NCBI GenBank assembly: GCA_048498715.1
Contig: JBEHXL010000006.1
Coordinates: 45,272 to 109,271 of the forward strand
DNA: 64,000 nucleotides
DNA from: Actinomycetota bacterium
GTDB lineage: Bacteria; Actinomycetota; Acidimicrobiia; Acidimicrobiales; JACCXE01
Direction of reading: 5' to 3'
A model generated the notes under the pieces. The model was not told the origin of the DNA. It did no database searches and was given only the letters and a program-made list of their open reading frames with translations. The stretch's first letter is position 1. Every line of letters starts with the position of its first letter. The translations under genes and the position numbers were made by a program. This document shows positions 1-64,000 of the stretch, in pieces.

Positions 1-529
1 GCCGCTCTCCGATTTCGCTGTTCGATAGACCACGCGCGACGAGAACCAGCACCTCGCGTTCACGATCCGTGAGGTGTTTCAGCGGCGACGGGTCCACCGG
101 CGTCGCGTCAGTGAAACGCTCGATCAGTCGGCGGGTCACAGTCGGCGCGAGTAGCGCGTTGCCCGCCGCAACCACCCGCACGGCTTCGACGAGGGATTCG
201 GGTGGTGCGTCCTTCAGCAGAAACCCGCTCGCGCCCGCGCGCAACGCTGCGTACACGTAGTCATCCACATCGAATGTCGTGAGCACAATGACGCGTGTGT
301 CCACGAGCGCCACATCGCTCGTCATGCGGCGTGTCGCCTCTATGCCGTCCATACGCGGCATACGGACGTCCATGAGGACAACATCGGGTCGTTCGCGGGC
401 CACGACATCGATGGCCGTTTCCCCGTCCTCTGCCTCGCCGACGAGCGTGATGTCCTCGACGTGCGCGATGAGGGCGGCAAAGCCGCCCCGCACGAGGGGC
501 TGGTCGTCGACGATCACGACACGGATCAA
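1..529 (-). CDS. NarL/LuxR-family response regulator; C-terminal end cut by the window edge
   Basis: Not in the ORF track because there is no stop inside the window. The minus strand from TTG 529-527 reads MIRVVIVDDQPLVRGG...VVLMDVRMPRMDG (receiver) and ...DREREVLVLVARGLSNSEIGER (LuxR HTH). The TTG overlaps the kinase stop as TTGA. Confidence 0.85.
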   Translation of the reverse strand, partial: MIRVVIVDDQPLVRGGFAALIAHVEDITLVGEAEDGETAIDVVARERPDVVLMDVRMPRMDGIEATRRMTSDVALVDTRVIVLTTFDVDDYVYAALRAGASGFLLKDAPPESLVEAVRVVAAGNALLAPTVTRRLIERFTDATPVDPSPLKHLTDREREVLVLVARGLSNSEIGER

Positions 530-1605
530 CGCGCGTCCTCGATCGGAAGGCGGGCCGCGACTCGGAATCCGCAACCGTTCGGTCCCGCCTCGAAGGCCCC
601 GCCGTAGAGCTCGACGCGCTCACGCATTCCGATAAGCCCGTGGCCACCGGCGACAACTTCGCCGCCCACGCCATCGTCACGCACCTCGATGCCGATCATC
701 GAGCCGTCGTAATCGATGGTCACCTTGGCGTGTTGTGCGTTGGCATGTTTCCGCACATTGGTGAGCGCCTCCTGTACAACGCGGTAAACGCACTGGTCGA
801 CGCCTGCGGACAACTCGACGACCGCGCCTCGAATCTCCACGTCCACGACAACTCCTGCCTTCGCCGTCGCGTCGATGAGGTCGTCAATCGCGCGCACCCC
901 GGGAGCGGGCAGCAACGAGTCGTCGACGAGATCCTCGTCGCGCAACACGGTGAGCAGCCTCCGGAGGTCCTGGAGCGCGGCGCGGCTCGTCGTCTCGATC
1001 GTCGAGAGGGCCTGCTCGGCGACGTCCGGCGAATCCTTGATCACGTAGCGGCCCGATCCCGCCTGCACTGCGATGACACTTATCGCGTGGGCGACGACGT
1101 CGTGGAGTTCACGAGCGATACGAAGCCGCTCGTCGACGACCGCACTGCGCGCGGTTGCCGCTGTTTCAACCGCGACCCGACGAGAACGGTCACCAAGCCA
1201 CGCGGCAAAACCGAGCGCGACAGCGTTGGAAAGAACAGTTTCGACATCAGCGCCGCTCGCCATCACCACAACCGCCATTACCGCCACCACACCTCCGAGC
1301 AGCAGTCGAGCCTGCTTGGCCTCGAGACGCGCGCCGGTTGTGTAGACCGCAACCAGGACGGCCGGACCGAGGATGACGACTGGTAACCGCACCGCCGCGC
1401 ACAGCACCGCCGTCGCAGCCATCGCGACCACGACACATAAGGGCCAGCGACGACGGAGCGCTAATGCACCGCAGTGCGCAAGCCCGATCGCAACGCCAAG
1501 CCCCGTTTCCGCAGCACCGGAAAGTAAGCCGACTGACAACAAGATCGAGAGGACTGAGAAGCCCGAGGCGACGGCCACGTCAAAGGCCATTTCCCGGCGC
1601 GTCAT
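526..1605 (-). CDS. membrane sensor histidine kinase, HisKA_3 (NarX/DesK-like) type
   Basis: 359 aa with N-terminal hydrophobic helices. H-box RIARELHDVVAHAISVI and ATPase motif HGLIGMRERVELYGG. Translationally coupled to the downstream regulator. Confidence 0.85.
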   Translation of the reverse strand: MTRREMAFDVAVASGFSVLSILLSVGLLSGAAETGLGVAIGLAHCGALALRRRWPLCVVVAMAATAVLCAAVRLPVVILGPAVLVAVYTTGARLEAKQARLLLGGVVAVMAVVVMASGADVETVLSNAVALGFAAWLGDRSRRVAVETAATARSAVVDERLRIARELHDVVAHAISVIAVQAGSGRYVIKDSPDVAEQALSTIETTSRAALQDLRRLLTVLRDEDLVDDSLLPAPGVRAIDDLIDATAKAGVVVDVEIRGAVVELSAGVDQCVYRVVQEALTNVRKHANAQHAKVTIDYDGSMIGIEVRDDGVGGEVVAGGHGLIGMRERVELYGGAFEAGPNGCGFRVAARLPIEDAR

Positions 1606-1666
1606 GCGCCCACGGTACGGGGGCGAGTGGCCGGGGTCGTCACCCGCGAGGCGTACTCCCGCAGCG

Positions 1667-2398
1667 TTACGCGTCGCCGTTGGCGCGTCGTGCTTCCTGG
1701 GCTTCGCGGTCGCGACGGATGCGTTCGGCCGCGGCGAGCGTGTTCTCGTCGGACCGCGGGCCTGACCAGTCGAGATACCAGTGTCGGCTCACGCCGATGA
1801 TCCACGAGCCGTCGTCCATGGGGGACAGACCGAAGCGTGTGATCGTGCGTTCGCGGCCGACGTGATCGGAGTAGAGCAACTCGATCTGCACCATGGTCTT
1901 GTTCGCGATCGCATCGACGAGCGCGAGTCGCGTTTCGTCATCCGGATTGCGCAGCGCGCCCTGCCACATACCGATGTCACCGGCGGGTACGTAGAGATCG
2001 CGCGCCTGCATCCGGAACTCTTCGAGCGGGGTGTGGTCGACGTGTTCCAGGTTCACGTTGCGGCCGGTCCACACCGACCAGCCCTGCAACACACCGATAC
2101 CACTGCCGACGTTGCGCAGGCTCATCACGAGATAGACGGTGCCGTCGACGTGCTCGATCGCGGCTCGCCCACCCGCGGCCTTCACCCAGTTGCCTTCCAT
2201 GAAGGCGATCTTTTGCATCGGATCGTCGAAGCGCGACGGCGCCAGCAGCGGCCGGCGCTGCTCCTGCAATGCGAGCTCTGCGATCCGCGCCGAGCGGTTC
2301 GACGAGCGCACGGCCGCGAACGTGGCTACTGCGAGCACCAGCGTGCCAAGTGCAGTGGCGAGCGACGAGACCGTCGCCCAGTCGATCGATGCGATCAC
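1667..2398 (-). CDS. hypothetical membrane-anchored protein
   Basis: 243 aa with a single N-terminal hydrophobic helix (VSSLATALGTLVLAVATFAAV) and high GC3. 4-nt overlap with the upstream oxidoreductase gene. No motif I recognise. Confidence 0.6.
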   Translation of the reverse strand: MIASIDWATVSSLATALGTLVLAVATFAAVRSSNRSARIAELALQEQRRPLLAPSRFDDPMQKIAFMEGNWVKAAGGRAAIEHVDGTVYLVMSLRNVGSGIGVLQGWSVWTGRNVNLEHVDHTPLEEFRMQARDLYVPAGDIGMWQGALRNPDDETRLALVDAIANKTMVQIELLYSDHVGRERTITRFGLSPMDDGSWIIGVSRHWYLDWSGPRSDENTLAAAERIRRDREAQEARRANGDA

Positions 2399-4086
2399 AC
2401 AGGCCTCCGTCTGGTGAAGCGGATTGCCCCCGGTGCATCGGCCGGCACCACCGGCGCATGCGGCGCGACCGCCTCGATACGTTCGTAGTCGTCGCCCGGC
2501 GACGGCCGCGGATCAGTGTCTCCTTTGTTCGGCCAGAACGACATGGCGCGCTCCGCCTGCGCGGTGATGGTGAGCGACGGATTCACGCCGAGGTTCGCCG
2601 AGATCGCGGAGCCGTCGACGACGTGCAAGCCCGGGTAGTTCCACACGCGGTGATACGCGTCGATCACACCCGTCTCCGCCGAGTCACCGATTACCGCACC
2701 ACCGAGGAAGTGCGCCGTCATCGGGATGTTGAACACGTCGTTCCATCCGCCGCCGGCAAAGCCGTTCTTGAACTTCTTCGCCAGCAAGCGGACCGCGGCG
2801 TGGCCCTGCGGAATCCACGTCGGGTTCGGTTCGCCGTGGCCCGCCTCCGACGTGAGGGCGTGACCGAACACGCCCTTCTTGCCTTTCACCGTGATCGAGT
2901 TGTCGCGGGTCTGCATGACCAAAGCGATGATGATCTGCTCCGACCAGTGCCGCATCGACAGGTTGCGCAATAGGTAGACGGGGTGCTTCACCGCTTCCTT
3001 CACCCACTTCAGCGGGCGCGACCCGTCACCACCGTCGACGAGACCCGTCGTCAACAGCCCCATCATGTTCGAGCCCTTGCCGTAGCGAACCGGCTCGATG
3101 TGCGTGCTGTCGTCAGGATGAAACGACGACGTGATTGCGACGCCCTTGGTGAAGTCGACGTCGTCGGTGAAATAGCGCGCGCCGAGGATCGCCTCGGAGT
3201 TCGTGCGCGTGAGCACACCGAGACGGCTTGAGAGCCTCGGCAACGTGCCGCTGTCGCGCATGCGATGCAGCAGCCGCTGAGTGCCCATCGTCCCTGCCGC
3301 GAACACGACGTTCTTCGCGTGGAACGTGCGCCGCTTCTTGCGCGCCCACGCACCGGTGCGTTCGGTGTGCACCTCGTAAGTGCCGTCCGCGCGTTGCTCC
3401 ACCGACGTGACCGTCGTCAACGGATGGACTTTCGCGCCCGCCTTCTCCGCGAGAAACAGGTAGTTCTTCAGCAACGTGTTCTTGGCCCCGTGGCGACAAC
3501 CCGTCATGCATTCGCCGCACTCGATGCAGCCGGTGCGCTTCGGGCCGACACCACCGAAGAACGGGTCCTCGACCTCGACGCCGGGATCGCCGAAGAACAC
3601 GCCGACCGGCGTCGGATGGAACGTGTCGGCGACGCCCATCTCTTCGGCGATGTCGCGCATCACTTCGTCGCTCGGCGTCATCGACGGATTCTCGACAACA
3701 CCAAGCATGCGCTTGGCCTGGTCGTAGAACGGCGCGAGTTCGTCGCGCCAGTCCGTGATGTGTGCCCACTGCTGATCGGCGAAGAAGGGCGGCAACGGTT
3801 CGTACAACGTGTTGGCGTAGTTGAGCGACCCACCACCGACGCCCGCGCCCGCGAGCACCATCACGTCCTTCAACAGATGAATGCGTTGGATGCCGTAAAA
3901 CCCGAGCTTGGGCGCCCACAAGAAGCGGCGCACCCGCCACGACGTCTCGGGGTAGCTCGACTCGTCGAAGCGTCGACCGGCCTCGAGCACCGCAACCTTG
4001 TAGCCCTTCTCCGTCAGCCGTAGCGCGGTGACGCTGCCACCGAACCCGCTCCCGATGACGACGACATCGACGTCGGTTTCGCCCAC
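2395..4086 (-). CDS. GMC-family FAD oxidoreductase (cholesterol-oxidase-like)
   Basis: 563 aa. N-terminal Rossmann motif VVVIGSGFGGSVTALRLTEKGYKVAVLEAG. Length and C-terminal region fit GMC oxidoreductases. Confidence 0.8.
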   Translation of the reverse strand: MGETDVDVVVIGSGFGGSVTALRLTEKGYKVAVLEAGRRFDESSYPETSWRVRRFLWAPKLGFYGIQRIHLLKDVMVLAGAGVGGGSLNYANTLYEPLPPFFADQQWAHITDWRDELAPFYDQAKRMLGVVENPSMTPSDEVMRDIAEEMGVADTFHPTPVGVFFGDPGVEVEDPFFGGVGPKRTGCIECGECMTGCRHGAKNTLLKNYLFLAEKAGAKVHPLTTVTSVEQRADGTYEVHTERTGAWARKKRRTFHAKNVVFAAGTMGTQRLLHRMRDSGTLPRLSSRLGVLTRTNSEAILGARYFTDDVDFTKGVAITSSFHPDDSTHIEPVRYGKGSNMMGLLTTGLVDGGDGSRPLKWVKEAVKHPVYLLRNLSMRHWSEQIIIALVMQTRDNSITVKGKKGVFGHALTSEAGHGEPNPTWIPQGHAAVRLLAKKFKNGFAGGGWNDVFNIPMTAHFLGGAVIGDSAETGVIDAYHRVWNYPGLHVVDGSAISANLGVNPSLTITAQAERAMSFWPNKGDTDPRPSPGDDYERIEAVAPHAPVVPADAPGAIRFTRRRPV

Positions 4087-5151
4087 TCAGCCAGTCTTTC
4101 GCATCGGTGTCAGCAAGTACGCAACGCGCATCCCGCCGGTCATCGCACCCAACGCGGCGCCGCGACGTCCGGGCTGGCGCGCCGCATCGTCGTACAGCTT
4201 CGGCATGAACGTCGCGACTCCGAGACCCACCAGGAAGAAGCCGACGATGGGCACCGCCTCGAGCCGAACGAGCGCGGCGAGAACGAAGCCGATCGTCGCG
4301 ATCGTCACGCTCATGCGATGAAGGCCGAGATGACCGAGACGGTGCTGCAACCAGTCGCCGGCGAACCGCATCGACGTCATCCCGACGGTGAACGCGACGA
4401 AGGCGAGACTGCCGAGGGCAGCCGCGGCGTGGAAGTCGTCCGTCATGCGGAAGCTCGCCCAGTCGCCGCCCGTCACTTCCAGCAGGACGGCAAACATGCC
4501 ACCGGCCATCAACAGAACCACGGGCAGGTACCGCACGCGTCGCGAGTCGGACGGGTCCGTCTCCTCCTCTTCGTGGGCGCCCGAGTCGTCGGACAGGAGG
4601 TTGCGCGTCACCAACGTCAGGAACCCCGCCATGAGCACTGCGACAACGCTGAGCTGGGTGGACGGGCTCAGTTGCGCAGCGTTCGCAGCGACACCGCCGA
4701 GACCACCGGCCAGCGTGCCGAGACTCCACACGCCGTGCAGTCGATTCATGACGGGCGTGTGCCGACGCGCGCTGATCCACGAGCCCTGCAGGTTCATCGA
4801 GATGTCGACGAGCACGTCGAGGAATGCGTAGAACAGCATGCCGACGAGCCACACCCACGGGCTACGGGCGAATCCGATGATCGGCAACGTGCACACCATG
4901 ACGACGGCGCCCGCCTTCAACACCTGCTTCGTGCCCGCTCGATGAATGATCCGGCCCGCAAAGGCACTGCCGACCAACCCGAACACCGCCGCGCACGTGA
5001 GCAACACACCGAACTCGTCGATGTCGACGCCGAGGCGGTTGCGGATTTGGGGCGCCCTCGAAACGAACGATGCAGTCATCGCACCGTTCACGAAGAACTG
5101 CCCTGCGACCGCCGCTAACGCGCGGCGGTCGTTGTCGACATCCGACGGCAC
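4087..5151 (-). CDS. MFS-type transporter (call from topology only)
   Basis: 354 aa, hydrophobic throughout with many predicted helices. Directly abuts the oxidoreductase gene. Confidence 0.55.
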   Translation of the reverse strand: MPSDVDNDRRALAAVAGQFFVNGAMTASFVSRAPQIRNRLGVDIDEFGVLLTCAAVFGLVGSAFAGRIIHRAGTKQVLKAGAVVMVCTLPIIGFARSPWVWLVGMLFYAFLDVLVDISMNLQGSWISARRHTPVMNRLHGVWSLGTLAGGLGGVAANAAQLSPSTQLSVVAVLMAGFLTLVTRNLLSDDSGAHEEEETDPSDSRRVRYLPVVLLMAGGMFAVLLEVTGGDWASFRMTDDFHAAAALGSLAFVAFTVGMTSMRFAGDWLQHRLGHLGLHRMSVTIATIGFVLAALVRLEAVPIVGFFLVGLGVATFMPKLYDDAARQPGRRGAALGAMTGGMRVAYLLTPMRKTG

Positions 5152-5178
5152 GACCGCATCATGGCGCGGCCGACCCCG

Positions 5179-5640
5179 TCAGTTCGCGCAACCGAGCCGC
5201 GCCGTCGCGGCGAGACCGTCAGCGAGTTGCTGCCGCTCGGTTGCCGTGAGCTGCGCGTCGCGATGCAATCCGAACCACGTGTAGGAACTCGGCGGCATCG
5301 ATCCTTCGAGTACCGCCTCAGGTGCTTCGTGGGCGTCTTCGCCTTCGTGGCCACACTCCGAGACGTTCAGACTCGCACGGCCCTCGTTGACGTGATTGGC
5401 GATCCACCAGGCGATCGGCGCGACCTTCTCGTAGACGCGCGATCGCGTGTGATTGCTGTGGCAGTCAGCACACGCGTTGTTGAACAACTGTTGTGTTCGA
5501 GCGGAGTCCCACTTGGGTTCGGACACGACCGGGTGGTTCTTCACTCGATACGGCACGAGCTGAATGAGGAAGAACACCACCACAATCGCAAGAACAATCT
5601 TCGGAAGTCGCAGCACGACCGTGATGGTGCCCGGTTCCAC
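5179..5640 (-). CDS. haem-binding-domain protein with CxxCH motif
   Basis: 153 aa. N-terminal TM helix (VLAIVVVFFLIQLV) followed by NNACADCHSNH. Confidence 0.65.
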   Translation of the reverse strand: MEPGTITVVLRLPKIVLAIVVVFFLIQLVPYRVKNHPVVSEPKWDSARTQQLFNNACADCHSNHTRSRVYEKVAPIAWWIANHVNEGRASLNVSECGHEGEDAHEAPEAVLEGSMPPSSYTWFGLHRDAQLTATERQQLADGLAATARLGCAN

Positions 5641-5680
5641 CTAGTGCCGAAACTGCCGAAGGTCCTTTCGTGGCCGCCGT

Positions 5681-7072
5681 TCAGCGCGTCGCGTGCGCAG
5701 CCAGCACGTCGGCGACGCAGGCCGTCACGCGTCGCGCGGTCGGGATGTCCAGGAACTCGTTCGGTCCGTGCGCGTTCGACTCCGGCCCGAGGACACCAGT
5801 CACCACGAACTGCGCGTTCGGGTACCGCTCGCCGAGCATCGCCATGAACGGGATCGAGCCCCCGATGCCGGTCGCCCCGGTCGGATTGCCGAACGCCTGC
5901 ATCGACGCGGTGTCGAGCGCGGTGGCGAGCCACGGTGCGGTCGGCGGCGCGTCCCACCCGCTGCCATGCTCGCCCTCCGACGCGGTAACCAGCGCTCCGT
6001 ACGGCGGATTGGCCGTCAGTGTTGCAACCAACTCCTGCAGCGCCGCCTCGGCGTCAGCGATCGGAGGCAGACGCATCGAGAGCTTGGCTTCGGTGAAGGG
6101 TCGCAAGACATTGCCGGCGTCGACCGGCAGCGGCGCGCCCGCGAGACCTGTTACCGACAGAGCCGGCCGCCACGTGTGGGCCAGGATCATCTCGGCGCGG
6201 TCGTGCGTCATCGGTTGCGTGCCACCGGCAAACGGATACGGCTCGGAGATGTCGAGTAGCTCCGCGACGCGCTGCGCCTGTTCCACACGCTCGGCCGGAA
6301 TCTCGGCGTGCATCGACGGCAGCAGAATGCGGCCCGTTTCCTGGTCTTCGACACGCGAGAGCAGCGTGCGCAAGATGCGGAACGACGAGGGGATGACGCC
6401 ACTGGCACCCGAGTGCACGCCCTCGCTCAACACGTCGACGCGGAGGTCGACGCCGACGAGGCCGCGCAGCGACGTGCTCACCCAGAGTCGGTCGTAGTCC
6501 GAGCAACTCGAATCGAGACACACGACCAACTCGACGTCGCCGAGCGTGTCGGTCAACGCCTCGATGTGCGCGGGCAGGTCAGGGCTGCCGCTCTCCTCGG
6601 AGGCCTCGATCAGGATCACGCAGCGCGCGTGGGGCAGGCCGCGCTCGCGCACCGCTTCGATCGCCGTGAGCGCGGTGAACGCGGAGTAGCCGTCGTCGGC
6701 GCCACCGCGTCCATACAGCCGCTCTCCCTCGAGACGCGGCTCCCACGGACCGAACCCCTCGTGCCAACCCGTCATCTCGGGCTGCTTGTCGAGGTGCCCG
6801 TACAACAGGACGGTGCCGGTGGTGTCGGTCGCCGTCGCCGGGATCTCACACACGATGACGGGCGTGCGCCCCGGCAGACGATGCACCGACAGCGAGAGAC
6901 CCTCGACGCCGCGGCTCGTCAGCCAATCGCTGACGAGTTGGACGGCACGATCCATGTGGCCGTGCGCTTCCCACTCCGGATCGAACGCCGGCGACTTGTT
7001 CGGGATGCGGATGTAGTCCTGCAGCACCGGAACGATCTCGTCCCAACGAGAGTCGATGAACGCGTCGGTCAT
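5681..7072 (-). CDS. M20-family dipeptidase / metallopeptidase
   Basis: The track ORF is 544 aa, but its first 81 codons are Arg-rich and overlap the upstream gene. ATG at 7072 gives MTDAFIDSRWDEIVP. HLDKQP, GRGGADDGYS and EASEESGS motifs. Confidence 0.8.
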   Translation of the reverse strand: MTDAFIDSRWDEIVPVLQDYIRIPNKSPAFDPEWEAHGHMDRAVQLVSDWLTSRGVEGLSLSVHRLPGRTPVIVCEIPATATDTTGTVLLYGHLDKQPEMTGWHEGFGPWEPRLEGERLYGRGGADDGYSAFTALTAIEAVRERGLPHARCVILIEASEESGSPDLPAHIEALTDTLGDVELVVCLDSSCSDYDRLWVSTSLRGLVGVDLRVDVLSEGVHSGASGVIPSSFRILRTLLSRVEDQETGRILLPSMHAEIPAERVEQAQRVAELLDISEPYPFAGGTQPMTHDRAEMILAHTWRPALSVTGLAGAPLPVDAGNVLRPFTEAKLSMRLPPIADAEAALQELVATLTANPPYGALVTASEGEHGSGWDAPPTAPWLATALDTASMQAFGNPTGATGIGGSIPFMAMLGERYPNAQFVVTGVLGPESNAHGPNEFLDIPTARRVTACVADVLAAHATR

Positions 7073-7539
7073 AGCGTGATCGTGCCCGATAGATGCATCC
7101 GGAATGTCTGCGCCACGAAATCCGCGCCACCATCCGCCGTACCGCTGCCCGTCGCACCCACGAATCGACCGGTGCCGCCGACGATCGTCCATGTGCCGGT
7201 CCCCCGGAACTTCATGGCGCCGACGGGACAGCCGACGTCGAGGCTTCGGATCGTGATGGTTCCCCCGGCGAGAGTGATTCGCTCGACGTTCGTGTTGGCG
7301 AGACCACCGGGACATTCGATGCTCACGCCGGTCACACGAATCGCTCCTTTGTTCTTGGCACGGCCGAAAGGTTTGGACGGACCGCCACCGGCGAACGCAA
7401 ACCGCCCGGCACCGGTGATCGTCGCTTTACCGGTGAGCGTCGATCCAAAGTCGAATCGTGTGGACGCACGCGCTGGCGCAGCTTCGAGCGCCAGGGCCAG
7501 CATCGCGACAGCGACAAGAGACAACTTTCGAAGCTTCAA
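7069..7539 (-). CDS. secreted protein, dirigent / allene-oxide-cyclase-barrel-like
   Basis: TTG 7539 has GGAGG 7 nt upstream and gives the signal peptide KLRKLSLVAVAMLALALEAAPARA. Alternative start is ATG 7557. IVGGTGRFVGATG motif. ATGA overlap with the M20 gene. Confidence 0.6.
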   Translation of the reverse strand: MKLRKLSLVAVAMLALALEAAPARASTRFDFGSTLTGKATITGAGRFAFAGGGPSKPFGRAKNKGAIRVTGVSIECPGGLANTNVERITLAGGTITIRSLDVGCPVGAMKFRGTGTWTIVGGTGRFVGATGSGTADGGADFVAQTFRMHLSGTITL

Positions 7540-7961
7540 ACCAGATCCTCCACCCATGCGGGCAGTCTCGCGGGACGCCCGTCCCGCGTGAGACACGCAT
7601 GCAACGTTGCGGCAATCAGACGGGTCTCACCGTTCACCTCGACGACGTAGTCGACCTGAAACGTCGACCTCGTTGTCGCCGACAGCCGCAGCCGGACCGT
7701 CATCTCGTCGTCGAAGCGCACGGGCGCCACGTACTGCGTGAACACCTCCAACACTGCGAAGTCGTAACCCTCGACACGGAAAGTGGCGTAGTCCCGACCC
7801 GCGGCGCGTAACCATTCGACGCGCGCCTCCTCCAGGTACAACAGGTACGACGCGTGGTGGACGATCCCCATCGCGTCGGTTTCCGCGAAGCGCGCGCGGA
7901 TGCGATGCGTGAACACGTACGCATTCGCGTCGAGCACCGCGGGAATCTGCATGCGCGCCAT
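7536..7961 (-). CDS. acyl-CoA thioesterase, 4HBT/YbgC hot-dog family
   Basis: Last 141 codons of the 382-aa track ORF, starting at ATG 7961. FAETDAMGIVHHASYLLYLEEAR motif. The rest of that ORF is antisense to 8007..8906. Confidence 0.8.
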   Translation of the reverse strand: MARMQIPAVLDANAYVFTHRIRARFAETDAMGIVHHASYLLYLEEARVEWLRAAGRDYATFRVEGYDFAVLEVFTQYVAPVRFDDEMTVRLRLSATTRSTFQVDYVVEVNGETRLIAATLHACLTRDGRPARLPAWVEDLV

Positions 7962-8006
7962 TGCGTCAGAGTCTGCCTTGTCGCACCCACCTAGATTCGC
8001 GACAGC

Positions 8007-8906
8007 ATGAAGGTCGTCCCGTTCCCGGTCACGCGCGAACCCCACGTGGCCTACATCACTGACCGCGGGCGTAACTCGGGGCTGACGGCGGTCCGGTTCG
8101 TCGGCGACGATCGCGTCGTCTGCACCGACTTCAACGAGCGCGCGATCTACCTCGCGACGCTTACGGAAAGTGGCGTCGAGATCATCGACTCGTGCGCCAC
8201 CGTCATCGCCGACGGTTCGGCCGTCGAGACCGATCTCATGGACGTCAAGGACGACCTCGTCGCCGTGACGAACTTCTACCAAGGATCGGTCTCGTTCTTC
8301 CGCATCGAAGACGACCGCATTGCCTTCTCGCACGAAATGAACACCAACGACTTCGTCGGGATTCACGGCGTGCGCTTCGTGCCCGGCACCGACGATCTGC
8401 TGTGGGTTTCGTACTGCGGCAGGGACAACAAGTGCTTCGAGATCGTGTGGCACCCGACGCAGGAGGTGATCCACCGCGTCGAGACCGACGAGCAGATGCA
8501 GGACGTCGCTTTCGTCGACGGATACGCGCTGGCCTGCGCCCGCACCGACCACATCCGCACCAAGCGACCGTTGTCGCGGTGGAAACGTCGACAGATGTAC
8601 TCGACCGTCTACCTCTACCGGATGCCAGACGACATCGGGCAGAAGCCCCCGGTGCTCGTCGACACCTGGAGAGGCGAGGGCCACCTCGACGCCATCAAGG
8701 AGTTCGACGGCAAGGCCTACGCCGCGAACCAGTACCTCGACCGTGTCGACGTGTTCTCAGTACGCAACGGGAAGGTGCAGGCGGAGGAGAGCCTCACCGG
8801 TTTCTCGATGCCGCACGGACTCGACGTGCGCGCCGACGGACTGCTGGCGGTAACGAACTACCTCGATCAAACCCTTCGGCTCACCAAGCTCCGAGGGCGG
8901 GAGTAG
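8007..8906 (+). CDS. hypothetical protein, possibly beta-propeller-like
   Basis: 299 aa, high GC3, no signal peptide. Recurring short strand motifs (LVAVTNFYQG, LLAVTNYLDQ). No family recognised. Confidence 0.6.
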   Translation: MKVVPFPVTREPHVAYITDRGRNSGLTAVRFVGDDRVVCTDFNERAIYLATLTESGVEIIDSCATVIADGSAVETDLMDVKDDLVAVTNFYQGSVSFFRIEDDRIAFSHEMNTNDFVGIHGVRFVPGTDDLLWVSYCGRDNKCFEIVWHPTQEVIHRVETDEQMQDVAFVDGYALACARTDHIRTKRPLSRWKRRQMYSTVYLYRMPDDIGQKPPVLVDTWRGEGHLDAIKEFDGKAYAANQYLDRVDVFSVRNGKVQAEESLTGFSMPHGLDVRADGLLAVTNYLDQTLRLTKLRGRE

Positions 8907-8908
8907 CC

Positions 8909-9589
8909 ATGGCTACGTTCCTGTGTCTGCACGGCGCCGGCGGCCGAGCCGCCAATTGGCACTACGTCGGCGAGGAACTGCGGCGCGCCGGACACGACGT
9001 CGTGGCCGTCGATCTCCCCTGCGATCAGGAAGTCGGCCTCGATGCCTACGTCGATGCCGCAGTTGATGCACTCGGCAAACCGCCCGATGACCTCGTCGTG
9101 CTCGCGCAGTCGCTTGCCGGTCTCATCGCTCCTCTCGTCTGCGATCGGGTGCGCGTGACCCACCTGGTGCTGCTCGCGGCGATGGTGCCGAGTCCGGGCG
9201 AGTCCGGCGGCGACTGGTGGGCCAACACCGGTCACGCCGATGCCGTCGCCGCGCAGCATCTGCCGGACGACAGCGACGCGACCCTGTTCACCCACGACGT
9301 CCCCGACGACGTGCTCGCGGCCGTCGGCGAGCCCCGCCATCAGACCTCCACGCTGTTCGCGGAGCCGTGGCCGCTCGACGCGTGGCCCGACGTGCCGACC
9401 ACGTTCGTGCTGTGCCGCGACGACCGCTTCTTTCCGGCCGAGTGGCTACGCAATCTGGTGCGCGAGCGTCTCGGGATCGAGCCCGTCGAGATCCCGGGCA
9501 GCCACTGCGCGTTCCTGAGCCAACCTCAGGCCGTGGCCAGCGCTGCGATTGCAGCGCTTCAGCGCGCTCGAAGGGATTCGAACCCCTAA
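8909..9589 (+). CDS. alpha/beta hydrolase
   Basis: ATG 8909 lies 2 nt after the upstream stop. MATFLCLHGAGG and nucleophile elbow AQSLAG. The upstream part of the 465-aa track ORF is an alternative-frame shadow. The last ~10 codons lie inside the att repeat. Confidence 0.75.
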   Translation: MATFLCLHGAGGRAANWHYVGEELRRAGHDVVAVDLPCDQEVGLDAYVDAAVDALGKPPDDLVVLAQSLAGLIAPLVCDRVRVTHLVLLAAMVPSPGESGGDWWANTGHADAVAAQHLPDDSDATLFTHDVPDDVLAAVGEPRHQTSTLFAEPWPLDAWPDVPTTFVLCRDDRFFPAEWLRNLVRERLGIEPVEIPGSHCAFLSQPQAVASAAIAALQRARRDSNP

Positions 9590-9605
9590 CCTTCTGATCC
9601 GTAGT
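9557..9605. repeat. distal att copy: 49-bp duplicate of the tRNA-Arg 3' half (not a functional tRNA)
   Basis: cttcagcgcgctcgaagggattcgaacccctaaccttctgatccgtagt is identical at 9557-9605 and 14270-14318. The two flanks diverge immediately outside the repeat. Confidence 0.9.
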
Positions 9606-9750
9606 TCTGACTTGAGCTTGCGCCGCAATTATCCACGAGTGTCCGCGATTGCGCTAGAGCCCGTCGTTGTTGGGGTTTTCGCTTCGGTCGATTGACCGCC
9701 GTTGCGCGTGAGAATCCGGGGTTCTCGCTGTTTGGTTCTCAAATTGGTTC

Positions 9751-10017
9751 TCACGGCGCAACATCGACCTCCGACGTCGCAACGAAGTCGGCGACGCGAG
9801 CTCTTTTCCTACGAGCGATCGTTCGTTGCCTAGGGGTTGCGCCTCCCCACACCCCGTAGATGATCTGGTTTGTGAGCGCGTATTCAAAGCAGTCGGTTGC
9901 AACCGTGCAGCGAGTGCACACGGCTCTTGCAGTTTCGACTTCCGCCCCGCTTTCGTCGAACCAATATTCAACAACCTGGCCCCGGCACGCAGCGCGGGAC
10001 ATCCATCTTTCATTCAT
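9751..10017 (-). CDS. WhiB-like (Wbl) Fe-S transcription factor
   Basis: 88 aa. Cys pattern C-x22-C-x2-C-x5-C (AACRG...AVCTRCTVATDC), GVWGG turn and a basic tail RRKRAR. Confidence 0.8.
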   Translation of the reverse strand: MNERWMSRAACRGQVVEYWFDESGAEVETARAVCTRCTVATDCFEYALTNQIIYGVWGGATPRQRTIARRKRARVADFVATSEVDVAP

Positions 10018-10367
10018 CGAGGTGCCTTATCTGCCGAATGAACCGGGTCCCCTGCGGCATAGCTAGCCGCATCTCGGTCGCTTAACTTTCCATGGCGTCC
10101 CGCGGCGAAGGCTGTGATTAGCTTGAACATGACGAGCGCTCGCGAACGTTTGGAGAAGACGAGCTCGTTTTACGGCTGACCAAGTGCTGACCACCGAGCA
10201 GACCGAAAGCTCAGCGCTCCCAGCCGAACCTGCCTGGGCTTGAAGAATGAGGTCCGGCTCCCGATTTCGGTCAACCCCTCGCTCCAACCTACCTTCCAAA
10301 GGGCTGCGCTTCGTTGAGCAAACTCCGGCATTCTCAAACTTTGACCGAGCTCTTGCAGGTCTGAGCC

Positions 10368-10760
10368 TCAGCCGTTCTGCTCACCCCGGTCAAGACGGTC
10401 CGTAGAATCCAATGATGACGCGGGTTCCTCGTAGCGTCGGGAAAGCGACGCAAGCAGTAAAATGCCGACGAAGCCTAAACCAAGACCGACTGCGACCGCC
10501 GGTACCCACGGCACGTATCCCTGTGCAGCGCCAAGGATCGGCATTGCGGCCAACACCATGACGTACAGCGGATACGCCCACTCGCGCCAGCTAGCGCTGA
10601 CTTCGACTGAATCGGGATCCGTGAACCCTCGGCGGGCGAGTCTCCCCGTAACCAGAACGCCCCGCCACGCGTTGCGTAAAAGCCCACCACTAAATAGGCG
10701 TCTGCCTATCCAACGCGACATCGCCGTACCCCCAGTAATAAAGCGCGAGCGCACCGGCAA
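10368..10760 (-). CDS. small 2-TM membrane protein, candidate immunity protein for the upstream RHS toxin
   Basis: 130 aa, beginning 7 nt after the toxin stop (alternative ATG at 10721). Two hydrophobic helices (YPLYVMVLAAMPILGAA; VAVGLGLGFVGILLLASL). The role is inferred from position only. Confidence 0.5.
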   Translation of the reverse strand: MPVRSRFITGGTAMSRWIGRRLFSGGLLRNAWRGVLVTGRLARRGFTDPDSVEVSASWREWAYPLYVMVLAAMPILGAAQGYVPWVPAVAVGLGLGFVGILLLASLSRRYEEPASSLDSTDRLDRGEQNG

Positions 10761-10766
10761 ATTGTC

Positions 10767-13592
10767 TCAACAGATCGCGTAATCGACCGCGGTCGCACCG
10801 ATCGTGACCTCCTGCGTGAACGCCTTAAGCGCGATGCCCGATGCTCGTGACGCAACACGGCCGCCGTTCTTGGCAAGCCGCTTTAGCGCTGCTCCTGTGA
10901 TCTTACTTGGGCCTTGACCTATCACCACCGTGTGAACAGCCCTCCAACCCTCGCCGTGTCGAGCCTGGTCAGCGGCAGTGAAGTAGCTCCTCGCGCCTAG
11001 AAAGCTCGCGGCCGGACAGATTCGCTTTCGCGCAGCCCGAGCGGCGCCCTGAAGCCCACGCCCCACCGCTTGAGCCAGGTTGAAAGCCACGCGGTACTTC
11101 GCGGGCACGTGAATACAGATGCCAAGACAACGGCCGTCGATATCAAAGCCGTTAATCGGGTCACCCGACACGTAGTCGTAGGAGTTGGCAGATCCGCCGT
11201 CTACTGGATCGCTCTCCAGGAACCTGCCGACTAAGGGGTCGTAAAGGCGAACGCCCATGCGTATGACGCCGAGGGTGGATGCAGCAGTAGATCGCTGCTG
11301 TGAGCCCAGCCATCCGTATCGGCTAGCGGGCGTAACGCCAACGCCATATTCGTCGGCCGCAAGCGCGGCGCTCCATGCCCCATTCGCATCCGAGTTGCCG
11401 ACGATGTCTCCGTGCGCATTGGTGTGTTGATATGTGACAACGCCGTTCACGTCGATAGCCGACAAGCCGCCCCCGATTGTCACGTACGTACGGCTTCCAC
11501 CGGAGCTGCCCGAATGCGGACCGGAGTACGCAGGTGAGTCGCCGGCGTCGTCATAGCCGTAGTCCGTGTCCTGCACCAAGAATCCGGTGTCGTTGGCGTA
11601 CACCTTCCGCCTGAGGACGCGGCCACTCGGATCGAGCGTTTCGTCGATCGTGCGGGTGCCTTCGTCGATAGATGTTGCGTGGTCGTTGGCGTCGTATCCA
11701 AACGTCGCGTATGTGTCGCCGTTCGTGTACGTACCGGTCACCGTGGCTGCGCCACCGTTATAAGTCGACAATCGGATGCGATAAGTCCCCTTCGAAAGAT
11801 TCGATGCGGACAGCGTTGCCGAGTTCGAACCGTAGGTCGGCGTCGCGACCGTGGTTCCGTTGGAGTCCAACAACAGTGGCGTGACCGATGCCAAGTACTG
11901 ATACGGAAAGGACACTGTGTTCGTTCCCGAGGCCATCGAGACCTTGTCGGCTGCCGGATATCGGTAGGTCACTTTGTAGTCACCGGCTGAGGGCGCGGGC
12001 ACTGTGAAGTTGACCGTCCCGGAACTTGTTGTTGGACCACTAGCGATCAGGGCGTTGGTCACCTGGTCTCGCAGTTCCCAGGTCAAGGTGGCGTAGCCCT
12101 TCGTAGCAATGTCGGCCGCAGCCGTCGATGGTTTCCAACCCGCGATCACATGAACCGGTCCCGCGTCATCGGCGTGGAACGCGGCGAACGTTTTCGTCGT
12201 GGCCGAAATCTGCACTGGTGTAGATATGCCGTTTCCGGAACCGGACCCCAGGCTTTCGGTGGTGCGTGACCACGTGTACGACGGCACCGCAACGTTGTTG
12301 GAGTTGTTGCCGACGGTCCAGTACCAGTCGCCGCCGCTGTCCGTCTCGTACGCGCCCTGCGCGACACCGCCCGAAGCCGCCCACGTTTGAACGGTCGTGC
12401 CGCCGGGTTTGTGGAGCTCGAGGGTGACGTCGGCGTAGGAATAGAGGGCGTGGGCTTCATCGATGGTGACGTACGGCGAGCCGAAGGCACCGGCCGTGAC
12501 CCTGATCTCGTAGGAGCCTTGGGGCAGCGATGGAACCGAGATCGAACCACCGGGGACTCCCGGTGTCGTCGGAATCGTTTGTACGAGCGCTCCGCCGGAC
12601 GTGTACAGGCCTGCGGTCATCGAGTCGGTAACCGGATACGTACCGGTCAACGTCCAGGCGCAGCCTGTCGTCGTGGACTTCACGGAAGGCGTAAAGATTG
12701 TCGTTGCCGGCAACACGCCGTTCTGGGTGACGTTGTAGGTCATCGTGACGGTGTTCTTGTTCAGAGCGGTGTCCGTAGCTGCGACCTGGCTGTTGCCAAT
12801 CTTCAAGACGAGGTCGAGCTTTGGCGGCGGGCCGGCGGTGCCGACACCCTGGCAGGCGCCGAGCGACGACTTCCAGGTCAGTGTGAGTTGTATGGGCCCA
12901 TTCGCCGAAGTCGTGAATGACGGTGCGGTTACCGTCGTCGCTGCGCCGACTGTTCCGCTGGCCGAGTAGGGCTGCTGCGTGGTCGCCCAGTTCACGTTGG
13001 CGTGGAACGCTCCGGCAGCGGCGCTTGTAAACGCCTTTGTCAGGGTCGCGCCCGGGTTTAGCGAGCTCGCGTAGGTGGGCTGGTCGACGACCGCAAGGTC
13101 CTGCGGGTACGTGAACGTCGATGACAGATAGGCCGTGCTCGACGGCTTGGGCGTATCTCCAAAGGCGTACCAGTTCGGCTGCGAACGGGGGGTCAGCGAT
13201 CCCGACGACGAGCTAGTCCGCGTCGTTGCATCCGATGACCATGCGATAGTCGCGTTGACCGAACCGCCCGAGCCCACATGCATTGAGGTCTCGTGCGGCG
13301 GGTCGTTCGCCGCGAAGGCGAAGGCGTCGTTGATCGAGGCGGTCGACGATGCGGTGGGCATGCGATACGACGTGAGGTTGCCGTGCAGGTCGTAGATGTA
13401 CTCGGAACCAAAGGGCGAGGCAGTCATGTGATCGGCTCCGTCGTAGGACCACGCACCGTCGCACGAAGTTTGATTCGTGGTGCCGCAACGGTTGGAGTTG
13501 TCGTCGTACGCGTAGTAGCGATTTGACGCGCCATCCTGAACCGAGCAGGAACGCCCACGCGGGCCGCAACGGGTCGCCCTCCTGCCAGTCAA
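10767..13592 (-). CDS. 5'-truncated RHS/YD-repeat polymorphic toxin (orphan cassette) with unassigned C-terminal domain
   Basis: YD motifs (YYAYDDNSNR, YIYDLHGNL, FGYDANDH, YGYDDAGD). RHS core end VRLYDPLVGRFLESDPVDGGSANSYDYVSGDPINGFDIDG, then a 119-aa tail. The first codon of the ORF is a TTG inside integrase-derived sequence, with no signal peptide or credible start. Confidence 0.65.
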   Translation of the reverse strand: MTGRRATRCGPRGRSCSVQDGASNRYYAYDDNSNRCGTTNQTSCDGAWSYDGADHMTASPFGSEYIYDLHGNLTSYRMPTASSTASINDAFAFAANDPPHETSMHVGSGGSVNATIAWSSDATTRTSSSSGSLTPRSQPNWYAFGDTPKPSSTAYLSSTFTYPQDLAVVDQPTYASSLNPGATLTKAFTSAAAGAFHANVNWATTQQPYSASGTVGAATTVTAPSFTTSANGPIQLTLTWKSSLGACQGVGTAGPPPKLDLVLKIGNSQVAATDTALNKNTVTMTYNVTQNGVLPATTIFTPSVKSTTTGCAWTLTGTYPVTDSMTAGLYTSGGALVQTIPTTPGVPGGSISVPSLPQGSYEIRVTAGAFGSPYVTIDEAHALYSYADVTLELHKPGGTTVQTWAASGGVAQGAYETDSGGDWYWTVGNNSNNVAVPSYTWSRTTESLGSGSGNGISTPVQISATTKTFAAFHADDAGPVHVIAGWKPSTAAADIATKGYATLTWELRDQVTNALIASGPTTSSGTVNFTVPAPSAGDYKVTYRYPAADKVSMASGTNTVSFPYQYLASVTPLLLDSNGTTVATPTYGSNSATLSASNLSKGTYRIRLSTYNGGAATVTGTYTNGDTYATFGYDANDHATSIDEGTRTIDETLDPSGRVLRRKVYANDTGFLVQDTDYGYDDAGDSPAYSGPHSGSSGGSRTYVTIGGGLSAIDVNGVVTYQHTNAHGDIVGNSDANGAWSAALAADEYGVGVTPASRYGWLGSQQRSTAASTLGVIRMGVRLYDPLVGRFLESDPVDGGSANSYDYVSGDPINGFDIDGRCLGICIHVPAKYRVAFNLAQAVGRGLQGAARAARKRICPAASFLGARSYFTAADQARHGEGWRAVHTVVIGQGPSKITGAALKRLAKNGGRVASRASGIALKAFTQEVTIGATAVDYAIC

Positions 13593-14160
13593 GGAACGCG
13601 CGCGCCTCCTCAGGCGACCAGTGCCGAGGAATCGAACGCTTCGGGCGCGGACGGGGCGTCGAGGCGACCGGGCTGCGCACCACGATGCCTGACGACACGG
13701 CGAGCCTGAATGCGCCGGCGAGCGGCGCCCGAGCCAGCCGCACCGTGTTCGCCGACAATGGCTTGCCGCGCTTGCTGGCCTTGCCTTCGGTCAGCGCGCG
13801 TTGCCATGCCAGCACGACTTCCGGCGTGACATCGCGGACCCGTTTCTTGCCGAGCAGTGGCCGGACGTACGAGTCAGCCGAGTTCCGGTAGTCGAACCGG
13901 GTCTTCACCGAGAGCCGATCGTCGGCTTCGAGCCCGTCGAGGTAGAGGTCGAGCAACTCGTCGACCGTCAACGCTGAACTCGTGCGAACGGGCTGGCCGT
14001 GTTCGAGGAACTCTCGTCGAGCCCGCGATGCTGCCAACGCAGTCGTGAATCCACGCTTCGTCACCTGCACGCGACGCCTGGTCAACGGATCGGTTCCGAG
14101 CGTCGCTTTGAAGTACCAGCCACCGTTTGCGTCCTGGTAGACGCCGGCATGTTTCGGCAC
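13213..14160 (-). pseudogene. tyrosine integrase remnant (N-terminal arm-binding/SAM-like part only)
   Basis: GTG 14160. VPKHAGVYQDANGGWYFKA...RHWSPEEARAFLDWQEGDPLRPAWAFLLGSG resembles a phage integrase up to about 13541. After that the frame runs out-of-frame through RHS sequence, and no catalytic R..HxxR..Y region is present. Confidence 0.75.
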
Positions 14161-14269
14161 AGATTTGCCTTCCTGATCACCGGTTCAGGAGGCGGATGTT
14201 CTCAATCGGTTCTCACGGAGAGCCTCACGTGAATGCCGATCGCGCCCATCAAGGCGCTGAGCAGGACTT

Positions 14270-14318
14270 CTTCAGCGCGCTCGAAGGGATTCGAACCCCT
14301 AACCTTCTGATCCGTAGT
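14270..14318. repeat. proximal att copy within and just 3' of tRNA-Arg
   Basis: Identical to 9557-9605. Covers 6 nt downstream of the tRNA plus its 3' 43 nt, up to the anticodon loop. Confidence 0.9.
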
Positions 14319-14348
14319 CAGATGCTCTATCCGTTGAGCTACGAGCGC
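14276..14348 (-). tRNA. tRNA-Arg (anticodon ACG)
   Basis: Hand-folded 73 nt: GCGCTCG TA GCTC AACGGATA GAGC A TCTGA CTACGGA TCAGA AGGTT AGGGG TTCGAAT CCCTT CGAGCGC G. CCA is not encoded. Confidence 0.9.
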
Positions 14349-14465
14349 TGGAATTGCGGGTCGCCACTGTAGCGGACAGACCCCGGATCCTCCCAAGGCG
14401 ACCGTATAAATCGGACATCACGGTCTATCCACTCAAGGTTCTCCGGCGTGGGCCGATAGGCCGAC

Positions 14466-16526
14466 ATGCCGGAAATTGTTGGATCTGCGTGCTTGGCGCT
14501 GCGCGGCGTGACCGCCGTGGCGCCGGATGGCACCCGATTGCTGGACGACGTGTCGTTCCAGGCCGAGCGAGGACAACTCGTCTCGGTCGTGGGCCCGACC
14601 GGCGCCGGTAAGACGTCGCTCGCCCGCGTCCTGGCGGGTGGCCTGCCGGTCTCGAGCGGCACTCGCGCCATCGAAGGTTCCGTCGGTTTCGTTCCGCAGC
14701 ACGACACGCTGCACATGGGTCTCACGCTCAAGCGAGCGCTTGCGTACGCCGCGGCGCTGCGCGTCGAAGATCCCGACACTCGTGCTGGACGCGTTGACGC
14801 TGTCATCGCCGAGCTCGGCCTCGAGCGTCACGCCGACACGATCGTGCGCGACCTCTCGGTCGGCCAGCGCAAGCGAGCGACCGTTGCCGCGCAGCTGCTG
14901 AGCGACCCCGACATCCTCGTGCTCGACGAGCCGACCGCCGGCCTCGACCCCGGCTACGAGCGCGTCGTGCGCGACATGCTGCGCTCCCTCGCAAACGCGG
15001 GCCGCACTGTTGTCACCGTCACCCACTCCGTGGACGCCCTGCAGGCCTCGGACCGCGTGCTGTTCCTCGCCGCGGGTGGTTCTGTCGCGTTCTACGGCAC
15101 GCCGAAAGAGGCGGCGAAGTATTTCGGCCTCAAGGACCCGGCCGACGTGTTCCTGGCGCTGGACACCGCGCCGCATCACGTCTGGCAAACCAAGTTTCGA
15201 AACAGCCCCTTGTTCGCGCGCTACCTCGGCAGCGCCGTACAAGGAACTGTTTCCACGCCACGGCCGCGGAGCGGCGGTCGTGGTCTCCTCGCACAAACGA
15301 CGCTTCTGACGAAGCGTCACTTCGAGATGCTGCGTCGTGATCGTCGCCACCTGGCGCTGCTCGCCCTGCAGGCGCCGGTCATCGGCGCGCTGCTGTGGGC
15401 GGTGCTGCCGGCGGGCGGACTGGTTCCGACCCACGCGCGCGAATTCAGTGCCAAGGCTGCGATCGTCGTCATGTTCGTTGTGTTGTCGACGACGTGGCTC
15501 GGCATCACCAATGCGATCCGCGAGGTCGTGAAAGAACAAGCCATCGTCCGTTCCGAAGCGTCGGCCGGAATGTCGGCTCGCTCGTACATCGCGGCGAAAG
15601 CGCTGAGCGTCGGCTCGATCACCGTCGTGCAGTCGGCGATCATCGCGTTGCTGGCGACGGCCCGTCAGGGCGCTCCATCGGGACTCGCACTCGCCGAACT
15701 CACCGTCATAGCCGGTATCAGTGGCCTCGCCGCCGCAACGTTGGGACTGGCCATCTCGGCGTGGGCCAAGTCGGCCGACAAGGCGCTCGCAATCCTGCCC
15801 ATCACCCTGGTGCTGCAGCTCGTGCTCGCCGGCGGTTGGGCCGAAGACGCCCGCATGCCACTGGTCGGTGTGGTCCGCACGCTCATCGGTGCCCGCTGGG
15901 GTATGGCGGCCATGGAAGCCGTCATGCGCGGCAACGTCGGCGACTGGTGGGTCGCCATGACCGCGCTCGTCCTTCTCACCACTGCTTCTCTCGCCGCGGC
16001 TGTGTGGCGCATCCAACATCTCACCCACCCCCACGGTGCGAACTGGTCCGTCCGCACGTCGCTCTCCGGTCTGAGGACCGAGCGGTTGCGCCTGGCGGGT
16101 GCGTGCGCCGCGGTTGCCGCGTCGCTCGTCGCTGGCGGGACGGGTGTGTACTCGTTCGCCACGGCCAAGCCGGCTGCCTCGATCCACGTTGCCTCGGCGC
16201 CGACGCCGACGACGGTCACGCCCGCCCCGGTCGTCACTACGCCGGTCACGATCGCCGTCGCCGCCCCGACCCCGACGACAGCAGCGCCCATCGCGCAGCT
16301 GGCGGCGCCGCCCGTCACGACTCCGAAGCGCACGGTCACGACCGCAGCTCCCGTCGTCGAAGACACGACGCCGGTGTCGATCACCGTGCCGCAGGTTCCC
16401 GTCACAGTTCCGGTGACCACGCCGACGACGGCGCCTCCGACCACGACGCCGACCACGCAACCGGCCAATCCGTGGTCGACGCTGATCAACATCTTCAATC
16501 CCTTCGCTCCGCGGTCCGGTCGATGA
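14466..16526 (+). CDS. fused ABC transporter ATPase + ABC-2-type permease (ABCG-like) with Pro/Thr-rich C-terminal tail
   Basis: Walker A GPTGAGKTS, signature LSVGQRKRATV, Walker B ILVLDEPTAGLD, then about 6 hydrophobic helices. The last ~130 aa are PT-rich. Confidence 0.85.
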   Translation: MPEIVGSACLALRGVTAVAPDGTRLLDDVSFQAERGQLVSVVGPTGAGKTSLARVLAGGLPVSSGTRAIEGSVGFVPQHDTLHMGLTLKRALAYAAALRVEDPDTRAGRVDAVIAELGLERHADTIVRDLSVGQRKRATVAAQLLSDPDILVLDEPTAGLDPGYERVVRDMLRSLANAGRTVVTVTHSVDALQASDRVLFLAAGGSVAFYGTPKEAAKYFGLKDPADVFLALDTAPHHVWQTKFRNSPLFARYLGSAVQGTVSTPRPRSGGRGLLAQTTLLTKRHFEMLRRDRRHLALLALQAPVIGALLWAVLPAGGLVPTHAREFSAKAAIVVMFVVLSTTWLGITNAIREVVKEQAIVRSEASAGMSARSYIAAKALSVGSITVVQSAIIALLATARQGAPSGLALAELTVIAGISGLAAATLGLAISAWAKSADKALAILPITLVLQLVLAGGWAEDARMPLVGVVRTLIGARWGMAAMEAVMRGNVGDWWVAMTALVLLTTASLAAAVWRIQHLTHPHGANWSVRTSLSGLRTERLRLAGACAAVAASLVAGGTGVYSFATAKPAASIHVASAPTPTTVTPAPVVTTPVTIAVAAPTPTTAAPIAQLAAPPVTTPKRTVTTAAPVVEDTTPVSITVPQVPVTVPVTTPTTAPPTTTPTTQPANPWSTLINIFNPFAPRSGR

Positions 16527-17455
16527 ACAAGCGCATGCAGCGAGTGCTGCTCACGTGCGTGGCATCGAACGTGCTGTTCGGGGGTGCCGGTCTGGCGCTG
16601 CTCGAGCACGGGACCGCGACAACTGTCGCTACGGCATCGGGTCGGCCTCAGGGTCGCGCCACCGCAGCGATCGCCGGGCCGACCACCACGGTCGCGACGG
16701 CAACCACTGGCGCTGCTCCAACAACAGCACCGGCGGTAACACACCAAGCAACATCGTCGTCTGTGGGTGGGCACAAAACCACCCGGACGACATCCCCAGC
16801 TGCGGCCGCGGGGGGCGACACGACCGGCATCGCGTCGTCTCCCGCGCCGTCATCTTCGGCTCGCGTCTCGCCCGATCTCGGCTCCTACGGTGTCGACATT
16901 GCGGGTTCCGCGTCGGTTGGCGGACGGGCGCAGCGGGTGCCGACGTCGGGATCGGTGAATTTCAAGTCGTCGGGTGCCAACGTGCGTCAGACGAGCCCCG
17001 ATGCGCCCGGCGACGTCGTGCTGTTGCAACGGTTCACCGGCGACAAGTCCGCGCTTGTGTCGCTCGAACTCACCGCGGGCGACACGCACAAGACCTTCAC
17101 GCCGTCGTCGAACGCCACGTACCTGCTCTATAACTCGCCGAGCGGCACGTCGTGGTCCTGGAGCGCAACGTCGACCGACGGCAAGACGCACGTGAACGCG
17201 TCGGGCCACATCGGCGGGAGCCGGGACTACAACGTCGGCGGCATCGTCGTGCGCACGGTCGAGGTCGTCACCAACCTGCAGATCAGCGGAGACATCACCG
17301 GCAGCGCCGAACTCACAACGTGGGCCTCACCCGAGTACCGGCTACCGATCGTGCAACACCAACACATCGACGCATCGACGCGCGGCTTGCTCGGTCTTTC
17401 CGTGCGACTGCTGAGCGACACGACGACCACGCTGCGCAGCGTCACGCCGAACTAG
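16523..17455 (+). CDS. membrane-anchored/secreted hypothetical protein
   Basis: ATG 16523 overlaps the ABC stop (ATGA). MNKRMQRVLLTCVASNVLFGGAGLALL anchor, an S/T/A/P linker, then a ~190-aa domain with no motif I recognise. The upstream part of the 686-aa track ORF is a shadow frame. Confidence 0.65.
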   Translation: MNKRMQRVLLTCVASNVLFGGAGLALLEHGTATTVATASGRPQGRATAAIAGPTTTVATATTGAAPTTAPAVTHQATSSSVGGHKTTRTTSPAAAAGGDTTGIASSPAPSSSARVSPDLGSYGVDIAGSASVGGRAQRVPTSGSVNFKSSGANVRQTSPDAPGDVVLLQRFTGDKSALVSLELTAGDTHKTFTPSSNATYLLYNSPSGTSWSWSATSTDGKTHVNASGHIGGSRDYNVGGIVVRTVEVVTNLQISGDITGSAELTTWASPEYRLPIVQHQHIDASTRGLLGLSVRLLSDTTTTLRSVTPN

Positions 17456-18108
17456 ATCAGCCGGCGATCCGTCGCCCAGCGCGCGAGTTCGTGACGCGAG
17501 CTCAGCTGAAGTTTGCGCAACACCGAACTGACGTGGGTCTCGACGGTCTTCACCGACACGTTGAGGCGCCGCCCGACTTCCTTGTAGGCGTAGCCACGCG
17601 CGATCAGCTGCAGAACCTCGCGTTCGCGGGGCGTGAGCTGTTCGAGCTCGGGATCCGCACTCGGGGCGGTGGCGACGGGCGGCCCCGACGCGAATGCGTC
17701 GAGCACGAAGCCGGCGAGCCGCGGGGAGAACGCGGCGTCGCCCGCGGCGATGCGTTCGATCGCTTCGGCCAACTCGGCGCCCGTCGCCGATTTCGTGATG
17801 TAGCCGCGGGCGCCGGCGCGAATCACGGCGATCACGTCTTCGGGTGCGTCCGAAACCGACAGCGCGAGGAAGCGGAGCGATGGCTTCACGGGCGTGATGC
17901 GACGGAGGATCTCGACGCCGCCACCGCCGGGCATGTGCACATCGAGCAGCACGACGTCGACCGCATCGTCGGCCAGCGCGCCGAGCGCGGCCACCGCGGC
18001 ATCGACGTCACCCGCTTCGCCGACCACGGTGACGGCGTCGCCCAACTCGGTGCGCACTCCGGACCGGACCATCGGGTGGTCGTCGACGATGAACACCTTG
18101 GCCGTCAT
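17452..18108 (-). CDS. NarL/LuxR-family response regulator
   Basis: 218 aa. Receiver VFIVDDHPMVRSG...VLLDVHMPGGGG and HTH LTPREREVLQLIARGYAYKEVGRRLNVSVKTVETH. Confidence 0.9.
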   Translation of the reverse strand: MTAKVFIVDDHPMVRSGVRTELGDAVTVVGEAGDVDAAVAALGALADDAVDVVLLDVHMPGGGGVEILRRITPVKPSLRFLALSVSDAPEDVIAVIRAGARGYITKSATGAELAEAIERIAAGDAAFSPRLAGFVLDAFASGPPVATAPSADPELEQLTPREREVLQLIARGYAYKEVGRRLNVSVKTVETHVSSVLRKLQLSSRHELARWATDRRLI

Positions 18109-19295
18109 CGCGGCACTCGCAGTTCCACTTCGGTCCCTTCGCCGGGCGTCGATCGCACAACGGCGGTGCCGCCGGCGCGCTCGATGCGCCCCTTGATCGA
18201 TTCGTTCACACCATGGCGGTCAGCCTCGATCGCATCCGGATCGAACCCGACCCCGCGATCGCGCACGAACAGTTCGATGGCTTGCGCCTCGGCCTCGAGG
18301 AACACATCGATGCTGTCGACCTGCGCGTGCCGCGCTGCGTTCACTACGGCTTCGCGACCCGCAGCCACGAGCGCGCGACTGGCGTCGTCGAGCGGCGCAT
18401 CACCGACGGCCACGACTTCGACGCGTACGCGGTGCGCGTCTTCGACCATCGCGAGTTCGTGCTTCAAGAGACCGGCAACGGTGTCGTCGGGCTGCGCCGC
18501 AGTCGGGCTCGTGAAGAGCCAGTCGCGCAACTCGCGTTCCTGGCGACGCGCCATCGAGCGCACTTCGCGGGGATCGTCCGCGCGCTTCTGGATCAGCGCC
18601 AGCGTTTGCAACACGCCGTCGTGGAGGTGCGCCGCCATGTCCGCACGCTCCTGCGAACGAATGCGCTCGAGTCGTTCGAAGGCAAGGTCGTTCGTAAGCC
18701 GGCTCAGCCATGGCCACGCGAGGAACGCGATACCGATCACCAAGGCCAACGCGCCGATCGCGCTTTGTCCGACGTTGGAGAACCCGCCGGCCACCGCGGT
18801 CGTGACGGCAAGGCCGACGCCGACGAGCGACACGCCGAGCGCCATGCGTAGCGGCCAGCCCTTCGAAAGCCGCAACCCGCGTGTGGCGTCCTCGCGGCTG
18901 CCGAACAACGCGGCGCCGGCGGCCACGACGAGCGCGGGAAGCGCGATCGTGTCGCCGATCCAGTAGCCAATCGTCCGGCACAGCAACGCGAACCCCGCGG
19001 CGGTGCACAGGATCGCCGCGCTGTCGATCGCGGCGCCCGGACGCGGTGCCGGAATTGGAGCATCGGACTCTTCCGAGGACACCCACAGGACGGCGTACAC
19101 GACGACACCGATGCCGCCGCAGAGTCCGAGCAATACGAACACGAGTCGGACGACGCCAACCTCGACGCCGAACGCAGCCGCGAGCCCCGAACACACCCCA
19201 CTCAAGAGGCGCGTGCGTCGGCGACGCGTCACATGGAGGCGGAAGGGCAGAGCTTGCACGTATGAATCGTCGCACGCGCCCCCGGTCAGAACCAT
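18105..19295 (-). CDS. PspC-domain sensor histidine kinase
   Basis: N-terminal PspC-like RLLSGVCSGLAAAFGVEVGVVRLVFVLL, TM helices, H-box AAHLHDGVLQTLALI and ATPase end GTAVVRSTPGEGTEVELRVP. The exact start is uncertain. Confidence 0.8.
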   Translation of the reverse strand: MVLTGGACDDSYVQALPFRLHVTRRRRTRLLSGVCSGLAAAFGVEVGVVRLVFVLLGLCGGIGVVVYAVLWVSSEESDAPIPAPRPGAAIDSAAILCTAAGFALLCRTIGYWIGDTIALPALVVAAGAALFGSREDATRGLRLSKGWPLRMALGVSLVGVGLAVTTAVAGGFSNVGQSAIGALALVIGIAFLAWPWLSRLTNDLAFERLERIRSQERADMAAHLHDGVLQTLALIQKRADDPREVRSMARRQERELRDWLFTSPTAAQPDDTVAGLLKHELAMVEDAHRVRVEVVAVGDAPLDDASRALVAAGREAVVNAARHAQVDSIDVFLEAEAQAIELFVRDRGVGFDPDAIEADRHGVNESIKGRIERAGGTAVVRSTPGEGTEVELRVPR

Positions 19296-19343
19296 CGGGA
19301 ACGACCCTGAGACCCAGCCGATACTGGATCAGGGGGATACCCG

Positions 19344-20762
19344 ATGGCGATGATGGTGCGCAGTCCGCACGATGCAGTCATGACAACCGCGGGCACTCCG
19401 AATGCCGGTATGACGACACCAACTTCCACCGAGCCGTACAAGCTGCGACGCGCCCGGAAGGGTCGCATGCTCGCGGGTGTCGCCGCCGGCCTGGCAACCG
19501 CGAGCGGCCTCGACGTCACGATCGTGCGGATCTGCATCGGCGCGTCGATGCTCACCGGCCTTGGAGTGATCGGCTACCTCCTGCTCTGGATCGTGATCCC
19601 CGAAGAGCAGCCCTCGCGAGGCCGCTACGTCGAGCCCGCGCCCGAGTCCACGGCGCGAGTCATTCGTGTGCTCCTGCTCGGTGGCGCGCTACTCGTGCTG
19701 CTGCAGAAACTCGGGATCTTCTGGCCGTTCGAGAACCGCTACGGCCACACCAGCTTCGGCTTCGACGGCGTGCTCGCCCTGGTGCTGCTGAGCGTCGGCG
19801 TCGGCGTCCTGGTCAGTCGTCATCGGTCGGACGGGTGGTTGTCGTCGGACACGGCACCTCCGACGGCTCCTCCCCCCAGTGAGCCGCCGTTCACACCGTG
19901 GACCGCGCCGAACGCCACTCCGCCGGCCGATGACGACACCACCATTCTCACGGTCGAGCACGAGTCATTCGCTGATCTCGACTCCGAAGACAACTATCCC
20001 GACCAGGTCGGTTTCGTCGGCCCGTTCCGCGACATCGCCAACACCGTGCACCGCGACGTCACCGACGCGCTGGCCAGTGCCCGGCAGGAGACCCGGATCA
20101 AGAAGCCAGGCGGCGCCGCTCTCGGATGGGCGCGCGTCGTTGGTTGGCTCGTGTTGCTGTGGTGGTTGGCCGGCCTCGCGGCACTGCTCGGCGTGTGGCG
20201 GTTCGGGGCGGTCAACATCACGGGCCCGGTGTTGTTCTTCGGCGTGTGCTGGACCGTCTTCACGATCGTGCTCAACGCGCTGATACGCGTGCGCAAGCCG
20301 GCGGTGGTGCTCGGCACCTTGTTCACGCTGCTCATTCCGGTCGGGATCGCCCAAGGCATGGTTCGGGCCGACGGACCGATGGGCGCCCGCACGTTCCGTC
20401 CGGTGCAGATGGGGCAGCACGCGACGTACCGAGTCGCGATGGGGCAACTCGATCTCGACCTCGCCGACGCGCAGCTGGCGAAGTCGCGAGCTACCGACAT
20501 CGATGCATCAATGGGCGTCGGTCACATGTCGATCGTGGTCCCGAACAACGTGTCGCTCACCGTCGTCACCGACATCAAGGCCGGCGGCTACGCCGTCCTC
20601 GGCAAGGAGACGACCGGAGGGATCGGCCAGCGCGAGACGCTGCGCTTCGATGGCTGCGAAGGGGCCCCGCACCTGCGGCTGCACATCACCGGCGGCGCCG
20701 GGTGGATGGAAGTCCAGCGGGCGAGCGGCGGCAACGAAGCGACCTGTCCGGCCGCGGCTTAG
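19344..20762 (+). CDS. PspC-domain membrane protein with LiaF-like C-terminal domain
   Basis: RMLAGVAAGLATASGLDVTIVRICIGASMLTGLGVIGYLLLWIVIPEE (PspC), several TM helices, and a C-terminal beta-rich region like cell-wall-active-antibiotic response proteins. Confidence 0.75.
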   Translation: MAMMVRSPHDAVMTTAGTPNAGMTTPTSTEPYKLRRARKGRMLAGVAAGLATASGLDVTIVRICIGASMLTGLGVIGYLLLWIVIPEEQPSRGRYVEPAPESTARVIRVLLLGGALLVLLQKLGIFWPFENRYGHTSFGFDGVLALVLLSVGVGVLVSRHRSDGWLSSDTAPPTAPPPSEPPFTPWTAPNATPPADDDTTILTVEHESFADLDSEDNYPDQVGFVGPFRDIANTVHRDVTDALASARQETRIKKPGGAALGWARVVGWLVLLWWLAGLAALLGVWRFGAVNITGPVLFFGVCWTVFTIVLNALIRVRKPAVVLGTLFTLLIPVGIAQGMVRADGPMGARTFRPVQMGQHATYRVAMGQLDLDLADAQLAKSRATDIDASMGVGHMSIVVPNNVSLTVVTDIKAGGYAVLGKETTGGIGQRETLRFDGCEGAPHLRLHITGGAGWMEVQRASGGNEATCPAAA

Positions 20763-23108
20763 TCAGACGACGCTGACGACGCGGTCGAGCGCTTCACCGA
20801 CGATGTCCTTGGTGATCGGCTTGGCGATGAACTCGTCCATGCCGGCGTCGAAGCAACGTTGCCGGTCCTCTTCGAGGGCGCTCGCTGTCATCGCCACGAT
20901 CGGCAACTTCGCCTTCGGTCCGTCGAGCGCACGAATCGCCCGAGCCGCGCTGTAGCCGTCGAGCACCGGCATCTGGCAGTCGAGGATCACGACGTCGAAG
21001 TCGTCGATCGCGAGGGTGTCGAGCGCCTCTTGGCCGTTTTCCACCACGGTGACGTGCCAGCCCAGTCGTTCGAGCATGGCGCGAGCGACGAACTGGTTGA
21101 CCTGGTTGTCTTCGGCCAGCAGCGCCCGGCGCTGTTCGGCGTCGAGAACAGCAGTCACGACCGGCGGCTCGACGGGCGCCGGCGCCTCAATCACGCGATC
21201 GACCGCCGGAAGTGACACCAGGATCGTGAAGGTGGTGCCTACGCCGGGCTCGCTCATGAAGCTGATGTCACCGCCCATCAGTTCGATCAGGTCACGCGAG
21301 ATCGCAAGACCGAGTCCGGTGCCGCCAAAGCGACGCGTCGTCGAGGAGTCGCCCTGTTCGAACGGCTTCATCAGTCGGCTCTGCGCTTCGAGCGGGATAC
21401 CGATGCCGCTGTCGATCACATCGAAGCGAATGCAGTCACCGTCGCGCGCCACGCGCAGAACCACTCGGCCGCGCTCGGTGAACTTCACCGCATTGCCCAC
21501 GAGGTTCGCGAGCACCTGACGAAGACGGGCCGCGTCGCCGCGTACGACTTCGTCGTTGACGGTCATTTCTGAGTGCAGGTCGATGCCCTTCGTCTGGGCG
21601 GTTACGGCAAAAAGGCTGATCGTCTCTCGCACGACCTTGCCGAGGTCGAAATCGGCAACCTCGATGTCGACCTTCCCCGCCTCGATCTTGGACAGGTCGA
21701 GGATGTCGTTGAGGATCACGAGCAGGCTGTCCGCCGCGGCGCGCAGACCTTCGACGTGGCCGCGCTGCGCGTCGTTGAGCGGTGAGTCGGCGAGCAACTC
21801 CGCCATGCCCAACACCCCGTTCATGGGAGTGCGGATTTCGTGGCTCATGTTCGCGAGGAACTGCGACTTCATCTTCGACGCCAACTGCGCACGGTTCTCC
21901 GAGTTGCGCAGGTGCTCCTCGTTCTCACGGCGCGCCGTGATGTCCTGAATCTGCGAGATGAAGTGCATCGGCCGCCCGTCGTCAGCGCGCACCAGCGACG
22001 CGTTGAGTTGCACCCATACCTGCGAGCCGTCTCGTCGCAGATAGCGCTTCTGCATCTCGAACGTCGCCCGCGTGCCGTCCAACATTTCGCGGACGTAAAG
22101 GACGTCCGCCGCGACGTCGTCGGGATGCGTGATGTCCTGGAACGACCGCTCGAGCAGTTCATCGGGCGGGTAGCCGACAATGGCGCACAGCGCCGGATTG
22201 ACGCGCAGGAACCGGCCGTTCGGCGCGACGATCGCAACGCCGATGGGCGCGTTCTCGAACGCGAGCCGAAACTGCTCCTCGGCGGCCCGTAGCCGGGCTT
22301 CGTCGCGACGCAGTTCGGTCACGTCCTGGCGCGTGCCCCGAACCACGGTGGGTTTGCCGTCCTCGTCGAAGTCGACCTCGGAACGGCCGAACAGAATGCG
22401 CTCTTCGCCGTTGGGCCACACGACACGCAGGTCGCCTTCCCAACCGACGCCCGTCTCGATCGCCCGCTGCAATTTGTCGCGCACTTCTTGCGCGTCGTCG
22501 GGATGCGCACGCGACAGGAAGCTGTCGAGGCTCGGCTTGTAGTGCGCGATGTCGAAGCCGTAGAGCTCGTACATGACATCGGACCACTCGCTGGCGCGCG
22601 TCCGAACGTCGTAGCGCCACGAGCCGAGGCGGGCGAGGCGCTGCGCTTCGCGAGCTTGGCGTTCGGCCTCCGCGAGCTGTTCGGCGTGCAGTCTCTCCTC
22701 GGTGACGTCCTGACCCGTGCCGACCATGCGCAGCGCAACCCCGTTGGCGTCGACGCTGACCTCGCCGAAGCAGTGCATGTAGACGAGTTCCCCGTTGGGA
22801 CGGATGGCGCGGTGGTTGAACTCGAATGACTCACCCGTTGTGTACGCGTGCATCACCAGAGCGTTGACCGCTTCACGATCCTCGGGATGAATGCGCTCGA
22901 CATACGCCTCGTAAGACGCATCGAACGCGGTCGGATCGACGCCGAAGATCCGGTAGAGCTCGTCGGACCAGGTGACCGTGTTGGACTGGATGTCCCACTC
23001 CCACGACCCGAAACGCGCGATCTGTTGCGCGCGAAGCAGCTCCTCCTGCCGGCGCAGCACTGCAGCCGCGCCACGGTCAAGGATCCGCTCCTCCTCGCGC
23101 ACGGTCAC
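20763..23108 (-). CDS. multi-PAS hybrid sensor histidine kinase with C-terminal receiver
   Basis: 781 aa. Repeated PAS-like segments, H-box FLANMSHEIRTPMNGVLG, GGTGLGLAISRDLIELMGG, and receiver LLAEDNQVNQ...VILDCQMPVLDG. Confidence 0.9.
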   Translation of the reverse strand: MTVREEERILDRGAAAVLRRQEELLRAQQIARFGSWEWDIQSNTVTWSDELYRIFGVDPTAFDASYEAYVERIHPEDREAVNALVMHAYTTGESFEFNHRAIRPNGELVYMHCFGEVSVDANGVALRMVGTGQDVTEERLHAEQLAEAERQAREAQRLARLGSWRYDVRTRASEWSDVMYELYGFDIAHYKPSLDSFLSRAHPDDAQEVRDKLQRAIETGVGWEGDLRVVWPNGEERILFGRSEVDFDEDGKPTVVRGTRQDVTELRRDEARLRAAEEQFRLAFENAPIGVAIVAPNGRFLRVNPALCAIVGYPPDELLERSFQDITHPDDVAADVLYVREMLDGTRATFEMQKRYLRRDGSQVWVQLNASLVRADDGRPMHFISQIQDITARRENEEHLRNSENRAQLASKMKSQFLANMSHEIRTPMNGVLGMAELLADSPLNDAQRGHVEGLRAAADSLLVILNDILDLSKIEAGKVDIEVADFDLGKVVRETISLFAVTAQTKGIDLHSEMTVNDEVVRGDAARLRQVLANLVGNAVKFTERGRVVLRVARDGDCIRFDVIDSGIGIPLEAQSRLMKPFEQGDSSTTRRFGGTGLGLAISRDLIELMGGDISFMSEPGVGTTFTILVSLPAVDRVIEAPAPVEPPVVTAVLDAEQRRALLAEDNQVNQFVARAMLERLGWHVTVVENGQEALDTLAIDDFDVVILDCQMPVLDGYSAARAIRALDGPKAKLPIVAMTASALEEDRQRCFDAGMDEFIAKPITKDIVGEALDRVVSVV

Positions 23109-23168
23109 CTATCGGTCAACCGGCGTATGACCTAAAGGGTCAAATGTGTGTGCGTGCTGTCGTTGACT

Positions 23169-23260
23169 TGGCGGAGAGGGGGGGATTTGAACCCCCGGAC
23201 CCAGTTTCCCAGGTCAACTCATTAGCAGTGAGTCCGATTCGGCCGCTCTCGCACCTCTCC
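23169..23260 (-). tRNA. tRNA-Ser (anticodon GCT), CCA encoded
   Basis: The reverse complement reads GGAGAGG...ACTCA CTGCTAA TGAGT...long variable arm...GGGGGTTCAAATCCCCC CCTCTCC G CCA. Confidence 0.85.
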
Positions 23261-23324
23261 TCGGTGCGCCGAGATTAGCGGGTCGGCCCGGGCACACCCT
23301 TGGTCGATTCGTCGCCAGACGCGA

Positions 23325-23352
23325 GGAAGCCCCGCCCGAAGGCGGGGCTTCC
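23325..23352 (-). terminator. GC-rich hairpin downstream of the giant gene
   Basis: GGAAGCCCCGCC CGAA GGCGGGGCTTCC: perfect 12-bp stem and 4-nt loop, 24 nt after the stop at 23376. There is no clear U-tract. Confidence 0.6.
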
Positions 23353-23375
23353 TGCTTGGCTGGACCTGATGCGGG

Positions 23376-26300
23376 CTAGCCGAGGAGTGCGAAGCCCGGT
23401 CGGTAGCTGAAGACCGGGGTTGCGTTGGTCGGCGTGACCGGCGGGTTGAAGGTGACGAAGTCGCCACCGATCGCCAGCAGGCCGCTCGAGGTGAGCGACA
23501 TGGTGCGGATCGTCCCGCTCGGGGTCGGCTGCCAGTCGAGCACTTCGCCAGTGTTGGCGTCGATGCCCGACATCGGACCGTAGGCGTTGCCAGCTGTCGT
23601 GGTGTACGTGCCGGCGAGGTACAGGTTGCCGGAGAAGACCACGAGGGCGTTGACCGCGCCGTTGGTGTCGGCCTGCCATGCACTGACGGCGCCGCCGTCG
23701 GAGCCGTTCACCTTGGCGAGGTTGGCGCGGGCGGCACCACCGGCGTTGGCGAACGAACCACCGAGGAAGATGGCGTCAGCGTTGTCAGGATCGACGGCGA
23801 TGATGTTGACCGCGCCGTCCGGGTTCGGCGACCAAGCGGTCGCGTTACCCGAGGTCGTGCTGATGGCTGCGGCGTTCGAACGAAGGTCGCTGCCCACGTT
23901 CGAGAAGGAACCACCGGCGAGGACGTTGGCACCGTCGAGAACAACGCTGTTCACCGTGGCGCCGCTGTTCAGCGCCGGGTTCCACACGGAGGTGTCGCCC
24001 ATCGTGGTGCCGACGGCGGCCAGGCCCGAACGGGTGTCGGCATTGACGCCCGTGAAGGAACCACCGATGTACACACGATTGGCGTCAGCCGCCATGGACT
24101 TGACCGAGCCGCCGGAAACGGTCGGGGTCCACGAGGTGACCGTGCTGTCGGCTTGCTGCACCGCACCGAGACCGGAGCGGGAGACACCGTTCACCTGGCT
24201 GAACAAACCAGCGAGGTAGACGTTGTCGGCATTGGCCGTGATCGCTGCCACAGGACCGTCGGTATCCGCCTTGAAAGACGTCACACCGCTGGCCTGGCTG
24301 ATCTCGGCGACGTTGTGGCGAACCACACCGCCGAGGACCTTGAACGCACCACCGGCGATGAGGCGGGTCGAAGCGTCACGAGCCAACGAGAAGACCTCGT
24401 TGCCGGCGTGCGCCGTGAGCGGCTGCAGTGCGGCCGCCGCCGTGCTCGCCGAAGCGGCGTTCACGTACAGCGCAATGCGGTGACGGGCTTCGCCCTGAGC
24501 GTGGGTGAAGGCACCACCGATGGCGATGTACGACGTCGACGAGGTTGCGGCCGCGCTGATGCTGTTGACGGTGCCGTCGATGCCCGAGGGCACCCAGACG
24601 GTCGAAGGCGAGCTGTTGAGCTGACCAACGGTCGTCGAGTTGGCGCCCGCGTTGGTGAGACCGAAGGCGACGACGTTTTGGACGGCGAGACCGGCCGAGG
24701 ACGTGAACGAGCCACCGAGGAAGACGGTGCCGGGCACGCTCGAGGTTGGCGAGGTGCCGACCGCGATGGTGTTGACCACGCCGTTGGTGTTCGGGTTCCA
24801 TCCGAGAACGCCGCCGGGCGCCGTCGGGCTGAACGCCGCTGCGTTGTTGCGAGCGGTAGGTGCGTCGGCGGCTTTGAAGGCACCGCTGAAGTCACCGCCG
24901 ACGAGAACCGACGTCGGAGCGGTGAGGATGCCAGCACCCACGATGGCGATGGACTTCACCGTCGAACCTGCGACGCCAGCGGTGTAGGCCGGATCGAAGC
25001 CGATCGTCGGCGCCGCCGACGTACCCGCCCAGTTGTAGCGCGCCAGGTGATTCGCAGTGGTGGAGCCGATCTTGGTGAAGTCGCCACCGATGTAGATCTT
25101 CGCCTGCTGCGAAACCGTGCTCGAGATCGTGAAGACGGTGCCGTGGAAGGCAATCGCGTTGACCGCGCCGTTGGGGTCACCTGCCGGGTCGAAGGTGAGC
25201 GCCTTCGACGTGGGATCGACCAGCATGTAGTTCTGGTGACCAGCTGCGGTGAAGAGACCGCCCACGGCGACCTTGTAGTAGGTGGCGGTCGGCGTCAGGA
25301 ACGTCGCGTTCACGACGTTCACGGCGCGAACCTCGCCGCTGATGCCGCCGAGGTTGCAGTAGGTGGCATCGAGCACACCACCAGAGGTGATGTGAGCGAA
25401 GGCGGGGCAGGCGACGCCTTGGACATGCGTGAACGTGCCGCCGATGAAGTACCCGCTCACGAGGTCGGAGGTGATGGCCTTGACCACACCGCCGGTGACA
25501 GCGGCACCGTTGACGACCGAACCCTGGGTTGCGCCGGCGGCCAGCACTTCGGCACCGGCACCGCCCGCCGCAGGACCAGCGGTGTCGAAGGCACCACCGA
25601 GGTAGGTGGTGTCGTGGCCAGTACCGACCACCGAGTTGACGATGCCGTCGACCGCAGGAGCGGGCTGCAGCGCAGGCTTGGCCGGCGTGACAACCGCGGT
25701 CGCGGCGGTCTCGGTCGGCGTCTTCACCGCAGCGTTGGTGTCGTCGAGGTTGTCGTTGGTGCCGATGACAACCGCACGCAGCGTCTTGCCGATGTCGTTG
25801 GCCTTGCTGACCGTGTAGCGGTTCGTGGTTGCACCGGCGATCGGGCTGCAGTTGGCACCCGTCTCGTCGCACTGCTCCCACTGATACAGGAAGGCGGTAG
25901 CCGTGCCGGCCTGCCACGTGCCGTCAGTCACCTTGAGCTTGTCGCCCGTGAACGGCGAGCCGGGGATGGCGGCCGTCGTGGTGCAAGCGGTGTTGAGGCA
26001 GCGGACGATCGTGCCGACAACAGTGTTGACTGGCGCCGGCTGAATGCGGCTTTGCGCACTCGTAGCGGCCGTCGAACCCACGTGGTTCGTGGCCGTGACG
26101 ACGACCTGGATGGTCGAGTCGAGGTCGGCCGGGGCCACGGGGGTGTAGGTGGAGTTCGTTGCGTCTGGAATGTCGGCGCAGCTGAGACCCGAGGCGTCAC
26201 ACTTCTGCCACTGGTAGGTCAGAGCACCACTGACGCCCTGGCTCCAGTCCGTCGAACGGGAGCTGTGGGCGGTCAACGTGTGACCGGTACCGGCGACGCC

Positions 26301-28538
26301 GGTGATGGTCGGCAGCACCGTGTTCACAGGGGCAACCGTCTGGTCGGCAATCACGGGGGTTGCGGGCGACGGCGCGGACGTGAGTGAGCCGTCGGCGTTC
26401 ATGCCCTTCACCGTCACGCGGAAGGTGGAGCCGATGTCATCCGGGTAGACGGGGAGATACGTCTTGCTGGTGGCACCGGCCACCGGGTTGCAGAGGATGC
26501 CGGTGTCGGTGCACTTGGACCACTGGTAATACAGCGTCGGCGAGTTCGCCACGGTGGGCGTGTCGGCGACGGGGTTCCACGTGCTGTTCGCAAGAAGCGG
26601 CGATTCGACGACCGGCTCGCCGGTGATCGTCGGACCGCTGACGATCGCCGCGGTGATCGGGCAGACCACCGGGCTCAGCGCCGTCGAGGAACCAAGGGTG
26701 AAGGTTGCACCCGACGGACAGACGGCGGTGCCGTTCTTCGTGTCGGGGATAAGCGTCGAACCCGACAGGTGATAGCTGGCGTCGCGGCCGTTGGCTTTGG
26801 AGCCGGCGACGAAGGTTGCCGCCGGGATGCCGGTCACGGCCGAGGCGTAGCCGACGCAGCCGGTGATCGGCTGATCACCCGTATCGACCCACACCTTGCC
26901 AGGGGCGCTCGCCGTAGCGGGCGTGTTGCTCATGATCAGCTTGGTGCCGATGATGTGCACGTCGGCGGCACGGCTAGCGCAGGTCGAGGTCGGGCCGACG
27001 AGCGAGGTGGCCGAGTTGTCGAATTGCACCGGGACGTTGGAGGTGAACTTCAACGAGCCAGTGTCGGTGGATGCGTGCGGCGAGTTCGAGCAGGTGCTCT
27101 TGGTGCTGCTGGCGCAGTAGGCCAGCGACGTGGGCGCCGGCACCGCCTTGGCACTGACGGTCTGGAGGCCGCCAAGCACGGAGTAGATCTGGCGGTAGAG
27201 GTCGCCGCGGCCCGAGCCCGTGTAGGTCAGGTTCTCGTTGGCCGCCGACGGGCCACCCGGGGTCGTGACATGGATCTCATTGGGCTCGTTGTCGTACCGG
27301 TGGAACTGAGCCGCAGTGCCGCAGCTGATGAGGCACAGTTCCTGCGTGAGCTTCGGCGTGGCGGCCGGCTCGGTGAGCGGCATCACGGTCGGAAGCGCGG
27401 GAAGCTGGGCCGTGGCCTGGACCGGCGGCAGCGTCAGCGTCGTGCCGCGATGCACCGCAACGGCGGTGTCGAACTTGGATAGCGCCGACGCGTAGGTCGT
27501 CGTGGCCGAGTAGGACACCGGCGCCGTCGACTGCGAATTGTCCGCCGCCGTCGGGTCCGTGTCGAAGAATGGCTGCCTTGTCGTGTCGTAGCCGACCGTC
27601 AGCAGACCGAGCACCATCGGGGCTTCGATCTTGAGCGGCAGCACCGCCTTCGCCAGCGGCATCTTTGTGATCGTCTGCTTCATGACGACGGCGCCCGACG
27701 GGTCGAGCGCGTAGCCCGCCATCGCGCACACGTCGAAGGTGCCGGAGTTGTCGACGTCGATCGGCGTCGGCAGGTTGATGAGACCCGGCATTTGCTTGGT
27801 GACCGTGGTGCCGTCGGGCTTCTGGTACGTCGTGGTCCAGTTGAACTGGAGCAACGTCAGCAGCGCGGGCACAGCAGCGGTGTTCGCGTTGTTGCTGAGG
27901 ATGGCGATGAGGTCGCCGTAGACCGTGTTGTAGACGTTCTTGATCAGCGTGTCGGTGCGGGCATCGGTCTGCTCGATGAGCGGCGACGCGGCCTTGTACA
28001 CGCGCGAAAGATCGACGCCGAGACCGGGAACGAACGACGTCGGCACCGCGGTGAGCGCACACACGGGCGACAGCACGTTCTGGGCGATCTGGAGGCCCGA
28101 GGTCAACGCGGTCGAGAGGCCGAGGCTGAGAACCTGGGCTTCGATCGCGGACACCGCGGCCATCACGTCAGCCTGGGCGCCGGTCGGATCGACGGCCAGG
28201 ATGTCGGCCTGGACTGCGGCGATGCTCGCCTGCAGCGCTGCGACCTGGTCCTGCACGTTCGGAGTCGCAGTACCCGTGATCGTCGCGCCGAGGCCGTTGA
28301 CGGCGCCCACGATCTGGCCGACCGCGGAGGTCGTCTGGTTGAGTCCGCCCGACACGTTCGTGACGCCCAGCACGCCACCGGCGTCCTTGACCGGTGTCAG
28401 TGTCGGTGTCGTCGGAAGTGACGGAAGTGCTCGAGCGACGCCGGAGCTGGCGAGAAAGCTCGCTCCGGTACATACGGCGAGCAACGAAAGCAGAAGCCGG
28501 ACGCGTAAGCGCGTTCGACCAAGGCTCTTTGGTGCCAT
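23376..28538 (-). CDS. 1720-aa secreted surface protein: novel N-terminal region, three Cys-pair Ig-like repeats, many-bladed beta-propeller (DUF5122/delta-60-like repeats)
   Basis: Signal peptide MAPKSLGRTRLRVRLLLSLLAVCTGASFLASSGVARA. Repeats YQWSKCTDTGILC / YQWQKCDASGLSC / YQWEQCDETGANC. About 14 recurrences of GG.F..V.G..R..LA. Confidence 0.8.
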   Translation of the reverse strand: MAPKSLGRTRLRVRLLLSLLAVCTGASFLASSGVARALPSLPTTPTLTPVKDAGGVLGVTNVSGGLNQTTSAVGQIVGAVNGLGATITGTATPNVQDQVAALQASIAAVQADILAVDPTGAQADVMAAVSAIEAQVLSLGLSTALTSGLQIAQNVLSPVCALTAVPTSFVPGLGVDLSRVYKAASPLIEQTDARTDTLIKNVYNTVYGDLIAILSNNANTAAVPALLTLLQFNWTTTYQKPDGTTVTKQMPGLINLPTPIDVDNSGTFDVCAMAGYALDPSGAVVMKQTITKMPLAKAVLPLKIEAPMVLGLLTVGYDTTRQPFFDTDPTAADNSQSTAPVSYSATTTYASALSKFDTAVAVHRGTTLTLPPVQATAQLPALPTVMPLTEPAATPKLTQELCLISCGTAAQFHRYDNEPNEIHVTTPGGPSAANENLTYTGSGRGDLYRQIYSVLGGLQTVSAKAVPAPTSLAYCASSTKSTCSNSPHASTDTGSLKFTSNVPVQFDNSATSLVGPTSTCASRAADVHIIGTKLIMSNTPATASAPGKVWVDTGDQPITGCVGYASAVTGIPAATFVAGSKANGRDASYHLSGSTLIPDTKNGTAVCPSGATFTLGSSTALSPVVCPITAAIVSGPTITGEPVVESPLLANSTWNPVADTPTVANSPTLYYQWSKCTDTGILCNPVAGATSKTYLPVYPDDIGSTFRVTVKGMNADGSLTSAPSPATPVIADQTVAPVNTVLPTITGVAGTGHTLTAHSSRSTDWSQGVSGALTYQWQKCDASGLSCADIPDATNSTYTPVAPADLDSTIQVVVTATNHVGSTAATSAQSRIQPAPVNTVVGTIVRCLNTACTTTAAIPGSPFTGDKLKVTDGTWQAGTATAFLYQWEQCDETGANCSPIAGATTNRYTVSKANDIGKTLRAVVIGTNDNLDDTNAAVKTPTETAATAVVTPAKPALQPAPAVDGIVNSVVGTGHDTTYLGGAFDTAGPAAGGAGAEVLAAGATQGSVVNGAAVTGGVVKAITSDLVSGYFIGGTFTHVQGVACPAFAHITSGGVLDATYCNLGGISGEVRAVNVVNATFLTPTATYYKVAVGGLFTAAGHQNYMLVDPTSKALTFDPAGDPNGAVNAIAFHGTVFTISSTVSQQAKIYIGGDFTKIGSTTANHLARYNWAGTSAAPTIGFDPAYTAGVAGSTVKSIAIVGAGILTAPTSVLVGGDFSGAFKAADAPTARNNAAAFSPTAPGGVLGWNPNTNGVVNTIAVGTSPTSSVPGTVFLGGSFTSSAGLAVQNVVAFGLTNAGANSTTVGQLNSSPSTVWVPSGIDGTVNSISAAATSSTSYIAIGGAFTHAQGEARHRIALYVNAASASTAAAALQPLTAHAGNEVFSLARDASTRLIAGGAFKVLGGVVRHNVAEISQASGVTSFKADTDGPVAAITANADNVYLAGLFSQVNGVSRSGLGAVQQADSTVTSWTPTVSGGSVKSMAADANRVYIGGSFTGVNADTRSGLAAVGTTMGDTSVWNPALNSGATVNSVVLDGANVLAGGSFSNVGSDLRSNAAAISTTSGNATAWSPNPDGAVNIIAVDPDNADAIFLGGSFANAGGAARANLAKVNGSDGGAVSAWQADTNGAVNALVVFSGNLYLAGTYTTTAGNAYGPMSGIDANTGEVLDWQPTPSGTIRTMSLTSSGLLAIGGDFVTFNPPVTPTNATPVFSYRPGFALLG

Positions 28539-28716
28539 TGGTTGTCCCCTTTTTCAGCGCAGACGGCGAGCGTCTGTCGAGGGGTGGAACGAGAACTTTC
28601 GGCGTTCCTTACGGTGCCTTTGCAGGAACAGTCGACAAACTTCCGGGCAGATCGGCCTTACGTAGCCAAATTGGACAGGGACTAAAGGCCCTAGGCAGAC
28701 GCGCCGATGGGGGGAG

Positions 28717-29274
28717 GTGAAGAAGACGCATGTTCGGGGGATGATCACGGTCGGAGCCGTACTCGCGGTATCCGCCGGGTTGCTCAGCCCTGCGCGTGCG
28801 GCGACGTCGGGCGACACCACGACGACGTTCACGCTGACCGCCGGTTCGCTCGCCATCACAGCACCTGCGTCATCTGACCTCGGCTCCGTTGCGACCGGCA
28901 GCGCGACCACGTCGGCACAACTCGGCGCCGTGCAGGTGTCGGACGGACGTGGCGCCTTGCTCGGCACGTGGACCGGCTCCGTGTCGTCGACGGACTTCAC
29001 GACCGGAGGCGGTACCGCCAACGAGAAGATCACCAAGTCGTCGATCGACTACTGGTCCGGTGCCGCGACCGCGAGCAGCGGCGTCGGTGTGTTCACGCCG
29101 GGACAACTCACATCGTTACTGAAGGTCACACTGAGCACCGGGCGGACCGCCTTTGCCGCTGCCTCGGTCGTCGGCAACAACTCGGTCACGTGGAACCCCA
29201 CGGTCGTCGTCAACGTGCCGTCGGCGGCGGTCGCCGGTGGGTACACCGGCACCATCACGCACTCGATCGCGTAG
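28717..29274 (+). CDS. secreted WxL-like surface protein, paralogue 1
   Basis: GTG start as given by the ORF track (start uncertain). Signal peptide ...AVLAVSAGLLSPARA. TFTLTAGSLAITAP..DLGS, YWSG, and C-terminal WNPTVVVNVPSAAVAGGYTGTITHSIA. Confidence 0.65.
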   Translation: MKKTHVRGMITVGAVLAVSAGLLSPARAATSGDTTTTFTLTAGSLAITAPASSDLGSVATGSATTSAQLGAVQVSDGRGALLGTWTGSVSSTDFTTGGGTANEKITKSSIDYWSGAATASSGVGVFTPGQLTSLLKVTLSTGRTAFAAASVVGNNSVTWNPTVVVNVPSAAVAGGYTGTITHSIA

Positions 29275-29299
29275 GCGTATCTGCCAATCTGGCCACTCG

Positions 29300-29797
29300 A
29301 TGGCCAAGCGAGCTGGGTTCGTCCTCGTTGTCGCGGTTGGATGTCTTGTGTTCGCGTCGCCCGCATACGCGGCCTTGTCGATCAGCGTGCCCGGCTCGGC
29401 CAACCTGGGCTCGGCGTCTCCCGGTGCGACCTCGATCACCGGCCAGCTCGGACTCGTGACCGTCAACGCATCGGGTCTCGTCGCGCCGAATTTCACCTCG
29501 ACGGTTTCCACGACCACGTTCACGACCGGAGCCGGCGGAACGAACGAGACGATCGCGAAGTCAGCCGTCTCGTACTGGTCCGGTCCGGCGACGGTCGCCG
29601 TCGGAACGCTGTCGACGACACCCGGTCAGGTGAACGCCGCCGCCGCGCAATCACTGTCGATCACGCGTACGTCCTTCAGCGCGGTGGGTCTGCTGCTTAC
29701 GATCCAAGTAGCGTGGAACCCGACCCTGATCATCACGCTGCCGGCGAACGCCGTGGCGGGCACCTACACCGGCACGATCACCCACTCGGCCGCATGA
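29300..29797 (+). CDS. secreted WxL-like surface protein, paralogue 2
   Basis: ATG 29300. Signal MAKRAGFVLVVAVGCLVFASPAYA. Colinear with paralogue 1 (LSISVPGSANLGS, YWSG, WNPTLIITLPANAVAGTYTGTITHSAA). Confidence 0.65.
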   Translation: MAKRAGFVLVVAVGCLVFASPAYAALSISVPGSANLGSASPGATSITGQLGLVTVNASGLVAPNFTSTVSTTTFTTGAGGTNETIAKSAVSYWSGPATVAVGTLSTTPGQVNAAAAQSLSITRTSFSAVGLLLTIQVAWNPTLIITLPANAVAGTYTGTITHSAA

Positions 29798-30759
29798 GGA
29801 GCCGACTGATCGCGCTCGTCGCCGTGCTCGCCGTTCTGTTCGGCGTGAGTGGTGTTGCGCACGCGGCGGGGAGCATCGGCATTCGGTTGCTCGACGCCCC
29901 CGTCAACCGCAGCGACGATCCGCGGGCGAAGGTGTACATCGTCGATCACGTGGCGCCGGGCACGACGATTTCTCGTCGCGTGGAAGTGAGTAACGACACC
30001 GACGCCACCCAGCGCATCGAGACCTACGCCGCCGCGGCCAGTGTGAAGGATGGCGCGTTCCGGTTCGGCGACGGCCACGCGAAAAACGAGGTGTCGACGT
30101 GGACGACCGTCGATCCCGGCGAGGCCGACTTCGCGGCCGGTGAGAAGCGGGCGGTCAACGTCACGATCGCGGTTCCCGACAACGCCAGCCAGGGCGAGCG
30201 CTACGAGGTGATTTGGGCTTCGGTCGGCGCCGCCGCACCCGAGGGTGGCGGTATCGCCGAGGTCAATCGCGTCGGCGTCCGCGTCTACTTGTCCGTCGGC
30301 CCGGGCGGTGAGCCGCCGTCGGACTTCGACATCACGCAACTGACGGCTCGTCGCCGCGACGGCGTACCTGAGGTCACCGCACGCGTGAAGAACACCGGCG
30401 GGCGTGCCCTGGACCTCACGGGCAGGCTCACGCTGAGCGACGGACCGGGCGGGCTGCGGGCGGGACCGTTCCCCGCGAGCCTCGGCACGACTCTCGGGAT
30501 CGACGGAACCGACACAGTGACCGTCACGCTCGACAAGGCCATCCCGGCCGGCCCATGGAAGGCCAAACTCACCCTGCAGTCCGGTCTGACGACGCGCAGC
30601 GCGACGGCGAAGCTGACCTTCCCCGCGTCGGGAGCCTCGAGCGCCGAACCCGAGGACGGTCCCAATCTCGTCGTGCGCGTCGGCCCCGTCGTCGGAATCG
30701 CAGGCTTGCTGGGACTCGTCGTGTTCGTCCGGCGGCGACGACGCGGAGACGATCACTAG
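29794..30759 (+). CDS. DUF916-like cell-surface protein with C-terminal membrane anchor
   Basis: ATGA overlap with the previous gene. Signal MRSRLIALVAVLAVLFGVSGVAHA. YIVDHVAPGTTISRRVEVSNDTD. C-terminal helix GIAGLLGLVVFV followed by RRRRRGDDH. Confidence 0.6.
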   Translation: MRSRLIALVAVLAVLFGVSGVAHAAGSIGIRLLDAPVNRSDDPRAKVYIVDHVAPGTTISRRVEVSNDTDATQRIETYAAAASVKDGAFRFGDGHAKNEVSTWTTVDPGEADFAAGEKRAVNVTIAVPDNASQGERYEVIWASVGAAAPEGGGIAEVNRVGVRVYLSVGPGGEPPSDFDITQLTARRRDGVPEVTARVKNTGGRALDLTGRLTLSDGPGGLRAGPFPASLGTTLGIDGTDTVTVTLDKAIPAGPWKAKLTLQSGLTTRSATAKLTFPASGASSAEPEDGPNLVVRVGPVVGIAGLLGLVVFVRRRRRGDDH

Positions 30760-30772
30760 CGTCGCTGGCCTG

Positions 30773-33160
30773 ATGAGCACGACGAGCCGCTACCTGCACG
30801 ACGGCTGGATCTTCCAGCAGACCGACGCCACCCCCATCCCGAACAGCAAGGCCGACTCGTGGCTGCCTGCGATCGTGCCGGGCCAGGTTCACCTCGACCT
30901 CCAGCGCAACGGGGTGATCCCGAACCCGTTCGACGGTATGAACGAGCGCGGCGTGCAGTGGGTCGACGACGCGTCGTGGGCGTACTGGAACAAATTCGAG
31001 GTGAGCGACGAAGAACTTGCGGACGCGCGCCACGTCCTCGTCTTCGAAGGCCTCGACACGATCGCCACCGTGCTGCTCAACAACAAAGAGATCGGCGCGA
31101 CCGACAACATGTTCATCGCGCACGAGTTCGATGTGACCGAAGCGCTCAAGGCCGGGGCGAACACCCTCGAGGTGCGGTTCGCTTCGGCGGATGCGACGGG
31201 CGAGGCCCGCAAGGCGGGGGCCGACGAAGAGTTCAGCCGCGTGCCGGCCCGCTCGTTCGTTCGCAAGGCGCAATACATGTGGGGCTGGGACTGGGGTCCC
31301 CGTCTGCGCGGCTGTGGCATCTGGAGGCCCGTACGACTCGTGCGCGTTCCAAACGCCCGCGTGACCGACTGGTCGTGGCGTTCGACGTTCGACGGCGCGA
31401 GCGCGACTGTCGCCGTCGAAGTCGATGTCGAGGGCAACGCACGCGAAGTGAGCGTCGCGATCGTCGGCAACGGCGCCGAGGTGTCGACCCGTGCCGCCGT
31501 CGTGAACGGCGTCGCGACCGCGTCACTCACGATCGACAACGCCGAGCGCTGGTGGTGCGTCGGCCAAGGCGAGCCCACCCTCTACGACCTGACGATCGCG
31601 CTCGACGACGAGGACGTCGTCGACGCTCGCATCGGCTTGCGCGAGATCGAACTCGTGCAAGAGCCCGACGACGCCGGCAAGTCCTTCTTCTTCCGCATCA
31701 ACGGCGTCCCGATCTTCGCCAAAGGTGCCAACTGGATTCCCGACGACTCGTTCCCGTCCCGCACGACGAGCGATCGAGTGCGAGCGGTGTTGCAGCGTGC
31801 CGTCGACTGCGGCATGAACATGATTCGCATCTGGGGTGGCGGGCTCTACGAGTCCGAAGAGTTCTACGACGCGTGCGACGAACTCGGGCTGCTCGTGTGG
31901 CAGGACTTCCCCTTCGCGTGCGCGCTCTATCCCGACGACGATGCGACGGTCGCCGCTCTTGTGCCCGAGTTCACCGCGGCCGTGAAGCGCATCCGCAATC
32001 ACGCGTCTCTCGCGCTGTGGTGCGGCAACAACGAAAACCAGTGGCTCGGCGCGATGGGCGCGTTCGGCGGTGGCCCGCGTCTCTTGGGCGACCGCTTGTA
32101 CGACGACGTGCTTCCTTCGGTCGTCGCCGAACACGACCCGGGCCGCGACTATTGGCCGGGCTCGCCCTGGGGTTCCGACTTCCCCGGTGGCGACCACGAC
32201 GGCGACGCGCACTACTGGAACGTGTGGCACGGCGAGGGCGACTGGGTGCATTACGTGAAGTGCACGTCGCGCTTCGTCAGCGAATTCGGCTTCGCCGCAC
32301 CGCCCGACGAGCGCACGTTGCGCGCGGCGATCGCCCCCGAACATCTCGGTGTCGACACGCCCGTCATGCGCTGGCACGACAAGACGAATAAGGGTTACGA
32401 CACGTACCTCGGCTACATCGCGCTGCACTATCCGATGCCGGCGACGCTCGAGGAGCTCGTCTACTACGGCCAGCTCAATCAGGCCGACGGCATGCGCTTC
32501 GGCATCGAGCACTTTCGTCGCCTGCGCCCGCACACGATGGGCACACTCGTGTGGCAGCTCAACGACTGCTGGCCCGTCCAGAGCTGGGCATGGGTCGACT
32601 ACAACCTGCGACCGAAGGCGGCCTGGTATGCGGCGAAGAAGTTCTACGCGCCGCTGCTGCTCAGCCTCTTCCGCGAGGGCGACGCCGTCGGCGTGCACCT
32701 CGTCAACGACGCCGTCGACGGTCGCACCGGGACGGTCGCGATGCGGGTGATCGATCTCGACGGCACCGTGCTGTTCGAGTGGTCCCAAGACGCCAAGGTC
32801 GACGGGCTCGGCAGCACGCGTGTTGCGACGGTCGAGCTTCCGGCCGACGTGCTCGCCGCGTCGACGCACGCGCTCGTCCACGCCACGTTCGACGACGTCG
32901 AGGCGTCGCTGCTGCTCGCCGAGCCGAAGGATCTGGCGCTCACGGCGTCGCGCATCACCGCGACGGTCGCCGGCGACAAGGTGACGCTGTCGACCGACCG
33001 CCTGGCGCTGTCCGTCATGGTCTGGCTCGACGGCGTCGACGCGACGTGGAGCGACAACTTCTTCCACCTGCTCCCCGGCGAACCGAAGACCATCGCGGTG
33101 TCCGAAGTCGACCTCACCCCCAGCGAACTGTCATCCCGCCTGCGCTGGCGCACCCTCTAA
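30773..33160 (+). CDS. glycoside hydrolase family 2, beta-mannosidase-like
   Basis: 795 aa. LHDGWIFQQ start, NMIRIWGGGLYE, WQDFPFACALYP and ALWCGNNEN motifs typical of GH2 beta-mannosidases. No signal peptide. Lies 13 nt after the upstream stop. Confidence 0.8.
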   Translation: MSTTSRYLHDGWIFQQTDATPIPNSKADSWLPAIVPGQVHLDLQRNGVIPNPFDGMNERGVQWVDDASWAYWNKFEVSDEELADARHVLVFEGLDTIATVLLNNKEIGATDNMFIAHEFDVTEALKAGANTLEVRFASADATGEARKAGADEEFSRVPARSFVRKAQYMWGWDWGPRLRGCGIWRPVRLVRVPNARVTDWSWRSTFDGASATVAVEVDVEGNAREVSVAIVGNGAEVSTRAAVVNGVATASLTIDNAERWWCVGQGEPTLYDLTIALDDEDVVDARIGLREIELVQEPDDAGKSFFFRINGVPIFAKGANWIPDDSFPSRTTSDRVRAVLQRAVDCGMNMIRIWGGGLYESEEFYDACDELGLLVWQDFPFACALYPDDDATVAALVPEFTAAVKRIRNHASLALWCGNNENQWLGAMGAFGGGPRLLGDRLYDDVLPSVVAEHDPGRDYWPGSPWGSDFPGGDHDGDAHYWNVWHGEGDWVHYVKCTSRFVSEFGFAAPPDERTLRAAIAPEHLGVDTPVMRWHDKTNKGYDTYLGYIALHYPMPATLEELVYYGQLNQADGMRFGIEHFRRLRPHTMGTLVWQLNDCWPVQSWAWVDYNLRPKAAWYAAKKFYAPLLLSLFREGDAVGVHLVNDAVDGRTGTVAMRVIDLDGTVLFEWSQDAKVDGLGSTRVATVELPADVLAASTHALVHATFDDVEASLLLAEPKDLALTASRITATVAGDKVTLSTDRLALSVMVWLDGVDATWSDNFFHLLPGEPKTIAVSEVDLTPSELSSRLRWRTL

Positions 33161-33188
33161 ACCCAGCGAACTGGTGCGGATCAGATTT

Positions 33189-33278
33189 TGGCGGAGCGGG
33201 AGGGATTCGAACCCCCGGTCCCTTTCGAGACGCTCGCTTTCAAGGCGAGTGCAATCAACCGAGCTCTGCCACCGCTCC
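33189..33278 (-). tRNA. tRNA-Ser (anticodon TGA), CCA encoded
   Basis: The reverse complement reads GGAGCGG...CTCGC CTTGAAA GCGAG...long variable arm...GGGGGTTCGAATCCCTC CCGCTCC G CCA. Confidence 0.85.
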
Positions 33279-33295
33279 TGGTAGCTGAAAAGAAG

Positions 33296-34240
33296 TTACC
33301 GACTGATGTGGTCGCGCAGAGAACGAGCCCACTCGTCGGCCGAGCGCCACGAGGCTTCGGCATCGCGGCGGATGGCCGGGCCGTGCTCGCCCGCCGCCGG
33401 ATACGACCCGAGGAACTTGAGCGACGCGAGCGACGCGTGCAGGTCGCGCAAGCAGTCGAACACGACCTCGTCGTCGACATGGCCCTCGAAGTCGATGATG
33501 AAGCAGTAGTTGCCGAGCCCCGACTTGGTCGGGCGGCTCTCGAGCTTGGACAGGTTGATGTTGCGAGCAGTGAACTGCCCCAAAATCCCGTGCAACGATC
33601 CAGGCACGTCTGCCCGCTGAAAACAGACGATCGACGTCTTGTCGTGACCGGTCGGGGCCGGGATCACGTTCGGCCGCACCAGCACGAACCGCGTCTTGTT
33701 CTCCGGGTGGTCCTCGATGTCGGCGGCCGCGATCTCGAGCCCGTAATACGACGCCGCGACCGCCGGACCGACCGCCGCGTCGCGCACCGTCTCGCCCGCC
33801 TTCATGCGCTCACCGATGATGCGCGCCGCGTCGGCCGTCGAGTTCGTCGCAGAGAACTCGGCCTGGGGCACGTTCTTCACCAGCCAGTCGCGGCACTGCG
33901 CATGCGCGACGGGCAGCGTCAGCACGTGCTCGATCTCGTCGAGGGCCAAACCGGGCGGCACCATCAAGTTCATGACGATGCGTCGCTCGACCTCGCGCTG
34001 AATGAACAGGTCGTGGTCGAAGATCAACGCGTCGAGCGTCAGGTTGACCGTGCCCTCGATCGCGTTCTCGATCGGCACGAACGCCGCGTCGACTTCGCCG
34101 CGCTCGACCGCCGCGAGCGCCTCGGTCATGACGCCGTAGAGGACGAGCTCGCACGAGGCGAGGTCGGCCTCACCCAGCAATGCCTCCTCCGTGAAGGTGG
34201 CGTGGGGTCCCAGATAGCCGATGCGGCGAAGGTCAGTCAT
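33296..34240 (-). CDS. pheA: prephenate dehydratase
   Basis: 314 aa. IGYLGPHATFTEEA, TRFVLV, and an ACT region with NLSKLESRPTK. Confidence 0.9.
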   Translation of the reverse strand: MTDLRRIGYLGPHATFTEEALLGEADLASCELVLYGVMTEALAAVERGEVDAAFVPIENAIEGTVNLTLDALIFDHDLFIQREVERRIVMNLMVPPGLALDEIEHVLTLPVAHAQCRDWLVKNVPQAEFSATNSTADAARIIGERMKAGETVRDAAVGPAVAASYYGLEIAAADIEDHPENKTRFVLVRPNVIPAPTGHDKTSIVCFQRADVPGSLHGILGQFTARNINLSKLESRPTKSGLGNYCFIIDFEGHVDDEVVFDCLRDLHASLASLKFLGSYPAAGEHGPAIRRDAEASWRSADEWARSLRDHISR

Positions 34241-35228
34241 GGATGGTCAGCAGGCTCGTGATGGTGTTGTCCGTTGTCGAGGTCTCGCCGGCGACCGGCC
34301 CGATGGTGACGGTCAGCGTGGCATCGCCCGAGGGGCTCTTCAGGCCCCGGAACGAGAGCGCTTGGCGCTTGCCGGGGCTGAGGTCGACGAAGTCGCGGGC
34401 AACGTCGGGCAGTCCGCCCGATGCCGGCTGCAGCGCCGCGGTCACCGTGACGTGCTTCTGCGCGACGTTGCCAATGTTTGCGACCACGACCTCCAGTCGA
34501 ACCGATCCCGTCTTCGGCAACAACAGCTTTTCGCCGTCCTTGCCCACCGCAGCCGGCTGGGTCTGCACCAGGACAGTGGCGACATCGACGATCGGCGCGA
34601 CCGACGAGTTCGCCTTGAGGATGTTGACGAACGCTGTGAGCTCGGGCGCTTCCCACTCCGTCGGTTCCTTCACCCACACCGACGGTGCGACCGCTTCCTT
34701 GGCCCCCTTCGCCAGCGTCGTGGCGACGAGATCGGTGAACGCCTTGTAGGTCTGGTCGGCGGCGATGAGGTTGCGCGCGCTCACGACGAGCCGGCCGACG
34801 ACCTCGCTCGGCGACTTGGCCGAGAGCGCGTCGATCATGTCCTGGGCGACGGAGCGGGCGCCGATCACGCGCAGCTGGAGAGTGGCGACGAGCAGGCTCT
34901 GCGCTTCCTGCGCGGCGGGAGGCGCGTCGATGTGCTTCAGCGCCTCGAGGGTGGTCTTGGTCTGCTTGACCACCTGGTCGAGCCGGGCGCGGGTGCCGGG
35001 CCGGCCCAGGTCGCTGGCGTTCTCACGAATCGCCGCGAGGTCGGCGCCCTGCTCCGAGGAGTCGGTGATGAGCGGGCGCACCTCGTCGAGATAACTCATC
35101 TGCTCGAGCTTCTTGTCGCGGCCACTGCCGTTGGCGATCGCGTTGATGCCCAACGCCATCAGGCTGAGAACGGTCGCGAAAACGAGAACCCGGGCGCGAC
35201 GTTGCCGCGCTGTGAGTCGACGGGCCAT
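34233..35228 (-). CDS. hypothetical N-terminally anchored extracytoplasmic protein
   Basis: 331 aa. RRARVLVFATVLSLMALGINAI anchor, a helical middle region and a beta-rich C-terminus. 8-nt overlap with pheA. Confidence 0.6.
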   Translation of the reverse strand: MARRLTARQRRARVLVFATVLSLMALGINAIANGSGRDKKLEQMSYLDEVRPLITDSSEQGADLAAIRENASDLGRPGTRARLDQVVKQTKTTLEALKHIDAPPAAQEAQSLLVATLQLRVIGARSVAQDMIDALSAKSPSEVVGRLVVSARNLIAADQTYKAFTDLVATTLAKGAKEAVAPSVWVKEPTEWEAPELTAFVNILKANSSVAPIVDVATVLVQTQPAAVGKDGEKLLLPKTGSVRLEVVVANIGNVAQKHVTVTAALQPASGGLPDVARDFVDLSPGKRQALSFRGLKSPSGDATLTVTIGPVAGETSTTDNTITSLLTIHD

Positions 35229-35241
35229 GACGGCCCGAACG

Positions 35242-35670
35242 CTACTGGCCTGCCGACTTGTCCAAAGAGCGGATCTGGGCGGCCATGCCCATCATCACCT
35301 TGTGGGCGATCTTGAAATCCTGCTCGCAGAGCGCCAGGAAGTCCCACGACTGGATGGCGATTGCCTTTACGTTGCCGGCGGCGGTGATGGTGCCGGTGCG
35401 CGGGCCTTTGTCGATCATGGCGATCTCGCCGAAGAAATCGCCGGGACCGAAGCTCTTCTTGGTCTTTCCGGCGAGCGACAGCTTCGCCTGGCCCTCGAGC
35501 ACCAGGAAGAACGGACCACCAGGTTGGCCTTCGCGCACGATGGCCTGGCCATCGGAATACACCTCTTCGCGACAGCCGGCGAGCACCGACTTCAGGTCGC
35601 GATCGCTCATCGACGAGAAGAGCGGAACGGCGCGCAGCGCCTTGAGCTGGTCGGACTTCTTGAACAGCAT
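35242..35670 (-). CDS. stand-alone cyclic-nucleotide-binding domain protein
   Basis: 142 aa. GDFFGEIAMIDKGPRTGTITA matches the cNMP-binding phosphate-binding cassette (FGE...R[ST]A). Confidence 0.8.
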   Translation of the reverse strand: MLFKKSDQLKALRAVPLFSSMSDRDLKSVLAGCREEVYSDGQAIVREGQPGGPFFLVLEGQAKLSLAGKTKKSFGPGDFFGEIAMIDKGPRTGTITAAGNVKAIAIQSWDFLALCEQDFKIAHKVMMGMAAQIRSLDKSAGQ

Positions 35671-35700
35671 GGTTTCTCCCCAGTGGATCCCCGAAAGGGG

Positions 35701-36444
35701 TCAGCTTAGGAGGTGCGCCTCCGCCGGTAACTGCTGCTGCTCGCTCTGCGGCGCAGGTGCCTTTTTCTTTACGGCAGCTTTCTTGGGTGCCGCGCCGTTG
35801 GCGTTCGCAGCAGCCTTCTTGGCAACGGGTGGCTTCTTCTCGGCCGGAGCCTCGGCCTTCTTTTCCGCCGGAGCTTCGGCCTTCTTTTCCGCCGGAGCCG
35901 CCGCCTTCTTCGAAGCGGGCTGCTGCTTCTTGGCCTGGGCCGGCTTCGGCTCGGTCTTCGACGGCGCCGCCTTGGGAACGGACTCGGCCTTCGGCGCGTC
36001 GGCGGGCTTTGGCGCATCGGTCGCCTTCGCCTCCGGCTGCTGGGGGCGCGCCGGCTTGGCTTGCTGATGGATGCCGGCCTTTGCCAGGACGTCGGCGTCG
36101 ACGCCCACCTGGCGCCAGGCCGAATATGTGATGTCGTGGCGGTCGCCGTACGAACGCGCGACGCGAATGAAGGCCTTCTCGAGATCGGTGAAATCGCCGC
36201 CGCCGCTCTGCTGCAGCCGCAGCTGCTCGGCGTGGAGGTCGATGCGCTCCTGGGTCAGATGCAGGCGCTGGACCGGATCGGCCGACAGCAACAACGTGTC
36301 GATCTGATGCATGCGGTGTTGGACCGATTCGACCGTCCGGGCCGCCGTACGTCCCGGCTTCCGCACGTCGAGCGCCGAGAGATACCGCCGAACGATGCGG
36401 GCCCGATCGTGGGAGCCGCCCTTCTCCTGAACTTCCGAAGCCAT
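35701..36444 (-). CDS. hypothetical protein with Lys/Ala/Pro-rich histone-H1-like C-terminal tail
   Basis: 247 aa. Globular ~125-aa N-terminal domain, then AKPARPQQPEAKATDAPKPADAPK...AEKKAEAPAEKKAEAPAEKK...KKAAVKKKAP. Confidence 0.7.
   Translation of the reverse strand: MASEVQEKGGSHDRARIVRRYLSALDVRKPGRTAARTVESVQHRMHQIDTLLLSADPVQRLHLTQERIDLHAEQLRLQQSGGGDFTDLEKAFIRVARSYGDRHDITYSAWRQVGVDADVLAKAGIHQQAKPARPQQPEAKATDAPKPADAPKAESVPKAAPSKTEPKPAQAKKQQPASKKAAAPAEKKAEAPAEKKAEAPAEKKPPVAKKAAANANGAAPKKAAVKKKAPAPQSEQQQLPAEAHLLS
35830..35901. repeat. three tandem 24-bp units inside the H1-like tail
   Basis: Units at 35830, 35854 and 35878. Units 2 and 3 match 22/24, unit 1 matches 19/24. They encode the (A/P)EKKAEAP repeats. 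Confidence 0.8.
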
Positions 36445-36466
36445 CTGTCGACCCTAACCTGAGGAC

Positions 36467-36859
36467 ATGGATTCGCGCACCGACGAAGAGTGGAAGGAAG
36501 CCCTCACCCCGGAGGAGTACGTCGTGCTTCGCCAGCAGGGCACGGAACGCGCCTTTACCGGTGAGTACTGGAACGAATGGCGTGACGGTGAATACGTCTG
36601 CCGGGGTTGCGGCGCCAAGCTGTTCGACTCGGTCACCAAGTTCGACGCGGGCTGTGGTTGGCCGAGTTTCGACGCCGCCGCGTCGCCGGACGCGGTTCGC
36701 CTGCTCGAGGACCATTCCCACGGCATGACTCGGGTCGAAGTGCGCTGCGCGAACTGCGACGGGCACCTCGGCCACATCTTTCCGGACGGTCCCACCGAGA
36801 CCGGCGACCGCTACTGCATGAACTCCGTTTCCATCCGACTGATACCGACGGAATCGTAA
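36467..36859 (+). CDS. msrB: peptide-methionine (R)-S-oxide reductase
   Basis: 130 aa. CRGCGAKLF, GCGWPSF, CANCDGHLGHIF and RYCMNS motifs. Confidence 0.9.
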   Translation: MDSRTDEEWKEALTPEEYVVLRQQGTERAFTGEYWNEWRDGEYVCRGCGAKLFDSVTKFDAGCGWPSFDAAASPDAVRLLEDHSHGMTRVEVRCANCDGHLGHIFPDGPTETGDRYCMNSVSIRLIPTES

Positions 36860-36909
36860 AGCCGTAGGCCGCGGTTGGCATTCGCGCTCACCGTGGTACA
36901 GATTGGTTT

Positions 36910-36932
36910 GTCACATGTGACCTAAGTCACAT
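36910..36932. promoter_or_regulatory. AT-rich operator-like palindrome plus half-site repeat
   Basis: GTCACATGTGAC (perfect 12-bp palindrome, 36910-36921) followed by GTCACAT at 36926-36932. Lies 40-60 nt upstream of ATG 36972. Confidence 0.45.
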
Positions 36933-36971
36933 AAGTCTCACTAGCTCAAGCCAAACCGGGGGGTTATTTGC

Positions 36972-38363
36972 ATGAAGGGCAACCCCAAGCCCTTTCGACG
37001 GACAGCAATCGCAGCCGGCGCAGTCGTCGCGGCTCTGATCGCGTCGTCCATCGCTCCGAACAGCTCCGCCGAGGCCGGCGAAGCCGCCACGCCCGACACC
37101 GCAGGTACGGCTTCGGCCACGGCGACGTCGTTCAAGGTCAACCCGACGACGGCGTCGCTGTCGATCGGCGTCACGTTCGGTATTTCACTCGCCGGCTACA
37201 CCAACAAGGTCTCCCAGGCAGAGTCCCGCGGCCTCGACCTCGGCATCATCGGCACCACGCTCGCCGGTGAGGGCTGCGACGGCGGCGACCCCACCCTCCC
37301 GGCCGACAAGCAGCCCCAGCCGCTGCGCGCCGATTCGCGTGACAAGGACGCTTCGACGACGAAATCGGAGACGGAGAGCATCTCCGGCGTGCCGATCGGT
37401 GCGATCGAGAAGCAGGTCCGCGCCGACGCGAGCCCGTACAGCCAGTCCGACACGACGACGGCCGGCCTCACGGGAACGGGCGCGTTCCTCAGCATCGGCA
37501 CGGCGCATTCGCAGGCCGTGACCCACCTCGTCAACGGCACGCGCGAAGCGGTCGCCACCGTTGACATCGGCAGTGTGGGCATCGCGGGCGTCATCGAGCT
37601 GGCCGGCCTGCACTGGGTGGCCAAGGCGCAGTCCGGCACCGTCGACAAGAACGACGGCAGCTTCACCATCGGTTCGCTGAAGGTGCTCGGCCAGTCCATC
37701 CCGTCGAACGACGCGCTGAAGGCGATCGAGAACGCCAATGTGCTGCTCCAGCAGCTCGGTATTCAGGTCATCTACCCGAAGTCGCACGTCAGCGCCGGCA
37801 TCTTGTTCGTGGATCCGCTCGTGATTCGGGTGATCCCGTCCAAGTCCCGCGACACGATCAGCCAGACGGTGCTCGGCCTCATCCAGCCCGTCCGTCAGGG
37901 CCTCTACGACGCCCTGCTCAAGCAGGACTGCAGCAACGCGACCTACATCACCGTCAGCGACATCGCGATCGGCTCCCTCACCGGCGCCGGCTCGTTCTCG
38001 CTCGAGCTCGGCGGCGCCAACGCCACGGCCGCGGCGCTCAAGACGACGAGCTTCCTCGATTTCAACCAGTCCCTGGGTTCCGGGGGCTCGAATTCGCTGG
38101 GCGACGGTTCGTCGTTCGGCAACCTCGACACGGGGAGCCCGTCACTGGGGCTCGCTCCGTCGAACACCGCTGGGAGCAAGAGCGGGGTCACCAACAACAA
38201 CGGTTCACGTCAGGCCGAGCCCATCGCCAGCGTGACCAAGGGATCCCGCGGGGGCAGGATGGCGCTGGTCGGACTTCTCGGTCTGGTCGTTCTCGCCATC
38301 GTCGCTGACCGTGACCGCAGGCTCATGCGGCGCGCACAACGTTCCATCGTCTCGGAGGCCTAA
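36972..38363 (+). CDS. secreted hypothetical protein with C-terminal membrane anchor
   Basis: 463 aa. Signal RRTAIAAGAVVAALIASSIAPNSSAEA. C-terminal MALVGLLGLVVLAIVA then DRDRRLMRRAQR. No motif recognised. Confidence 0.65.
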   Translation: MKGNPKPFRRTAIAAGAVVAALIASSIAPNSSAEAGEAATPDTAGTASATATSFKVNPTTASLSIGVTFGISLAGYTNKVSQAESRGLDLGIIGTTLAGEGCDGGDPTLPADKQPQPLRADSRDKDASTTKSETESISGVPIGAIEKQVRADASPYSQSDTTTAGLTGTGAFLSIGTAHSQAVTHLVNGTREAVATVDIGSVGIAGVIELAGLHWVAKAQSGTVDKNDGSFTIGSLKVLGQSIPSNDALKAIENANVLLQQLGIQVIYPKSHVSAGILFVDPLVIRVIPSKSRDTISQTVLGLIQPVRQGLYDALLKQDCSNATYITVSDIAIGSLTGAGSFSLELGGANATAAALKTTSFLDFNQSLGSGGSNSLGDGSSFGNLDTGSPSLGLAPSNTAGSKSGVTNNNGSRQAEPIASVTKGSRGGRMALVGLLGLVVLAIVADRDRRLMRRAQRSIVSEA

Positions 38364-38368
38364 TTCAC

Positions 38369-40033
38369 ATGGCAGTCAATGAGGGCCGCGCGCCGCGTGG
38401 CTCCTTCCAAGTAAATCAACGCGTCCTACGCGGCTACGGCCCGCTCGCGTTGCTTGTCGTCTTGATGATCATCATGGCGACGCTGGTGCCGTCGAAGCCC
38501 CAGACGATCAAGAACGTCACGGCCACCGGCGACAACAGCTCGCTCGGCACCGACAGCGGCGACGGCAGCGGCACGGACAGCGCCGCAGGGGAATCTGCCG
38601 GCGACGGCGCCGTCGCGTCCGGCGGCGGCACCTCGACGGGCGGCAAGCCCATCGACGCGCCCAAGGCCATCGTCGGTCAGCAGCAGGTCAACGGCGACCC
38701 CTATTCGCCCCCGGCCTTCTCCTTCAGCGGCAACAACGGCGGTGCCACGTCGCGTGGCGTCACCGCCGACAAGATCAAGGTCTCGTACCGCTCACTCAAC
38801 GAGAAGGGCTTCCAGCAGACCCTCGCCCAGCTCGCCGGTGCGTCGCTCAGCGACACGCCCGACACCATCAAGCGCACGGTCGTCGCGATGGCCGAGTACT
38901 TCTCGAAGCACTACCAGTTCTACGGCCGCCAGATGGAGATCGACTTCTACAACGGCGTCGGCTCCAACACGACCGAGCTGCTCGGCGGTGGCCGCGACAA
39001 GGCCGAAGCCGACGCCGAAACCGCCAAGGGCCTCGGCGTGTTCGCCGACATGTCCGCCACGTCCGAGCCGTACGCCGACGCCCTGGCCCGTCGCGGCATC
39101 ATCGGCATGGGTGACCCGTACCTGTCGACCCCCTGGCACGACCGCCACTCGCCCTACATCTGGAGCCTCGCGGTGGACGGCACGACCGTCGCCAAGCTCG
39201 CCGCCGAGTACTCGCTCAAGCGCCTCTACGGCCCGGGCGGCGCAGTGAAGCCGGCCAAGTATGCGGGTGGCGCGCTGAAGGACAAGCCTCGCAAGCTCGC
39301 CTCGATGGCGCCCGAGAACTCCTGGTACCAGGAGTCGGTGCAGATCGCCAAGGGCGACCTGGAGAAGGGCGGCGTGAAGGTCGCCGACAACATCCAGTAC
39401 CAGCTCGACCTCGGCACCATGTCGAATCAGGCCAACAACCTCGTGCCCAAGCTCAAGAGCGAAGGCATTACCACGATCCTGTGTGGTTGCGACCCGGTCT
39501 TCCCCGTGTTCCTCACCGGCGCCATGAACCGTGAGCAGTACTTCCCGGAGATCATCATCACCGGTACGGCGCTCACCGACGCCGACATCGTCGGCCAGCT
39601 CTTCGACCAGGAAGCCGCCAAGCACATGTTCGGCGTCTCCGCTCTCGAAGCGCCGGTCCCGCCGACCCAGACCATCGCCTACGAGGCGTTCAAGTCGGTG
39701 CGCCCGAACGACGAGCCCGCGTTCTCCGTCGACCTGATCTACTTCCAGATGCAGATGCTGGCCATCGGCATCCAGATGGCGGGTCCCGACCTGACGCCGG
39801 CGAACTTCCAGAAGGGCATGTTCGCCTACCCGGCCAAGCTCGGACCGGTCGGTCGCTGGGGCTTCGCGCCGCATGACTACACCGCAGCGGACGACGTGCG
39901 CGAGATCTACTGGGACCCGGCGGCCACGTCGACGTACAACGGCAAACAGGGTGCCTACATCGACCCGCAGAAGGGCACCCGCTGGCTGCCGGGCGCGATC
40001 CCGGCCGGTGAACCGAACATCCCGGTTCGGTGA
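38369..40033 (+). CDS. ABC transporter substrate-binding protein (Leu/Ile/Val-binding-protein-like)
   Basis: 554 aa. N-terminal anchor LALLVVLMIIMATLV and a Gly/Ser linker. The type-1 periplasmic-binding assignment is inferred mainly from the Liv-type permease/ATPase context. Confidence 0.65.
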   Translation: MAVNEGRAPRGSFQVNQRVLRGYGPLALLVVLMIIMATLVPSKPQTIKNVTATGDNSSLGTDSGDGSGTDSAAGESAGDGAVASGGGTSTGGKPIDAPKAIVGQQQVNGDPYSPPAFSFSGNNGGATSRGVTADKIKVSYRSLNEKGFQQTLAQLAGASLSDTPDTIKRTVVAMAEYFSKHYQFYGRQMEIDFYNGVGSNTTELLGGGRDKAEADAETAKGLGVFADMSATSEPYADALARRGIIGMGDPYLSTPWHDRHSPYIWSLAVDGTTVAKLAAEYSLKRLYGPGGAVKPAKYAGGALKDKPRKLASMAPENSWYQESVQIAKGDLEKGGVKVADNIQYQLDLGTMSNQANNLVPKLKSEGITTILCGCDPVFPVFLTGAMNREQYFPEIIITGTALTDADIVGQLFDQEAAKHMFGVSALEAPVPPTQTIAYEAFKSVRPNDEPAFSVDLIYFQMQMLAIGIQMAGPDLTPANFQKGMFAYPAKLGPVGRWGFAPHDYTAADDVREIYWDPAATSTYNGKQGAYIDPQKGTRWLPGAIPAGEPNIPVR

Positions 40034-42228
40034 CCGCCGCCCTCGCGCCGGTTCGGCGCCAATACGAACGCATCCCTGAGAACCGTCGCGGCCTCGCCGT
40101 CGTCGGCGGCATCGTCCTGCTGTACGTGCTCGGACTGCTGTTGCCGGGCACGGGGAGCTTCCTCGACGACAAGATGCCCTACGAGGTCGTCGTCATCGGC
40201 CTCATCACCGGCACGGTCACGTCGCTGCTCGCGATCGGACTGATCCTGCTGTACCGGTCGAACCGGTTCATCAACTTCGCCTACGGCTCGATGGGCTCGA
40301 TGGTCGGCGTCATGGCCATCGCGCTCTACAAGGAACACCACTGGTCGTACTGGGTGATCCTGCCGCTCGCCGTCGTCGGCGGCATGGTCAACGGTGCGTT
40401 GGTCGAACTGCTGGTGATCCGCCGGTTCGCCAACAGCTCCCGCTTGATCCTGACCGTCGCTTCGATCGGTCTCGCGCAGTTGCTCGGCGGCATCGAGTTC
40501 ATCGGCGCCAAGGCGCTGGGCTTCCTCTCGCTGAGCGGTGGCTTCTCGGTCCCGTTGCGGTCCATCAGCTTCGACCTCGGCAACAAGACCCTCGGCGGCG
40601 ACGAGATCTTCATCATGATCGTCGTGCCGTTCGTCATCCTCGGCCTCAGCTACTTCCTGTTGCGGACCGATGCCGGCGTCGCCATCCGCGCGGCGGCCGA
40701 GAACTCGGATCGCGCCCTGCTGCTCGGCATTCCGGTGCGTCGTCTCGCGACGATCGTGTGGGCGATCGCCGGTGGCCTCTCGGCGCTCACCTTCATCCTC
40801 AAGGCGCCGTTCTCGGGCGTCGTTCCCGGCGTCGCCAACGGACCCACGGTGTTGTTGCCCGGCCTTGCGGCCGCGGTCGTTGCCCGCATGGAGTCGTTGC
40901 CCGTCGCGTTCGCGGCGGGCCTCGGCCTCGGCATCGCCGAGCAGACGGTGCGGTGGAACTCGACGGGTTCGCCGTCGTTCGTCAACGTTGCCTACTTCGT
41001 GGTCATCCTCGGCTCGCTGCTGTTGCAACGCGGCAAGCTGTCCCGGGCGAAGGACAACGAGTCCTCGTCGTGGTCGGCCGCCGCCGTGGTGAAGCCGGTG
41101 CCGGCCGAACTGCGCGGGCTACCGGAGGTCCGCGGCGTCAAGATCCTGATCATCGCCATCATCGGCGCCCTGTTCATCTGGATCCCGCAGGGTTGGTCGT
41201 CGAGCCAGCAGTTGCTCGCCGCGTTCGCCATGGTCTGGGCGATGGTCGCCGTCTCGCTCGTCGTGTTGACGGGTTGGGGCGGCCACATATCCCTCGGCCA
41301 ATTCGGTCTCGTCGGCGTCGGCGGCATCGTCGCGGCGAACGTCATCACGAAGATGCACGGCGACTTCTTCCTGGCGATCTTCCTTGCGGGCGTCGCGGGT
41401 GCGCTCGGAGCGCTCCTCGTCGGCTTGCCCGCGCTGCGGATCAAGGGCTTGTTCCTTGCCGTGACCACGTTGGCGTTCGCAATCATGCTCGACGCGTATT
41501 TCTTCAACACCAACCGGTTCGGCAGCATCCTGCCCAACGACGTTCGTCGCCCGTTGCTGTTCCAGCGCTTCGACCTGGAGCAGAACTACGACATGTATCT
41601 CGTCTGCTTGGCGTTCCTCGGTCTTGCGATCCTCGCGGCCATCGGCGTGCGCAAGGCGCGCGCCGGACGCGTCGTCATCGCAACGCGTGACAACCAGCGC
41701 GCGGCCGACGCCGCGGCGGTGAACACCACGATGGTGAAGCTGTCGGCGTTCTTGCTCGCCGGTTCCATCGCAGGCGTCGCCGGCGGCCTGCACGTGCAGA
41801 TTCAGCATGCGCTCGCGCAGAACACGTACAGCCCGATCGACTCGATCACCGTGTTCTCCACTGCGGTCATCGGTGGCCTCGGCTCGCTCAGCGGCGCCAT
41901 CTCCGGCGTGTTGCTGTTCCGCTGGCTCGAGACGATCACCGCGCTCGGCGACTACCGCCTGTTGCTCACCGGAACCGGTCTACTCGTCGTGCTCTACGCG
42001 CTGCCGGGCGGGTTCGGTCAGCTGTTCATCACGATTCGCGACAAGTACCTGCGTTGGGTGGCGAACCGCCACGACATCATCGTGCCGTCGCTCGTCGCCG
42101 ACAAACGCGGCCAGGAGAACAGCGTCGGGTTGCTGCAAGGGGCGTTGACCGACGAGGTCGACGAAGACGCCGCGCTCGAGATTCTCGGCGGCGAAGAACT
42201 GGTCGAGGCGGTGCACTCCAATGCCTAA
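40030..42228 (+). CDS. fused branched-chain-amino-acid-type ABC permease (LivH-like + LivM-like halves)
   Basis: 732 aa, about 18 hydrophobic helices in two permease-like halves. 4-nt overlap with the binding-protein gene. Confidence 0.75.
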   Translation: MTAALAPVRRQYERIPENRRGLAVVGGIVLLYVLGLLLPGTGSFLDDKMPYEVVVIGLITGTVTSLLAIGLILLYRSNRFINFAYGSMGSMVGVMAIALYKEHHWSYWVILPLAVVGGMVNGALVELLVIRRFANSSRLILTVASIGLAQLLGGIEFIGAKALGFLSLSGGFSVPLRSISFDLGNKTLGGDEIFIMIVVPFVILGLSYFLLRTDAGVAIRAAAENSDRALLLGIPVRRLATIVWAIAGGLSALTFILKAPFSGVVPGVANGPTVLLPGLAAAVVARMESLPVAFAAGLGLGIAEQTVRWNSTGSPSFVNVAYFVVILGSLLLQRGKLSRAKDNESSSWSAAAVVKPVPAELRGLPEVRGVKILIIAIIGALFIWIPQGWSSSQQLLAAFAMVWAMVAVSLVVLTGWGGHISLGQFGLVGVGGIVAANVITKMHGDFFLAIFLAGVAGALGALLVGLPALRIKGLFLAVTTLAFAIMLDAYFFNTNRFGSILPNDVRRPLLFQRFDLEQNYDMYLVCLAFLGLAILAAIGVRKARAGRVVIATRDNQRAADAAAVNTTMVKLSAFLLAGSIAGVAGGLHVQIQHALAQNTYSPIDSITVFSTAVIGGLGSLSGAISGVLLFRWLETITALGDYRLLLTGTGLLVVLYALPGGFGQLFITIRDKYLRWVANRHDIIVPSLVADKRGQENSVGLLQGALTDEVDEDAALEILGGEELVEAVHSNA

Positions 42229-43933
42229 GCAGCAGCACGCAACCAACACGATCGACGGACCGCTCAACGACGACGGCGCCCTGCTCACCTGCACGGGCAT
42301 CGACATGGCGTACGGGCCGGTGCAGATCCTGTTCGACGTCGACTTCCAGATTCAGGAGCACGAGATCGTTGCGCTCCTCGGCACCAACGGTGCCGGCAAG
42401 TCGACGCTGCTCAAGGGCATCTGTGGTCTTGTGAAGCCCGCCGCCGGCACCGTGCGGTTCGCCGGCGAGGACATCACGTCGTTGTCGGCCGACCTCACCA
42501 CGCACCGCGGCATCTCGCTGATGCCCGGCGGCAAGGGCGTGTTCCCGACCCTGTCGGTCACCGAGAACCTGCGCCTCGCGGCGTGGATGATCCGCGACGA
42601 CCAGGAGCGCGTCGAGCTCGCCAAGAAGGAAGTGCAGACGCTGTTCCCGATCCTCGAGCGTCGCGCGTCACAGCTCGCGGGCGACCTCTCCGGCGGCGAG
42701 CAGCAGATGCTCGCCCTCGGCGCGGCGCTGATGACCCAGCCGCGCCTGCTGATGATCGACGAGTTGTCGCTCGGCCTCGCGCCGACGATCGTCGGTCAGC
42801 TCCTCGAGGTCGTGAAGGAGATCCACGCTCGCGGCACGACGATCGTTCTCGTCGAACAGTCGGTCAACGTCGCGCTGAATCTCGCGGAACGCGCCGTTTT
42901 CATGGAGAAGGGCGAGGTCCGGTTCGAAGGCCCCACGGCCGACCTTCTCGACCGTCCCGACGTGCTGCGTTCCGTCTTCATCGCCGGCGCGTCGGCCATG
43001 GCTGACGATGGTGCGGCCACCAAGTCGAAGGCGAAGGCCAAGACCGCGGAGAAGCGTGAGGCGCCGGGCGAAGACGCTCCCGTGCTGCTCGAGACGCTGG
43101 CGCTGCTCAAACGCTTCGGCGGCATCACGGCGGTCGACGACGTCGACCTGCAACTGCGCAAGGGCGAGATCCTCGGCCTGATCGGTCACAACGGCGCCGG
43201 CAAGACGACGCTGATGGACTGCATCTCCGGTTTCAACGAGATCGACGGTGGTCGCATCTTCCTGCAGGGCACCGACGTCACCGATTTCGCTCCGTACGAG
43301 CGTGCGCTCGGCGGCCTCGGCCGTTCGTTCCAGGACGCGCTGCTCTTCCCGTCGCTGACCGTTGCCGAGACGATCTCCGTTGCGCTCGAGCGGCACATGG
43401 AGTCCAAGGACCTCATCGCCGCCGCGTTCCAGCTGCCGGCGTCGTACGAGTCTGAGATCGCCGTGTCCGAGAAGGTCGAAGAACTCATCGAACTGATGGG
43501 TCTCGGTGCGTTCCGCGAAAAGCTCACGGGCGAGTTGTCGACCGGTTCACGCCGCATCGTCGACCTCGCGTGCATCCTGGCCCAGGAGCCGAGCGTCCTG
43601 ATGCTCGACGAACCCTCGGGTGGTGTCGCGCAGAAGGAAACCGAAGCATTGGCCCCACTGCTCATGCGGGTGCGCGATCACACGGGCTGTTCGATCCTCG
43701 TGATCGAGCACGACATGCCGCTGCTGCGCACGATCTGTGACCGCATGGTCGCGTTGGAGCTTGGCGGCGTGATCGCCGAGGGCACACCCGACTACGTGCT
43801 CGAGCACCCCAAGGTGATCGAGAGCTACCTCGGTACCGACGAGACCGCGATCAACCGCTCCGGCGCAGCGGGGGCCAAGAAGAAGGCGCCGACCAAGCGA
43901 GCCGTCAAGAAGAAGGCCGCTGCTTCGCGCTAG
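42221..43933 (+). CDS. fused double ABC ATPase (LivG-like + LivF-like)
   Basis: 570 aa. Two Walker A sites (GTNGAGKST, GHNGAGKTT), two signatures (LSGGEQQ, LSTGSRR) and a lysine-rich tail. Confidence 0.85.
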   Translation: MPKQQHATNTIDGPLNDDGALLTCTGIDMAYGPVQILFDVDFQIQEHEIVALLGTNGAGKSTLLKGICGLVKPAAGTVRFAGEDITSLSADLTTHRGISLMPGGKGVFPTLSVTENLRLAAWMIRDDQERVELAKKEVQTLFPILERRASQLAGDLSGGEQQMLALGAALMTQPRLLMIDELSLGLAPTIVGQLLEVVKEIHARGTTIVLVEQSVNVALNLAERAVFMEKGEVRFEGPTADLLDRPDVLRSVFIAGASAMADDGAATKSKAKAKTAEKREAPGEDAPVLLETLALLKRFGGITAVDDVDLQLRKGEILGLIGHNGAGKTTLMDCISGFNEIDGGRIFLQGTDVTDFAPYERALGGLGRSFQDALLFPSLTVAETISVALERHMESKDLIAAAFQLPASYESEIAVSEKVEELIELMGLGAFREKLTGELSTGSRRIVDLACILAQEPSVLMLDEPSGGVAQKETEALAPLLMRVRDHTGCSILVIEHDMPLLRTICDRMVALELGGVIAEGTPDYVLEHPKVIESYLGTDETAINRSGAAGAKKKAPTKRAVKKKAAASR

Positions 43934-44808
43934 CGGTGGACGTTGACGCGAATCTCGATCGAGTTGTAACTCGCGTACGGGTTCGCGTCGGGGCTCTCGG
44001 GCGGCGACCACGCATTCACATCGATGATCCACTCACCCGGGTCGTCGTAGACGTGGATGAAGGTCGGTGTCACCTTCCCCGGCTTTTCCTTCGGCGTCGG
44101 CTTGGGTTCCGCGGGCGGCGCGATCACGGCGTCGCGGCACTCTGACGCGCCATTGGAGTTCCAACTCACGAACACGTCGCATGCGCCACTGCCGATCTCG
44201 GCGTCCTTGTCCTGCGCGAGCACGTAGAGCTTGAGCGTCTGGCCGACTTTGGGCGTGTCGTCGTCGACGCAGATGACGAGGTCGAGCGGATCGTTCTTCT
44301 CCGGCTTGGTCTGCCAGTAGTCGGACCAGTCGGGTTGCGGGTCCGCCGGCAACGCCGGCGTGGTCTTGGCGCACACGAGTTTCGTCTCGGTCTCCGGGAA
44401 CTCCGGCGGCGGCGCGATCGTGGTGGTCGTCGTGCGCGGCGTCGATCGACGAGTCGTGGTCGTACGCAACGCCGTCGTTGTCGGCACGATGGCCGCTTGC
44501 GTCGTCGGCACCACGATCGGCCCACCGGATCGCTGCGTCGTCGTGGTCGTGTCCGACGCATCGATGAGGTTCGGGTCGTCCTTCTTGTTGAACGCCACGA
44601 CGACACCCGCGACCAACAGCACCGCGGCGAGCACCGCGGCGGCGAGGATCTGGAGGCGGCGTCGCTGCTGCGGTTCGATGGGCGCAACGGTAGCGTCGGG
44701 GCCGATGGCAACGACTGTCGCGAAAGTCCTCGAGAAGGTCCGGGCGCTGTGCCTCGACCTGCCGGAAGTCAACGAGCGGGCAAGCCACGGCGCTCCGACC
44801 TGGTTCAT
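43930..44808 (-). CDS. membrane-anchored extracytoplasmic protein with Thr/Pro linker
   Basis: TM LQILAAAVLAAVLLVAGVVVAF, a T-rich linker and a Cys-containing C-terminal domain. The start is uncertain: ATG 44808 would overlap the divergent gene. Confidence 0.5.
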   Translation of the reverse strand: MNQVGAPWLARSLTSGRSRHSARTFSRTFATVVAIGPDATVAPIEPQQRRRLQILAAAVLAAVLLVAGVVVAFNKKDDPNLIDASDTTTTTQRSGGPIVVPTTQAAIVPTTTALRTTTTRRSTPRTTTTTIAPPPEFPETETKLVCAKTTPALPADPQPDWSDYWQTKPEKNDPLDLVICVDDDTPKVGQTLKLYVLAQDKDAEIGSGACDVFVSWNSNGASECRDAVIAPPAEPKPTPKEKPGKVTPTFIHVYDDPGEWIIDVNAWSPPESPDANPYASYNSIEIRVNVHR

Positions 44809-45094
44809 TCGCGACAAGAAGACCTTCGTGACGTTCCACAACGACCACCACGGCGACGGCATCCTCGGTATCTGGGCGGCGGCTCCTCCGGGTGCGCAAG
44901 AGGCACTGATCGCGTCGAATCCCGACGTCTATTACCGGCCCGCCTACGTCGGACACCGCGGGTGGGTCGGCATGAGGTTGGAGGGCGCGGTCAACTGGGA
45001 CGAAGCTGAAGGCGTGATCGAAGACGCCTATCGCGCCGTCGCGCCCAAGACGCTCGTCGCCGTGCTCGATCGGATGGTCGCCGGACGTGCGTAG
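44705..45094 (+). CDS. MmcQ/YjbR-family protein
   Basis: 129 aa from ATG 44705. LCLDLPEVNERASHGAPTWFIRDKKTFVTF resembles YjbR-family proteins. The upstream part of the track ORF is a shadow. Confidence 0.65.
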   Translation: MATTVAKVLEKVRALCLDLPEVNERASHGAPTWFIRDKKTFVTFHNDHHGDGILGIWAAAPPGAQEALIASNPDVYYRPAYVGHRGWVGMRLEGAVNWDEAEGVIEDAYRAVAPKTLVAVLDRMVAGRA

Positions 45095-45878
45095 CTCCGA
45101 CCCGTCCGAGCTGTGGTGGTACCACACGATCGAATTGCCGAACGGCGTCACCACAAAGGGCTGGTTCGACTGCCGGCCGGTCGTCAGCTCGCTCGGGTTT
45201 CCGTCGTCGTTGGCCGGCAAGCGCTGTCTCGACATCGGCACCTTCGACGGCTTCTGGGCCTACGAGATGGAGAGGCGCGGCGCGACCGACGTCACCGCGA
45301 TCGACGTCCTTGACCACACCAAATGGGACTGGCCTCCGGCGACGGACCCTGCGATCGTCGAGCAGACCGGACGCGCCAAGCGCGGCGGCCTCGGCTTCGA
45401 AGTCGCACGCGACCTGCTGCAGTCGAAGGTCGAGCGAATCGAGATGAGCGTCTACGACCTCGACCCGGACGTCCACGGGCAGTTCGACTTCATCTACATG
45501 GGCAGCCTGATCCTGCACCTGCAAGATCCGGTACGGGCGCTCGACGCAGTGCGCCGCGTGTGCCGCGGCGAAATCATCGGATGCGAAGGCATCGACCTCG
45601 CGCTCACGCTGTCGCACCCGCGCGCACCCGTCGCCGTGCTCAACGGTGTCGGTCGACCGTGGTGGTGGAGCCCGAACCTCGCCGGCCTCGCTCAGATGTA
45701 TCGGTCAGCGGGCTTCGAGGTGATCAGCAAGCCGAAGCTGATCTTCATGCCCATCGGCGAAGGCCAACCCAAGGCGAAACCGAACAAGCGCTGGCTGAAG
45801 ACGGGCGGCTTCCAGCAGGCGGTCGAGACGTACAAGGGCTCACCGCACGGCGCGATCCACGCGCGTCCCGCGGTCTAG
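45087..45878 (+). CDS. class I SAM-dependent methyltransferase
   Basis: 263 aa, GTG start. Motif I KRCLDIGTFDGFWAYEMERRGA and later FDFIYMGSLILHL. Confidence 0.75.
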   Translation: MRSSDPSELWWYHTIELPNGVTTKGWFDCRPVVSSLGFPSSLAGKRCLDIGTFDGFWAYEMERRGATDVTAIDVLDHTKWDWPPATDPAIVEQTGRAKRGGLGFEVARDLLQSKVERIEMSVYDLDPDVHGQFDFIYMGSLILHLQDPVRALDAVRRVCRGEIIGCEGIDLALTLSHPRAPVAVLNGVGRPWWWSPNLAGLAQMYRSAGFEVISKPKLIFMPIGEGQPKAKPNKRWLKTGGFQQAVETYKGSPHGAIHARPAV

Positions 45879-46292
45879 CTACTCGTCGGACGCCGCCGCT
45901 TCGGCGAGCCAGCCGCGCACTTCGTCGGTGACGTCAGCCGGTGAGTGCAGCTTCATCTCGTAGTAGGTGCGACTGGGGCCGGGCCACTTCTTGGTGATCG
46001 ACGGGTGGTTGAAGTCGCGGGGCAACTTGAAGATCAATTTCGACCACTTCGTCAGCGGACGCAGCTCGGCGAAGTTCGTCTTCTTCTTGAAGAAGACGCC
46101 GACGCTCACGTACTCGATACGCACGTCCTTGTCGGCCGCCGTCAACAGATCCTTGACCTCGTCATAGATCGGGCGCTCAAAGACGGGCCCGGTCGAGAAG
46201 TACTCGTCCTCCGTCATCGCCGGCGCACAGAGGTGGCCCTGGTTTGTCTTGCCGAACGTGCGCTTGCAGTTCGGACACGTCCACACAGCCAT
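45879..46292 (-). CDS. small protein with N-terminal zinc-ribbon-like motif
   Basis: 137 aa. WTCPNCKRTFGKTNQGHLC. The start overlaps the upstream cyclase stop as TGATG. Confidence 0.65.
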   Translation of the reverse strand: MAVWTCPNCKRTFGKTNQGHLCAPAMTEDEYFSTGPVFERPIYDEVKDLLTAADKDVRIEYVSVGVFFKKKTNFAELRPLTKWSKLIFKLPRDFNHPSITKKWPGPSRTYYEMKLHSPADVTDEVRGWLAEAAASDE

Positions 46293-47485
46293 CAGTGATC
46301 AATCGCGTACGTCTCGGTGAGGCCGAAGCCCTTGAGGTCAATGCTGTCGCGTAGGTTGACCTCGCCGGCCGCGGCCTTGAGCGACGCGTCGATGACGATC
46401 TCGCGGTGCTTCGCGTCCGAACAAAGGCGCGCCGCAAGGTTTACGCATACGCCCACCGGCGTGTAGTCCAGCCGTCCTTCGAACCCCACGACGCCAACCG
46501 TCGCGGTGCCATACGCGAGACCGATGCCGTAGCCGAGGTCGCCCCATCCTTCGGTCAGACGGTCGAGCTCGGTGGCGATTTCCCGCGCCATAGAGACGGC
46601 ATCGGTCGCGGCGTCGTCGTTACGAATCGGATCGCCGAGAAACGCGAAGACGCCGTCACCGTCGAACCCACCGATCGTGCCGTTGTAGCGGTCTACGACC
46701 GTGCCGACAGCCGCGTAGTACTCGTCGAGCACTGCGACAACCTGATCCGGCTCGCTTGCGTTCGTGAACGCCGTGAAACCGCGAAGGTCGACAAATGCAA
46801 CCGCGATCTCGCTGCGGTGCGGCGCGAGCGCGTCCTCGCCCGTCGTCAGGACATCGGCAACTTGGGGAGCGAGAAAGCGCCGGAACCGGCCGTTGATCGT
46901 GGTGAGTTGATGGCGCGCGTCGTCGAGCCGGTTCGCGAACGCACCGACGAGAACGCCGGTTGCCACGGCGGCCGCCATCACGTTGGCGAACTGCAGAAGC
47001 GGCGAAGGCGGGTCGTCGAGCACGCCGAGTGCAACCGCGAAGAGGCCGAGCGTTGTCACCGTCAGCGCCAGCGCCCACGGACGACGCAGTACGAAGAATC
47101 CCATCAACAGCAGTTCGACAAAAAAGACGGTGACGCCCCCGAAGTCCGAGCCGACGAATACGACGGCCATGTTCAATAACACCGCCCCTGCGAGAAGCAC
47201 TCCGCAGGCGACCGGCGGCAGCCAGATCTCGAGACGTTCTCGCGAACCGCGTGCGAGTGCGAACAGCCCAGCCGTGATCGCGGCGAACACCACGGCGGCG
47301 CCGGTCATACCGAGACGATCCCAACCGCGCAGGTGAGTGAACCCCAACACGTCGGGCAGCGTTGCCAGCGTGCCGATGCCGGCGAGCCACGCCATCGACG
47401 TGAGGATCGCCTGCGCCGACGACAGCCCGAGCGGGCGAGGCAGCGATCGGAATGGGCCGCGCCATTGAAGAAGCTCGTCGTCCAT
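46292..47485 (-). CDS. membrane-bound class III adenylate/guanylate cyclase, paralogue 1
   Basis: Hydrophobic N-terminal half. FVDLRGFTAFTN, GGFDGDGVFAFLGDP and VGVCVNLAARL motifs. ATG 47485 (the track starts at TTG 47488). Confidence 0.85.
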   Translation of the reverse strand: MDDELLQWRGPFRSLPRPLGLSSAQAILTSMAWLAGIGTLATLPDVLGFTHLRGWDRLGMTGAAVVFAAITAGLFALARGSRERLEIWLPPVACGVLLAGAVLLNMAVVFVGSDFGGVTVFFVELLLMGFFVLRRPWALALTVTTLGLFAVALGVLDDPPSPLLQFANVMAAAVATGVLVGAFANRLDDARHQLTTINGRFRRFLAPQVADVLTTGEDALAPHRSEIAVAFVDLRGFTAFTNASEPDQVVAVLDEYYAAVGTVVDRYNGTIGGFDGDGVFAFLGDPIRNDDAATDAVSMAREIATELDRLTEGWGDLGYGIGLAYGTATVGVVGFEGRLDYTPVGVCVNLAARLCSDAKHREIVIDASLKAAAGEVNLRDSIDLKGFGLTETYAIDH

Positions 47486-48684
47486 CAATGGGCCACCGCA
47501 TAGGTCGCGATCTCGCCGAAACCCTTTACGTCGACCTCCGGTCGTTTGGGCAGATCACCGAGCGCGGCCGCCGTGCGCAGGTTGTCGTCGACGACGATCT
47601 CGCCGTGCAGTGCATCCGCGCACAGGCGAGCAGCGAGGTTCACCGGGGCGCCCACGGGCGTGTAGTCGGCGCGATTCACGAAGCCGACCATGCCGAGCGT
47701 CGCCTCCCCAAAGGTGAGGCCGATGCCATAGCCGAGACCACCGCCCCACGACGCTGTGAGAGCGTCGAGCTTGGTTGCGATCTCTCGCGCCATCGCGACG
47801 GCTTCACCCGCCGGATCGTCGTGTGGCTTGGGATCACCGAGATACGCGAACACGCCGTCGCCGTCGAAGCCGCCGATAGTCGCGTCGTACGCGTCGAGGA
47901 CGGAGCCAACCGCGGAGTAGTACTCGTCGAGAACGCTCATGACGCGATCTGCGGTAACTGCGTTCGTAAAGGCGGTGAAGCCACGCAAATCCACGAAACA
48001 CACGGCGATGTTGCGTCGATGCGGAGCGAGCGCGTCTTCCTCTGCGATCACGTCCACGACTTGCGGCGCCAAGAATCGACGCAACCGTTCGTTAAGCCCC
48101 GCCAGATCTGTGCGAGCTTCGTCGATGCGCGACGCCATCCCGCCCACAAGCCTGCCCACACCGATCGCCATCGCTGCGACCACCAACCACTGCTCGACGG
48201 GATAGGGCGGATGGTTTTGCGCCACCAGGCTGACGGCGAACGCTCCCAACAGCCCGACGGAAAGCAGCTGTCCGTATCGCGGCCGGAAGAACATGAACGC
48301 ATAGAGCATCATCGGCGCGAAGAAGAGCACCGAGAAGCTGCTGTGCGGGCCGACCCAGTACGTCAGGAACGCGACAAGGAGCACCGACCCGGCGTTCGCC
48401 AACGCTGCCAGCCATCCCCCGTGGCGCAACATCTGTTCGTCGCTCATTCGCGGAACGACAACACCGAGAGCGACGGCGAAACCAACTGCAGTTGCTGCGG
48501 CGAACGCGATGCCGAAGGGATGGCGTCCATCATCAGTCGGCCAGGTCGCCCAGAACGGCGAGACGGCCAGCGCCGCGAGGGCATACATGATGCTCGCGGC
48601 GAAGAATGCTTGACGCAGGTCTCTCGGCTCCAGACGCGGGCGAATGACTCCGCCGAGCAGACCCGAATAGGGACTGTCGGACAT
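47485..48684 (-). CDS. membrane-bound class III adenylate/guanylate cyclase, paralogue 2
   Basis: 399 aa. Same architecture and motifs (FVDLRGFTAFTN, GGFDGDGVFAYLGDP, VNLAARL). Confidence 0.85.
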   Translation of the reverse strand: MSDSPYSGLLGGVIRPRLEPRDLRQAFFAASIMYALAALAVSPFWATWPTDDGRHPFGIAFAAATAVGFAVALGVVVPRMSDEQMLRHGGWLAALANAGSVLLVAFLTYWVGPHSSFSVLFFAPMMLYAFMFFRPRYGQLLSVGLLGAFAVSLVAQNHPPYPVEQWLVVAAMAIGVGRLVGGMASRIDEARTDLAGLNERLRRFLAPQVVDVIAEEDALAPHRRNIAVCFVDLRGFTAFTNAVTADRVMSVLDEYYSAVGSVLDAYDATIGGFDGDGVFAYLGDPKPHDDPAGEAVAMAREIATKLDALTASWGGGLGYGIGLTFGEATLGMVGFVNRADYTPVGAPVNLAARLCADALHGEIVVDDNLRTAAALGDLPKRPEVDVKGFGEIATYAVAH

Positions 48685-49904
48685 CAGTGATCGACCGCGT
48701 AGGTCTCTGTCACGCCAAAGCCCTTGAGGTCCACGTCGCCGCGGCGAGGAAGATCGCGCAGGTCGGCGGCCTTACGTAGGGCGTCGTCGATGAGGATCTC
48801 GCCGTGCTTGGCTTCCGCGCACAGGCGCGCCGCCATGTTCACGACCGCGCCGACCGGTGTGTAGTCGGACCGTCGAGCGAAGCCGACAACGCCCAGCGTC
48901 GCCTCGCCATACGCAATGCCAATGCCGTAGCCGACGCCAACTTCGTCGTCGGACCAAGCATCGGTCAGAACGTCGAGTCGTTTCGCGATCACGCGGCCCA
49001 ACTCGATCGCGTCGAACGCCGCGTTCGGATTCGGCACCGGATCTCCGAGGTAGGCAAATACGCCGTCACCGTCGAACCCACCGATCGTGGCGCGATGCGT
49101 CTCGAGGATCGTTCCCACGGCTTCGTAGTACTGGTCCAGAACAGCCATCACCCGCTCGGCGGCCACCGCGTTCGTGAACAGAGTGAAACCGCGCAGGTCG
49201 ACGAACAACGCTGCGATGTCAGCGCGATGCGGCTCCAAGAGTGTGGTCTGCTCGCTGACGGCGTCGGCCACCTCCGGCGCCAGGAAGCGACGCAGGCGTA
49301 CGTTCACGGAGGCGAACGCCGTGCGAGCGTCGTCCACCTTCTGGGCGTAGGCGCCGATCAGCACTCCCGTTGCCGCAGCGGCCGCGAGGACGTTCACGAT
49401 CTGTTGCAGAGGCGCCGGCGCGTCGTCGAGCAAGAGCACGGCGATCGAGTAGCCGATCATCGCCAGGACAGTGACGGTGACGGCCCACGGACGTCGCAAC
49501 AGCACAAAGGCCAGAATTGGCACCTCGACGAAGTAGACGGCCGCGTTGCCGAACGTCGGCCCGACGAAATAGATGGCCGACGACAGAATCGTGATCGAAC
49601 CGGCAAACGCTGCGGCTGAGACCGCCGGCATAAGCCATTCCATCGTCTCGCGCGACGTCCAACGAACGGGGACGATGCAGACCGCCGCGCTGATCGCAAA
49701 GACGGCCAACGAGGCCATGCCGGCACGGTTCGCTTGCTCGAGATGGGTGATTCCACACACGTAGAGAAGCGCGGCAGCGCCGCCCATGAAGTAGAGGATT
49801 CCTGTGGCGAGCGTGATGCTTCGTACCGACTCGACGTCGAGGGGGCGCAACAGACGAGCGAACGGCCCCCGCCAGCTGAGTACCTCGCTTTCCTCCGCCA
49901 CCAC
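48684..49904 (-). CDS. membrane-bound class III adenylate/guanylate cyclase, paralogue 3
   Basis: GTG 49904 (or 49901) gives VVAEESEVLSWRGPF, aligning with paralogue 1 MDDELLQWRGPF. The longer 499-aa track ORF would overlap the divergent yceH-like gene. Confidence 0.8.
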   Translation of the reverse strand: MVAEESEVLSWRGPFARLLRPLDVESVRSITLATGILYFMGGAAALLYVCGITHLEQANRAGMASLAVFAISAAVCIVPVRWTSRETMEWLMPAVSAAAFAGSITILSSAIYFVGPTFGNAAVYFVEVPILAFVLLRRPWAVTVTVLAMIGYSIAVLLLDDAPAPLQQIVNVLAAAAATGVLIGAYAQKVDDARTAFASVNVRLRRFLAPEVADAVSEQTTLLEPHRADIAALFVDLRGFTLFTNAVAAERVMAVLDQYYEAVGTILETHRATIGGFDGDGVFAYLGDPVPNPNAAFDAIELGRVIAKRLDVLTDAWSDDEVGVGYGIGIAYGEATLGVVGFARRSDYTPVGAVVNMAARLCAEAKHGEILIDDALRKAADLRDLPRRGDVDLKGFGVTETYAVDH

Positions 49905-49934
49905 CGCGCAATTCTTGCGCGTAGGGTCAGGCGC

Positions 49935-52257
<2,323 letters not shown>

Positions 52258-52260
52258 CTC

Positions 52261-52635
52261 ATGGGTGTTCGTGCGGCGACGTCATGGGAGGGCGACTCCC
52301 TTGTCGTCACCCCGGTCGGCTTTTGGGCGAAGTTCTGGTGCCTGCGAAGCCGGCTGGTGATTCCGTTCGCGAAGATCGTGCGGGCCGAAACGACCAACGA
52401 GCCCCGACGATTTTTTCGCTGGTGGGCGCGCCTCGGGGGCTCGTCGGTGCCAGGTCTCGTGCAAGCCGGACGGTTTGGTTTCTTCCAACCACGGAGCTTC
52501 CTGGTCCTCGGTACAGGCCGACCCGCCGTTGTCATCACCACTGAAGATTTTCGCTACCGCTACGTGTTGTTCTCGAATGACGAACCCGAATCAACAGCGC
52601 GCAAGATAGAAAAGGCGATCGAGCGCCGCGCGTGA
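52261..52635 (+). CDS. hypothetical protein
   Basis: 124 aa, starting 3 nt after the thiC stop and overlapping the next gene by 4 nt. No motif recognised. Confidence 0.55.
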   Translation: MGVRAATSWEGDSLVVTPVGFWAKFWCLRSRLVIPFAKIVRAETTNEPRRFFRWWARLGGSSVPGLVQAGRFGFFQPRSFLVLGTGRPAVVITTEDFRYRYVLFSNDEPESTARKIEKAIERRA

Positions 52636-53975
52636 TCGACGAACTGCGTCGCATCGTCGGTGCGATGAACGTGCTCGACGATCCGTCGATCACCGAGCGG
52701 TATACGACGGATTGGACGCGCCGGTTTCGCGGGCCCGCTTCGGTCGTCGTACGACCACACGCCACCGAGGAAGTGGGCGCGGTAGTCGCATGGTGCGCGG
52801 CGAACGGTGTCGCGATCGTGCCGCAGGGTGGCAACACCGGACTCGTCGGTGGTGGCGTTGCGCTTGACGGTGAGATCACGCTCTCGCTCGAGCGAATGAA
52901 CATGATCGAGTCGGTTGATCCGGTCGCCGGGCAACTCGTCGCGCAAGCCGGCGTCACGCTGGCCGACGTGCAGCGCGCTGCGCTCGACGCAGGGTGGGAG
53001 TACGGCGTCGACATTGCCGCACGCGACAGCGCCACGATCGGCGGCACCGTCGCCACCAACGCCGGCGGACTGCGCGTGATGCGCTACGGCGACACGCGCC
53101 GGCAACTCATCGGCGTCGAGATCGTGACGGGCACCGGTACCGTCATCAGCGAGTTGTCCGGCGTGCTGCGGAACAACACCGGCTATCACCTTCCGTCGCT
53201 TGTGGCCGGTAGCGAGGGCACCCTCGGCGTGATCACGAGAGTTCGGTTGCGGCTGGTTCCTCATCTCACCGAACGTTCCACCATGCTCATTCGCTTCGAC
53301 AGCGACACCGACGCGTGCACCGCAGCCGAGATGCTGCGCCGCGTGTTGCCGAGCGCCGAGTCCGTCGAGCTGTTCTTTGCCGACGGGCTTCGCCTCGTAT
53401 GCGACACGTTCGACCTCCCGCCGCCGTTCGCCGATACCGAAGGTGGTTACGTGCTGGTCGAAGCCGCCGACGTGACCGACCCGACCGAGCAACTCGGCAT
53501 TGCGGTCGGCGCGCTCCGGGGCGTGAGCGACGTCGCGGTTGCGACCGACTCGGCACGACGAGCCGGGCTGTGGCAGTACCGCGAGCTGCACACGGACGCG
53601 ATCTCCCGGGCCGGCGTGCCCCACAAGCTGGACATCGCCGTGCCGGCCGGCGACATGGCCGCGTTTGTCGCGACCGTGCCGAACGTGATCGAGGGGGCCT
53701 CGCCCGGAGCACGGCCGATCCTGTTCGGCCATGCCGGCGAAGCCGCGCTGCACGTGAACGTGCTCGGTCCGTCGCCCGACGACTACGCGGTCGATGACGC
53801 GGTGCTGAAACTCGTCGCCGAACACGGCGGCTCGATCAGCGCGGAACACGGGATCGGCCGCGCCAAGCGCGCTCATCTCGATCTCGCGTACGGCGCCCAA
53901 GACCAAGCCTTGCGTCGCGGCATCAAAGGCGCCTTCGATCCGCACGGGATCATGAACCCGGCGGTGCTCATATGA
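52632..53975 (+). CDS. FAD-linked oxidase (GlcD / D-lactate dehydrogenase-like)
   Basis: 447 aa. VVRPHATEEVGAVVAWCAANGVAIVPQGGNTGLVGG FAD-binding PCMH-type motif. Confidence 0.85.
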   Translation: MIDELRRIVGAMNVLDDPSITERYTTDWTRRFRGPASVVVRPHATEEVGAVVAWCAANGVAIVPQGGNTGLVGGGVALDGEITLSLERMNMIESVDPVAGQLVAQAGVTLADVQRAALDAGWEYGVDIAARDSATIGGTVATNAGGLRVMRYGDTRRQLIGVEIVTGTGTVISELSGVLRNNTGYHLPSLVAGSEGTLGVITRVRLRLVPHLTERSTMLIRFDSDTDACTAAEMLRRVLPSAESVELFFADGLRLVCDTFDLPPPFADTEGGYVLVEAADVTDPTEQLGIAVGALRGVSDVAVATDSARRAGLWQYRELHTDAISRAGVPHKLDIAVPAGDMAAFVATVPNVIEGASPGARPILFGHAGEAALHVNVLGPSPDDYAVDDAVLKLVAEHGGSISAEHGIGRAKRAHLDLAYGAQDQALRRGIKGAFDPHGIMNPAVLI

Positions 53976-54337
53976 ACCTGCGTTACGACGAGCGGCCGGA
54001 CGACGACACGCCCGTCCACACCGAGGACCTGCCGGCCACGCCGACCCGCGACCGCAACATCAAGGCAACCGCGTGGATCGAAGCACCCGGCGAGTTACTG
54101 CACCTCGGCGACGACCTGCCCGACCAGCCGGTCGCCGACTACAAGCGCAAGATCGGCGACTGGTACCTGTGGCGCGCCGGGCCCGCGAGCGGCGGCGACG
54201 CTTGCTACTTCGCGACCAACCTCGCCCAGCACGTCACCTTGCGGCTGTTCCCCGACGGGTCCGCCGACGGTCTCGGTCCCGATGGTTCGCACCACACGCG
54301 CTTCCGGGCGTGGAAAGAATCACTCCTCGGCCGCTGA
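53972..54337 (+). CDS. hypothetical protein
   Basis: 121 aa. 4-nt overlap with the upstream gene. Acidic N-terminus. No motif recognised. Confidence 0.5.
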   Translation: MNLRYDERPDDDTPVHTEDLPATPTRDRNIKATAWIEAPGELLHLGDDLPDQPVADYKRKIGDWYLWRAGPASGGDACYFATNLAQHVTLRLFPDGSADGLGPDGSHHTRFRAWKESLLGR

Positions 54338-54342
54338 CAAAC

Positions 54343-54393
54343 GCAGCCTGTGATTTTTGAGGGCAAAGACCGCACTCAGAAATCACAGGCTGC
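54343..54393. terminator. long hairpin between convergent genes
   Basis: GCAGCCTGTGATTT (54343-54356) pairs perfectly with AAATCACAGGCTGC (54380-54393). The stem can extend inward with one mismatch. The region is locally AT-rich. Confidence 0.55.
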
Positions 54394-54405
54394 ATTGACA
54401 AAGAC

Positions 54406-55461
54406 TTAGCCGTTGGGGACGACGAGGATCTTGCAATCCTTCTCGGGGTCGCCCAGTGCGGCGAACGCATCGGCGACGCCGTCGAGGCCGACCTCGCTGG
54501 TGATCATCGGCTTCACGTCGATCTCGCCCTCGGCGATCGAGCGCAGCGAGCCGGCGAACTCCATCGGGTCGTACCCGAGGCAGAACTGCATGTCGATCTC
54601 TTTGGTGATCGCGAAGAACGGCATGACGGTGTCGGGCTCCATGCACACACCGACCACGGTCACCTTCGTGCGCGCAGGTGCCCACTGCAGGATGTTGTTG
54701 ATGATGCCGGGCACACCGATCGCCTCGAACACATGGAGCTGCTTGCCGCCTCCGGCGCGATTCCATGCGTCCCACGACGTCTCGACGTTCGGGTCGACGG
54801 CTTCGGTCGCGCCCATCGTCACCGCCATCTCCCGACGCTTCGGTGAGAAGTCCGCCGCGATGATCGTTTCGATGCCCTTGACTTTGAGTCCCGCGATGAT
54901 TGCGAGGCCGACGGGACCACAGCCGAGCACGAGCGCGCCTTCACCAGGCTTGATGCCGGAGCGGTTCACACCGTGCATGCCCACGGCCATCGGTTCGGTG
55001 AGCGCGGCGAGCTTGGGATCGAGCCCATTCGGCACCTCGATCAGCATCGGCGCGGAGAGGATCATGCGCTCGGCGTAACCGCCCATCACTTCGTTCGAGT
55101 ACACGATCGGGCGCACCATCGTCGGGCCGCCCAAGAGGATCGGGATCGACGTGACGATCGTGTCGGGCTTGAACGTCTCGGTGCCGGGACCGGCCTCGAG
55201 CACGCGAGCCGAGAACTCGTGGCCCATCCACACGTCCTTCGACAGGTCGACGGTGGGCGAACCGAGTTCGGCCATCGGACCCATGCCCTTCATCTCCTTG
55301 CCCAGCGCCATCATCGAGGCCCCGTGCTTGGCGAAGTGGAGGTCCGAACCGCAAATGCCGCACGCGCAAACCTCGACGAGCACGTCGCCCGTGCCCGGCA
55401 CCGGATCCGGCGCGTTGTCGTTGACGTAAATCGAACCGTCTTTGAGAGCTGCTGCGCGCAC
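54406..55461 (-). CDS. zinc-dependent alcohol dehydrogenase (MDR family)
   Basis: 351 aa. CGICGSDLH zinc motif and GCGPVGL Rossmann motif. Confidence 0.85.
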   Translation of the reverse strand: MRAAALKDGSIYVNDNAPDPVPGTGDVLVEVCACGICGSDLHFAKHGASMMALGKEMKGMGPMAELGSPTVDLSKDVWMGHEFSARVLEAGPGTETFKPDTIVTSIPILLGGPTMVRPIVYSNEVMGGYAERMILSAPMLIEVPNGLDPKLAALTEPMAVGMHGVNRSGIKPGEGALVLGCGPVGLAIIAGLKVKGIETIIAADFSPKRREMAVTMGATEAVDPNVETSWDAWNRAGGGKQLHVFEAIGVPGIINNILQWAPARTKVTVVGVCMEPDTVMPFFAITKEIDMQFCLGYDPMEFAGSLRSIAEGEIDVKPMITSEVGLDGVADAFAALGDPEKDCKILVVPNG

Positions 55462-56654
55462 TACTTACCTGCCTTCTCGTCGTCCTTTTCCTGGACGTGG
55501 GACTGGATGGCGTTCATCATCGCCTGCCCAGCGCGGCCGAACAGCTCGCCGCGCTTCTTGGTGGCCCAGTCGTGCGACGTGGTCGGCGCGTTGAGCTGGC
55601 CCTGGAAGTGCGGGATGACCTTCTCGGCGAAGAGGCGGTAGCAGTTCTTCGTGCGCTCCGGCGACGCCCAGTCGTGGCCGAGCATGAGGAACGTACCGAA
55701 GCCACCCGACTGCTCGATGAGGCCTTCGATGTATTCGATCGCGTCGTCGGGCGTGCCGATCACCGCGGAGGGCGAATTCGCGTACGCCTCGACGAACTCG
55801 CGCGGCGGCGTGTTGCCGTCGACCTTCTCGGCGAGCGGCACAAAGCCGGCGCCGCCGCCGAAGTAACCGGCGAACTCCTTGAGGCCGTAGAGGCAGTCGT
55901 CGATCGCCTGCTCGCGCGTCTCGGCGATGTGCATCGAACCGAGGATGCGCCAGTTGCGACGGTCCGGCGTGTTGCCGACCTTCTCCGCGGCCTCGGTCAC
56001 GACGTTCCACGCGTTACCGATCGCCGCGAAGCCGTCGGCCATCTGCATCGACAGCGACAGCAGCGACGCGTTGTGCTTGCCCGCAAGGACAGGCCCGGAC
56101 GGCGTGACCATCGCGGCGACCGCGATCTCGGGATGCGGCCACGTGTACGGGCGCATCTGCAGACGGCAGTCCTTCATGACGAACCAGTCGGTCTCACGCG
56201 AGACCGGTTCCTCCGACGCGAACAACGCGTAGATCGCCTCGAGCGACTCTTCCATCATGCGGCGCTGGTTCACCGGATCGATGCCCATTTGGTAGGCGTC
56301 GGTCGGCAGCGCGCCGGGGCCGGTGCCGAAGATCACGCGCCCGCGCGTCATGTGGTCGAGCTGCACCCAACGGTCGGCGACGAGCCACGGGTGGTGGTAC
56401 GGCAGCGAGGTCACGCCGGTGCCGAGCTTGATGTTCTTGGTGCGCTGCGCGGCCGCCGCGATGAAGATCTCGGGCGAGCCGATCAGCTCGTAGCCGCCCG
56501 AGTGGTGCTCACCGAACCAGACCTCGTTGTAGCCGTACTTGTCGAGCCACTCGGCGCGGTCGAGGTCGTACTCGAAGGCCAGCGTCGGGCTCTGACCGAC
56601 GGGGTGGAACGGCGCAAAGAACGCACCGAAGTTGAGAGGCCATTCCTGAGGCAT
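55461..56654 (-). CDS. LLM-class (luciferase-like) flavin-dependent oxidoreductase
   Basis: 397 aa. VWFGEHHSGGYE and overall luciferase-like pattern. Confidence 0.75.
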   Translation of the reverse strand: MPQEWPLNFGAFFAPFHPVGQSPTLAFEYDLDRAEWLDKYGYNEVWFGEHHSGGYELIGSPEIFIAAAAQRTKNIKLGTGVTSLPYHHPWLVADRWVQLDHMTRGRVIFGTGPGALPTDAYQMGIDPVNQRRMMEESLEAIYALFASEEPVSRETDWFVMKDCRLQMRPYTWPHPEIAVAAMVTPSGPVLAGKHNASLLSLSMQMADGFAAIGNAWNVVTEAAEKVGNTPDRRNWRILGSMHIAETREQAIDDCLYGLKEFAGYFGGGAGFVPLAEKVDGNTPPREFVEAYANSPSAVIGTPDDAIEYIEGLIEQSGGFGTFLMLGHDWASPERTKNCYRLFAEKVIPHFQGQLNAPTTSHDWATKKRGELFGRAGQAMMNAIQSHVQEKDDEKAGK

Positions 56655-56660
56655 TGATTC

Positions 56661-57644
56661 CTACTTTCCGTGGACTTCGTTGAGGAACTGAAGAAGACCG
56701 GCGTTGGTCTCGGCAGGCTTCTCCTGCTGGACCCAGTGGCCGGCGTCGTCGATCAAAAGATCACCGCGGTGATCCGTCAGCCAGCTGTGCGCGACACCCG
56801 GGCCGCCCATGGCGATGACGGGATCTTGCGCGCCGGCGATGAAATACGAAGGCACTTCGATCTTCACGCCGTCGAGCTGCGGTGTCTGCTCCCAGTTGCG
56901 GTGGAAGTTGCGGTACCAGTTGATGCCGCCGGTGAAGCCGGTCTTGGCGAACGTGTCGACGTACACGTCGATCTCTTCCTGCGTGATCCAGTCGGGCAGC
57001 TCGGCCGGCGGCTCCGGCATGCGGTCGACAAAGCCGCGCCCGTCCTTCTTGTTGAACTCGGGGTCGAGCAGCGCGCCCTGCGACTCGGGGCTCATCTTCG
57101 TACCGAGCAGCAGACGCGTCATCGTGCGACGGGGATCGCGCGCCAACTCTTCGTCGGCCGGGCCGACGTCCTGGAAGTAGAGGATGTAGAAGAACTGGTC
57201 CTCGGGGATCGCCATCTTGAGACCGGCGACGACCGAGATCGGGCCACGGCCCATGTGCGGCACCGACATGTTCACCAGCGCGCGGGTGCGCTCGGGCTTG
57301 AGCATGGCGAAGTGCGACGCCACGAACGAACCCCAGTCGTGACCGACGATCACGCAGTTCTCCTCGCCCAACGCGAGCAGGATTCCCTCGAGGTCATCGG
57401 TGAGGTGCGTGATGTCGTAGTCGGTGATCTCGTCCGGGATCGACGAGCCGCCGTACCCGCGCTGGTCGGGGACGATCACGCGGTAGCCCGCCGCGGCGAG
57501 CGGCTGGATCTGATGCCGCCACGAATACGCGAGCTCCGGGAAGCCGTGGGCCAGCAGGACCGCGGGGCCACTCCCGGCGTCGAGCACGCGCAACTCGACC
57601 CCGTTGGTCTCGATGATGTGTTCAGTAACAGGCACGTCAGGCAC
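56661..57644 (-). CDS. alpha/beta hydrolase, epoxide-hydrolase-like
   Basis: HGFPELAYSWRHQ (HGxP) and nucleophile GHDWGS. GTG 57644 gives an 8-nt overlap with the upstream stop. The track ORF begins at 57677. Confidence 0.8.
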   Translation of the reverse strand: MPDVPVTEHIIETNGVELRVLDAGSGPAVLLAHGFPELAYSWRHQIQPLAAAGYRVIVPDQRGYGGSSIPDEITDYDITHLTDDLEGILLALGEENCVIVGHDWGSFVASHFAMLKPERTRALVNMSVPHMGRGPISVVAGLKMAIPEDQFFYILYFQDVGPADEELARDPRRTMTRLLLGTKMSPESQGALLDPEFNKKDGRGFVDRMPEPPAELPDWITQEEIDVYVDTFAKTGFTGGINWYRNFHRNWEQTPQLDGVKIEVPSYFIAGAQDPVIAMGGPGVAHSWLTDHRGDLLIDDAGHWVQQEKPAETNAGLLQFLNEVHGK

Positions 57645-59073
57645 TGACGGCTTCCCCTTCTTTCGACAATTCAGCAAGTAGTTCGCGCCGCGACGGACCT
57701 ACCGGCGCGTCGGGCACCGGGTACTTGTCCGGATTCGCCATGACGTCGGCCACGCGAGCCATGACGACCGGGTCGCTCATGAAGTCCTGCGGCAACGCCA
57801 GCAGGTTGAAGAATCGGGCAAAGGCGCGACCGATGACGGGGTCGGTCTGCGCAGCAATGAACAGCGCTCGCATCGGGTTGACCTCGTCCTTGCTCGCCGC
57901 CGGGCCTCCAGCGAGCGCGAATCCCTTCGGATCAGCACCCGCCTTGTCCATCATCACGGAGATGTCGAACCACGGCTCGACCTCGCGCTTCGACGCCGCT
58001 TCGAAAGCGAGCGCACGCGCGGCGGGATCGTCGAGGTTGTCGTTCAGCGTGTCGGCCAAGAGCGTCGCCTGGACGAAGGCGAGCGAGCAGCCCCGGCCGT
58101 ACAGCGGATTCGTGCAGGTATGCGCGTCGCCGACGGCCGAGAAGCCGATGACCTTGGGCGTGCCGTCCGCGTTCACGAACCCGCGCAGGCGATTGAGTAG
58201 ACCGCCCATCACCTTCACCTCGGTGCGCGGCGACGGCGTGCCCTCCTTGAAGAACAGGTCGGGGCCGGGCAGCAACGAGCATGCCTTGTCGAAGTTGTCT
58301 TCGTTCGACAGCGCTTGGCGCAGTTCGGAATCGTCGCTGCGGATGCCGAGCGTGACCGACATCGTCCCGGCGTCGCCGGGGATGCCGAGGAACTTCACGA
58401 AGCCGAGGTCACCGCCGAGCTTCGCTTCGGTGAGGTCGAGCCCACCCGGCCAGTCGTACCAGCGCGACACGTACATGATCCCGGACTCGACGATCTTCTC
58501 GTCGACCTCGACGTCGATCCCCCGCAAGAGCGCCGGGATGTCGGCCCGTCGTCCGCCGGCGTGCACCACGAGGTCGCCGAAGAACTCACGCCCGTCCTCG
58601 AGCCGCACGCCCGTCACGACCGGTACGCCATCAAGTGGCTCGCCGGTGATGAGCGAAGCGACGCCGGCATCGGTGATCGCGGTGACGTTCGGCTCGTGCA
58701 CGACGGCGTCGCGTAGCGCCCACTCGAAGGTGGTGCGACGGATGATCATCACGCGCAGGTCTTCGTCACCCGGCTGCGGCTCACCGAAGTTCCCACCGCC
58801 CGGCATGTCGAACCCGCCGGCCTCGTGCAGCTTCTCCAGAACGTCGGGGAAACGGTCCCGGAGGATCACCAGGATGCGAGCGAGGAAGCCGTGCGTCTGG
58901 TGGACCTGGGGCGCGCCGCGCCGGGGCGCGTTGAAGGCTTCCTCGGCGTCCGCGGTGGCCGGCAGCGGATCGCGCTCGAGCAGCGTGACCTTGTGGCCGG
59001 CGCGGTTCAGCGCAAGCGCAGCACCCAGGCCGCCGATCCCTGCGCCCACGATGACGACATGCTTCTCACTCAT
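57637..59073 (-). CDS. FAD-dependent oxidoreductase / monooxygenase
   Basis: ATG 59073 gives MSEKHVVIVGAGIGGLGAALALNRAGHKVTLLERD (Rossmann). Confidence 0.8.
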   Translation of the reverse strand: MSEKHVVIVGAGIGGLGAALALNRAGHKVTLLERDPLPATADAEEAFNAPRRGAPQVHQTHGFLARILVILRDRFPDVLEKLHEAGGFDMPGGGNFGEPQPGDEDLRVMIIRRTTFEWALRDAVVHEPNVTAITDAGVASLITGEPLDGVPVVTGVRLEDGREFFGDLVVHAGGRRADIPALLRGIDVEVDEKIVESGIMYVSRWYDWPGGLDLTEAKLGGDLGFVKFLGIPGDAGTMSVTLGIRSDDSELRQALSNEDNFDKACSLLPGPDLFFKEGTPSPRTEVKVMGGLLNRLRGFVNADGTPKVIGFSAVGDAHTCTNPLYGRGCSLAFVQATLLADTLNDNLDDPAARALAFEAASKREVEPWFDISVMMDKAGADPKGFALAGGPAASKDEVNPMRALFIAAQTDPVIGRAFARFFNLLALPQDFMSDPVVMARVADVMANPDKYPVPDAPVGPSRRELLAELSKEGEAVSA

Positions 59074-59100
59074 CCCAACCAGCCTCTCCAGAACGACCCT

Positions 59101-59146
59101 GGTAACGCCCGTTTCCAAAATCTACGTTATGGTAACAGGCGTTGCC
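59101..59146. promoter_or_regulatory. imperfect inverted repeat, candidate TetR operator
   Basis: GGTAACGCCCGTTTCC (59101-59116) versus the reverse complement of 59131-59146, GGCAACGCCTGTTACC: 13/16 match. Lies between divergent genes. Confidence 0.45.
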
Positions 59147-59831
59147 AAGTAGTTCCTCTGCAGTTCGCCGCGACGTTCGCTGGGTCGGTCTCTCGCCCGA
59201 CGAACGGCGTGAGGCGCGTCGCAGCCTCCTCGTGGAGGCCGGCTTCAACCTGCTCGGAACCGAGGGCACGTCGGGCACCACCGTGCGCGCCGTCTGTGCC
59301 GCGGCCGAACTCAACGCCCGTTATTTCTACGAATCCTTCGAAGACATCGACGCTCTCCTGATCGCCGTCTACGACAAGGTCGGCGCCGACATGGCCGCCG
59401 CCCTCGCCGACGTGCAGCTTCCCGAGGGCGTCGATCCGGTGAAGGCCGCACGCGTCGGCATGGACGCACTCGTCAGCTTCGTCGACGAAGACCGTCGCCG
59501 GGCCCGCATCCTGTACGTCGAGGCGCTGGGCAACGTTGCGCTCGCCCGTCACCGCGTCGCGCTCGATCAGGAAGTCGTGCTCTCGCTCGAAGCCCGCGCC
59601 ATCGAAGCCGCCGGCTCGTGGCCCCAGGGTGAGCGGGTCGGACGCGTCGGCGCCGCGATGCTCGTCGGCGGCCTCGGTGAGGTGTTGCGCGACTGGGTCG
59701 AGGGTCGTATCGAGGTGAGCCGCGAGCAGCTCGTCGACGACCTTGCGGCGCTCACGCTCGCCCTCGGCGCCGCCACCGAACAAATCGCCCGGAGTCGCGC
59801 CAAATCATCGGGTCGTAAGGGCTCGTCCTAG
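59142..59831 (+). CDS. TetR-family transcriptional regulator
   Basis: 229 aa, TTG start. LLVEAGFNLLGTEGTSGTTVRAVCAAAELNARYFYESFEDIDALL HTH region. Confidence 0.8.
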   Translation: MPSSSSAVRRDVRWVGLSPDERREARRSLLVEAGFNLLGTEGTSGTTVRAVCAAAELNARYFYESFEDIDALLIAVYDKVGADMAAALADVQLPEGVDPVKAARVGMDALVSFVDEDRRRARILYVEALGNVALARHRVALDQEVVLSLEARAIEAAGSWPQGERVGRVGAAMLVGGLGEVLRDWVEGRIEVSREQLVDDLAALTLALGAATEQIARSRAKSSGRKGSS

Positions 59832-60709
59832 GCGTTGCGGTTGCGCCAGGAACCGAACGCCGCGGCGCCAACGGCGAGCACGACGAGACCGAGAAGGACG
59901 ATCTTCTCGGCGCCGTGAATGCCCGGGCCGCCGGAATCGCCGTTGCTCGAGATCGCGACATTGCCGAGCGTGGTGTCGGTCGTCTCGTCGATGGTCGTCG
60001 CGGTTGTGTCGTTCCCGGCAACGGTCGTGACCGTGGTGTCGTCGGTGAACGGCACAGTCGTATACGTGCTCGGGTCATAGGAGGGCGTGTCGAAGGACGG
60101 TGCGGTCGTCACCGTCGTTTCGTCGGTACCGCCGGTGGGAACCGTCGTCGCCGGTGATGCGTCGATTCCCTCCACCTTGAGGATCGGGGCGGGATTGGTG
60201 GTGCCGGCCGCACCCGTCCAGTGGTCGGACGAACCGTCGGAGTACGTCTGATCCACGTTGAACTTGTACTGACCCGACGTACTGGTCGTGTGCATCTTGA
60301 ACGGGAATTGCGTCGTCGGCGTGACGCCGAACTCGGCGGGCACCGGTGACGTGTTTTCCCACGTGATCAACGTCCGGGTCGGGTTCGTCGCCGTCGATTT
60401 CGAGCACTTGAAGCCCTGCGGTGCGCTGCACGACAGCGGCGTGAAGCCGTCCGGGATCGTCAGGACGACCTTCTCGTTGTAACCGACGAGCGACTGCACC
60501 GAGGCGTTCAACACGAGGTTGACGTCGGTGTTGGACGGCACGCTCGTCTTGTCGAACTTCGCGTCGGCCGACGCGCTCCCTGCCCCCATCGCTACCAACA
60601 GCAAAGCGGCCCCACCCACAAAGACAATCCGTTTCACCGGAAAGTGTTTAGTGGGTCGGAGCCCTTTCGTGCGGGCGCGTACGTTGCGACGCTCGTTTGG
60701 GATGGTCAT
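59828..60709 (-). CDS. YcnI/DUF1775-like secreted protein with Thr-rich linker and C-terminal anchor
   Basis: ATG 60709. Signal VFVGGAALLLVAMGAGSASA. YKFNVDQTYSDGSSDHWTGAAGTTNPAPILKV resembles the DUF1775 core. C-terminal helix IVLLGLVVLAVGAAAF. Confidence 0.55.
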   Translation of the reverse strand: MTIPNERRNVRARTKGLRPTKHFPVKRIVFVGGAALLLVAMGAGSASADAKFDKTSVPSNTDVNLVLNASVQSLVGYNEKVVLTIPDGFTPLSCSAPQGFKCSKSTATNPTRTLITWENTSPVPAEFGVTPTTQFPFKMHTTSTSGQYKFNVDQTYSDGSSDHWTGAAGTTNPAPILKVEGIDASPATTVPTGGTDETTVTTAPSFDTPSYDPSTYTTVPFTDDTTVTTVAGNDTTATTIDETTDTTLGNVAISSNGDSGGPGIHGAEKIVLLGLVVLAVGAAAFGSWRNRNA

Positions 60710-60754
60710 TGCGAAAAGACAATCCGAGGCTCGGCAGAGTGCCGGAGCACCTCC

Positions 60755-61231
60755 ATGAAGTCGTTTCCGAGGCCGGATGACCGACGCGCCATTTCCCTGC
60801 TCATCGCGGCCGGCGCCATGTTCACGATCGCCGGGGGTTACGTGCACCTGCGCGAGTGGCTCGAGGCGTATCGGCACATTCCGAGCGCCGTTCCCGGGTC
60901 ATTCGTCGTGCGCGAGGGGTTCATCGTGAACGTCGTGATGTCCGTCGTTGCCTCGGTCGCGCTCGTTGCGACACTGATCAAACGGAGCAAGGCGACGCCG
61001 TATGTGATCGCCGGCGCGTTCGCGTTCCAAGCGGGCTCGCTGGTCACGCTGCTGGTGAGCCGCACGTCGAGCGTGTTCGGTTGGAGCGAGCGCGGATGGA
61101 CGCTCGGCGCCTCACAGACACGCGCCGTCGAGATCGGCGCGCTGCTCGTTCTCGGTCTGGCGCTGGTGCTCGACACCGCGCGCCGTCATCGCCTGAACCG
61201 CTCAGTCCTTCGAGCGGCTCCGTCGGCGTAG
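60755..61231 (+). CDS. small 4-TM membrane protein
   Basis: ATG 60755 gives MKSFPRPDDRRAISLLIAAGAMFTIAGG. Four hydrophobic helices. No family recognised. Confidence 0.55.
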   Translation: MKSFPRPDDRRAISLLIAAGAMFTIAGGYVHLREWLEAYRHIPSAVPGSFVVREGFIVNVVMSVVASVALVATLIKRSKATPYVIAGAFAFQAGSLVTLLVSRTSSVFGWSERGWTLGASQTRAVEIGALLVLGLALVLDTARRHRLNRSVLRAAPSA

Positions 61232-61310
61232 CCACCACACGAAAATGCCGACCGCGACCAGGTAGGGACCGAACTCGTCCCACCCGCCCTGATGGGCGAG
61301 GAAGAAGTAG

Positions 61311-62483
61311 TTACGCAACCCGGGTGAGCGTGCTTCCCATCATCTCCGCGAAGTTGTCGCAGTAGAAGCGCTGCTTGATCTCGTCGCTGCAATCGGCGAG
61401 CGAGTTGTCGAAACGACCGATCGGGTTTCGTCCACCCTCGACGTGCGGATAGTCACTGGAGAACATGCACATGCCCGGGTCGGACTGCTCGGCGATCCAG
61501 CCCGCGTCCTCGTGGGGATACGGCGTGACCTTCAACTGGCGCTTCAAGTATTCGCTGGGCTTGAGGTCCATCTGCTGCAGCCGTTCCTCGTTCTTGATGA
61601 ACGCCGTCGCGCTGGAGTCGAGCGCGCGCATGAGCCCGGGAAGCCACGACGCTCCGACCTCGATCGCGCCCCATTGCAGATTCGGGAAACGCATGAAAAT
61701 GCCGTCGATGACGAGCGTCGCCAGCGTCTGCATGACGGGGTACTGGATCGCCATGTAACTGACGCTGCGGAAGTTCCCGTCGCCACCGTGAAAGTCCTTC
61801 ACCGGCGGCAACCCGTTCTCGAAGTACATCGGGTCGAGCAACCGACCACCGCCGCCGACGTGGAACACGATCGGCACGCCGGCGTCCTGCGCCGTGGCCC
61901 ACACCGGGTCGAGCGCGATGTGCGACGGGCTGTGCGTCGTCGGGCACGAACTCGCGATCATCAGCGCCGCGGCGCCCTGATCGATCGCCTCGCTCGCCAT
62001 CGCGCTGGCGCGATCGAAGTCCGCGAGCGGCACGTAACAGACAGGCAGGAGTCGCTTGTCGACGCTGCAGAAGTCCGTGAGCGCGCGGTTGTGGGCGCGG
62101 GCGAGGCCGTACGCGTAATCGAGATCGGGCTCACGCTCGGCCTTCTCGAGCGCGCCGTTGGCGAACGTGTTGAACACGAGTTGGCTCGCGACACCGATGA
62201 GATCGAGCGCCTGCGGGCGGTCTTCGGCGATGAAGCTGCCCGTCGCCTTCCAGTTCTTGCGCAACATGATCTCTTCCTCGTCGCGGGCCCGGAACTCCGG
62301 GTCGGCGTGACGGCCGCGGAAGTGCTCGATCAGATCGGCTTCGCCCGGCGCTGTGCTCGACACGTAAAGCGGCGGAATGCGATCACGGATGTCAGGGTCG
62401 GCGTACTCCCGGAAAAATTCCGGCGTTTCGACCACATGGGCGTCGGCGTCATGAACCACGCGATCCGATGGCACGTAAGGCAT
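61311..62483 (-). CDS. amidohydrolase-family (amidohydrolase_2 / ACMSD-like) protein
   Basis: 390 aa. N-terminal VVHDADAHVVE metal-binding-like motif and C-terminal FSSDYPHVEG. Confidence 0.7.
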   Translation of the reverse strand: MPYVPSDRVVHDADAHVVETPEFFREYADPDIRDRIPPLYVSSTAPGEADLIEHFRGRHADPEFRARDEEEIMLRKNWKATGSFIAEDRPQALDLIGVASQLVFNTFANGALEKAEREPDLDYAYGLARAHNRALTDFCSVDKRLLPVCYVPLADFDRASAMASEAIDQGAAALMIASSCPTTHSPSHIALDPVWATAQDAGVPIVFHVGGGGRLLDPMYFENGLPPVKDFHGGDGNFRSVSYMAIQYPVMQTLATLVIDGIFMRFPNLQWGAIEVGASWLPGLMRALDSSATAFIKNEERLQQMDLKPSEYLKRQLKVTPYPHEDAGWIAEQSDPGMCMFSSDYPHVEGGRNPIGRFDNSLADCSDEIKQRFYCDNFAEMMGSTLTRVA

Positions 62484-62557
62484 GGACGAAGCCTATGTGG
62501 GTCCGTGTTGGGTTGCGCTTGAGGGGAATCGACGGCCGCGCGCCGAATACTGCAGGC

Positions 62558-62722
62558 ATGGTTCGCCGTTGGGTGTGGGGTCTCGTCGCAGCGTTCGCCG
62601 TCACCGCGTGCAGCGCGATCGGCGTCGCCGTCGCATCACCGGATCAGAAGCCCGCCACGGAATTCGTGCACTGCGCCGACGGGCACACCTGCCTCGCGCC
62701 GGCCGCAACCCTCGAGCGCTAG
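62558..62722 (+). CDS. possible small lipoprotein
   Basis: ATG 62558 gives MVRRWVWGLVAAFAVTAC (lipobox-like VTAC), followed by a 36-aa mature part with 2 more Cys. Short, so weak. Confidence 0.3.
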   Translation: MVRRWVWGLVAAFAVTACSAIGVAVASPDQKPATEFVHCADGHTCLAPAATLER

Positions 62723-63654
62723 GGCACCGCCGCTTCGGCCTCGACGACATCTCGGTCCGGCTTTGTCGCGGCGACCGACACGGCGGCTGCCAGTACGAAC
62801 GCGGCGCCAACCAGCTGTAGCGGTGCCAACGTCTCGTGCAGGATCACCACGCTCAGGATCACCGTGAAGACGGCCTCCGTCGTCAGGACGACCGTCGCCC
62901 GCGCCGGGCCGAGGAGCCCGAGGCACGTGAACATCATCCCGAACGCCAACGCGTTCGCCGCGCCGTTGCCGAGCAGCGCCGGCCAGTGGCCGGCGGTCGC
63001 CGCGTAGCCCGCGCCGACCAGCGCCCGCACCGTGAACGACGCGCTGGCGCCGAGAGCTACCCACGCGCCGGTCACCATGGCGTCGGACTTCTGACTGAGC
63101 CGCGCTCCGACCGTCACGTACAACGAGAACGTCATCGCGGAGAGCAACGCGAAGACGATGCCCATCTTCTGAATGCTGACGTGGCCCGCGGCACCCGCGA
63201 CCAGCGCTGAACCGCCAATCGACAACGCGAGACAGGCCACGATCCGTCGCGACGGTCTGCGCCGATCCCGCACCGACTCGATGACGGTCACGATCGCCGG
63301 GTAGATGTAGAAGAGCAATGTCACCGCAGCGGCTGAGCCGCGCGAGATTCCGGCGAAGAAGAACGACGACTCGGTCATGTACCCGATCGCGCCGAGCAGA
63401 AAGATTCCGAGCCACTCGCCCTTCACCGGCCGGATCGACTTGCCCCGCGCCGCCGTCAACGCGATGAGGATGGCGCCGCTCACGAAGAACCGGATGCTGA
63501 GAACGGTCGTCACGTCGAGATGCGCGCGCGCCAGCTTCGACCCGAAGATCACCGTCCATGCGTAACCAAGTCCGGCCGCAGCTCCCGCTGCCACCCCGAG
63601 TTGAGACGCGGGAATTCCTGACCTTTTTGGTCGGTTATTGTCTGGGACCCCCAT
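62719..63654 (-). CDS. EamA/DMT-family transporter
   Basis: 311 aa with about 10 hydrophobic helices in a two-fold repeat pattern. Confidence 0.75.
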   Translation of the reverse strand: MGVPDNNRPKRSGIPASQLGVAAGAAAGLGYAWTVIFGSKLARAHLDVTTVLSIRFFVSGAILIALTAARGKSIRPVKGEWLGIFLLGAIGYMTESSFFFAGISRGSAAAVTLLFYIYPAIVTVIESVRDRRRPSRRIVACLALSIGGSALVAGAAGHVSIQKMGIVFALLSAMTFSLYVTVGARLSQKSDAMVTGAWVALGASASFTVRALVGAGYAATAGHWPALLGNGAANALAFGMMFTCLGLLGPARATVVLTTEAVFTVILSVVILHETLAPLQLVGAAFVLAAAVSVAATKPDRDVVEAEAAVP

Positions 63655-63671
63655 ATTTCAGGAGAGAAGCT

Positions 63672-64000
63672 ATGGCACTACGACTGGGCGACGAGGCCCC
63701 CGACTTCACCGCCGAGACCACGGAAGGCACGATCAACTTCCACGAATGGCTCGGGGACTCTTGGGGCGTGCTCTTCAGCCATCCCAAGGACTACACGCCG
63801 ATCTGCACCACGGAGCTGGGCTACGTCGCAGCGATCAAGCCCGAGTTCGACAAGCGCGGCGTGAAGGTCATCGGCCTGTCCGTCGACACGCTCGACAACC
63901 ACGAGGGTTGGGCCGCCGACATCAAGGAGACCCAGGGCCACGGTCCGAACTTCCCGATCATCTCCGACGCCGACCGCAAGGTTTCCGACCTCTACGACAT
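63672..64000 (+). CDS. peroxiredoxin (1-Cys Prx/AhpC-TSA family), 3' end cut by the window
   Basis: Not in the ORF track. GGAGAG lies 5 nt upstream of ATG 63672. MALRLGDEAPDFTAETTEGTINFHEWLGDSWGVLFSHPKDYTPICTTELG. Confidence 0.9.
   Translation, partial: MALRLGDEAPDFTAETTEGTINFHEWLGDSWGVLFSHPKDYTPICTTELGYVAAIKPEFDKRGVKVIGLSVDTLDNHEGWAADIKETQGHGPNFPIISDADRKVSDLYD

Follow-up and report, generated by a model that had tools for sequence, protein, structure and literature searches.

A truncated RHS gene in a tRNA-Arg island of an acidimicrobial genome carries a rare candidate toxin tip beside a predicted two-helix membrane immunity gene

The window analysed here, a 64,000-nucleotide stretch of a contig from a member of the Acidimicrobiales, contains a tRNA-Arg(ACG) gene (14275..14348, minus strand; ARAGORN, Rfam tRNA 70.1 bits), which was the only RNA returned by an Rfam scan. 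The 3' half of this tRNA forms the proximal copy of a perfect 49-nt direct repeat (14270-14318), the distal copy lies at 9557..9605, and together these att copies bound a 4.7-kb island integrated at the tRNA gene. Inside the island, a tyrosine-integrase stump (13531..14160, minus strand) retains the arm-binding, SAM-like and central domains only; Pfam reports Arm-DNA-bind_4, Phage_int_SAM_3 and Phage_int_M (weak), and phrog_1 is matched (E 4e-23) over just positions 117-300 of 611. The catalytic half is absent and the reading frame decays past approximately residue 210, and since the integrase is dead the island is by now immobile. A WhiB-like regulator is carried as cargo at the distal end (9751..10017, minus strand; Pfam Whib E 1.9e-18, together with PHROG WhiB families). 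GC3 across the island is 0.63-0.65, against approximately 0.85 for host genes, indicating a foreign composition. A DNA search of same-genus genomes for the empty att site found no DNA-level synteny.

Joined to the integrase stump is a fragment of an RHS gene (10767..13592, minus strand), with the predicted junction at approximately 13541-13556. The ORF encodes 941 aa from a TTG codon (886 aa in the public gene call, P0003) and comprises a few YD repeats, approximately 540 aa of beta-sandwich-like modules, further YD repeats, the Rhs core and a tip. Similarity to RHS proteins starts at residue 13, straight after the integrase stump, and from there the fragment is collinear with a 2250-aa homologue from the same genus (in genome G008), of which it matches residues 1312-2127 with 45% identity over 827 aa. 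Upstream of the matched part the homologue carries RHS_repeat and PA14 domains, and it has no T6SS parts. The window ORF does not hold a complete YD-repeat shell, gives no Pfam RHS_repeat match at E<=1, and lacks a signal peptide as well as any N-terminal secretion or trafficking domain. From these sequence comparisons we take the RHS gene to be a remnant truncated at its 5' end, which lacks approximately 1300 N-terminal residues and represents the C-terminal 40% or so of a protein of approximately 2250 aa. Any part that served export or delivery would lie within the missing residues.

The Rhs-associated core with its self-cleavage motif (..YDPLVGRFLESDPVDGG...GDPINGFDIDG; 11133..11279, minus strand) matches TIGR03696 (Rhs_assc_core, NCBIfam) at 44.8 bits, above the cut-off of 32.5, over aa 772-820 and profile positions 26-75 of 76. 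An aspartyl self-cleavage motif, YDPLVGRFLESDP...DPINGFDIDG, can be read directly in the C-terminal part of the core, and this motif is common to the paralogue of the same genome on C10 and to homologues in G008, L008 and L010. The sequence ahead of the tip ends ...RLYDPLVGRFLESDPVDGGSANSYDYVSGDPINGFDIDGRC, and cleavage is predicted immediately ahead of R821/C822. An earlier note on this DNA had described an RHS core followed by a toxin-tip tail, and this description holds, with a tail of 121 aa (aa 821-941, nt 10770-11132). The alignment with the 2250-aa homologue ends exactly at DGRC/DGKC, beyond which the two tips are unrelated, as is the hallmark of polymorphic tips.

Homologue alignments divide the tail into two parts. 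The first is a variable, Cys-bearing leader (aa 821-855, RCLGICIHVPAKYRVAFNLAQAVGRGLQGAARAAR; 11028..11132, minus strand) that is unconserved among family members. The second is a conserved domain of approximately 85 aa (aa 856-941; 10770..11027, minus strand), the candidate toxin, delimited by phmmer, a 3-sequence profile and alignments, with the motif C-P..F[LF]xGRSY..Q..A..T..GQGP..T..K..R..ATAxDYAxC. Searches of approximately 1.8 billion representative proteins and some 500 genomes found this domain at three other loci, twice attached to an RHS core and once standing alone (L007). Two of the relatives came from exhaustive phmmer (P0004, E 6e-13 and 46-50% identity; P0007, E 8e-4 and 34% identity), and the third, the tip of an RHS protein in G027 whose locus ends at the contig edge, from the 3-sequence profile (E 1e-5). 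When 100 relatives' genomes and 400 genomes of the same order were searched with profiles, tip matches beyond G027 reached approximately E 0.005 per genome and were taken as chance. Queried with the tip region, a word-indexed collection of 5.8 billion proteins returned the window's own protein alone, and a pattern scan of genome and metagenome contigs, based on the tip alignment, produced hits of which tblastn upheld none as relatives. The source genome has no second copy of either the tip or the immunity gene described below.

The reading of the tail as belonging to no named toxin family was borne out by profile searches: Pfam, NCBIfam, PHROG and PDB sequences gave no match to it at E<=0.1 or better, and for the tip no Pfam family appeared at E<=1 and nothing relevant in NCBIfam. 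When the four members were scanned singly against Pfam, HHH_7 (E 0.022-0.26) and C19orf12 (E 0.47) fell far below cut-offs, and glutamate dehydrogenase (E 0.12) and ATP synthase subunit c (E 1.3) in PDB sequence and profile searches were likewise insignificant; all were rejected. The last 85 or so residues of the tip are, as judged by sequence, conserved as a domain whose family is very rare and unnamed, and both the tip and the immunity families are absent from all libraries searched.

The window domain is cationic (net charge +8), contains 31% Gly+Ala and is all-helical by prediction. These properties recur in all four tips, which have net charges of +7 or +8, 27-33% Gly+Ala and amphipathic segments (muH up to 0.68). 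Each tip also has an even number of Cys (4, 6, 2 and 4), and three of the four keep a Cys near both ends of the domain. Kyte-Doolittle analysis over 19 residues finds no membrane-spanning hydrophobicity in the window tip, with a maximum of 1.04 and no value >=1.6, whereas the sister RHS tips are more hydrophobic (maximum 2.50 in G008 and 2.17 in C10). The divergent G027 member has a hydrophobic Gly/Ala-rich insert within the conserved domain. Structure prediction, which the earlier note had suggested, did not help here. The AF2 model of the tip alone with the 3-sequence alignment was unusable (pLDDT 43), and co-folding with the downstream protein, as a single-chain fusion in which the TGA was read through as W, gave pLDDT 32-67 for the tip and no confident interface.

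Downstream of the tip lies the candidate immunity gene (10368..10721, minus strand), encoding 117 aa with homologues P0008 (51% identity) and P0010 (47%). It was previously read as a 130-aa protein with two hydrophobic helices, beginning 7 nt after the tip. The helices stand, but the spacing is 6 nt from the TGA of the tip to the TTG at 10760 that opens the longer frame (10368..10760, minus strand), and the homologue alignment favours the ATG at 10721, which has GGGGG 7 nt upstream. The two ORFs share one frame. The N-terminal 45 or so residues are conserved and Arg-rich (LLRNAxxGVxVTGRLxRR..SxxWRxWxYP) and are followed by a 2-TM hairpin and an RRY C-terminal flank. Both Kyte-Doolittle and AF2 place the first TM helix at approximately residues 48-67 from the ATG (10521..10580, minus strand) and the second at approximately residues 73-93 (10443..10505, minus strand). 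The 19-residue hydrophobicity maximum is 2.41, and the AF2 helical hairpin has pLDDT 78-94. With a predicted N-in/C-in topology, the outward-facing loop between the helices would comprise only some eight residues, QGYVPWVP. The protein is thus modelled as lying almost entirely within the bilayer, in line with the membrane-embedded immunity protein proposed before.

Since GC3 in the island is too flat (0.63, compared with approximately 0.85 in host genes), it was dropped as coding evidence for so small an ORF. The downstream ORF is taken to be a real gene because two independent metagenome contigs carry ORFs that are 47-51% identical to it. The 130-aa ORF retrieved nothing from the word-indexed set of 5.8 billion proteins, not even the window's own gene call. 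Patterns from the immunity alignment hit genome and metagenome contigs with no relatives upheld by tblastn, and its profile matched the 100 relatives and 400 genomes of the order at approximately E 1e-3 per genome alone, taken as chance.

The position of the ORF had led to the proposal that it is the cognate immunity gene, a proposal that would require its conservation beside homologous tips. At L007, the ORF that begins 2 nt past the stop codon of the closest tip homologue is 51% identical to the window's immunity ORF, so that the gene is indeed conserved beside a homologous tip. A 47%-identical copy without a tip lies on a metagenome contig (L032) next to another 2-TM ORF. The more distant tip variant at L008, L030 and L031 is also followed by a 2-TM ORF, which is not homologous to the window's immunity protein (hhalign probability 0.3 between the L008-type ORF and the immunity family), lacks its Arg-rich N-terminal motif and was taken as analogous. 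In these comparisons the downstream ORF shows the behaviour of a cognate immunity gene that travels with the tip family, and the linkage statistics are thin because the family numbers four tip loci only. We consider that the two form a genuine but very rare toxin/immunity pair of predicted function, because the tip has relatives at three loci and the immunity ORF is conserved beside the closest of them.

The arrangement of the domain in its relatives also bears on whether it is the toxin at all. It might instead be an accessory module (for entry, receptor binding or a pre-toxin role) or a functionless relic, with the 2-TM ORF unrelated and linked by chance. Consistent with this, the L008 domain continues into a further basic tail of approximately 35 aa, the L007 domain stands alone behind an unrelated, acidic, Cys-rich leader of 70 aa, and the element that holds the window copy has decayed. 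However, the domain is the extreme C-terminus in the window, L007 and G027, leaving no other toxin there, and a tip and 2-TM ORF that are each approximately 50% identical in two unrelated contexts, one attached to an RHS core and one standalone, make up the classic toxin/immunity pattern along with an immunity copy that has no tip. We therefore regard an accessory or relic domain as quite improbable.

Gram-positive, Sec-dependent RHS/WapA-type toxins reportedly consist of a YD-repeat body, an Rhs core, a variable tip and adjacent immunity, accompanied by orphan cassettes and orphan immunity genes. The RHS gene of the window and its relatives share this layout, spare cassettes and orphan immunity genes included. 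The window gene differs in the beta-sandwich modules among its YD repeats, in being a fragment fused to an integrase stump, and in that its tip and immunity families are uncatalogued. Among toxins with an established activity, Tse5 (RhsP1) of Pseudomonas aeruginosa is an RHS protein with a self-cleaved C-terminal tip of no predicted enzymatic function; Tse5-CT forms ion-selective pores that depolarise cells, and Tsi5, a small integral-membrane immunity protein with two predicted TM regions, is encoded beside it (PMC9637101). The core-borne tip and adjacent 2-TM candidate immunity protein of the window resemble this pair. However, Tse5 is a PAAR-like T6SS effector of Gram-negative bacteria and Tse5-CT has transmembrane and amphipathic helices (PMC9637101), whereas the window RHS protein is of actinobacterial type and truncated, with a PA14-containing homologue that is free of T6SS parts, and its tip, which has no hydrophobic span, is likened to Tse5-CT by description and not by sequence.

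A second comparison is with the ionophore toxins of contact-dependent inhibition (CDI; the CdiA-CT EC93 family), small helical C-terminal domains that dissipate the membrane potential. In these toxins a variable leader precedes a conserved helical domain at its N-terminal side, and their CdiI immunity proteins are highly polymorphic, with approximately 30% identity within a group (PMC11630599). The window tip likewise joins a variable 35-aa leader to a conserved, predicted-helical domain, and its immunity proteins are unrecognisable between variants. In contrast, CDI ionophores belong to two-partner secretion systems of Proteobacteria and are modelled as five-helix bundles able to span the membrane (PMC11630599), while Pfam, NCBIfam and PDB searches find no homology to them in the window tip, for which the helix prediction is of low confidence. 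Of the features of the pore-forming/ionophore class, the 2-TM immunity protein is present, and membrane-inserting hydrophobic helices in the tip are absent by the 19-residue Kyte-Doolittle measure.

We propose that the locus represents the 3' end, or cassette, of an RHS toxin system of the polymorphic kind, in which a self-cleaving Rhs core would release a tip of approximately 121 aa that is neutralised by a cognate immunity gene product. The tip may be a non-enzymatic, cationic helical toxin, possibly disulfide-stapled, that attacks the cytoplasmic membrane of related Actinomycetota and causes depolarisation or an ion leak. The immunity hairpin, with nearly no extracellular surface, would neutralise it in or at the bilayer, by analogy with Tsi5 acting on Tse5-CT and CdiI on CDI ionophores. 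That the tip is small, cationic, Gly/Ala-rich, predicted to be all-helical and even in Cys, and is paired with a bilayer immunity protein, points to a membrane-acting toxin. The amphipathic segments, the hydrophobic insert of the G027 member and the hydrophobic tips of the sister RHS proteins in G008 and on C10 of the source genome, the latter followed by another 2-TM ORF, lean the same way. This reading is weakened because the tip has no hydrophobic span, unlike Tse5-CT, the CDI ionophores and the G008 and C10 tips. A toxin/immunity cassette in a remnant RHS gene is, in our judgement, highly probable. The membrane mechanism, which draws on the Tse5/Tsi5 and CDI ionophore/CdiI analogies, comes close to an even call without exceeding it, and the explanation as a whole, of an RHS cassette with a rare membrane-acting tip and its immunity gene surviving as a remnant in this genome, is evenly poised.

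The invariant tip positions are mostly polar or small (R-S-Y, Q, GQGP, K, R, D-Y) and would also suit a small enzyme or binding domain. The 85-aa domain could accordingly be an enzymatic or target-binding toxin whose target, perhaps a lipid-linked precursor, a nucleic acid or a membrane protein, lies in the cytoplasm or on the inner side of the membrane, with an immunity protein that is merely membrane-tethered and neutralises through its Arg-rich N-terminal 45 residues. Such a toxin would be in keeping with the polar and small invariant motif (GRSY, Q, GQGP, K, R, ATAxDY) and the missing hydrophobic span. The soluble N-terminal segment of the immunity protein is, moreover, as conserved as its TM helices (LLRDAxxGVxVTGRLLRR..SxDWRxWxYP) and is predicted to be cytoplasmic on the basis of the positive-inside rule. 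However, searches of Pfam, NCBIfam and PDB sequences matched none of the four members to a nuclease, deaminase, ART, peptidase or Ntox/Tox family, and 85 predicted-helical residues with 30% Gly+Ala are few for an enzyme. The even Cys counts and the Cys at the domain ends argue for extracytoplasmic folding, and the L008 variant has, once more, a 2-TM partner, which is non-homologous and devoid of the Arg-rich motif. An intracellular target of this kind, like an enzymatic or binding activity itself, seems rather unlikely to us, and we continue to prefer a toxin that acts at or in the membrane.

A more specific form of the membrane reading can be considered, in which the 85-aa domain would be the first of a new class of Actinomycetota RHS payload, a small, strongly cationic, disulfide-stapled helical domain without TM segments that kills monoderm cells from outside through membrane perturbation and is blocked within the bilayer by the nearly unexposed hairpin. 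We think this version unlikely as it stands. It would place the tip nearer to a bacteriocin or saposin-like peptide than to a pore-forming toxin, and, if true, Sec-exported Gram-positive RHS toxins could act without injection or import machinery. To our knowledge, most Actinomycetota RHS tips are uncharacterised, and no route has been described that takes Sec-exported RHS toxins to their targets in monoderm cells. Membrane action without a hydrophobic span would extend the known repertoire of membrane-targeting effectors; failing that, the window tip is one more polymorphic toxin tip in a large catalogue. The cassette is a familiar kind of bacterial weapon with an uncatalogued payload. It defines a compact predicted toxin/immunity pair in which both the 85-aa domain and the 117-aa 2-TM protein have clear motifs, and offers three independent relatives for comparison, including a natural standalone tip and a tip-less immunity copy.

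The toxin is probably not deployable in the source genome because the RHS gene is a remnant without its N-terminal export/delivery part and is fused to the integrase stump. Toxin export would have been lost here with the N-terminal part and the complete shell and, since the toxin would be unexportable, the module may persist as a decaying spare cassette whose remaining immunity gene could still protect against relatives deploying the same tip. The core cleavage motif and the tip/immunity cassette are intact despite the loss of the 5' 60% of the gene, and they sit inside a bounded mobile island. Such an arrangement could be an addiction (toxin-antitoxin-like) module, in which an internally initiated RHS fragment cleaves itself in the cytoplasm, the membrane immunity protein restrains the tip and loss of the island is penalised. 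We find this very improbable indeed: no promoter-like or start signal was seen for the fragment in a promoter and terminator scan, itself uninformative; the integrase is dead and the island already fixed; the tip, with its even number of Cys, more probably folds outside the cytoplasm; and the literature examined offered no precedent. As a decaying spare, the dead cassette illustrates how tRNA-integrated islands carry and erode such modules.

The minus-strand RHS ORF at 10767..13592 encodes 941 amino acids from a TTG start (886 in the public gene call, P0003). Residues 772–820 match the NCBIfam model TIGR03696 (Rhs_assc_core) with 44.8 bits, the cut-off being 32.5 bits, and reading of the sequence places the end of the RHS part at RLYDPLVGRFLESDPVDGGSANSYDYVSGDPINGFDIDGRC. 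The tail that follows, 121 residues counted from R821 (nt 10770–11132, minus strand), gave no match when scanned against Pfam, NCBIfam and PHROGs, and searches of PDB sequences with the single tail and with its profile were negative too. The next ORF (10368..10760, minus strand, 130 amino acids from TTG) has, by hydropathy, two strongly hydrophobic helices, which AF2 modelled as a transmembrane hairpin with a pLDDT of 78–94. These results confirm the observation in the earlier note that a tip without an assignable toxin family stands behind the RHS core and is followed by an ORF with two hydrophobic helices.

The locus is an ordinary example of a polymorphic RHS toxin cassette. The ORF is collinear with residues 1312–2127 of a 2250-residue RHS protein from the same genus (45% identity), and the alignment ends exactly at DGRC/DGKC, beyond which the two tips are unrelated; by alignment, this is the signature of polymorphic tips. 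Between the YD repeats, residues ~100–640 (window 11700–13300) form ~540 amino acids of Ser/Thr/Gly-rich, beta-sandwich-like modules with weak matches to Por_Secre_tail, STIV turret and Y_Y_Y domains, and since this region is ~45% identical in the 2250-residue homologue it is a lineage feature rather than decay. Upstream of the aligned part the homologue carries PA14 domains and RHS repeats. As the alignment starts only at residue 1312, the window ORF lacks ~1300 residues of the N-terminus and with them any part that would serve export or delivery, so the toxin would most likely not be deployable in this genome. The cleavage motif, tip and immunity gene are all intact despite this loss. Because the ORF has a core and a variable tip with adjacent immunity gene, but neither the full shell nor a delivery part at its N-terminus, we class it as a spare cassette or RHS remnant rather than a functional RHS toxin.

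The cassette lies in a 4.7-kb island (window 9557–14348) bracketed by a 49-nt perfect direct repeat (9557–9605 and 14270–14318) that copies the 3' half of tRNA-Arg(ACG), located at 14275–14348. Its G+C content is 0.58–0.63 compared with 0.65–0.70 in the flanks, and it comprises, in order, an integrase stump, the RHS fragment, the tip, the immunity gene, a ~350-nt stretch lacking any convincing ORF, and a WhiB-like gene. Only the N-terminal ~210 residues of the tyrosine integrase are present beside the tRNA: at ~13541–13556 integrase similarity is lost after about residue 210, and from residue 13 of the RHS ORF, which is in a different frame, the sequence resembles RHS proteins. Judged from these similarities, the two genes were fused cleanly at this junction, with loss of the integrase's catalytic half and ~1300 RHS residues. 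The tip and immunity gene have a GC3 of 0.63–0.65 versus ~0.85 in host genes, which fits a foreign origin.

When 1.84 billion representative proteins were searched exhaustively by phmmer with the tail as query, two real relatives emerged; the two remaining matches were rejected as repetitive artefacts. P0004 is a 158-residue metagenome protein whose last 90 residues are 46–50% identical to the tail, and P0007 is a 467-residue RHS-core fragment with a tail of 34% identity. A three-sequence profile recovered a fourth, more divergent member (E 1e-5) behind an RHS core in G027, a genome of the same order; this tip contains a Gly/Ala-rich hydrophobic insert, and its locus reaches the contig edge. 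Alignments place the conserved unit in the last ~85 residues (C-P..F[LF]xGRSY..Q..A..T..GQGP..T..K..R..ATAxDYAxC), the 35 residues between it and the cleavage motif being variable. No further relatives were found in pattern scans of genome and metagenome contig collections or in 400 genomes of the order, the window's own genome holds no second copy, and Pfam has no matching family for any of the four members. The tips are, on this comparison, a real, unnamed and very rare family; the evidence comes from four loci with a tip and three with an immunity gene, most of them on short metagenome contigs (58–64% G+C).

The earlier note would have given up the pairing had the downstream ORF not been conserved beside homologous tips; in L007, the metagenome contig of P0004, an ORF starting 2 nt past the P0004 stop is 51% identical to the window immunity ORF, and the pair thus survives this check. 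A profile search added P0010 (47% identity), whose contig (L032) has no tip anywhere, the pattern expected of an orphan immunity gene; it directly follows an unrelated 151-residue ORF with two transmembrane helices (L032:635-1451), and the two may form a small array of immunity genes. The P0007-type tip occurs in three samples (L008, L030 and L031) and is also followed by an ORF with two transmembrane helices, without detectable homology to the window family (hhalign probability 0.3); we take this ORF as an analogue, not a relative. Common to the three homologous immunity proteins are an Arg-rich N-terminal segment (LLRDAxxGVxVTGRLLRR..SxDWRxWxYP), both transmembrane helices and the RRY flank. 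Their alignment supports translation from the ATG at 10721, giving 117 amino acids, with a GGGGG run 7 nt upstream. The alternative TTG farther upstream lies 6 nt past the RHS TGA in the same frame (10758–10769), so that read-through of the TGA would fuse the RHS and immunity proteins; since the homologues indicate a start at the ATG, we regard the shared frame as coincidence. Overall, we think it probable that toxin and immunity gene form a genuine cassette.

In the mechanism proposed, the tip would act on the membrane and its partner would be almost entirely intramembrane: by the positive-inside rule both immunity termini are predicted to be cytoplasmic, so only ~8 residues would face outward. 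Membrane action is favoured by this partner and by the two-helix architecture of the non-homologous partner of a distant variant. It is favoured too by the tips themselves, all four of which are cationic (+7/+8), contain 27–33% Gly+Ala and are predicted to be helical with amphipathic stretches, by the insert in the G027 variant and by the plainly hydrophobic tips of sister RHS proteins of the lineage, among which the paralogue on contig C10 of the same genome also precedes an ORF with two transmembrane helices. However, hydropathy shows no stretch of the window tip that could span a membrane (KD19 maximum 1.04), its AF2 model is of low confidence (pLDDT 43), and its invariant positions are largely occupied by polar or small residues, a pattern that would also suit a small enzyme or binder. 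The last point speaks for an enzymatic toxin, or one with a cytoplasmic target, countered by a membrane-tethered immunity protein, which we consider rather unlikely; action on the membrane we rate at, or slightly under, an even chance. Co-folding, proposed in the earlier note, was run as a read-through fusion and yielded no trustworthy interface. On the side of membrane action, cysteine counts in the four tips are even (4, 6, 2 and 4), with one cysteine at each domain end in three of them, a pattern suggestive of disulfide bonds and of extracytoplasmic folding.

Two known systems are precedents for membrane action. The pores formed by the RHS tip Tse5-CT are ion-selective, and two transmembrane regions are predicted in Tsi5 (PMC9637101); CDI ionophores, helical bundles that carry a variable leader, pair with CdiI proteins of high polymorphism (PMC11630599). 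The window pair would work most like these, a putative likeness that does not establish membership of either family, and the window tip lacks the hydrophobic helix of the Tse5-CT/CDI ionophore type. The cassette would be notable beyond the standard RHS kind only if its tip is a membrane-active toxin without a transmembrane segment.

The closest tip homologue has no RHS core: in L007:1-560 it is a standalone 158-residue ORF with a 70-residue Cys-rich acidic leader, preceded by the end of another small transmembrane protein, and may therefore represent either an orphaned cassette or another format of delivery. The same RHS-core/tip gene from two samples (L030:~900-960 and L008:~1430-1470) differs by an in-frame YD dipeptide expansion in the core motif (ANAYDYV versus ANAYDYDYDYDYDYV), which makes the hexanucleotide repeat immediately upstream of the cleavage site polymorphic. 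Outside the window, the same genome carries another RHS gene, truncated at the contig start (G000:C10:1-2700). It shares the unusual core variant of the window gene (DPVEGGSANDYDYV..DPLNHFDLDGLC) and has a different, strongly hydrophobic tip and, after it, a different small ORF with two transmembrane helices (MRRHSSFKDELVYGF...).

What the first reader, a model, noticed from the sequence alone, without database searches (positions are those of the whole stretch)
28717..33160. Actinobacterial WxL/DUF916-like surface-complex operon co-transcribed with a cytoplasmic GH2 beta-mannosidase
Four co-directional genes are separated by 25 nt, a 4-nt ATGA overlap, and 13 nt. Genes 1 and 2 are colinear paralogues: a signal peptide, then LxIxxP..xLGS, YWSG, and C-terminal WNPT..(V/L)P..AVAG.YTGTITHS. 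Gene 3 has a signal peptide, a beta-rich body and a C-terminal helix plus RRRRR stop-transfer. This composition mirrors the WxL/DUF916 (csc-type) cell-surface clusters described in Firmicutes, which are proposed to act on plant polysaccharides. Here the set is fused transcriptionally to a GH2 enzyme that lacks any signal peptide. It also faces a giant secreted protein across a 178-nt divergent region. I do not know of a characterised actinobacterial version.
Basis: inference. Interest (0 to 1): 0.7.

Follow-up and report, generated by a model that had tools for sequence, protein, structure and literature searches.

The report
Divergent WxL surface-protein module in an actinobacterium
Three small genes in this soil-type actinobacterium (class Acidimicrobiia) encode a very divergent copy of the WxL/WxLIP cell-surface protein set known from lactobacilli and enterococci; the set proves widespread in Actinomycetota, and the mannosidase gene next to it is only a recent neighbour.

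Summary
There are four co-directional genes with gaps of 25 nt, a 4-nt ATGA overlap and 13 nt. Genes 1 and 2 are paralogues, and a 178-nt divergent region separates gene 1 from a 1720-aa secreted protein.

The WxL/DUF916 guess holds for genes 1-3.
- Gene 3 hits PF06030 (WxLIP_PGBD, formerly DUF916) just below threshold, and 20 of 39 relatives hit it.
- The gene 3 AlphaFold model (pLDDT 87) has two beta-sandwiches and a TM helix. Its best PDB matches are the solved E. faecium WxLIP structures.
- Genes 1 and 2 miss Pfam WxL themselves. A 57%-identical relative passes the WxL gathering score. WxL is also the commonest weak hit across 98 diverse family members.
- The distal motif is YxGT(I/V)THS(V/I)A, with His in place of the canonical Trp.

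The small gene and the gene-3 type are near-obligate neighbours: 72 of 80 genome loci, and 57 of 58 metagenome loci with enough upstream sequence. Many actinomycetes add a large lectin, propeller or fn3 protein that ends in the same domain.

The GH2 beta-mannosidase link is not conserved. It is absent from 160 other loci and from syntenic relatives, where gene 3 abuts tRNA-Ser/pheA.

Verdict: a new variant of a known kind, of moderate interest.

The parts
28539..28716 (.). 178-nt divergent intergenic region between the giant secreted protein gene and gene 1. It presumably holds the promoter(s).
   Evidence: Coordinates. No sigma-70 consensus match was found, which says little for a 66% GC actinobacterium.
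28717..29274 (+). Gene 1: small secreted WxL-like protein, type A. It is 185 aa, the signal peptide is cleaved after ARA28, and the mature protein is about 157 aa with pI 5.5. Its proximal motif D76-G-R-G-A-L-L-G-T-W85-T-G lies at nt 28942-28977. Its distal motif Y176-T-G-T-I-T-H182-S-I-A185 lies at nt 29242-29271.
   Evidence: It is 57% identical over its full length (BLASTP 3e-64) to P0397, which passes Pfam WxL at 31.2 bits against GA 25. The family profile finds 1357 clusters. The AF2 model is an all-beta sandwich with pLDDT 74. The GTG start at 28717 is favoured because relatives conserve the basic K/R n-region.
29300..29797 (+). Gene 2: small secreted WxL-like protein, type B. It is 165 aa, and the mature protein is about 141 aa with pI 8.6. 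It lacks the first beta-strand (TTTFTLT) and the DxRG...W proximal motif, but keeps the distal YTGTITHSAA.
   Evidence: 43% identical to gene 1. The order type A, then type B, then gene 3 is conserved in Acidimicrobiia relatives L082, L001, L012, L021 and L011.
29794..30759 (+). Gene 3: WxLIP-like (DUF916-type) type-I membrane protein. It has a signal peptide (residues 1-24), beta-sandwich 1 (residues 28-168, nt 29875-30297), beta-sandwich 2 (residues 178-284, nt 30325-30645), a TM helix at about residues 293-312 and an R313-R317 stop-transfer.
   Evidence: PF06030 at E 2.5e-4 and 21.5 bits against GA 27.3. 20 of 39 relatives hit PF06030, best 6.8e-8. AF2 pLDDT is 87. The top three Foldseek matches are 9i25_C and 9i1y WxLIP at E 3e-10.
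30773..33160 (+). GH2 beta-mannosidase without a signal peptide. It is a local operon neighbour, 13 nt after gene 3, and is not part of the conserved module.
   Evidence: Pfam GH2 and mannosidase Ig domains. PDB beta-mannosidases match at E 1e-160 to 1e-143. It is present only in the 91%-identical sister contig L081 and absent from L082, L001, L002 and 160 other loci.
23376..28538 (-). Giant secreted protein of 1720 aa with a signal peptide, Cys-containing Ig-like repeats and C-terminal beta-propeller repeats. It is divergent from gene 1 and has no WxL-like C-terminal domain.
   Evidence: Translation. Pfam Rax2 and DUF5122 propeller hits. The g1/g2 profile finds nothing in it, and a homologue is adjacent only in L002, L081 and L082.
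33189..33278 (-). tRNA-Ser(TGA), the conserved downstream boundary. In relatives that lack GH2 it directly follows gene 3.
23169..23260 (-). tRNA-Ser(GCT), the other boundary of the variable block that holds the giant gene, genes 1-3 and GH2.
   Evidence: In L002 this tRNA lies between the giant gene and gene 1 instead.

Best explanation
Genes 1-3 form a self-contained WxL/WxLIP-type module for non-covalent display of proteins on the cell surface.

Gene 3 is exported by Sec. It stays tethered in the membrane by its C-terminal helix, with the RRRRR tail inside the cell, and projects two Ig-like beta-sandwiches into the wall. Genes 1 and 2 are secreted single-domain proteins made only of a divergent WxL-type domain. 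By analogy with the enterococcal WxLIP-WxL complex, they dock onto the first sandwich of gene 3 by beta-strand augmentation and/or bind the peptidoglycan. Together they would form a wall-associated platform.

In many other Actinomycetota the same pair is joined by a large protein whose lectin, propeller, fn3 or adhesin modules end in the same domain. The general job of the domain is therefore to anchor binding modules to the wall without sortase. In this Acidimicrobiia lineage only the two small subunits and the tether are present.

The GH2 beta-mannosidase downstream is cytoplasmic and was inserted recently between gene 3 and tRNA-Ser. It may be co-transcribed here, but it is not a functional part of the module.

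Shown: the homology, the architecture, the co-occurrence, the small/large domain logic and the non-conservation of GH2. Inferred: the physical complex, wall binding and the display role.
For: Gene 3 is WxLIP-like:
- PF06030 at 21.5 bits.
- 20 of 39 relatives hit PF06030, best 6.8e-8.
- Sources name relatives as DUF916 or 'WxL interacting protein'.
- The AF2 model has two beta-sandwiches plus a TM helix, pLDDT 87.
- The Foldseek top three are solved E. faecium WxLIP entries, including the complex with a long WxL protein (9i25), at E 3e-10 over 263 columns.

Genes 1 and 2 are WxL-like:
- PF13731 is the most frequent Pfam family among 98 diverse members (14 hits).
- The alignments are colinear, with protein 59-177 matching profile 81-207 of 214.
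- P0397, 57% identical to gene 1, passes the gathering score.
- UniRef names P0404 and P0435 as WxL.
- The distal motif Y-x-x-x-[IV]-T-H-S-[VI] matches the published YXXX(L/I/V)TWXL (PMC5817068) except for W to H.
- The proximal DxRG..W matches the published Asp/Arg/turn/Trp arrangement (PMC9772566).

The domain occurs alone or at the extreme C-terminus of large multidomain proteins, as WxL does.

Co-occurrence: 72 of 80 genome loci have a gene-3 type gene at the small gene, in most directly downstream of it. 57 of 58 metagenome loci with at least 600 nt upstream have the small gene directly upstream on the same strand.

The cluster definition of Hassan et al. 2023 (at least one WxLIP and at least two WxL within four genes) is met in architecture.
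Against: - Genes 1 and 2 give no Pfam WxL hit themselves even at E<=1.
- Neither literal Trp-x-Leu motif is present.
- The family profile and P0397 find no solved WxL chain by sequence.
- The gene 1 model (pLDDT 74) did not retrieve the WxL chain of 9i25 among its top 50 PDB matches.
- PF11797 (DUF3324) is not detected in gene 3 or its relatives.
- No large WxL-type partner is encoded in this window.
- No complex prediction or binding data are available, so docking and wall binding rest on analogy.
Confidence: 0.7

Rival explanations
1. The three surface proteins and the GH2 beta-mannosidase form one functional polysaccharide (mannan) utilisation operon, a csc-type complex that captures plant glycans for the enzyme.
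For: Only 13 nt separate gene 3 from GH2, and no terminator-like site lies between them. The arrangement is kept in the 91%-identical sister contig L081. Siezen et al. 2006 proposed carbohydrate roles for csc clusters (PMC1534035, abstract).
Against: GH2 is absent from all 80 genome loci and all 80 metagenome loci. It is also absent from syntenic relatives L082 and L001, where gene 3 abuts tRNA-Ser(TGA)-pheA. GH2 has no signal peptide or hydrophobic segment, so it cannot meet the surface proteins. No transporter or extracellular mannanase lies nearby.
Confidence: 0.07
2. The module is a donor-strand, pilus-like assembly system. Gene 3 acts like a membrane-tethered chaperone-usher-type chaperone with two Ig-like domains. 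Genes 1 and 2 are pilin-like subunits that polymerise by strand complementation, with type B (which lacks the first strand) as a cap or tip.
For: After WxLIP, the next best structural matches of the gene 3 model are the periplasmic pilus chaperones CsuC, FimC, CfaA, Caf1M and PapD, at E 1e-7 to 1e-6. The gene 1 model weakly matches the CsuA/B, CFA/I and type 1 pilins, at E 7e-3 to 0.2 and TM 0.35-0.55. Gene 2 gives a weak NCBIfam Mfa1 fimbrial hit at E 0.005. AlphaFold predicts a DUF916 strand inserted into WxL (PMC10599100). Large proteins carry adhesin modules in front of the domain, like two-domain tip adhesins.
Against: The matches are weak, with TM below 0.5. Tandem Ig-like proteins of many kinds, such as RbmA and ciliary proteins, score alike. 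No usher, sortase or SipW-type partner is present. The first strand of gene 1 is also kept inside large proteins, where profile matches start at position 17-21, so it looks like an integral strand rather than a donor extension. No fibre evidence exists for any WxL system.
Confidence: 0.1
3. The similarity to WxL/WxLIP is only convergent, generic Ig-like beta-sandwich resemblance. The three genes are an unrelated actinobacterial envelope module of unknown role.
For: All Pfam hits of the window's own proteins are below the curated thresholds. Both literal WxL motifs are absent. Sequence searches against solved structures find nothing.
Against: Two independent families point to the two partner families of one known system, and they keep the same gene adjacency, the same small-versus-large C-terminal domain logic and the same TM tether. 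A 57%-identical relative passes the curated WxL threshold with a colinear alignment that ends exactly at the distal motif.
Confidence: 0.08

Closest known systems
WxL gene clusters of Lactobacillales and Bacillales (small WxL + large WxL + WxLIP), e.g. E. faecium loci A-C (SwpA/LwpA/DufA) and the E. faecalis elr operon. Sources: Hassan & Williamson 2022 (PMC9772566); Hassan et al. 2023 (PMC10599100); PDB 9i25 and 9i1y.
   Same: - Secreted proteins that consist only of the domain, next to a signal-peptide protein with two Ig-like domains and a TM helix.
- The domain is always at the extreme C-terminus.
- Both small and large forms exist.
- At least two WxL-type genes and one WxLIP-type gene are adjacent.
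- The proximal Asp/Arg/turn/Trp and distal Y-x-x-x-[ILV]-T-[W/H]-x-[LVI] signatures are present.
- The best structural match of gene 3 is WxLIP.
   Different: - The phylum is Actinomycetota, here a free-living-type Acidimicrobiia lineage, not a gut Firmicute.
- The distal Trp is an invariant His, and the protein ends two residues later without the xxxP tail.
- The proximal WxL reads W-T-(G/A).
- The mature small proteins are shorter (141-157 aa against about 180-230).
- The alignment covers only positions 81-207 of the 214-position Pfam model.
- The second WxLIP domain is not recognisable as DUF3324 by sequence.
- This window has no LPxTG partner and no large WxL protein.
csc clusters of Lactiplantibacillus plantarum (cscA = DUF916, cscB/cscC = WxL, cscD = LPxTG). 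Source: Siezen et al. 2006, PMC1534035.
   Same: A co-directional, tightly spaced operon of small secreted proteins plus a DUF916-type membrane protein.
   Different: There is no CscD-type LPxTG protein. The proposed carbohydrate link is not supported here, because the GH2 neighbour is not conserved.
Chaperone-usher pilus chaperones and pilins (FimC/FimA, CsuC/CsuA-B, Caf1M/Caf1)
   Same: Gene 3 has the two-Ig-domain shape, and gene 1 shows a weak pilin-like fold. Strand insertion is the likely binding mode.
   Different: No usher is present, and the cell is monoderm. The chaperone-like protein is membrane-anchored. Structural scores are weak and there is no sequence similarity.

Membership tests
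WxL domain (Pfam PF13731 / IPR027994) | The score reaches Pfam's gathering threshold of 25 bits. | tested here: not met
   Genes 1 and 2 give no PF13731 hit at E<=1. Relatives do: P0397 (57% identical to gene 1) scores 31.2 bits, P0262 scores 21.6 bits, and 14 of 98 family members hit at E<=10. Membership therefore holds by transitive homology and not directly.
WxL domain (Pfam PF13731 / IPR027994) | Two Trp-x-Leu motifs, with the distal one as YXXX(L/I/V)TWXLXXXP (PMC5817068, PMC9772566). | tested here: not met
   The proximal motif is D-G-R-G-A-L-L-G-T-W85-T-G (Trp kept, Leu lost), and it is absent in gene 2. The distal motif is Y176-T-G-T-I-T-H182-S-I-A-COOH. The His is near-invariant in the family alignments.
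WxL domain (Pfam PF13731 / IPR027994) | The domain lies at the extreme C-terminus of secreted proteins, in small (domain-only) and large (multidomain) forms. | tested here: met
   The domain ends at the last residue in nearly all of the 150 representatives. Large forms of 400-1630 aa carry RCC1, FG-GAP, Laminin_G_3, fn3, He_PIG, ricin, DUF11 or pAdhesive_15 modules.
WxL domain (Pfam PF13731 / IPR027994) | Non-covalent binding to peptidoglycan. | not testable with these tools
   This needs a sacculus-binding assay.
WxL cluster as defined by Hassan et al. 2023 | [quoted passage not shown] | tested here: met
   Genes 1, 2 and 3 are contiguous. The pairing recurs in 72 of 80 and 57 of 58 loci. This holds provided the divergent proteins are accepted as WxL and WxLIP homologues.
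WxLIP (DUF916 + DUF3324 + TM helix) | An N-terminal PGBD domain that matches PF06030 at its gathering score of 27.3 bits. | tested here: inconclusive
   Gene 3 scores 21.5 bits at E 2.5e-4, with residues 52-135 matching profile 22-112 of 121. 20 of 39 close relatives hit at E<=0.01, best 6.8e-8. P0012 carries a precomputed PF06030 hit.
WxLIP (DUF916 + DUF3324 + TM helix) | A second domain that matches PF11797 (DUF3324 / HBD). | tested here: not met
   There is no PF11797 hit in gene 3 at E<=1 or in 39 relatives at E<=0.01. A second beta-sandwich of the right size (residues 178-284) is present in the model, and the Foldseek alignment to WxLIP spans both domains.
WxLIP (DUF916 + DUF3324 + TM helix) | A signal peptide and a single C-terminal transmembrane helix. 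| tested here: met
   Hydropathy and the AF2 helix at residues 296-317. RRRRR follows the helix.
WxLIP (DUF916 + DUF3324 + TM helix) | The fold matches solved WxLIP. | tested here: met
   9i25_C, 9i1y_A and 9i1y_B rank 1-3 of 1740 matches, at E 3e-10 and probability 1.00. The global TM-score is only 0.37-0.46, probably because the two domains sit at a different angle.
WxLIP (DUF916 + DUF3324 + TM helix) | Physical binding to the cognate WxL proteins. | not testable with these tools
csc cluster (Siezen 2006) | A CscD-type LPxTG protein in the cluster. | tested here: not met
   No LPxTG-like motif occurs in genes 1-3, GH2 or the giant protein.
GH2 beta-mannosidase (gene 4) | The GH2 domain set with mannosidase Ig domains, and full-length similarity to solved beta-mannosidases. 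| tested here: met
   PF22666, PF00703, PF17786 and PF17753 hit. 5n6u matches at E 1e-160 and BtMan2A (2vjx) at E 3e-150.

The most novel reading that the evidence does not exclude
The His-type WxL-like domain and its WxLIP-like tether may be the main sortase-independent wall-anchoring system of Actinomycetota, adapted to actinobacterial wall chemistry. The pair may work by chaperone-like beta-strand complementation, and possibly assembles small subunits into an oligomeric or fibre-like platform. The module occurs in free-living soil lineages. If this is true, the host-binding role given to WxLIP in Firmicutes would be a secondary specialisation of an ancient, general Gram-positive surface-display machine.
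Probability: 0.2. Interest if true: 0.75.

Novelty: new variant of a known kind. Interest (0 to 1): 0.45.

Why it matters
WxL/WxLIP clusters are described in the literature as almost confined to Lactobacillales and Bacillales, and are interpreted as adhesion and virulence devices facing a host (PMC9772566, PMC10599100).

This work shows a large and mostly unannotated sister clade in Actinomycetota.
- The family profile finds 1357 clusters at 50% identity.
- 446 stretches matching two strict motif patterns in the species-representative genome collection encode a relative.
- The genera include Micromonospora, Kitasatospora, Streptomyces, Frankia, Herbidospora and Lentzea, together with Acidimicrobiia MAGs.

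The clade keeps the same three-part logic, but an invariant His replaces the name-giving distal Trp. This has four consequences.
1. It gives a function-level annotation to thousands of 'hypothetical' small secreted proteins.
2. It identifies a candidate non-covalent wall anchor for surface display in industrial actinomycetes.
3. It argues that the system is not host-specific.
4. It offers natural sequence variation (W against H) to test what the buried WxL platform does.

It also corrects a tempting misreading. The neighbouring mannosidase is a recent insertion next to a tRNA gene and is not part of the system.

Tried and rejected
1. Direct Pfam and NCBIfam scans of genes 1 and 2 gave no WxL hit. 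Only scanning 98 diverse family members revealed the link.
2. Profiles A1, A2 and A3 and the single protein P0397 were searched against PDB sequences, in the hope of reaching the solved WxLIP and WxL chains. No relevant hit came up. The only hit was a 12-bit match of the C-terminal strands to the GH123 N-domain.
3. I composed a synthetic WxL-like peptide from memory of the motifs to fish the WxL chain of 9i25 out of the PDB sequence set. It gave no hit, so hhalign against genuine Firmicute WxL sequences could not be run.
4. Foldseek of the gene 1 model against PDB gave only weak matches to the GH123 N-domain, chaperone-usher pilins and archaeal cannulae (E>=5e-3, TM<=0.55). The WxL chain of 9i25 was not in the top 50.
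5. I tested whether the giant protein is the 'large WxL' partner and rejected the idea. The family profile finds no domain in it, and its C-terminus is a beta-propeller.
6. I rejected GH2 as part of the module on synteny.
7. Supplementary files of PMC9772566 hold no sequences.
8. Promoter and terminator consensus scans were uninformative.
9. Rfam found only the three tRNAs.
10. TasA/camelysin, alternate-signal (SipW) and Mfa1 fimbrial families gave no supporting NCBIfam hit beyond one weak Mfa1 match.

Full report
**Observation**

The window is 66% GC. The reading frames at 28717-33160 are exactly as described.
- Gene 1 runs 28717-29274. It starts with GTG. An in-frame ATG at 28741 gives the 177-aa product on record, P0121.
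- A 25-nt gap follows.
- Gene 2 runs 29300-29797.
- An ATGA stop/start overlap links it to gene 3.
- Gene 3 runs 29794-30759.
- A 13-nt gap follows.
- A 795-aa GH2 gene runs 30773-33160.
- On the other strand, a 1720-aa ORF (23376-28538) starts 178 nt from gene 1.

Genes 1 and 2 are 43% identical and colinear.

Hydropathy shows N-terminal signal segments in genes 1-3 and in the giant protein. Gene 3 has one C-terminal hydrophobic segment followed by RRRRR. GH2 has none. No LPxTG motif occurs anywhere.

GH2 is a beta-mannosidase by its domain set and by full-length similarity to solved enzymes: 5n6u at E 1e-160 and BtMan2A at E 3e-150.

**Gene 3**

- Pfam gives a single sub-threshold hit to PF06030. 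This family is WxLIP_PGBD, the former DUF916. The score is 21.5 bits against a gathering score of 27.3, at E 2.5e-4.
- Among 39 relatives of 52-73% identity, almost all from Acidimicrobiales or Actinomycetota metagenome bins, 20 hit PF06030 at E<=0.01, best 6.8e-8.
- Some sources already call relatives 'DUF916 domain-containing protein' or 'WxL interacting protein'.
- The AlphaFold2 model (pLDDT 87) has two beta-sandwiches (residues 28-168 and 178-284) and a terminal helix. This is the PGBD-HBD-TMH plan described for WxLIP (PMC10599100).
- In a Foldseek search of the PDB, ranks 1-3 are 9i25_C ('WxLIP from Enterococcus faecium locus A bound to long WxL') and 9i1y (WxLIP). E is 3e-10 and the alignment spans both domains.
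- The next matches are RbmA and the two-domain pilus chaperones CsuC, FimC, CfaA, Caf1M and PapD.
- PF11797 (DUF3324) is not detected by sequence.

**Genes 1 and 2**

Neither protein hits Pfam WxL. A profile of the family run against 1.84 billion representative proteins finds 1357 clusters at E<=1e-3.

In these, the domain either makes up the whole mature protein (about 180 aa precursors) or sits at the very C-terminus of large proteins of 400-1630 aa. Those large proteins carry RCC1 or FG-GAP propellers, Laminin_G_3, ricin lectin, fn3, He_PIG, DUF11/DUF7927 or pAdhesive_15 modules. This is the small/large logic that defines WxL proteins (PMC9772566).

I then scanned 98 diverse members against Pfam at a lax threshold. 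PF13731 (WxL) was the family hit by most members: 14 hits, best E 2.4e-4. The alignments are colinear. For example, P0275 residues 65-176 match profile positions 90-207 of 214.

A search seeded with the best of these (P0262) returned three useful proteins.
- P0397 is 57% identical to gene 1 over its whole length (BLASTP 3e-64). It passes the curated WxL threshold at 31.2 bits, with residues 59-177 matching profile 81-207.
- P0404 (Micromonospora fluostatini) is named a WxL protein by UniRef.
- P0435 (Parafrankia irregularis) is also named a WxL protein by UniRef.

The motif correspondence is precise.
- The published distal motif YXXX(L/I/V)TWXLXXXP (PMC5817068) reads Y-T-G-T-I-T-H-S-I-A-COOH here. 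The His is nearly invariant in the family.
- The published proximal arrangement is Asp at W-8, Arg at W-6, a Gly-rich turn, then Trp. Here it reads D-G-R-G-A-L-L-G-T-W-T-G in gene 1.
- Gene 2, and about half of the family, lack this proximal motif. Gene 2 also lacks the first beta-strand.

The gene 1 model is weaker (pLDDT 74). Its PDB matches are weak: the GH123 N-domain and chaperone-usher pilins. Sequence searches did not reach the solved WxL chain.

**Co-occurrence**

A scan of one genome per species found 446 stretches that encode a relative of gene 1/2. They come from Herbidospora, Micromonospora, Plantactinospora, Kitasatospora, Streptomyces, Streptacidiphilus, Frankia, Streptosporangium, Lentzea, Acrocarpospora and many Acidimicrobiia or Actinomycetota MAGs.

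In 72 of the 80 loci kept, a gene-3 type gene lies at the small gene, in most cases immediately after it and often overlapping it. At least four of the eight exceptions (L027, L037, L040, L052) hold less than 4.5 kb beyond the small gene. Many loci add a large protein that ends in the same domain, for example an ORF of about 1007 aa next to the pair in Micromonospora.

In the reverse direction, a metagenome scan seeded with gene 3 gave 80 loci. Of the 58 with at least 600 nt upstream, 57 have the small gene directly upstream on the same strand. The remaining locus has it on the opposite strand.

Some genomes carry expanded arrays. Lentzea locus L051 has two tethers, five small copies and one large protein.

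**What is not part of the module**

GH2 occurs in none of the 160 loci. Among close relatives that share the flanking genes, the picture is as follows.

| Locus | Identity of gene 3 to the window | After gene 3 |
|---|---|---|
| L081 | 91% | GH2, as in the window |
| L082 | 74% | tRNA-Ser(TGA), then pheA; no GH2 |
| L001 | 63% | tRNA-Ser(TGA), then pheA; no GH2 |
| L002 | 64% | about 6 kb of other DNA, then tRNA-Ser(TGA) and pheA; no GH2 |

The shared flanks are PspC and the PAS kinase upstream, and tRNA-Ser(TGA), pheA, a 331-aa ORF and a cNMP-binding protein downstream (L082 holds both sides; L081, L001 and L002 hold the downstream side, L002 also PspC).

The giant protein is adjacent only in L081, L082 and L002. 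In L002 it sits on the other side of tRNA-Ser(GCT). The family profile finds no WxL-like domain in it.

The whole block 23376-33160 lies between two tRNA-Ser genes and looks like a variable region. GH2 may well be co-transcribed here, given the 13-nt gap and the absence of a terminator-like site. That is a local accident and not a conserved coupling, and the enzyme is cytoplasmic.

**Mechanism**

Shown:
- homology of both partners to the two partner families of the WxL system;
- a Sec signal on all three proteins;
- a type-I membrane anchor on gene 3;
- obligate adjacency of the two gene types;
- use of the domain as the C-terminal end of large binding proteins elsewhere.

Inferred by analogy with Galloway-Pena 2015 (as cited), PMC10599100 and PDB 9i25:
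- Gene 3 holds genes 1 and 2 at the wall by strand insertion from its first domain.
- The WxL-like domains contact peptidoglycan.
- Together they give a non-covalent display platform.

In this lineage only two small subunits are present, an acidic type A (pI 5.5) and a basic type B (pI 8.6). The platform may therefore serve another, unlinked partner, or it may have a structural role of its own.

The rivals are listed with their tests: a mannan-utilisation operon, a donor-strand pilus-like assembly, and convergence.

**Comparison and novelty**

The module works like a WxL cluster and is homologous to one. The window's own proteins nevertheless fail the literal family criteria: the Pfam thresholds, the two Trp-x-Leu motifs and DUF3324.

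The literature I could search places WxL almost entirely in Lactobacillales and Bacillales. No paper describes an actinobacterial cluster. One paper merely notes DUF916 genes near Ang-2/HupE genes in Actinomycetota (PMC12537917). Public databases already tag a few members.

I therefore rate it a new variant of a known kind. It is a large His-type WxL clade with its tether, spread through Actinomycetota including free-living lineages. This argues against a purely host-directed role. Interest is moderate (0.45). The GH2 part of the finding is ordinary.

Noticed in passing
window 23169-23260, 33189-33278 and 14275-14348: The block that holds the giant gene, genes 1-3 and GH2 lies between tRNA-Ser(GCT) and tRNA-Ser(TGA), with tRNA-Arg(ACG) further upstream. 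Its content differs between relatives. GH2 is present only in the sister contig. The giant gene lies on either side of tRNA-Ser(GCT). About 6 kb of other DNA sits there in L002. This is a variable region next to tRNA genes.
   Followed up: partly
window 17452-20762: An envelope-stress-type set is present: a LuxR-type response regulator (17452-18108, minus strand), a PspC-domain histidine kinase (18105-19295, minus strand) and a divergent PspC/LiaF-C domain protein (19344-20762, plus strand). PspC is conserved next to the module in L082 and L002.
   Followed up: no
window 20763-23108 (minus strand): A hybrid sensor kinase of 781 aa carries multiple PAS domains, HisKA, HATPase and a receiver domain. 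It lies just beyond tRNA-Ser(GCT) and is conserved in L082.
   Followed up: no
window 23376-28538 (minus strand): The giant secreted protein holds several Cys-containing repeats of the form 'Y(Y/L)(Q/Y)W(S/Q/E)(K/Q)C...C' at about residues 640-960. After them come DUF5122/Rax2-type beta-propeller repeats running to the C-terminus. No anchor motif was found. It has the same kinds of module (Ig repeats plus propeller) as the large WxL-like proteins of other actinomycetes, but it lacks their C-terminal domain.
   Followed up: partly
window 10001-13600: GC content dips locally to 0.60 and the GC-skew sign changes near 12 kb. A 941-aa ORF lies at 10767-13592 (minus strand). It did not pass my third-position GC filter as printed.
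   Followed up: no
L051 (Lentzea sp.) 9812-19788; L053 9860-14646; L145 and L149: Some genomes carry tandem expansions of the module. L051 has two tethers, five small WxL-like genes and a 1569-aa Laminin_G_3/DUF2341 protein that ends in the domain. L053 has a run of WxL-like ORFs and fragments before one tether.
   Followed up: partly
gene 1 residues about 150-182 (window 29165-29262): The last two strands of the family (...WNPT..V.VP..AVAG.YTGT(I/V)T) recur weakly in the N-terminal beta-sandwich of GH123 glycosidases. The evidence is PF22680 hits in 10 of 98 members, the match to PDB 5l7v 'wisVnIPqgtkAGkYtGTvt', and the top Foldseek hits. This is probably a shared strand-turn-strand motif of Ig-like sandwiches and not specific homology.
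   Followed up: partly
window 34233-35228, 35701-36444, 36972-38363: Three conserved ORFs have no Pfam family. The 331-aa one overlaps the pheA start and is kept next to pheA in L081, L082, L001 and L002.
   Followed up: no
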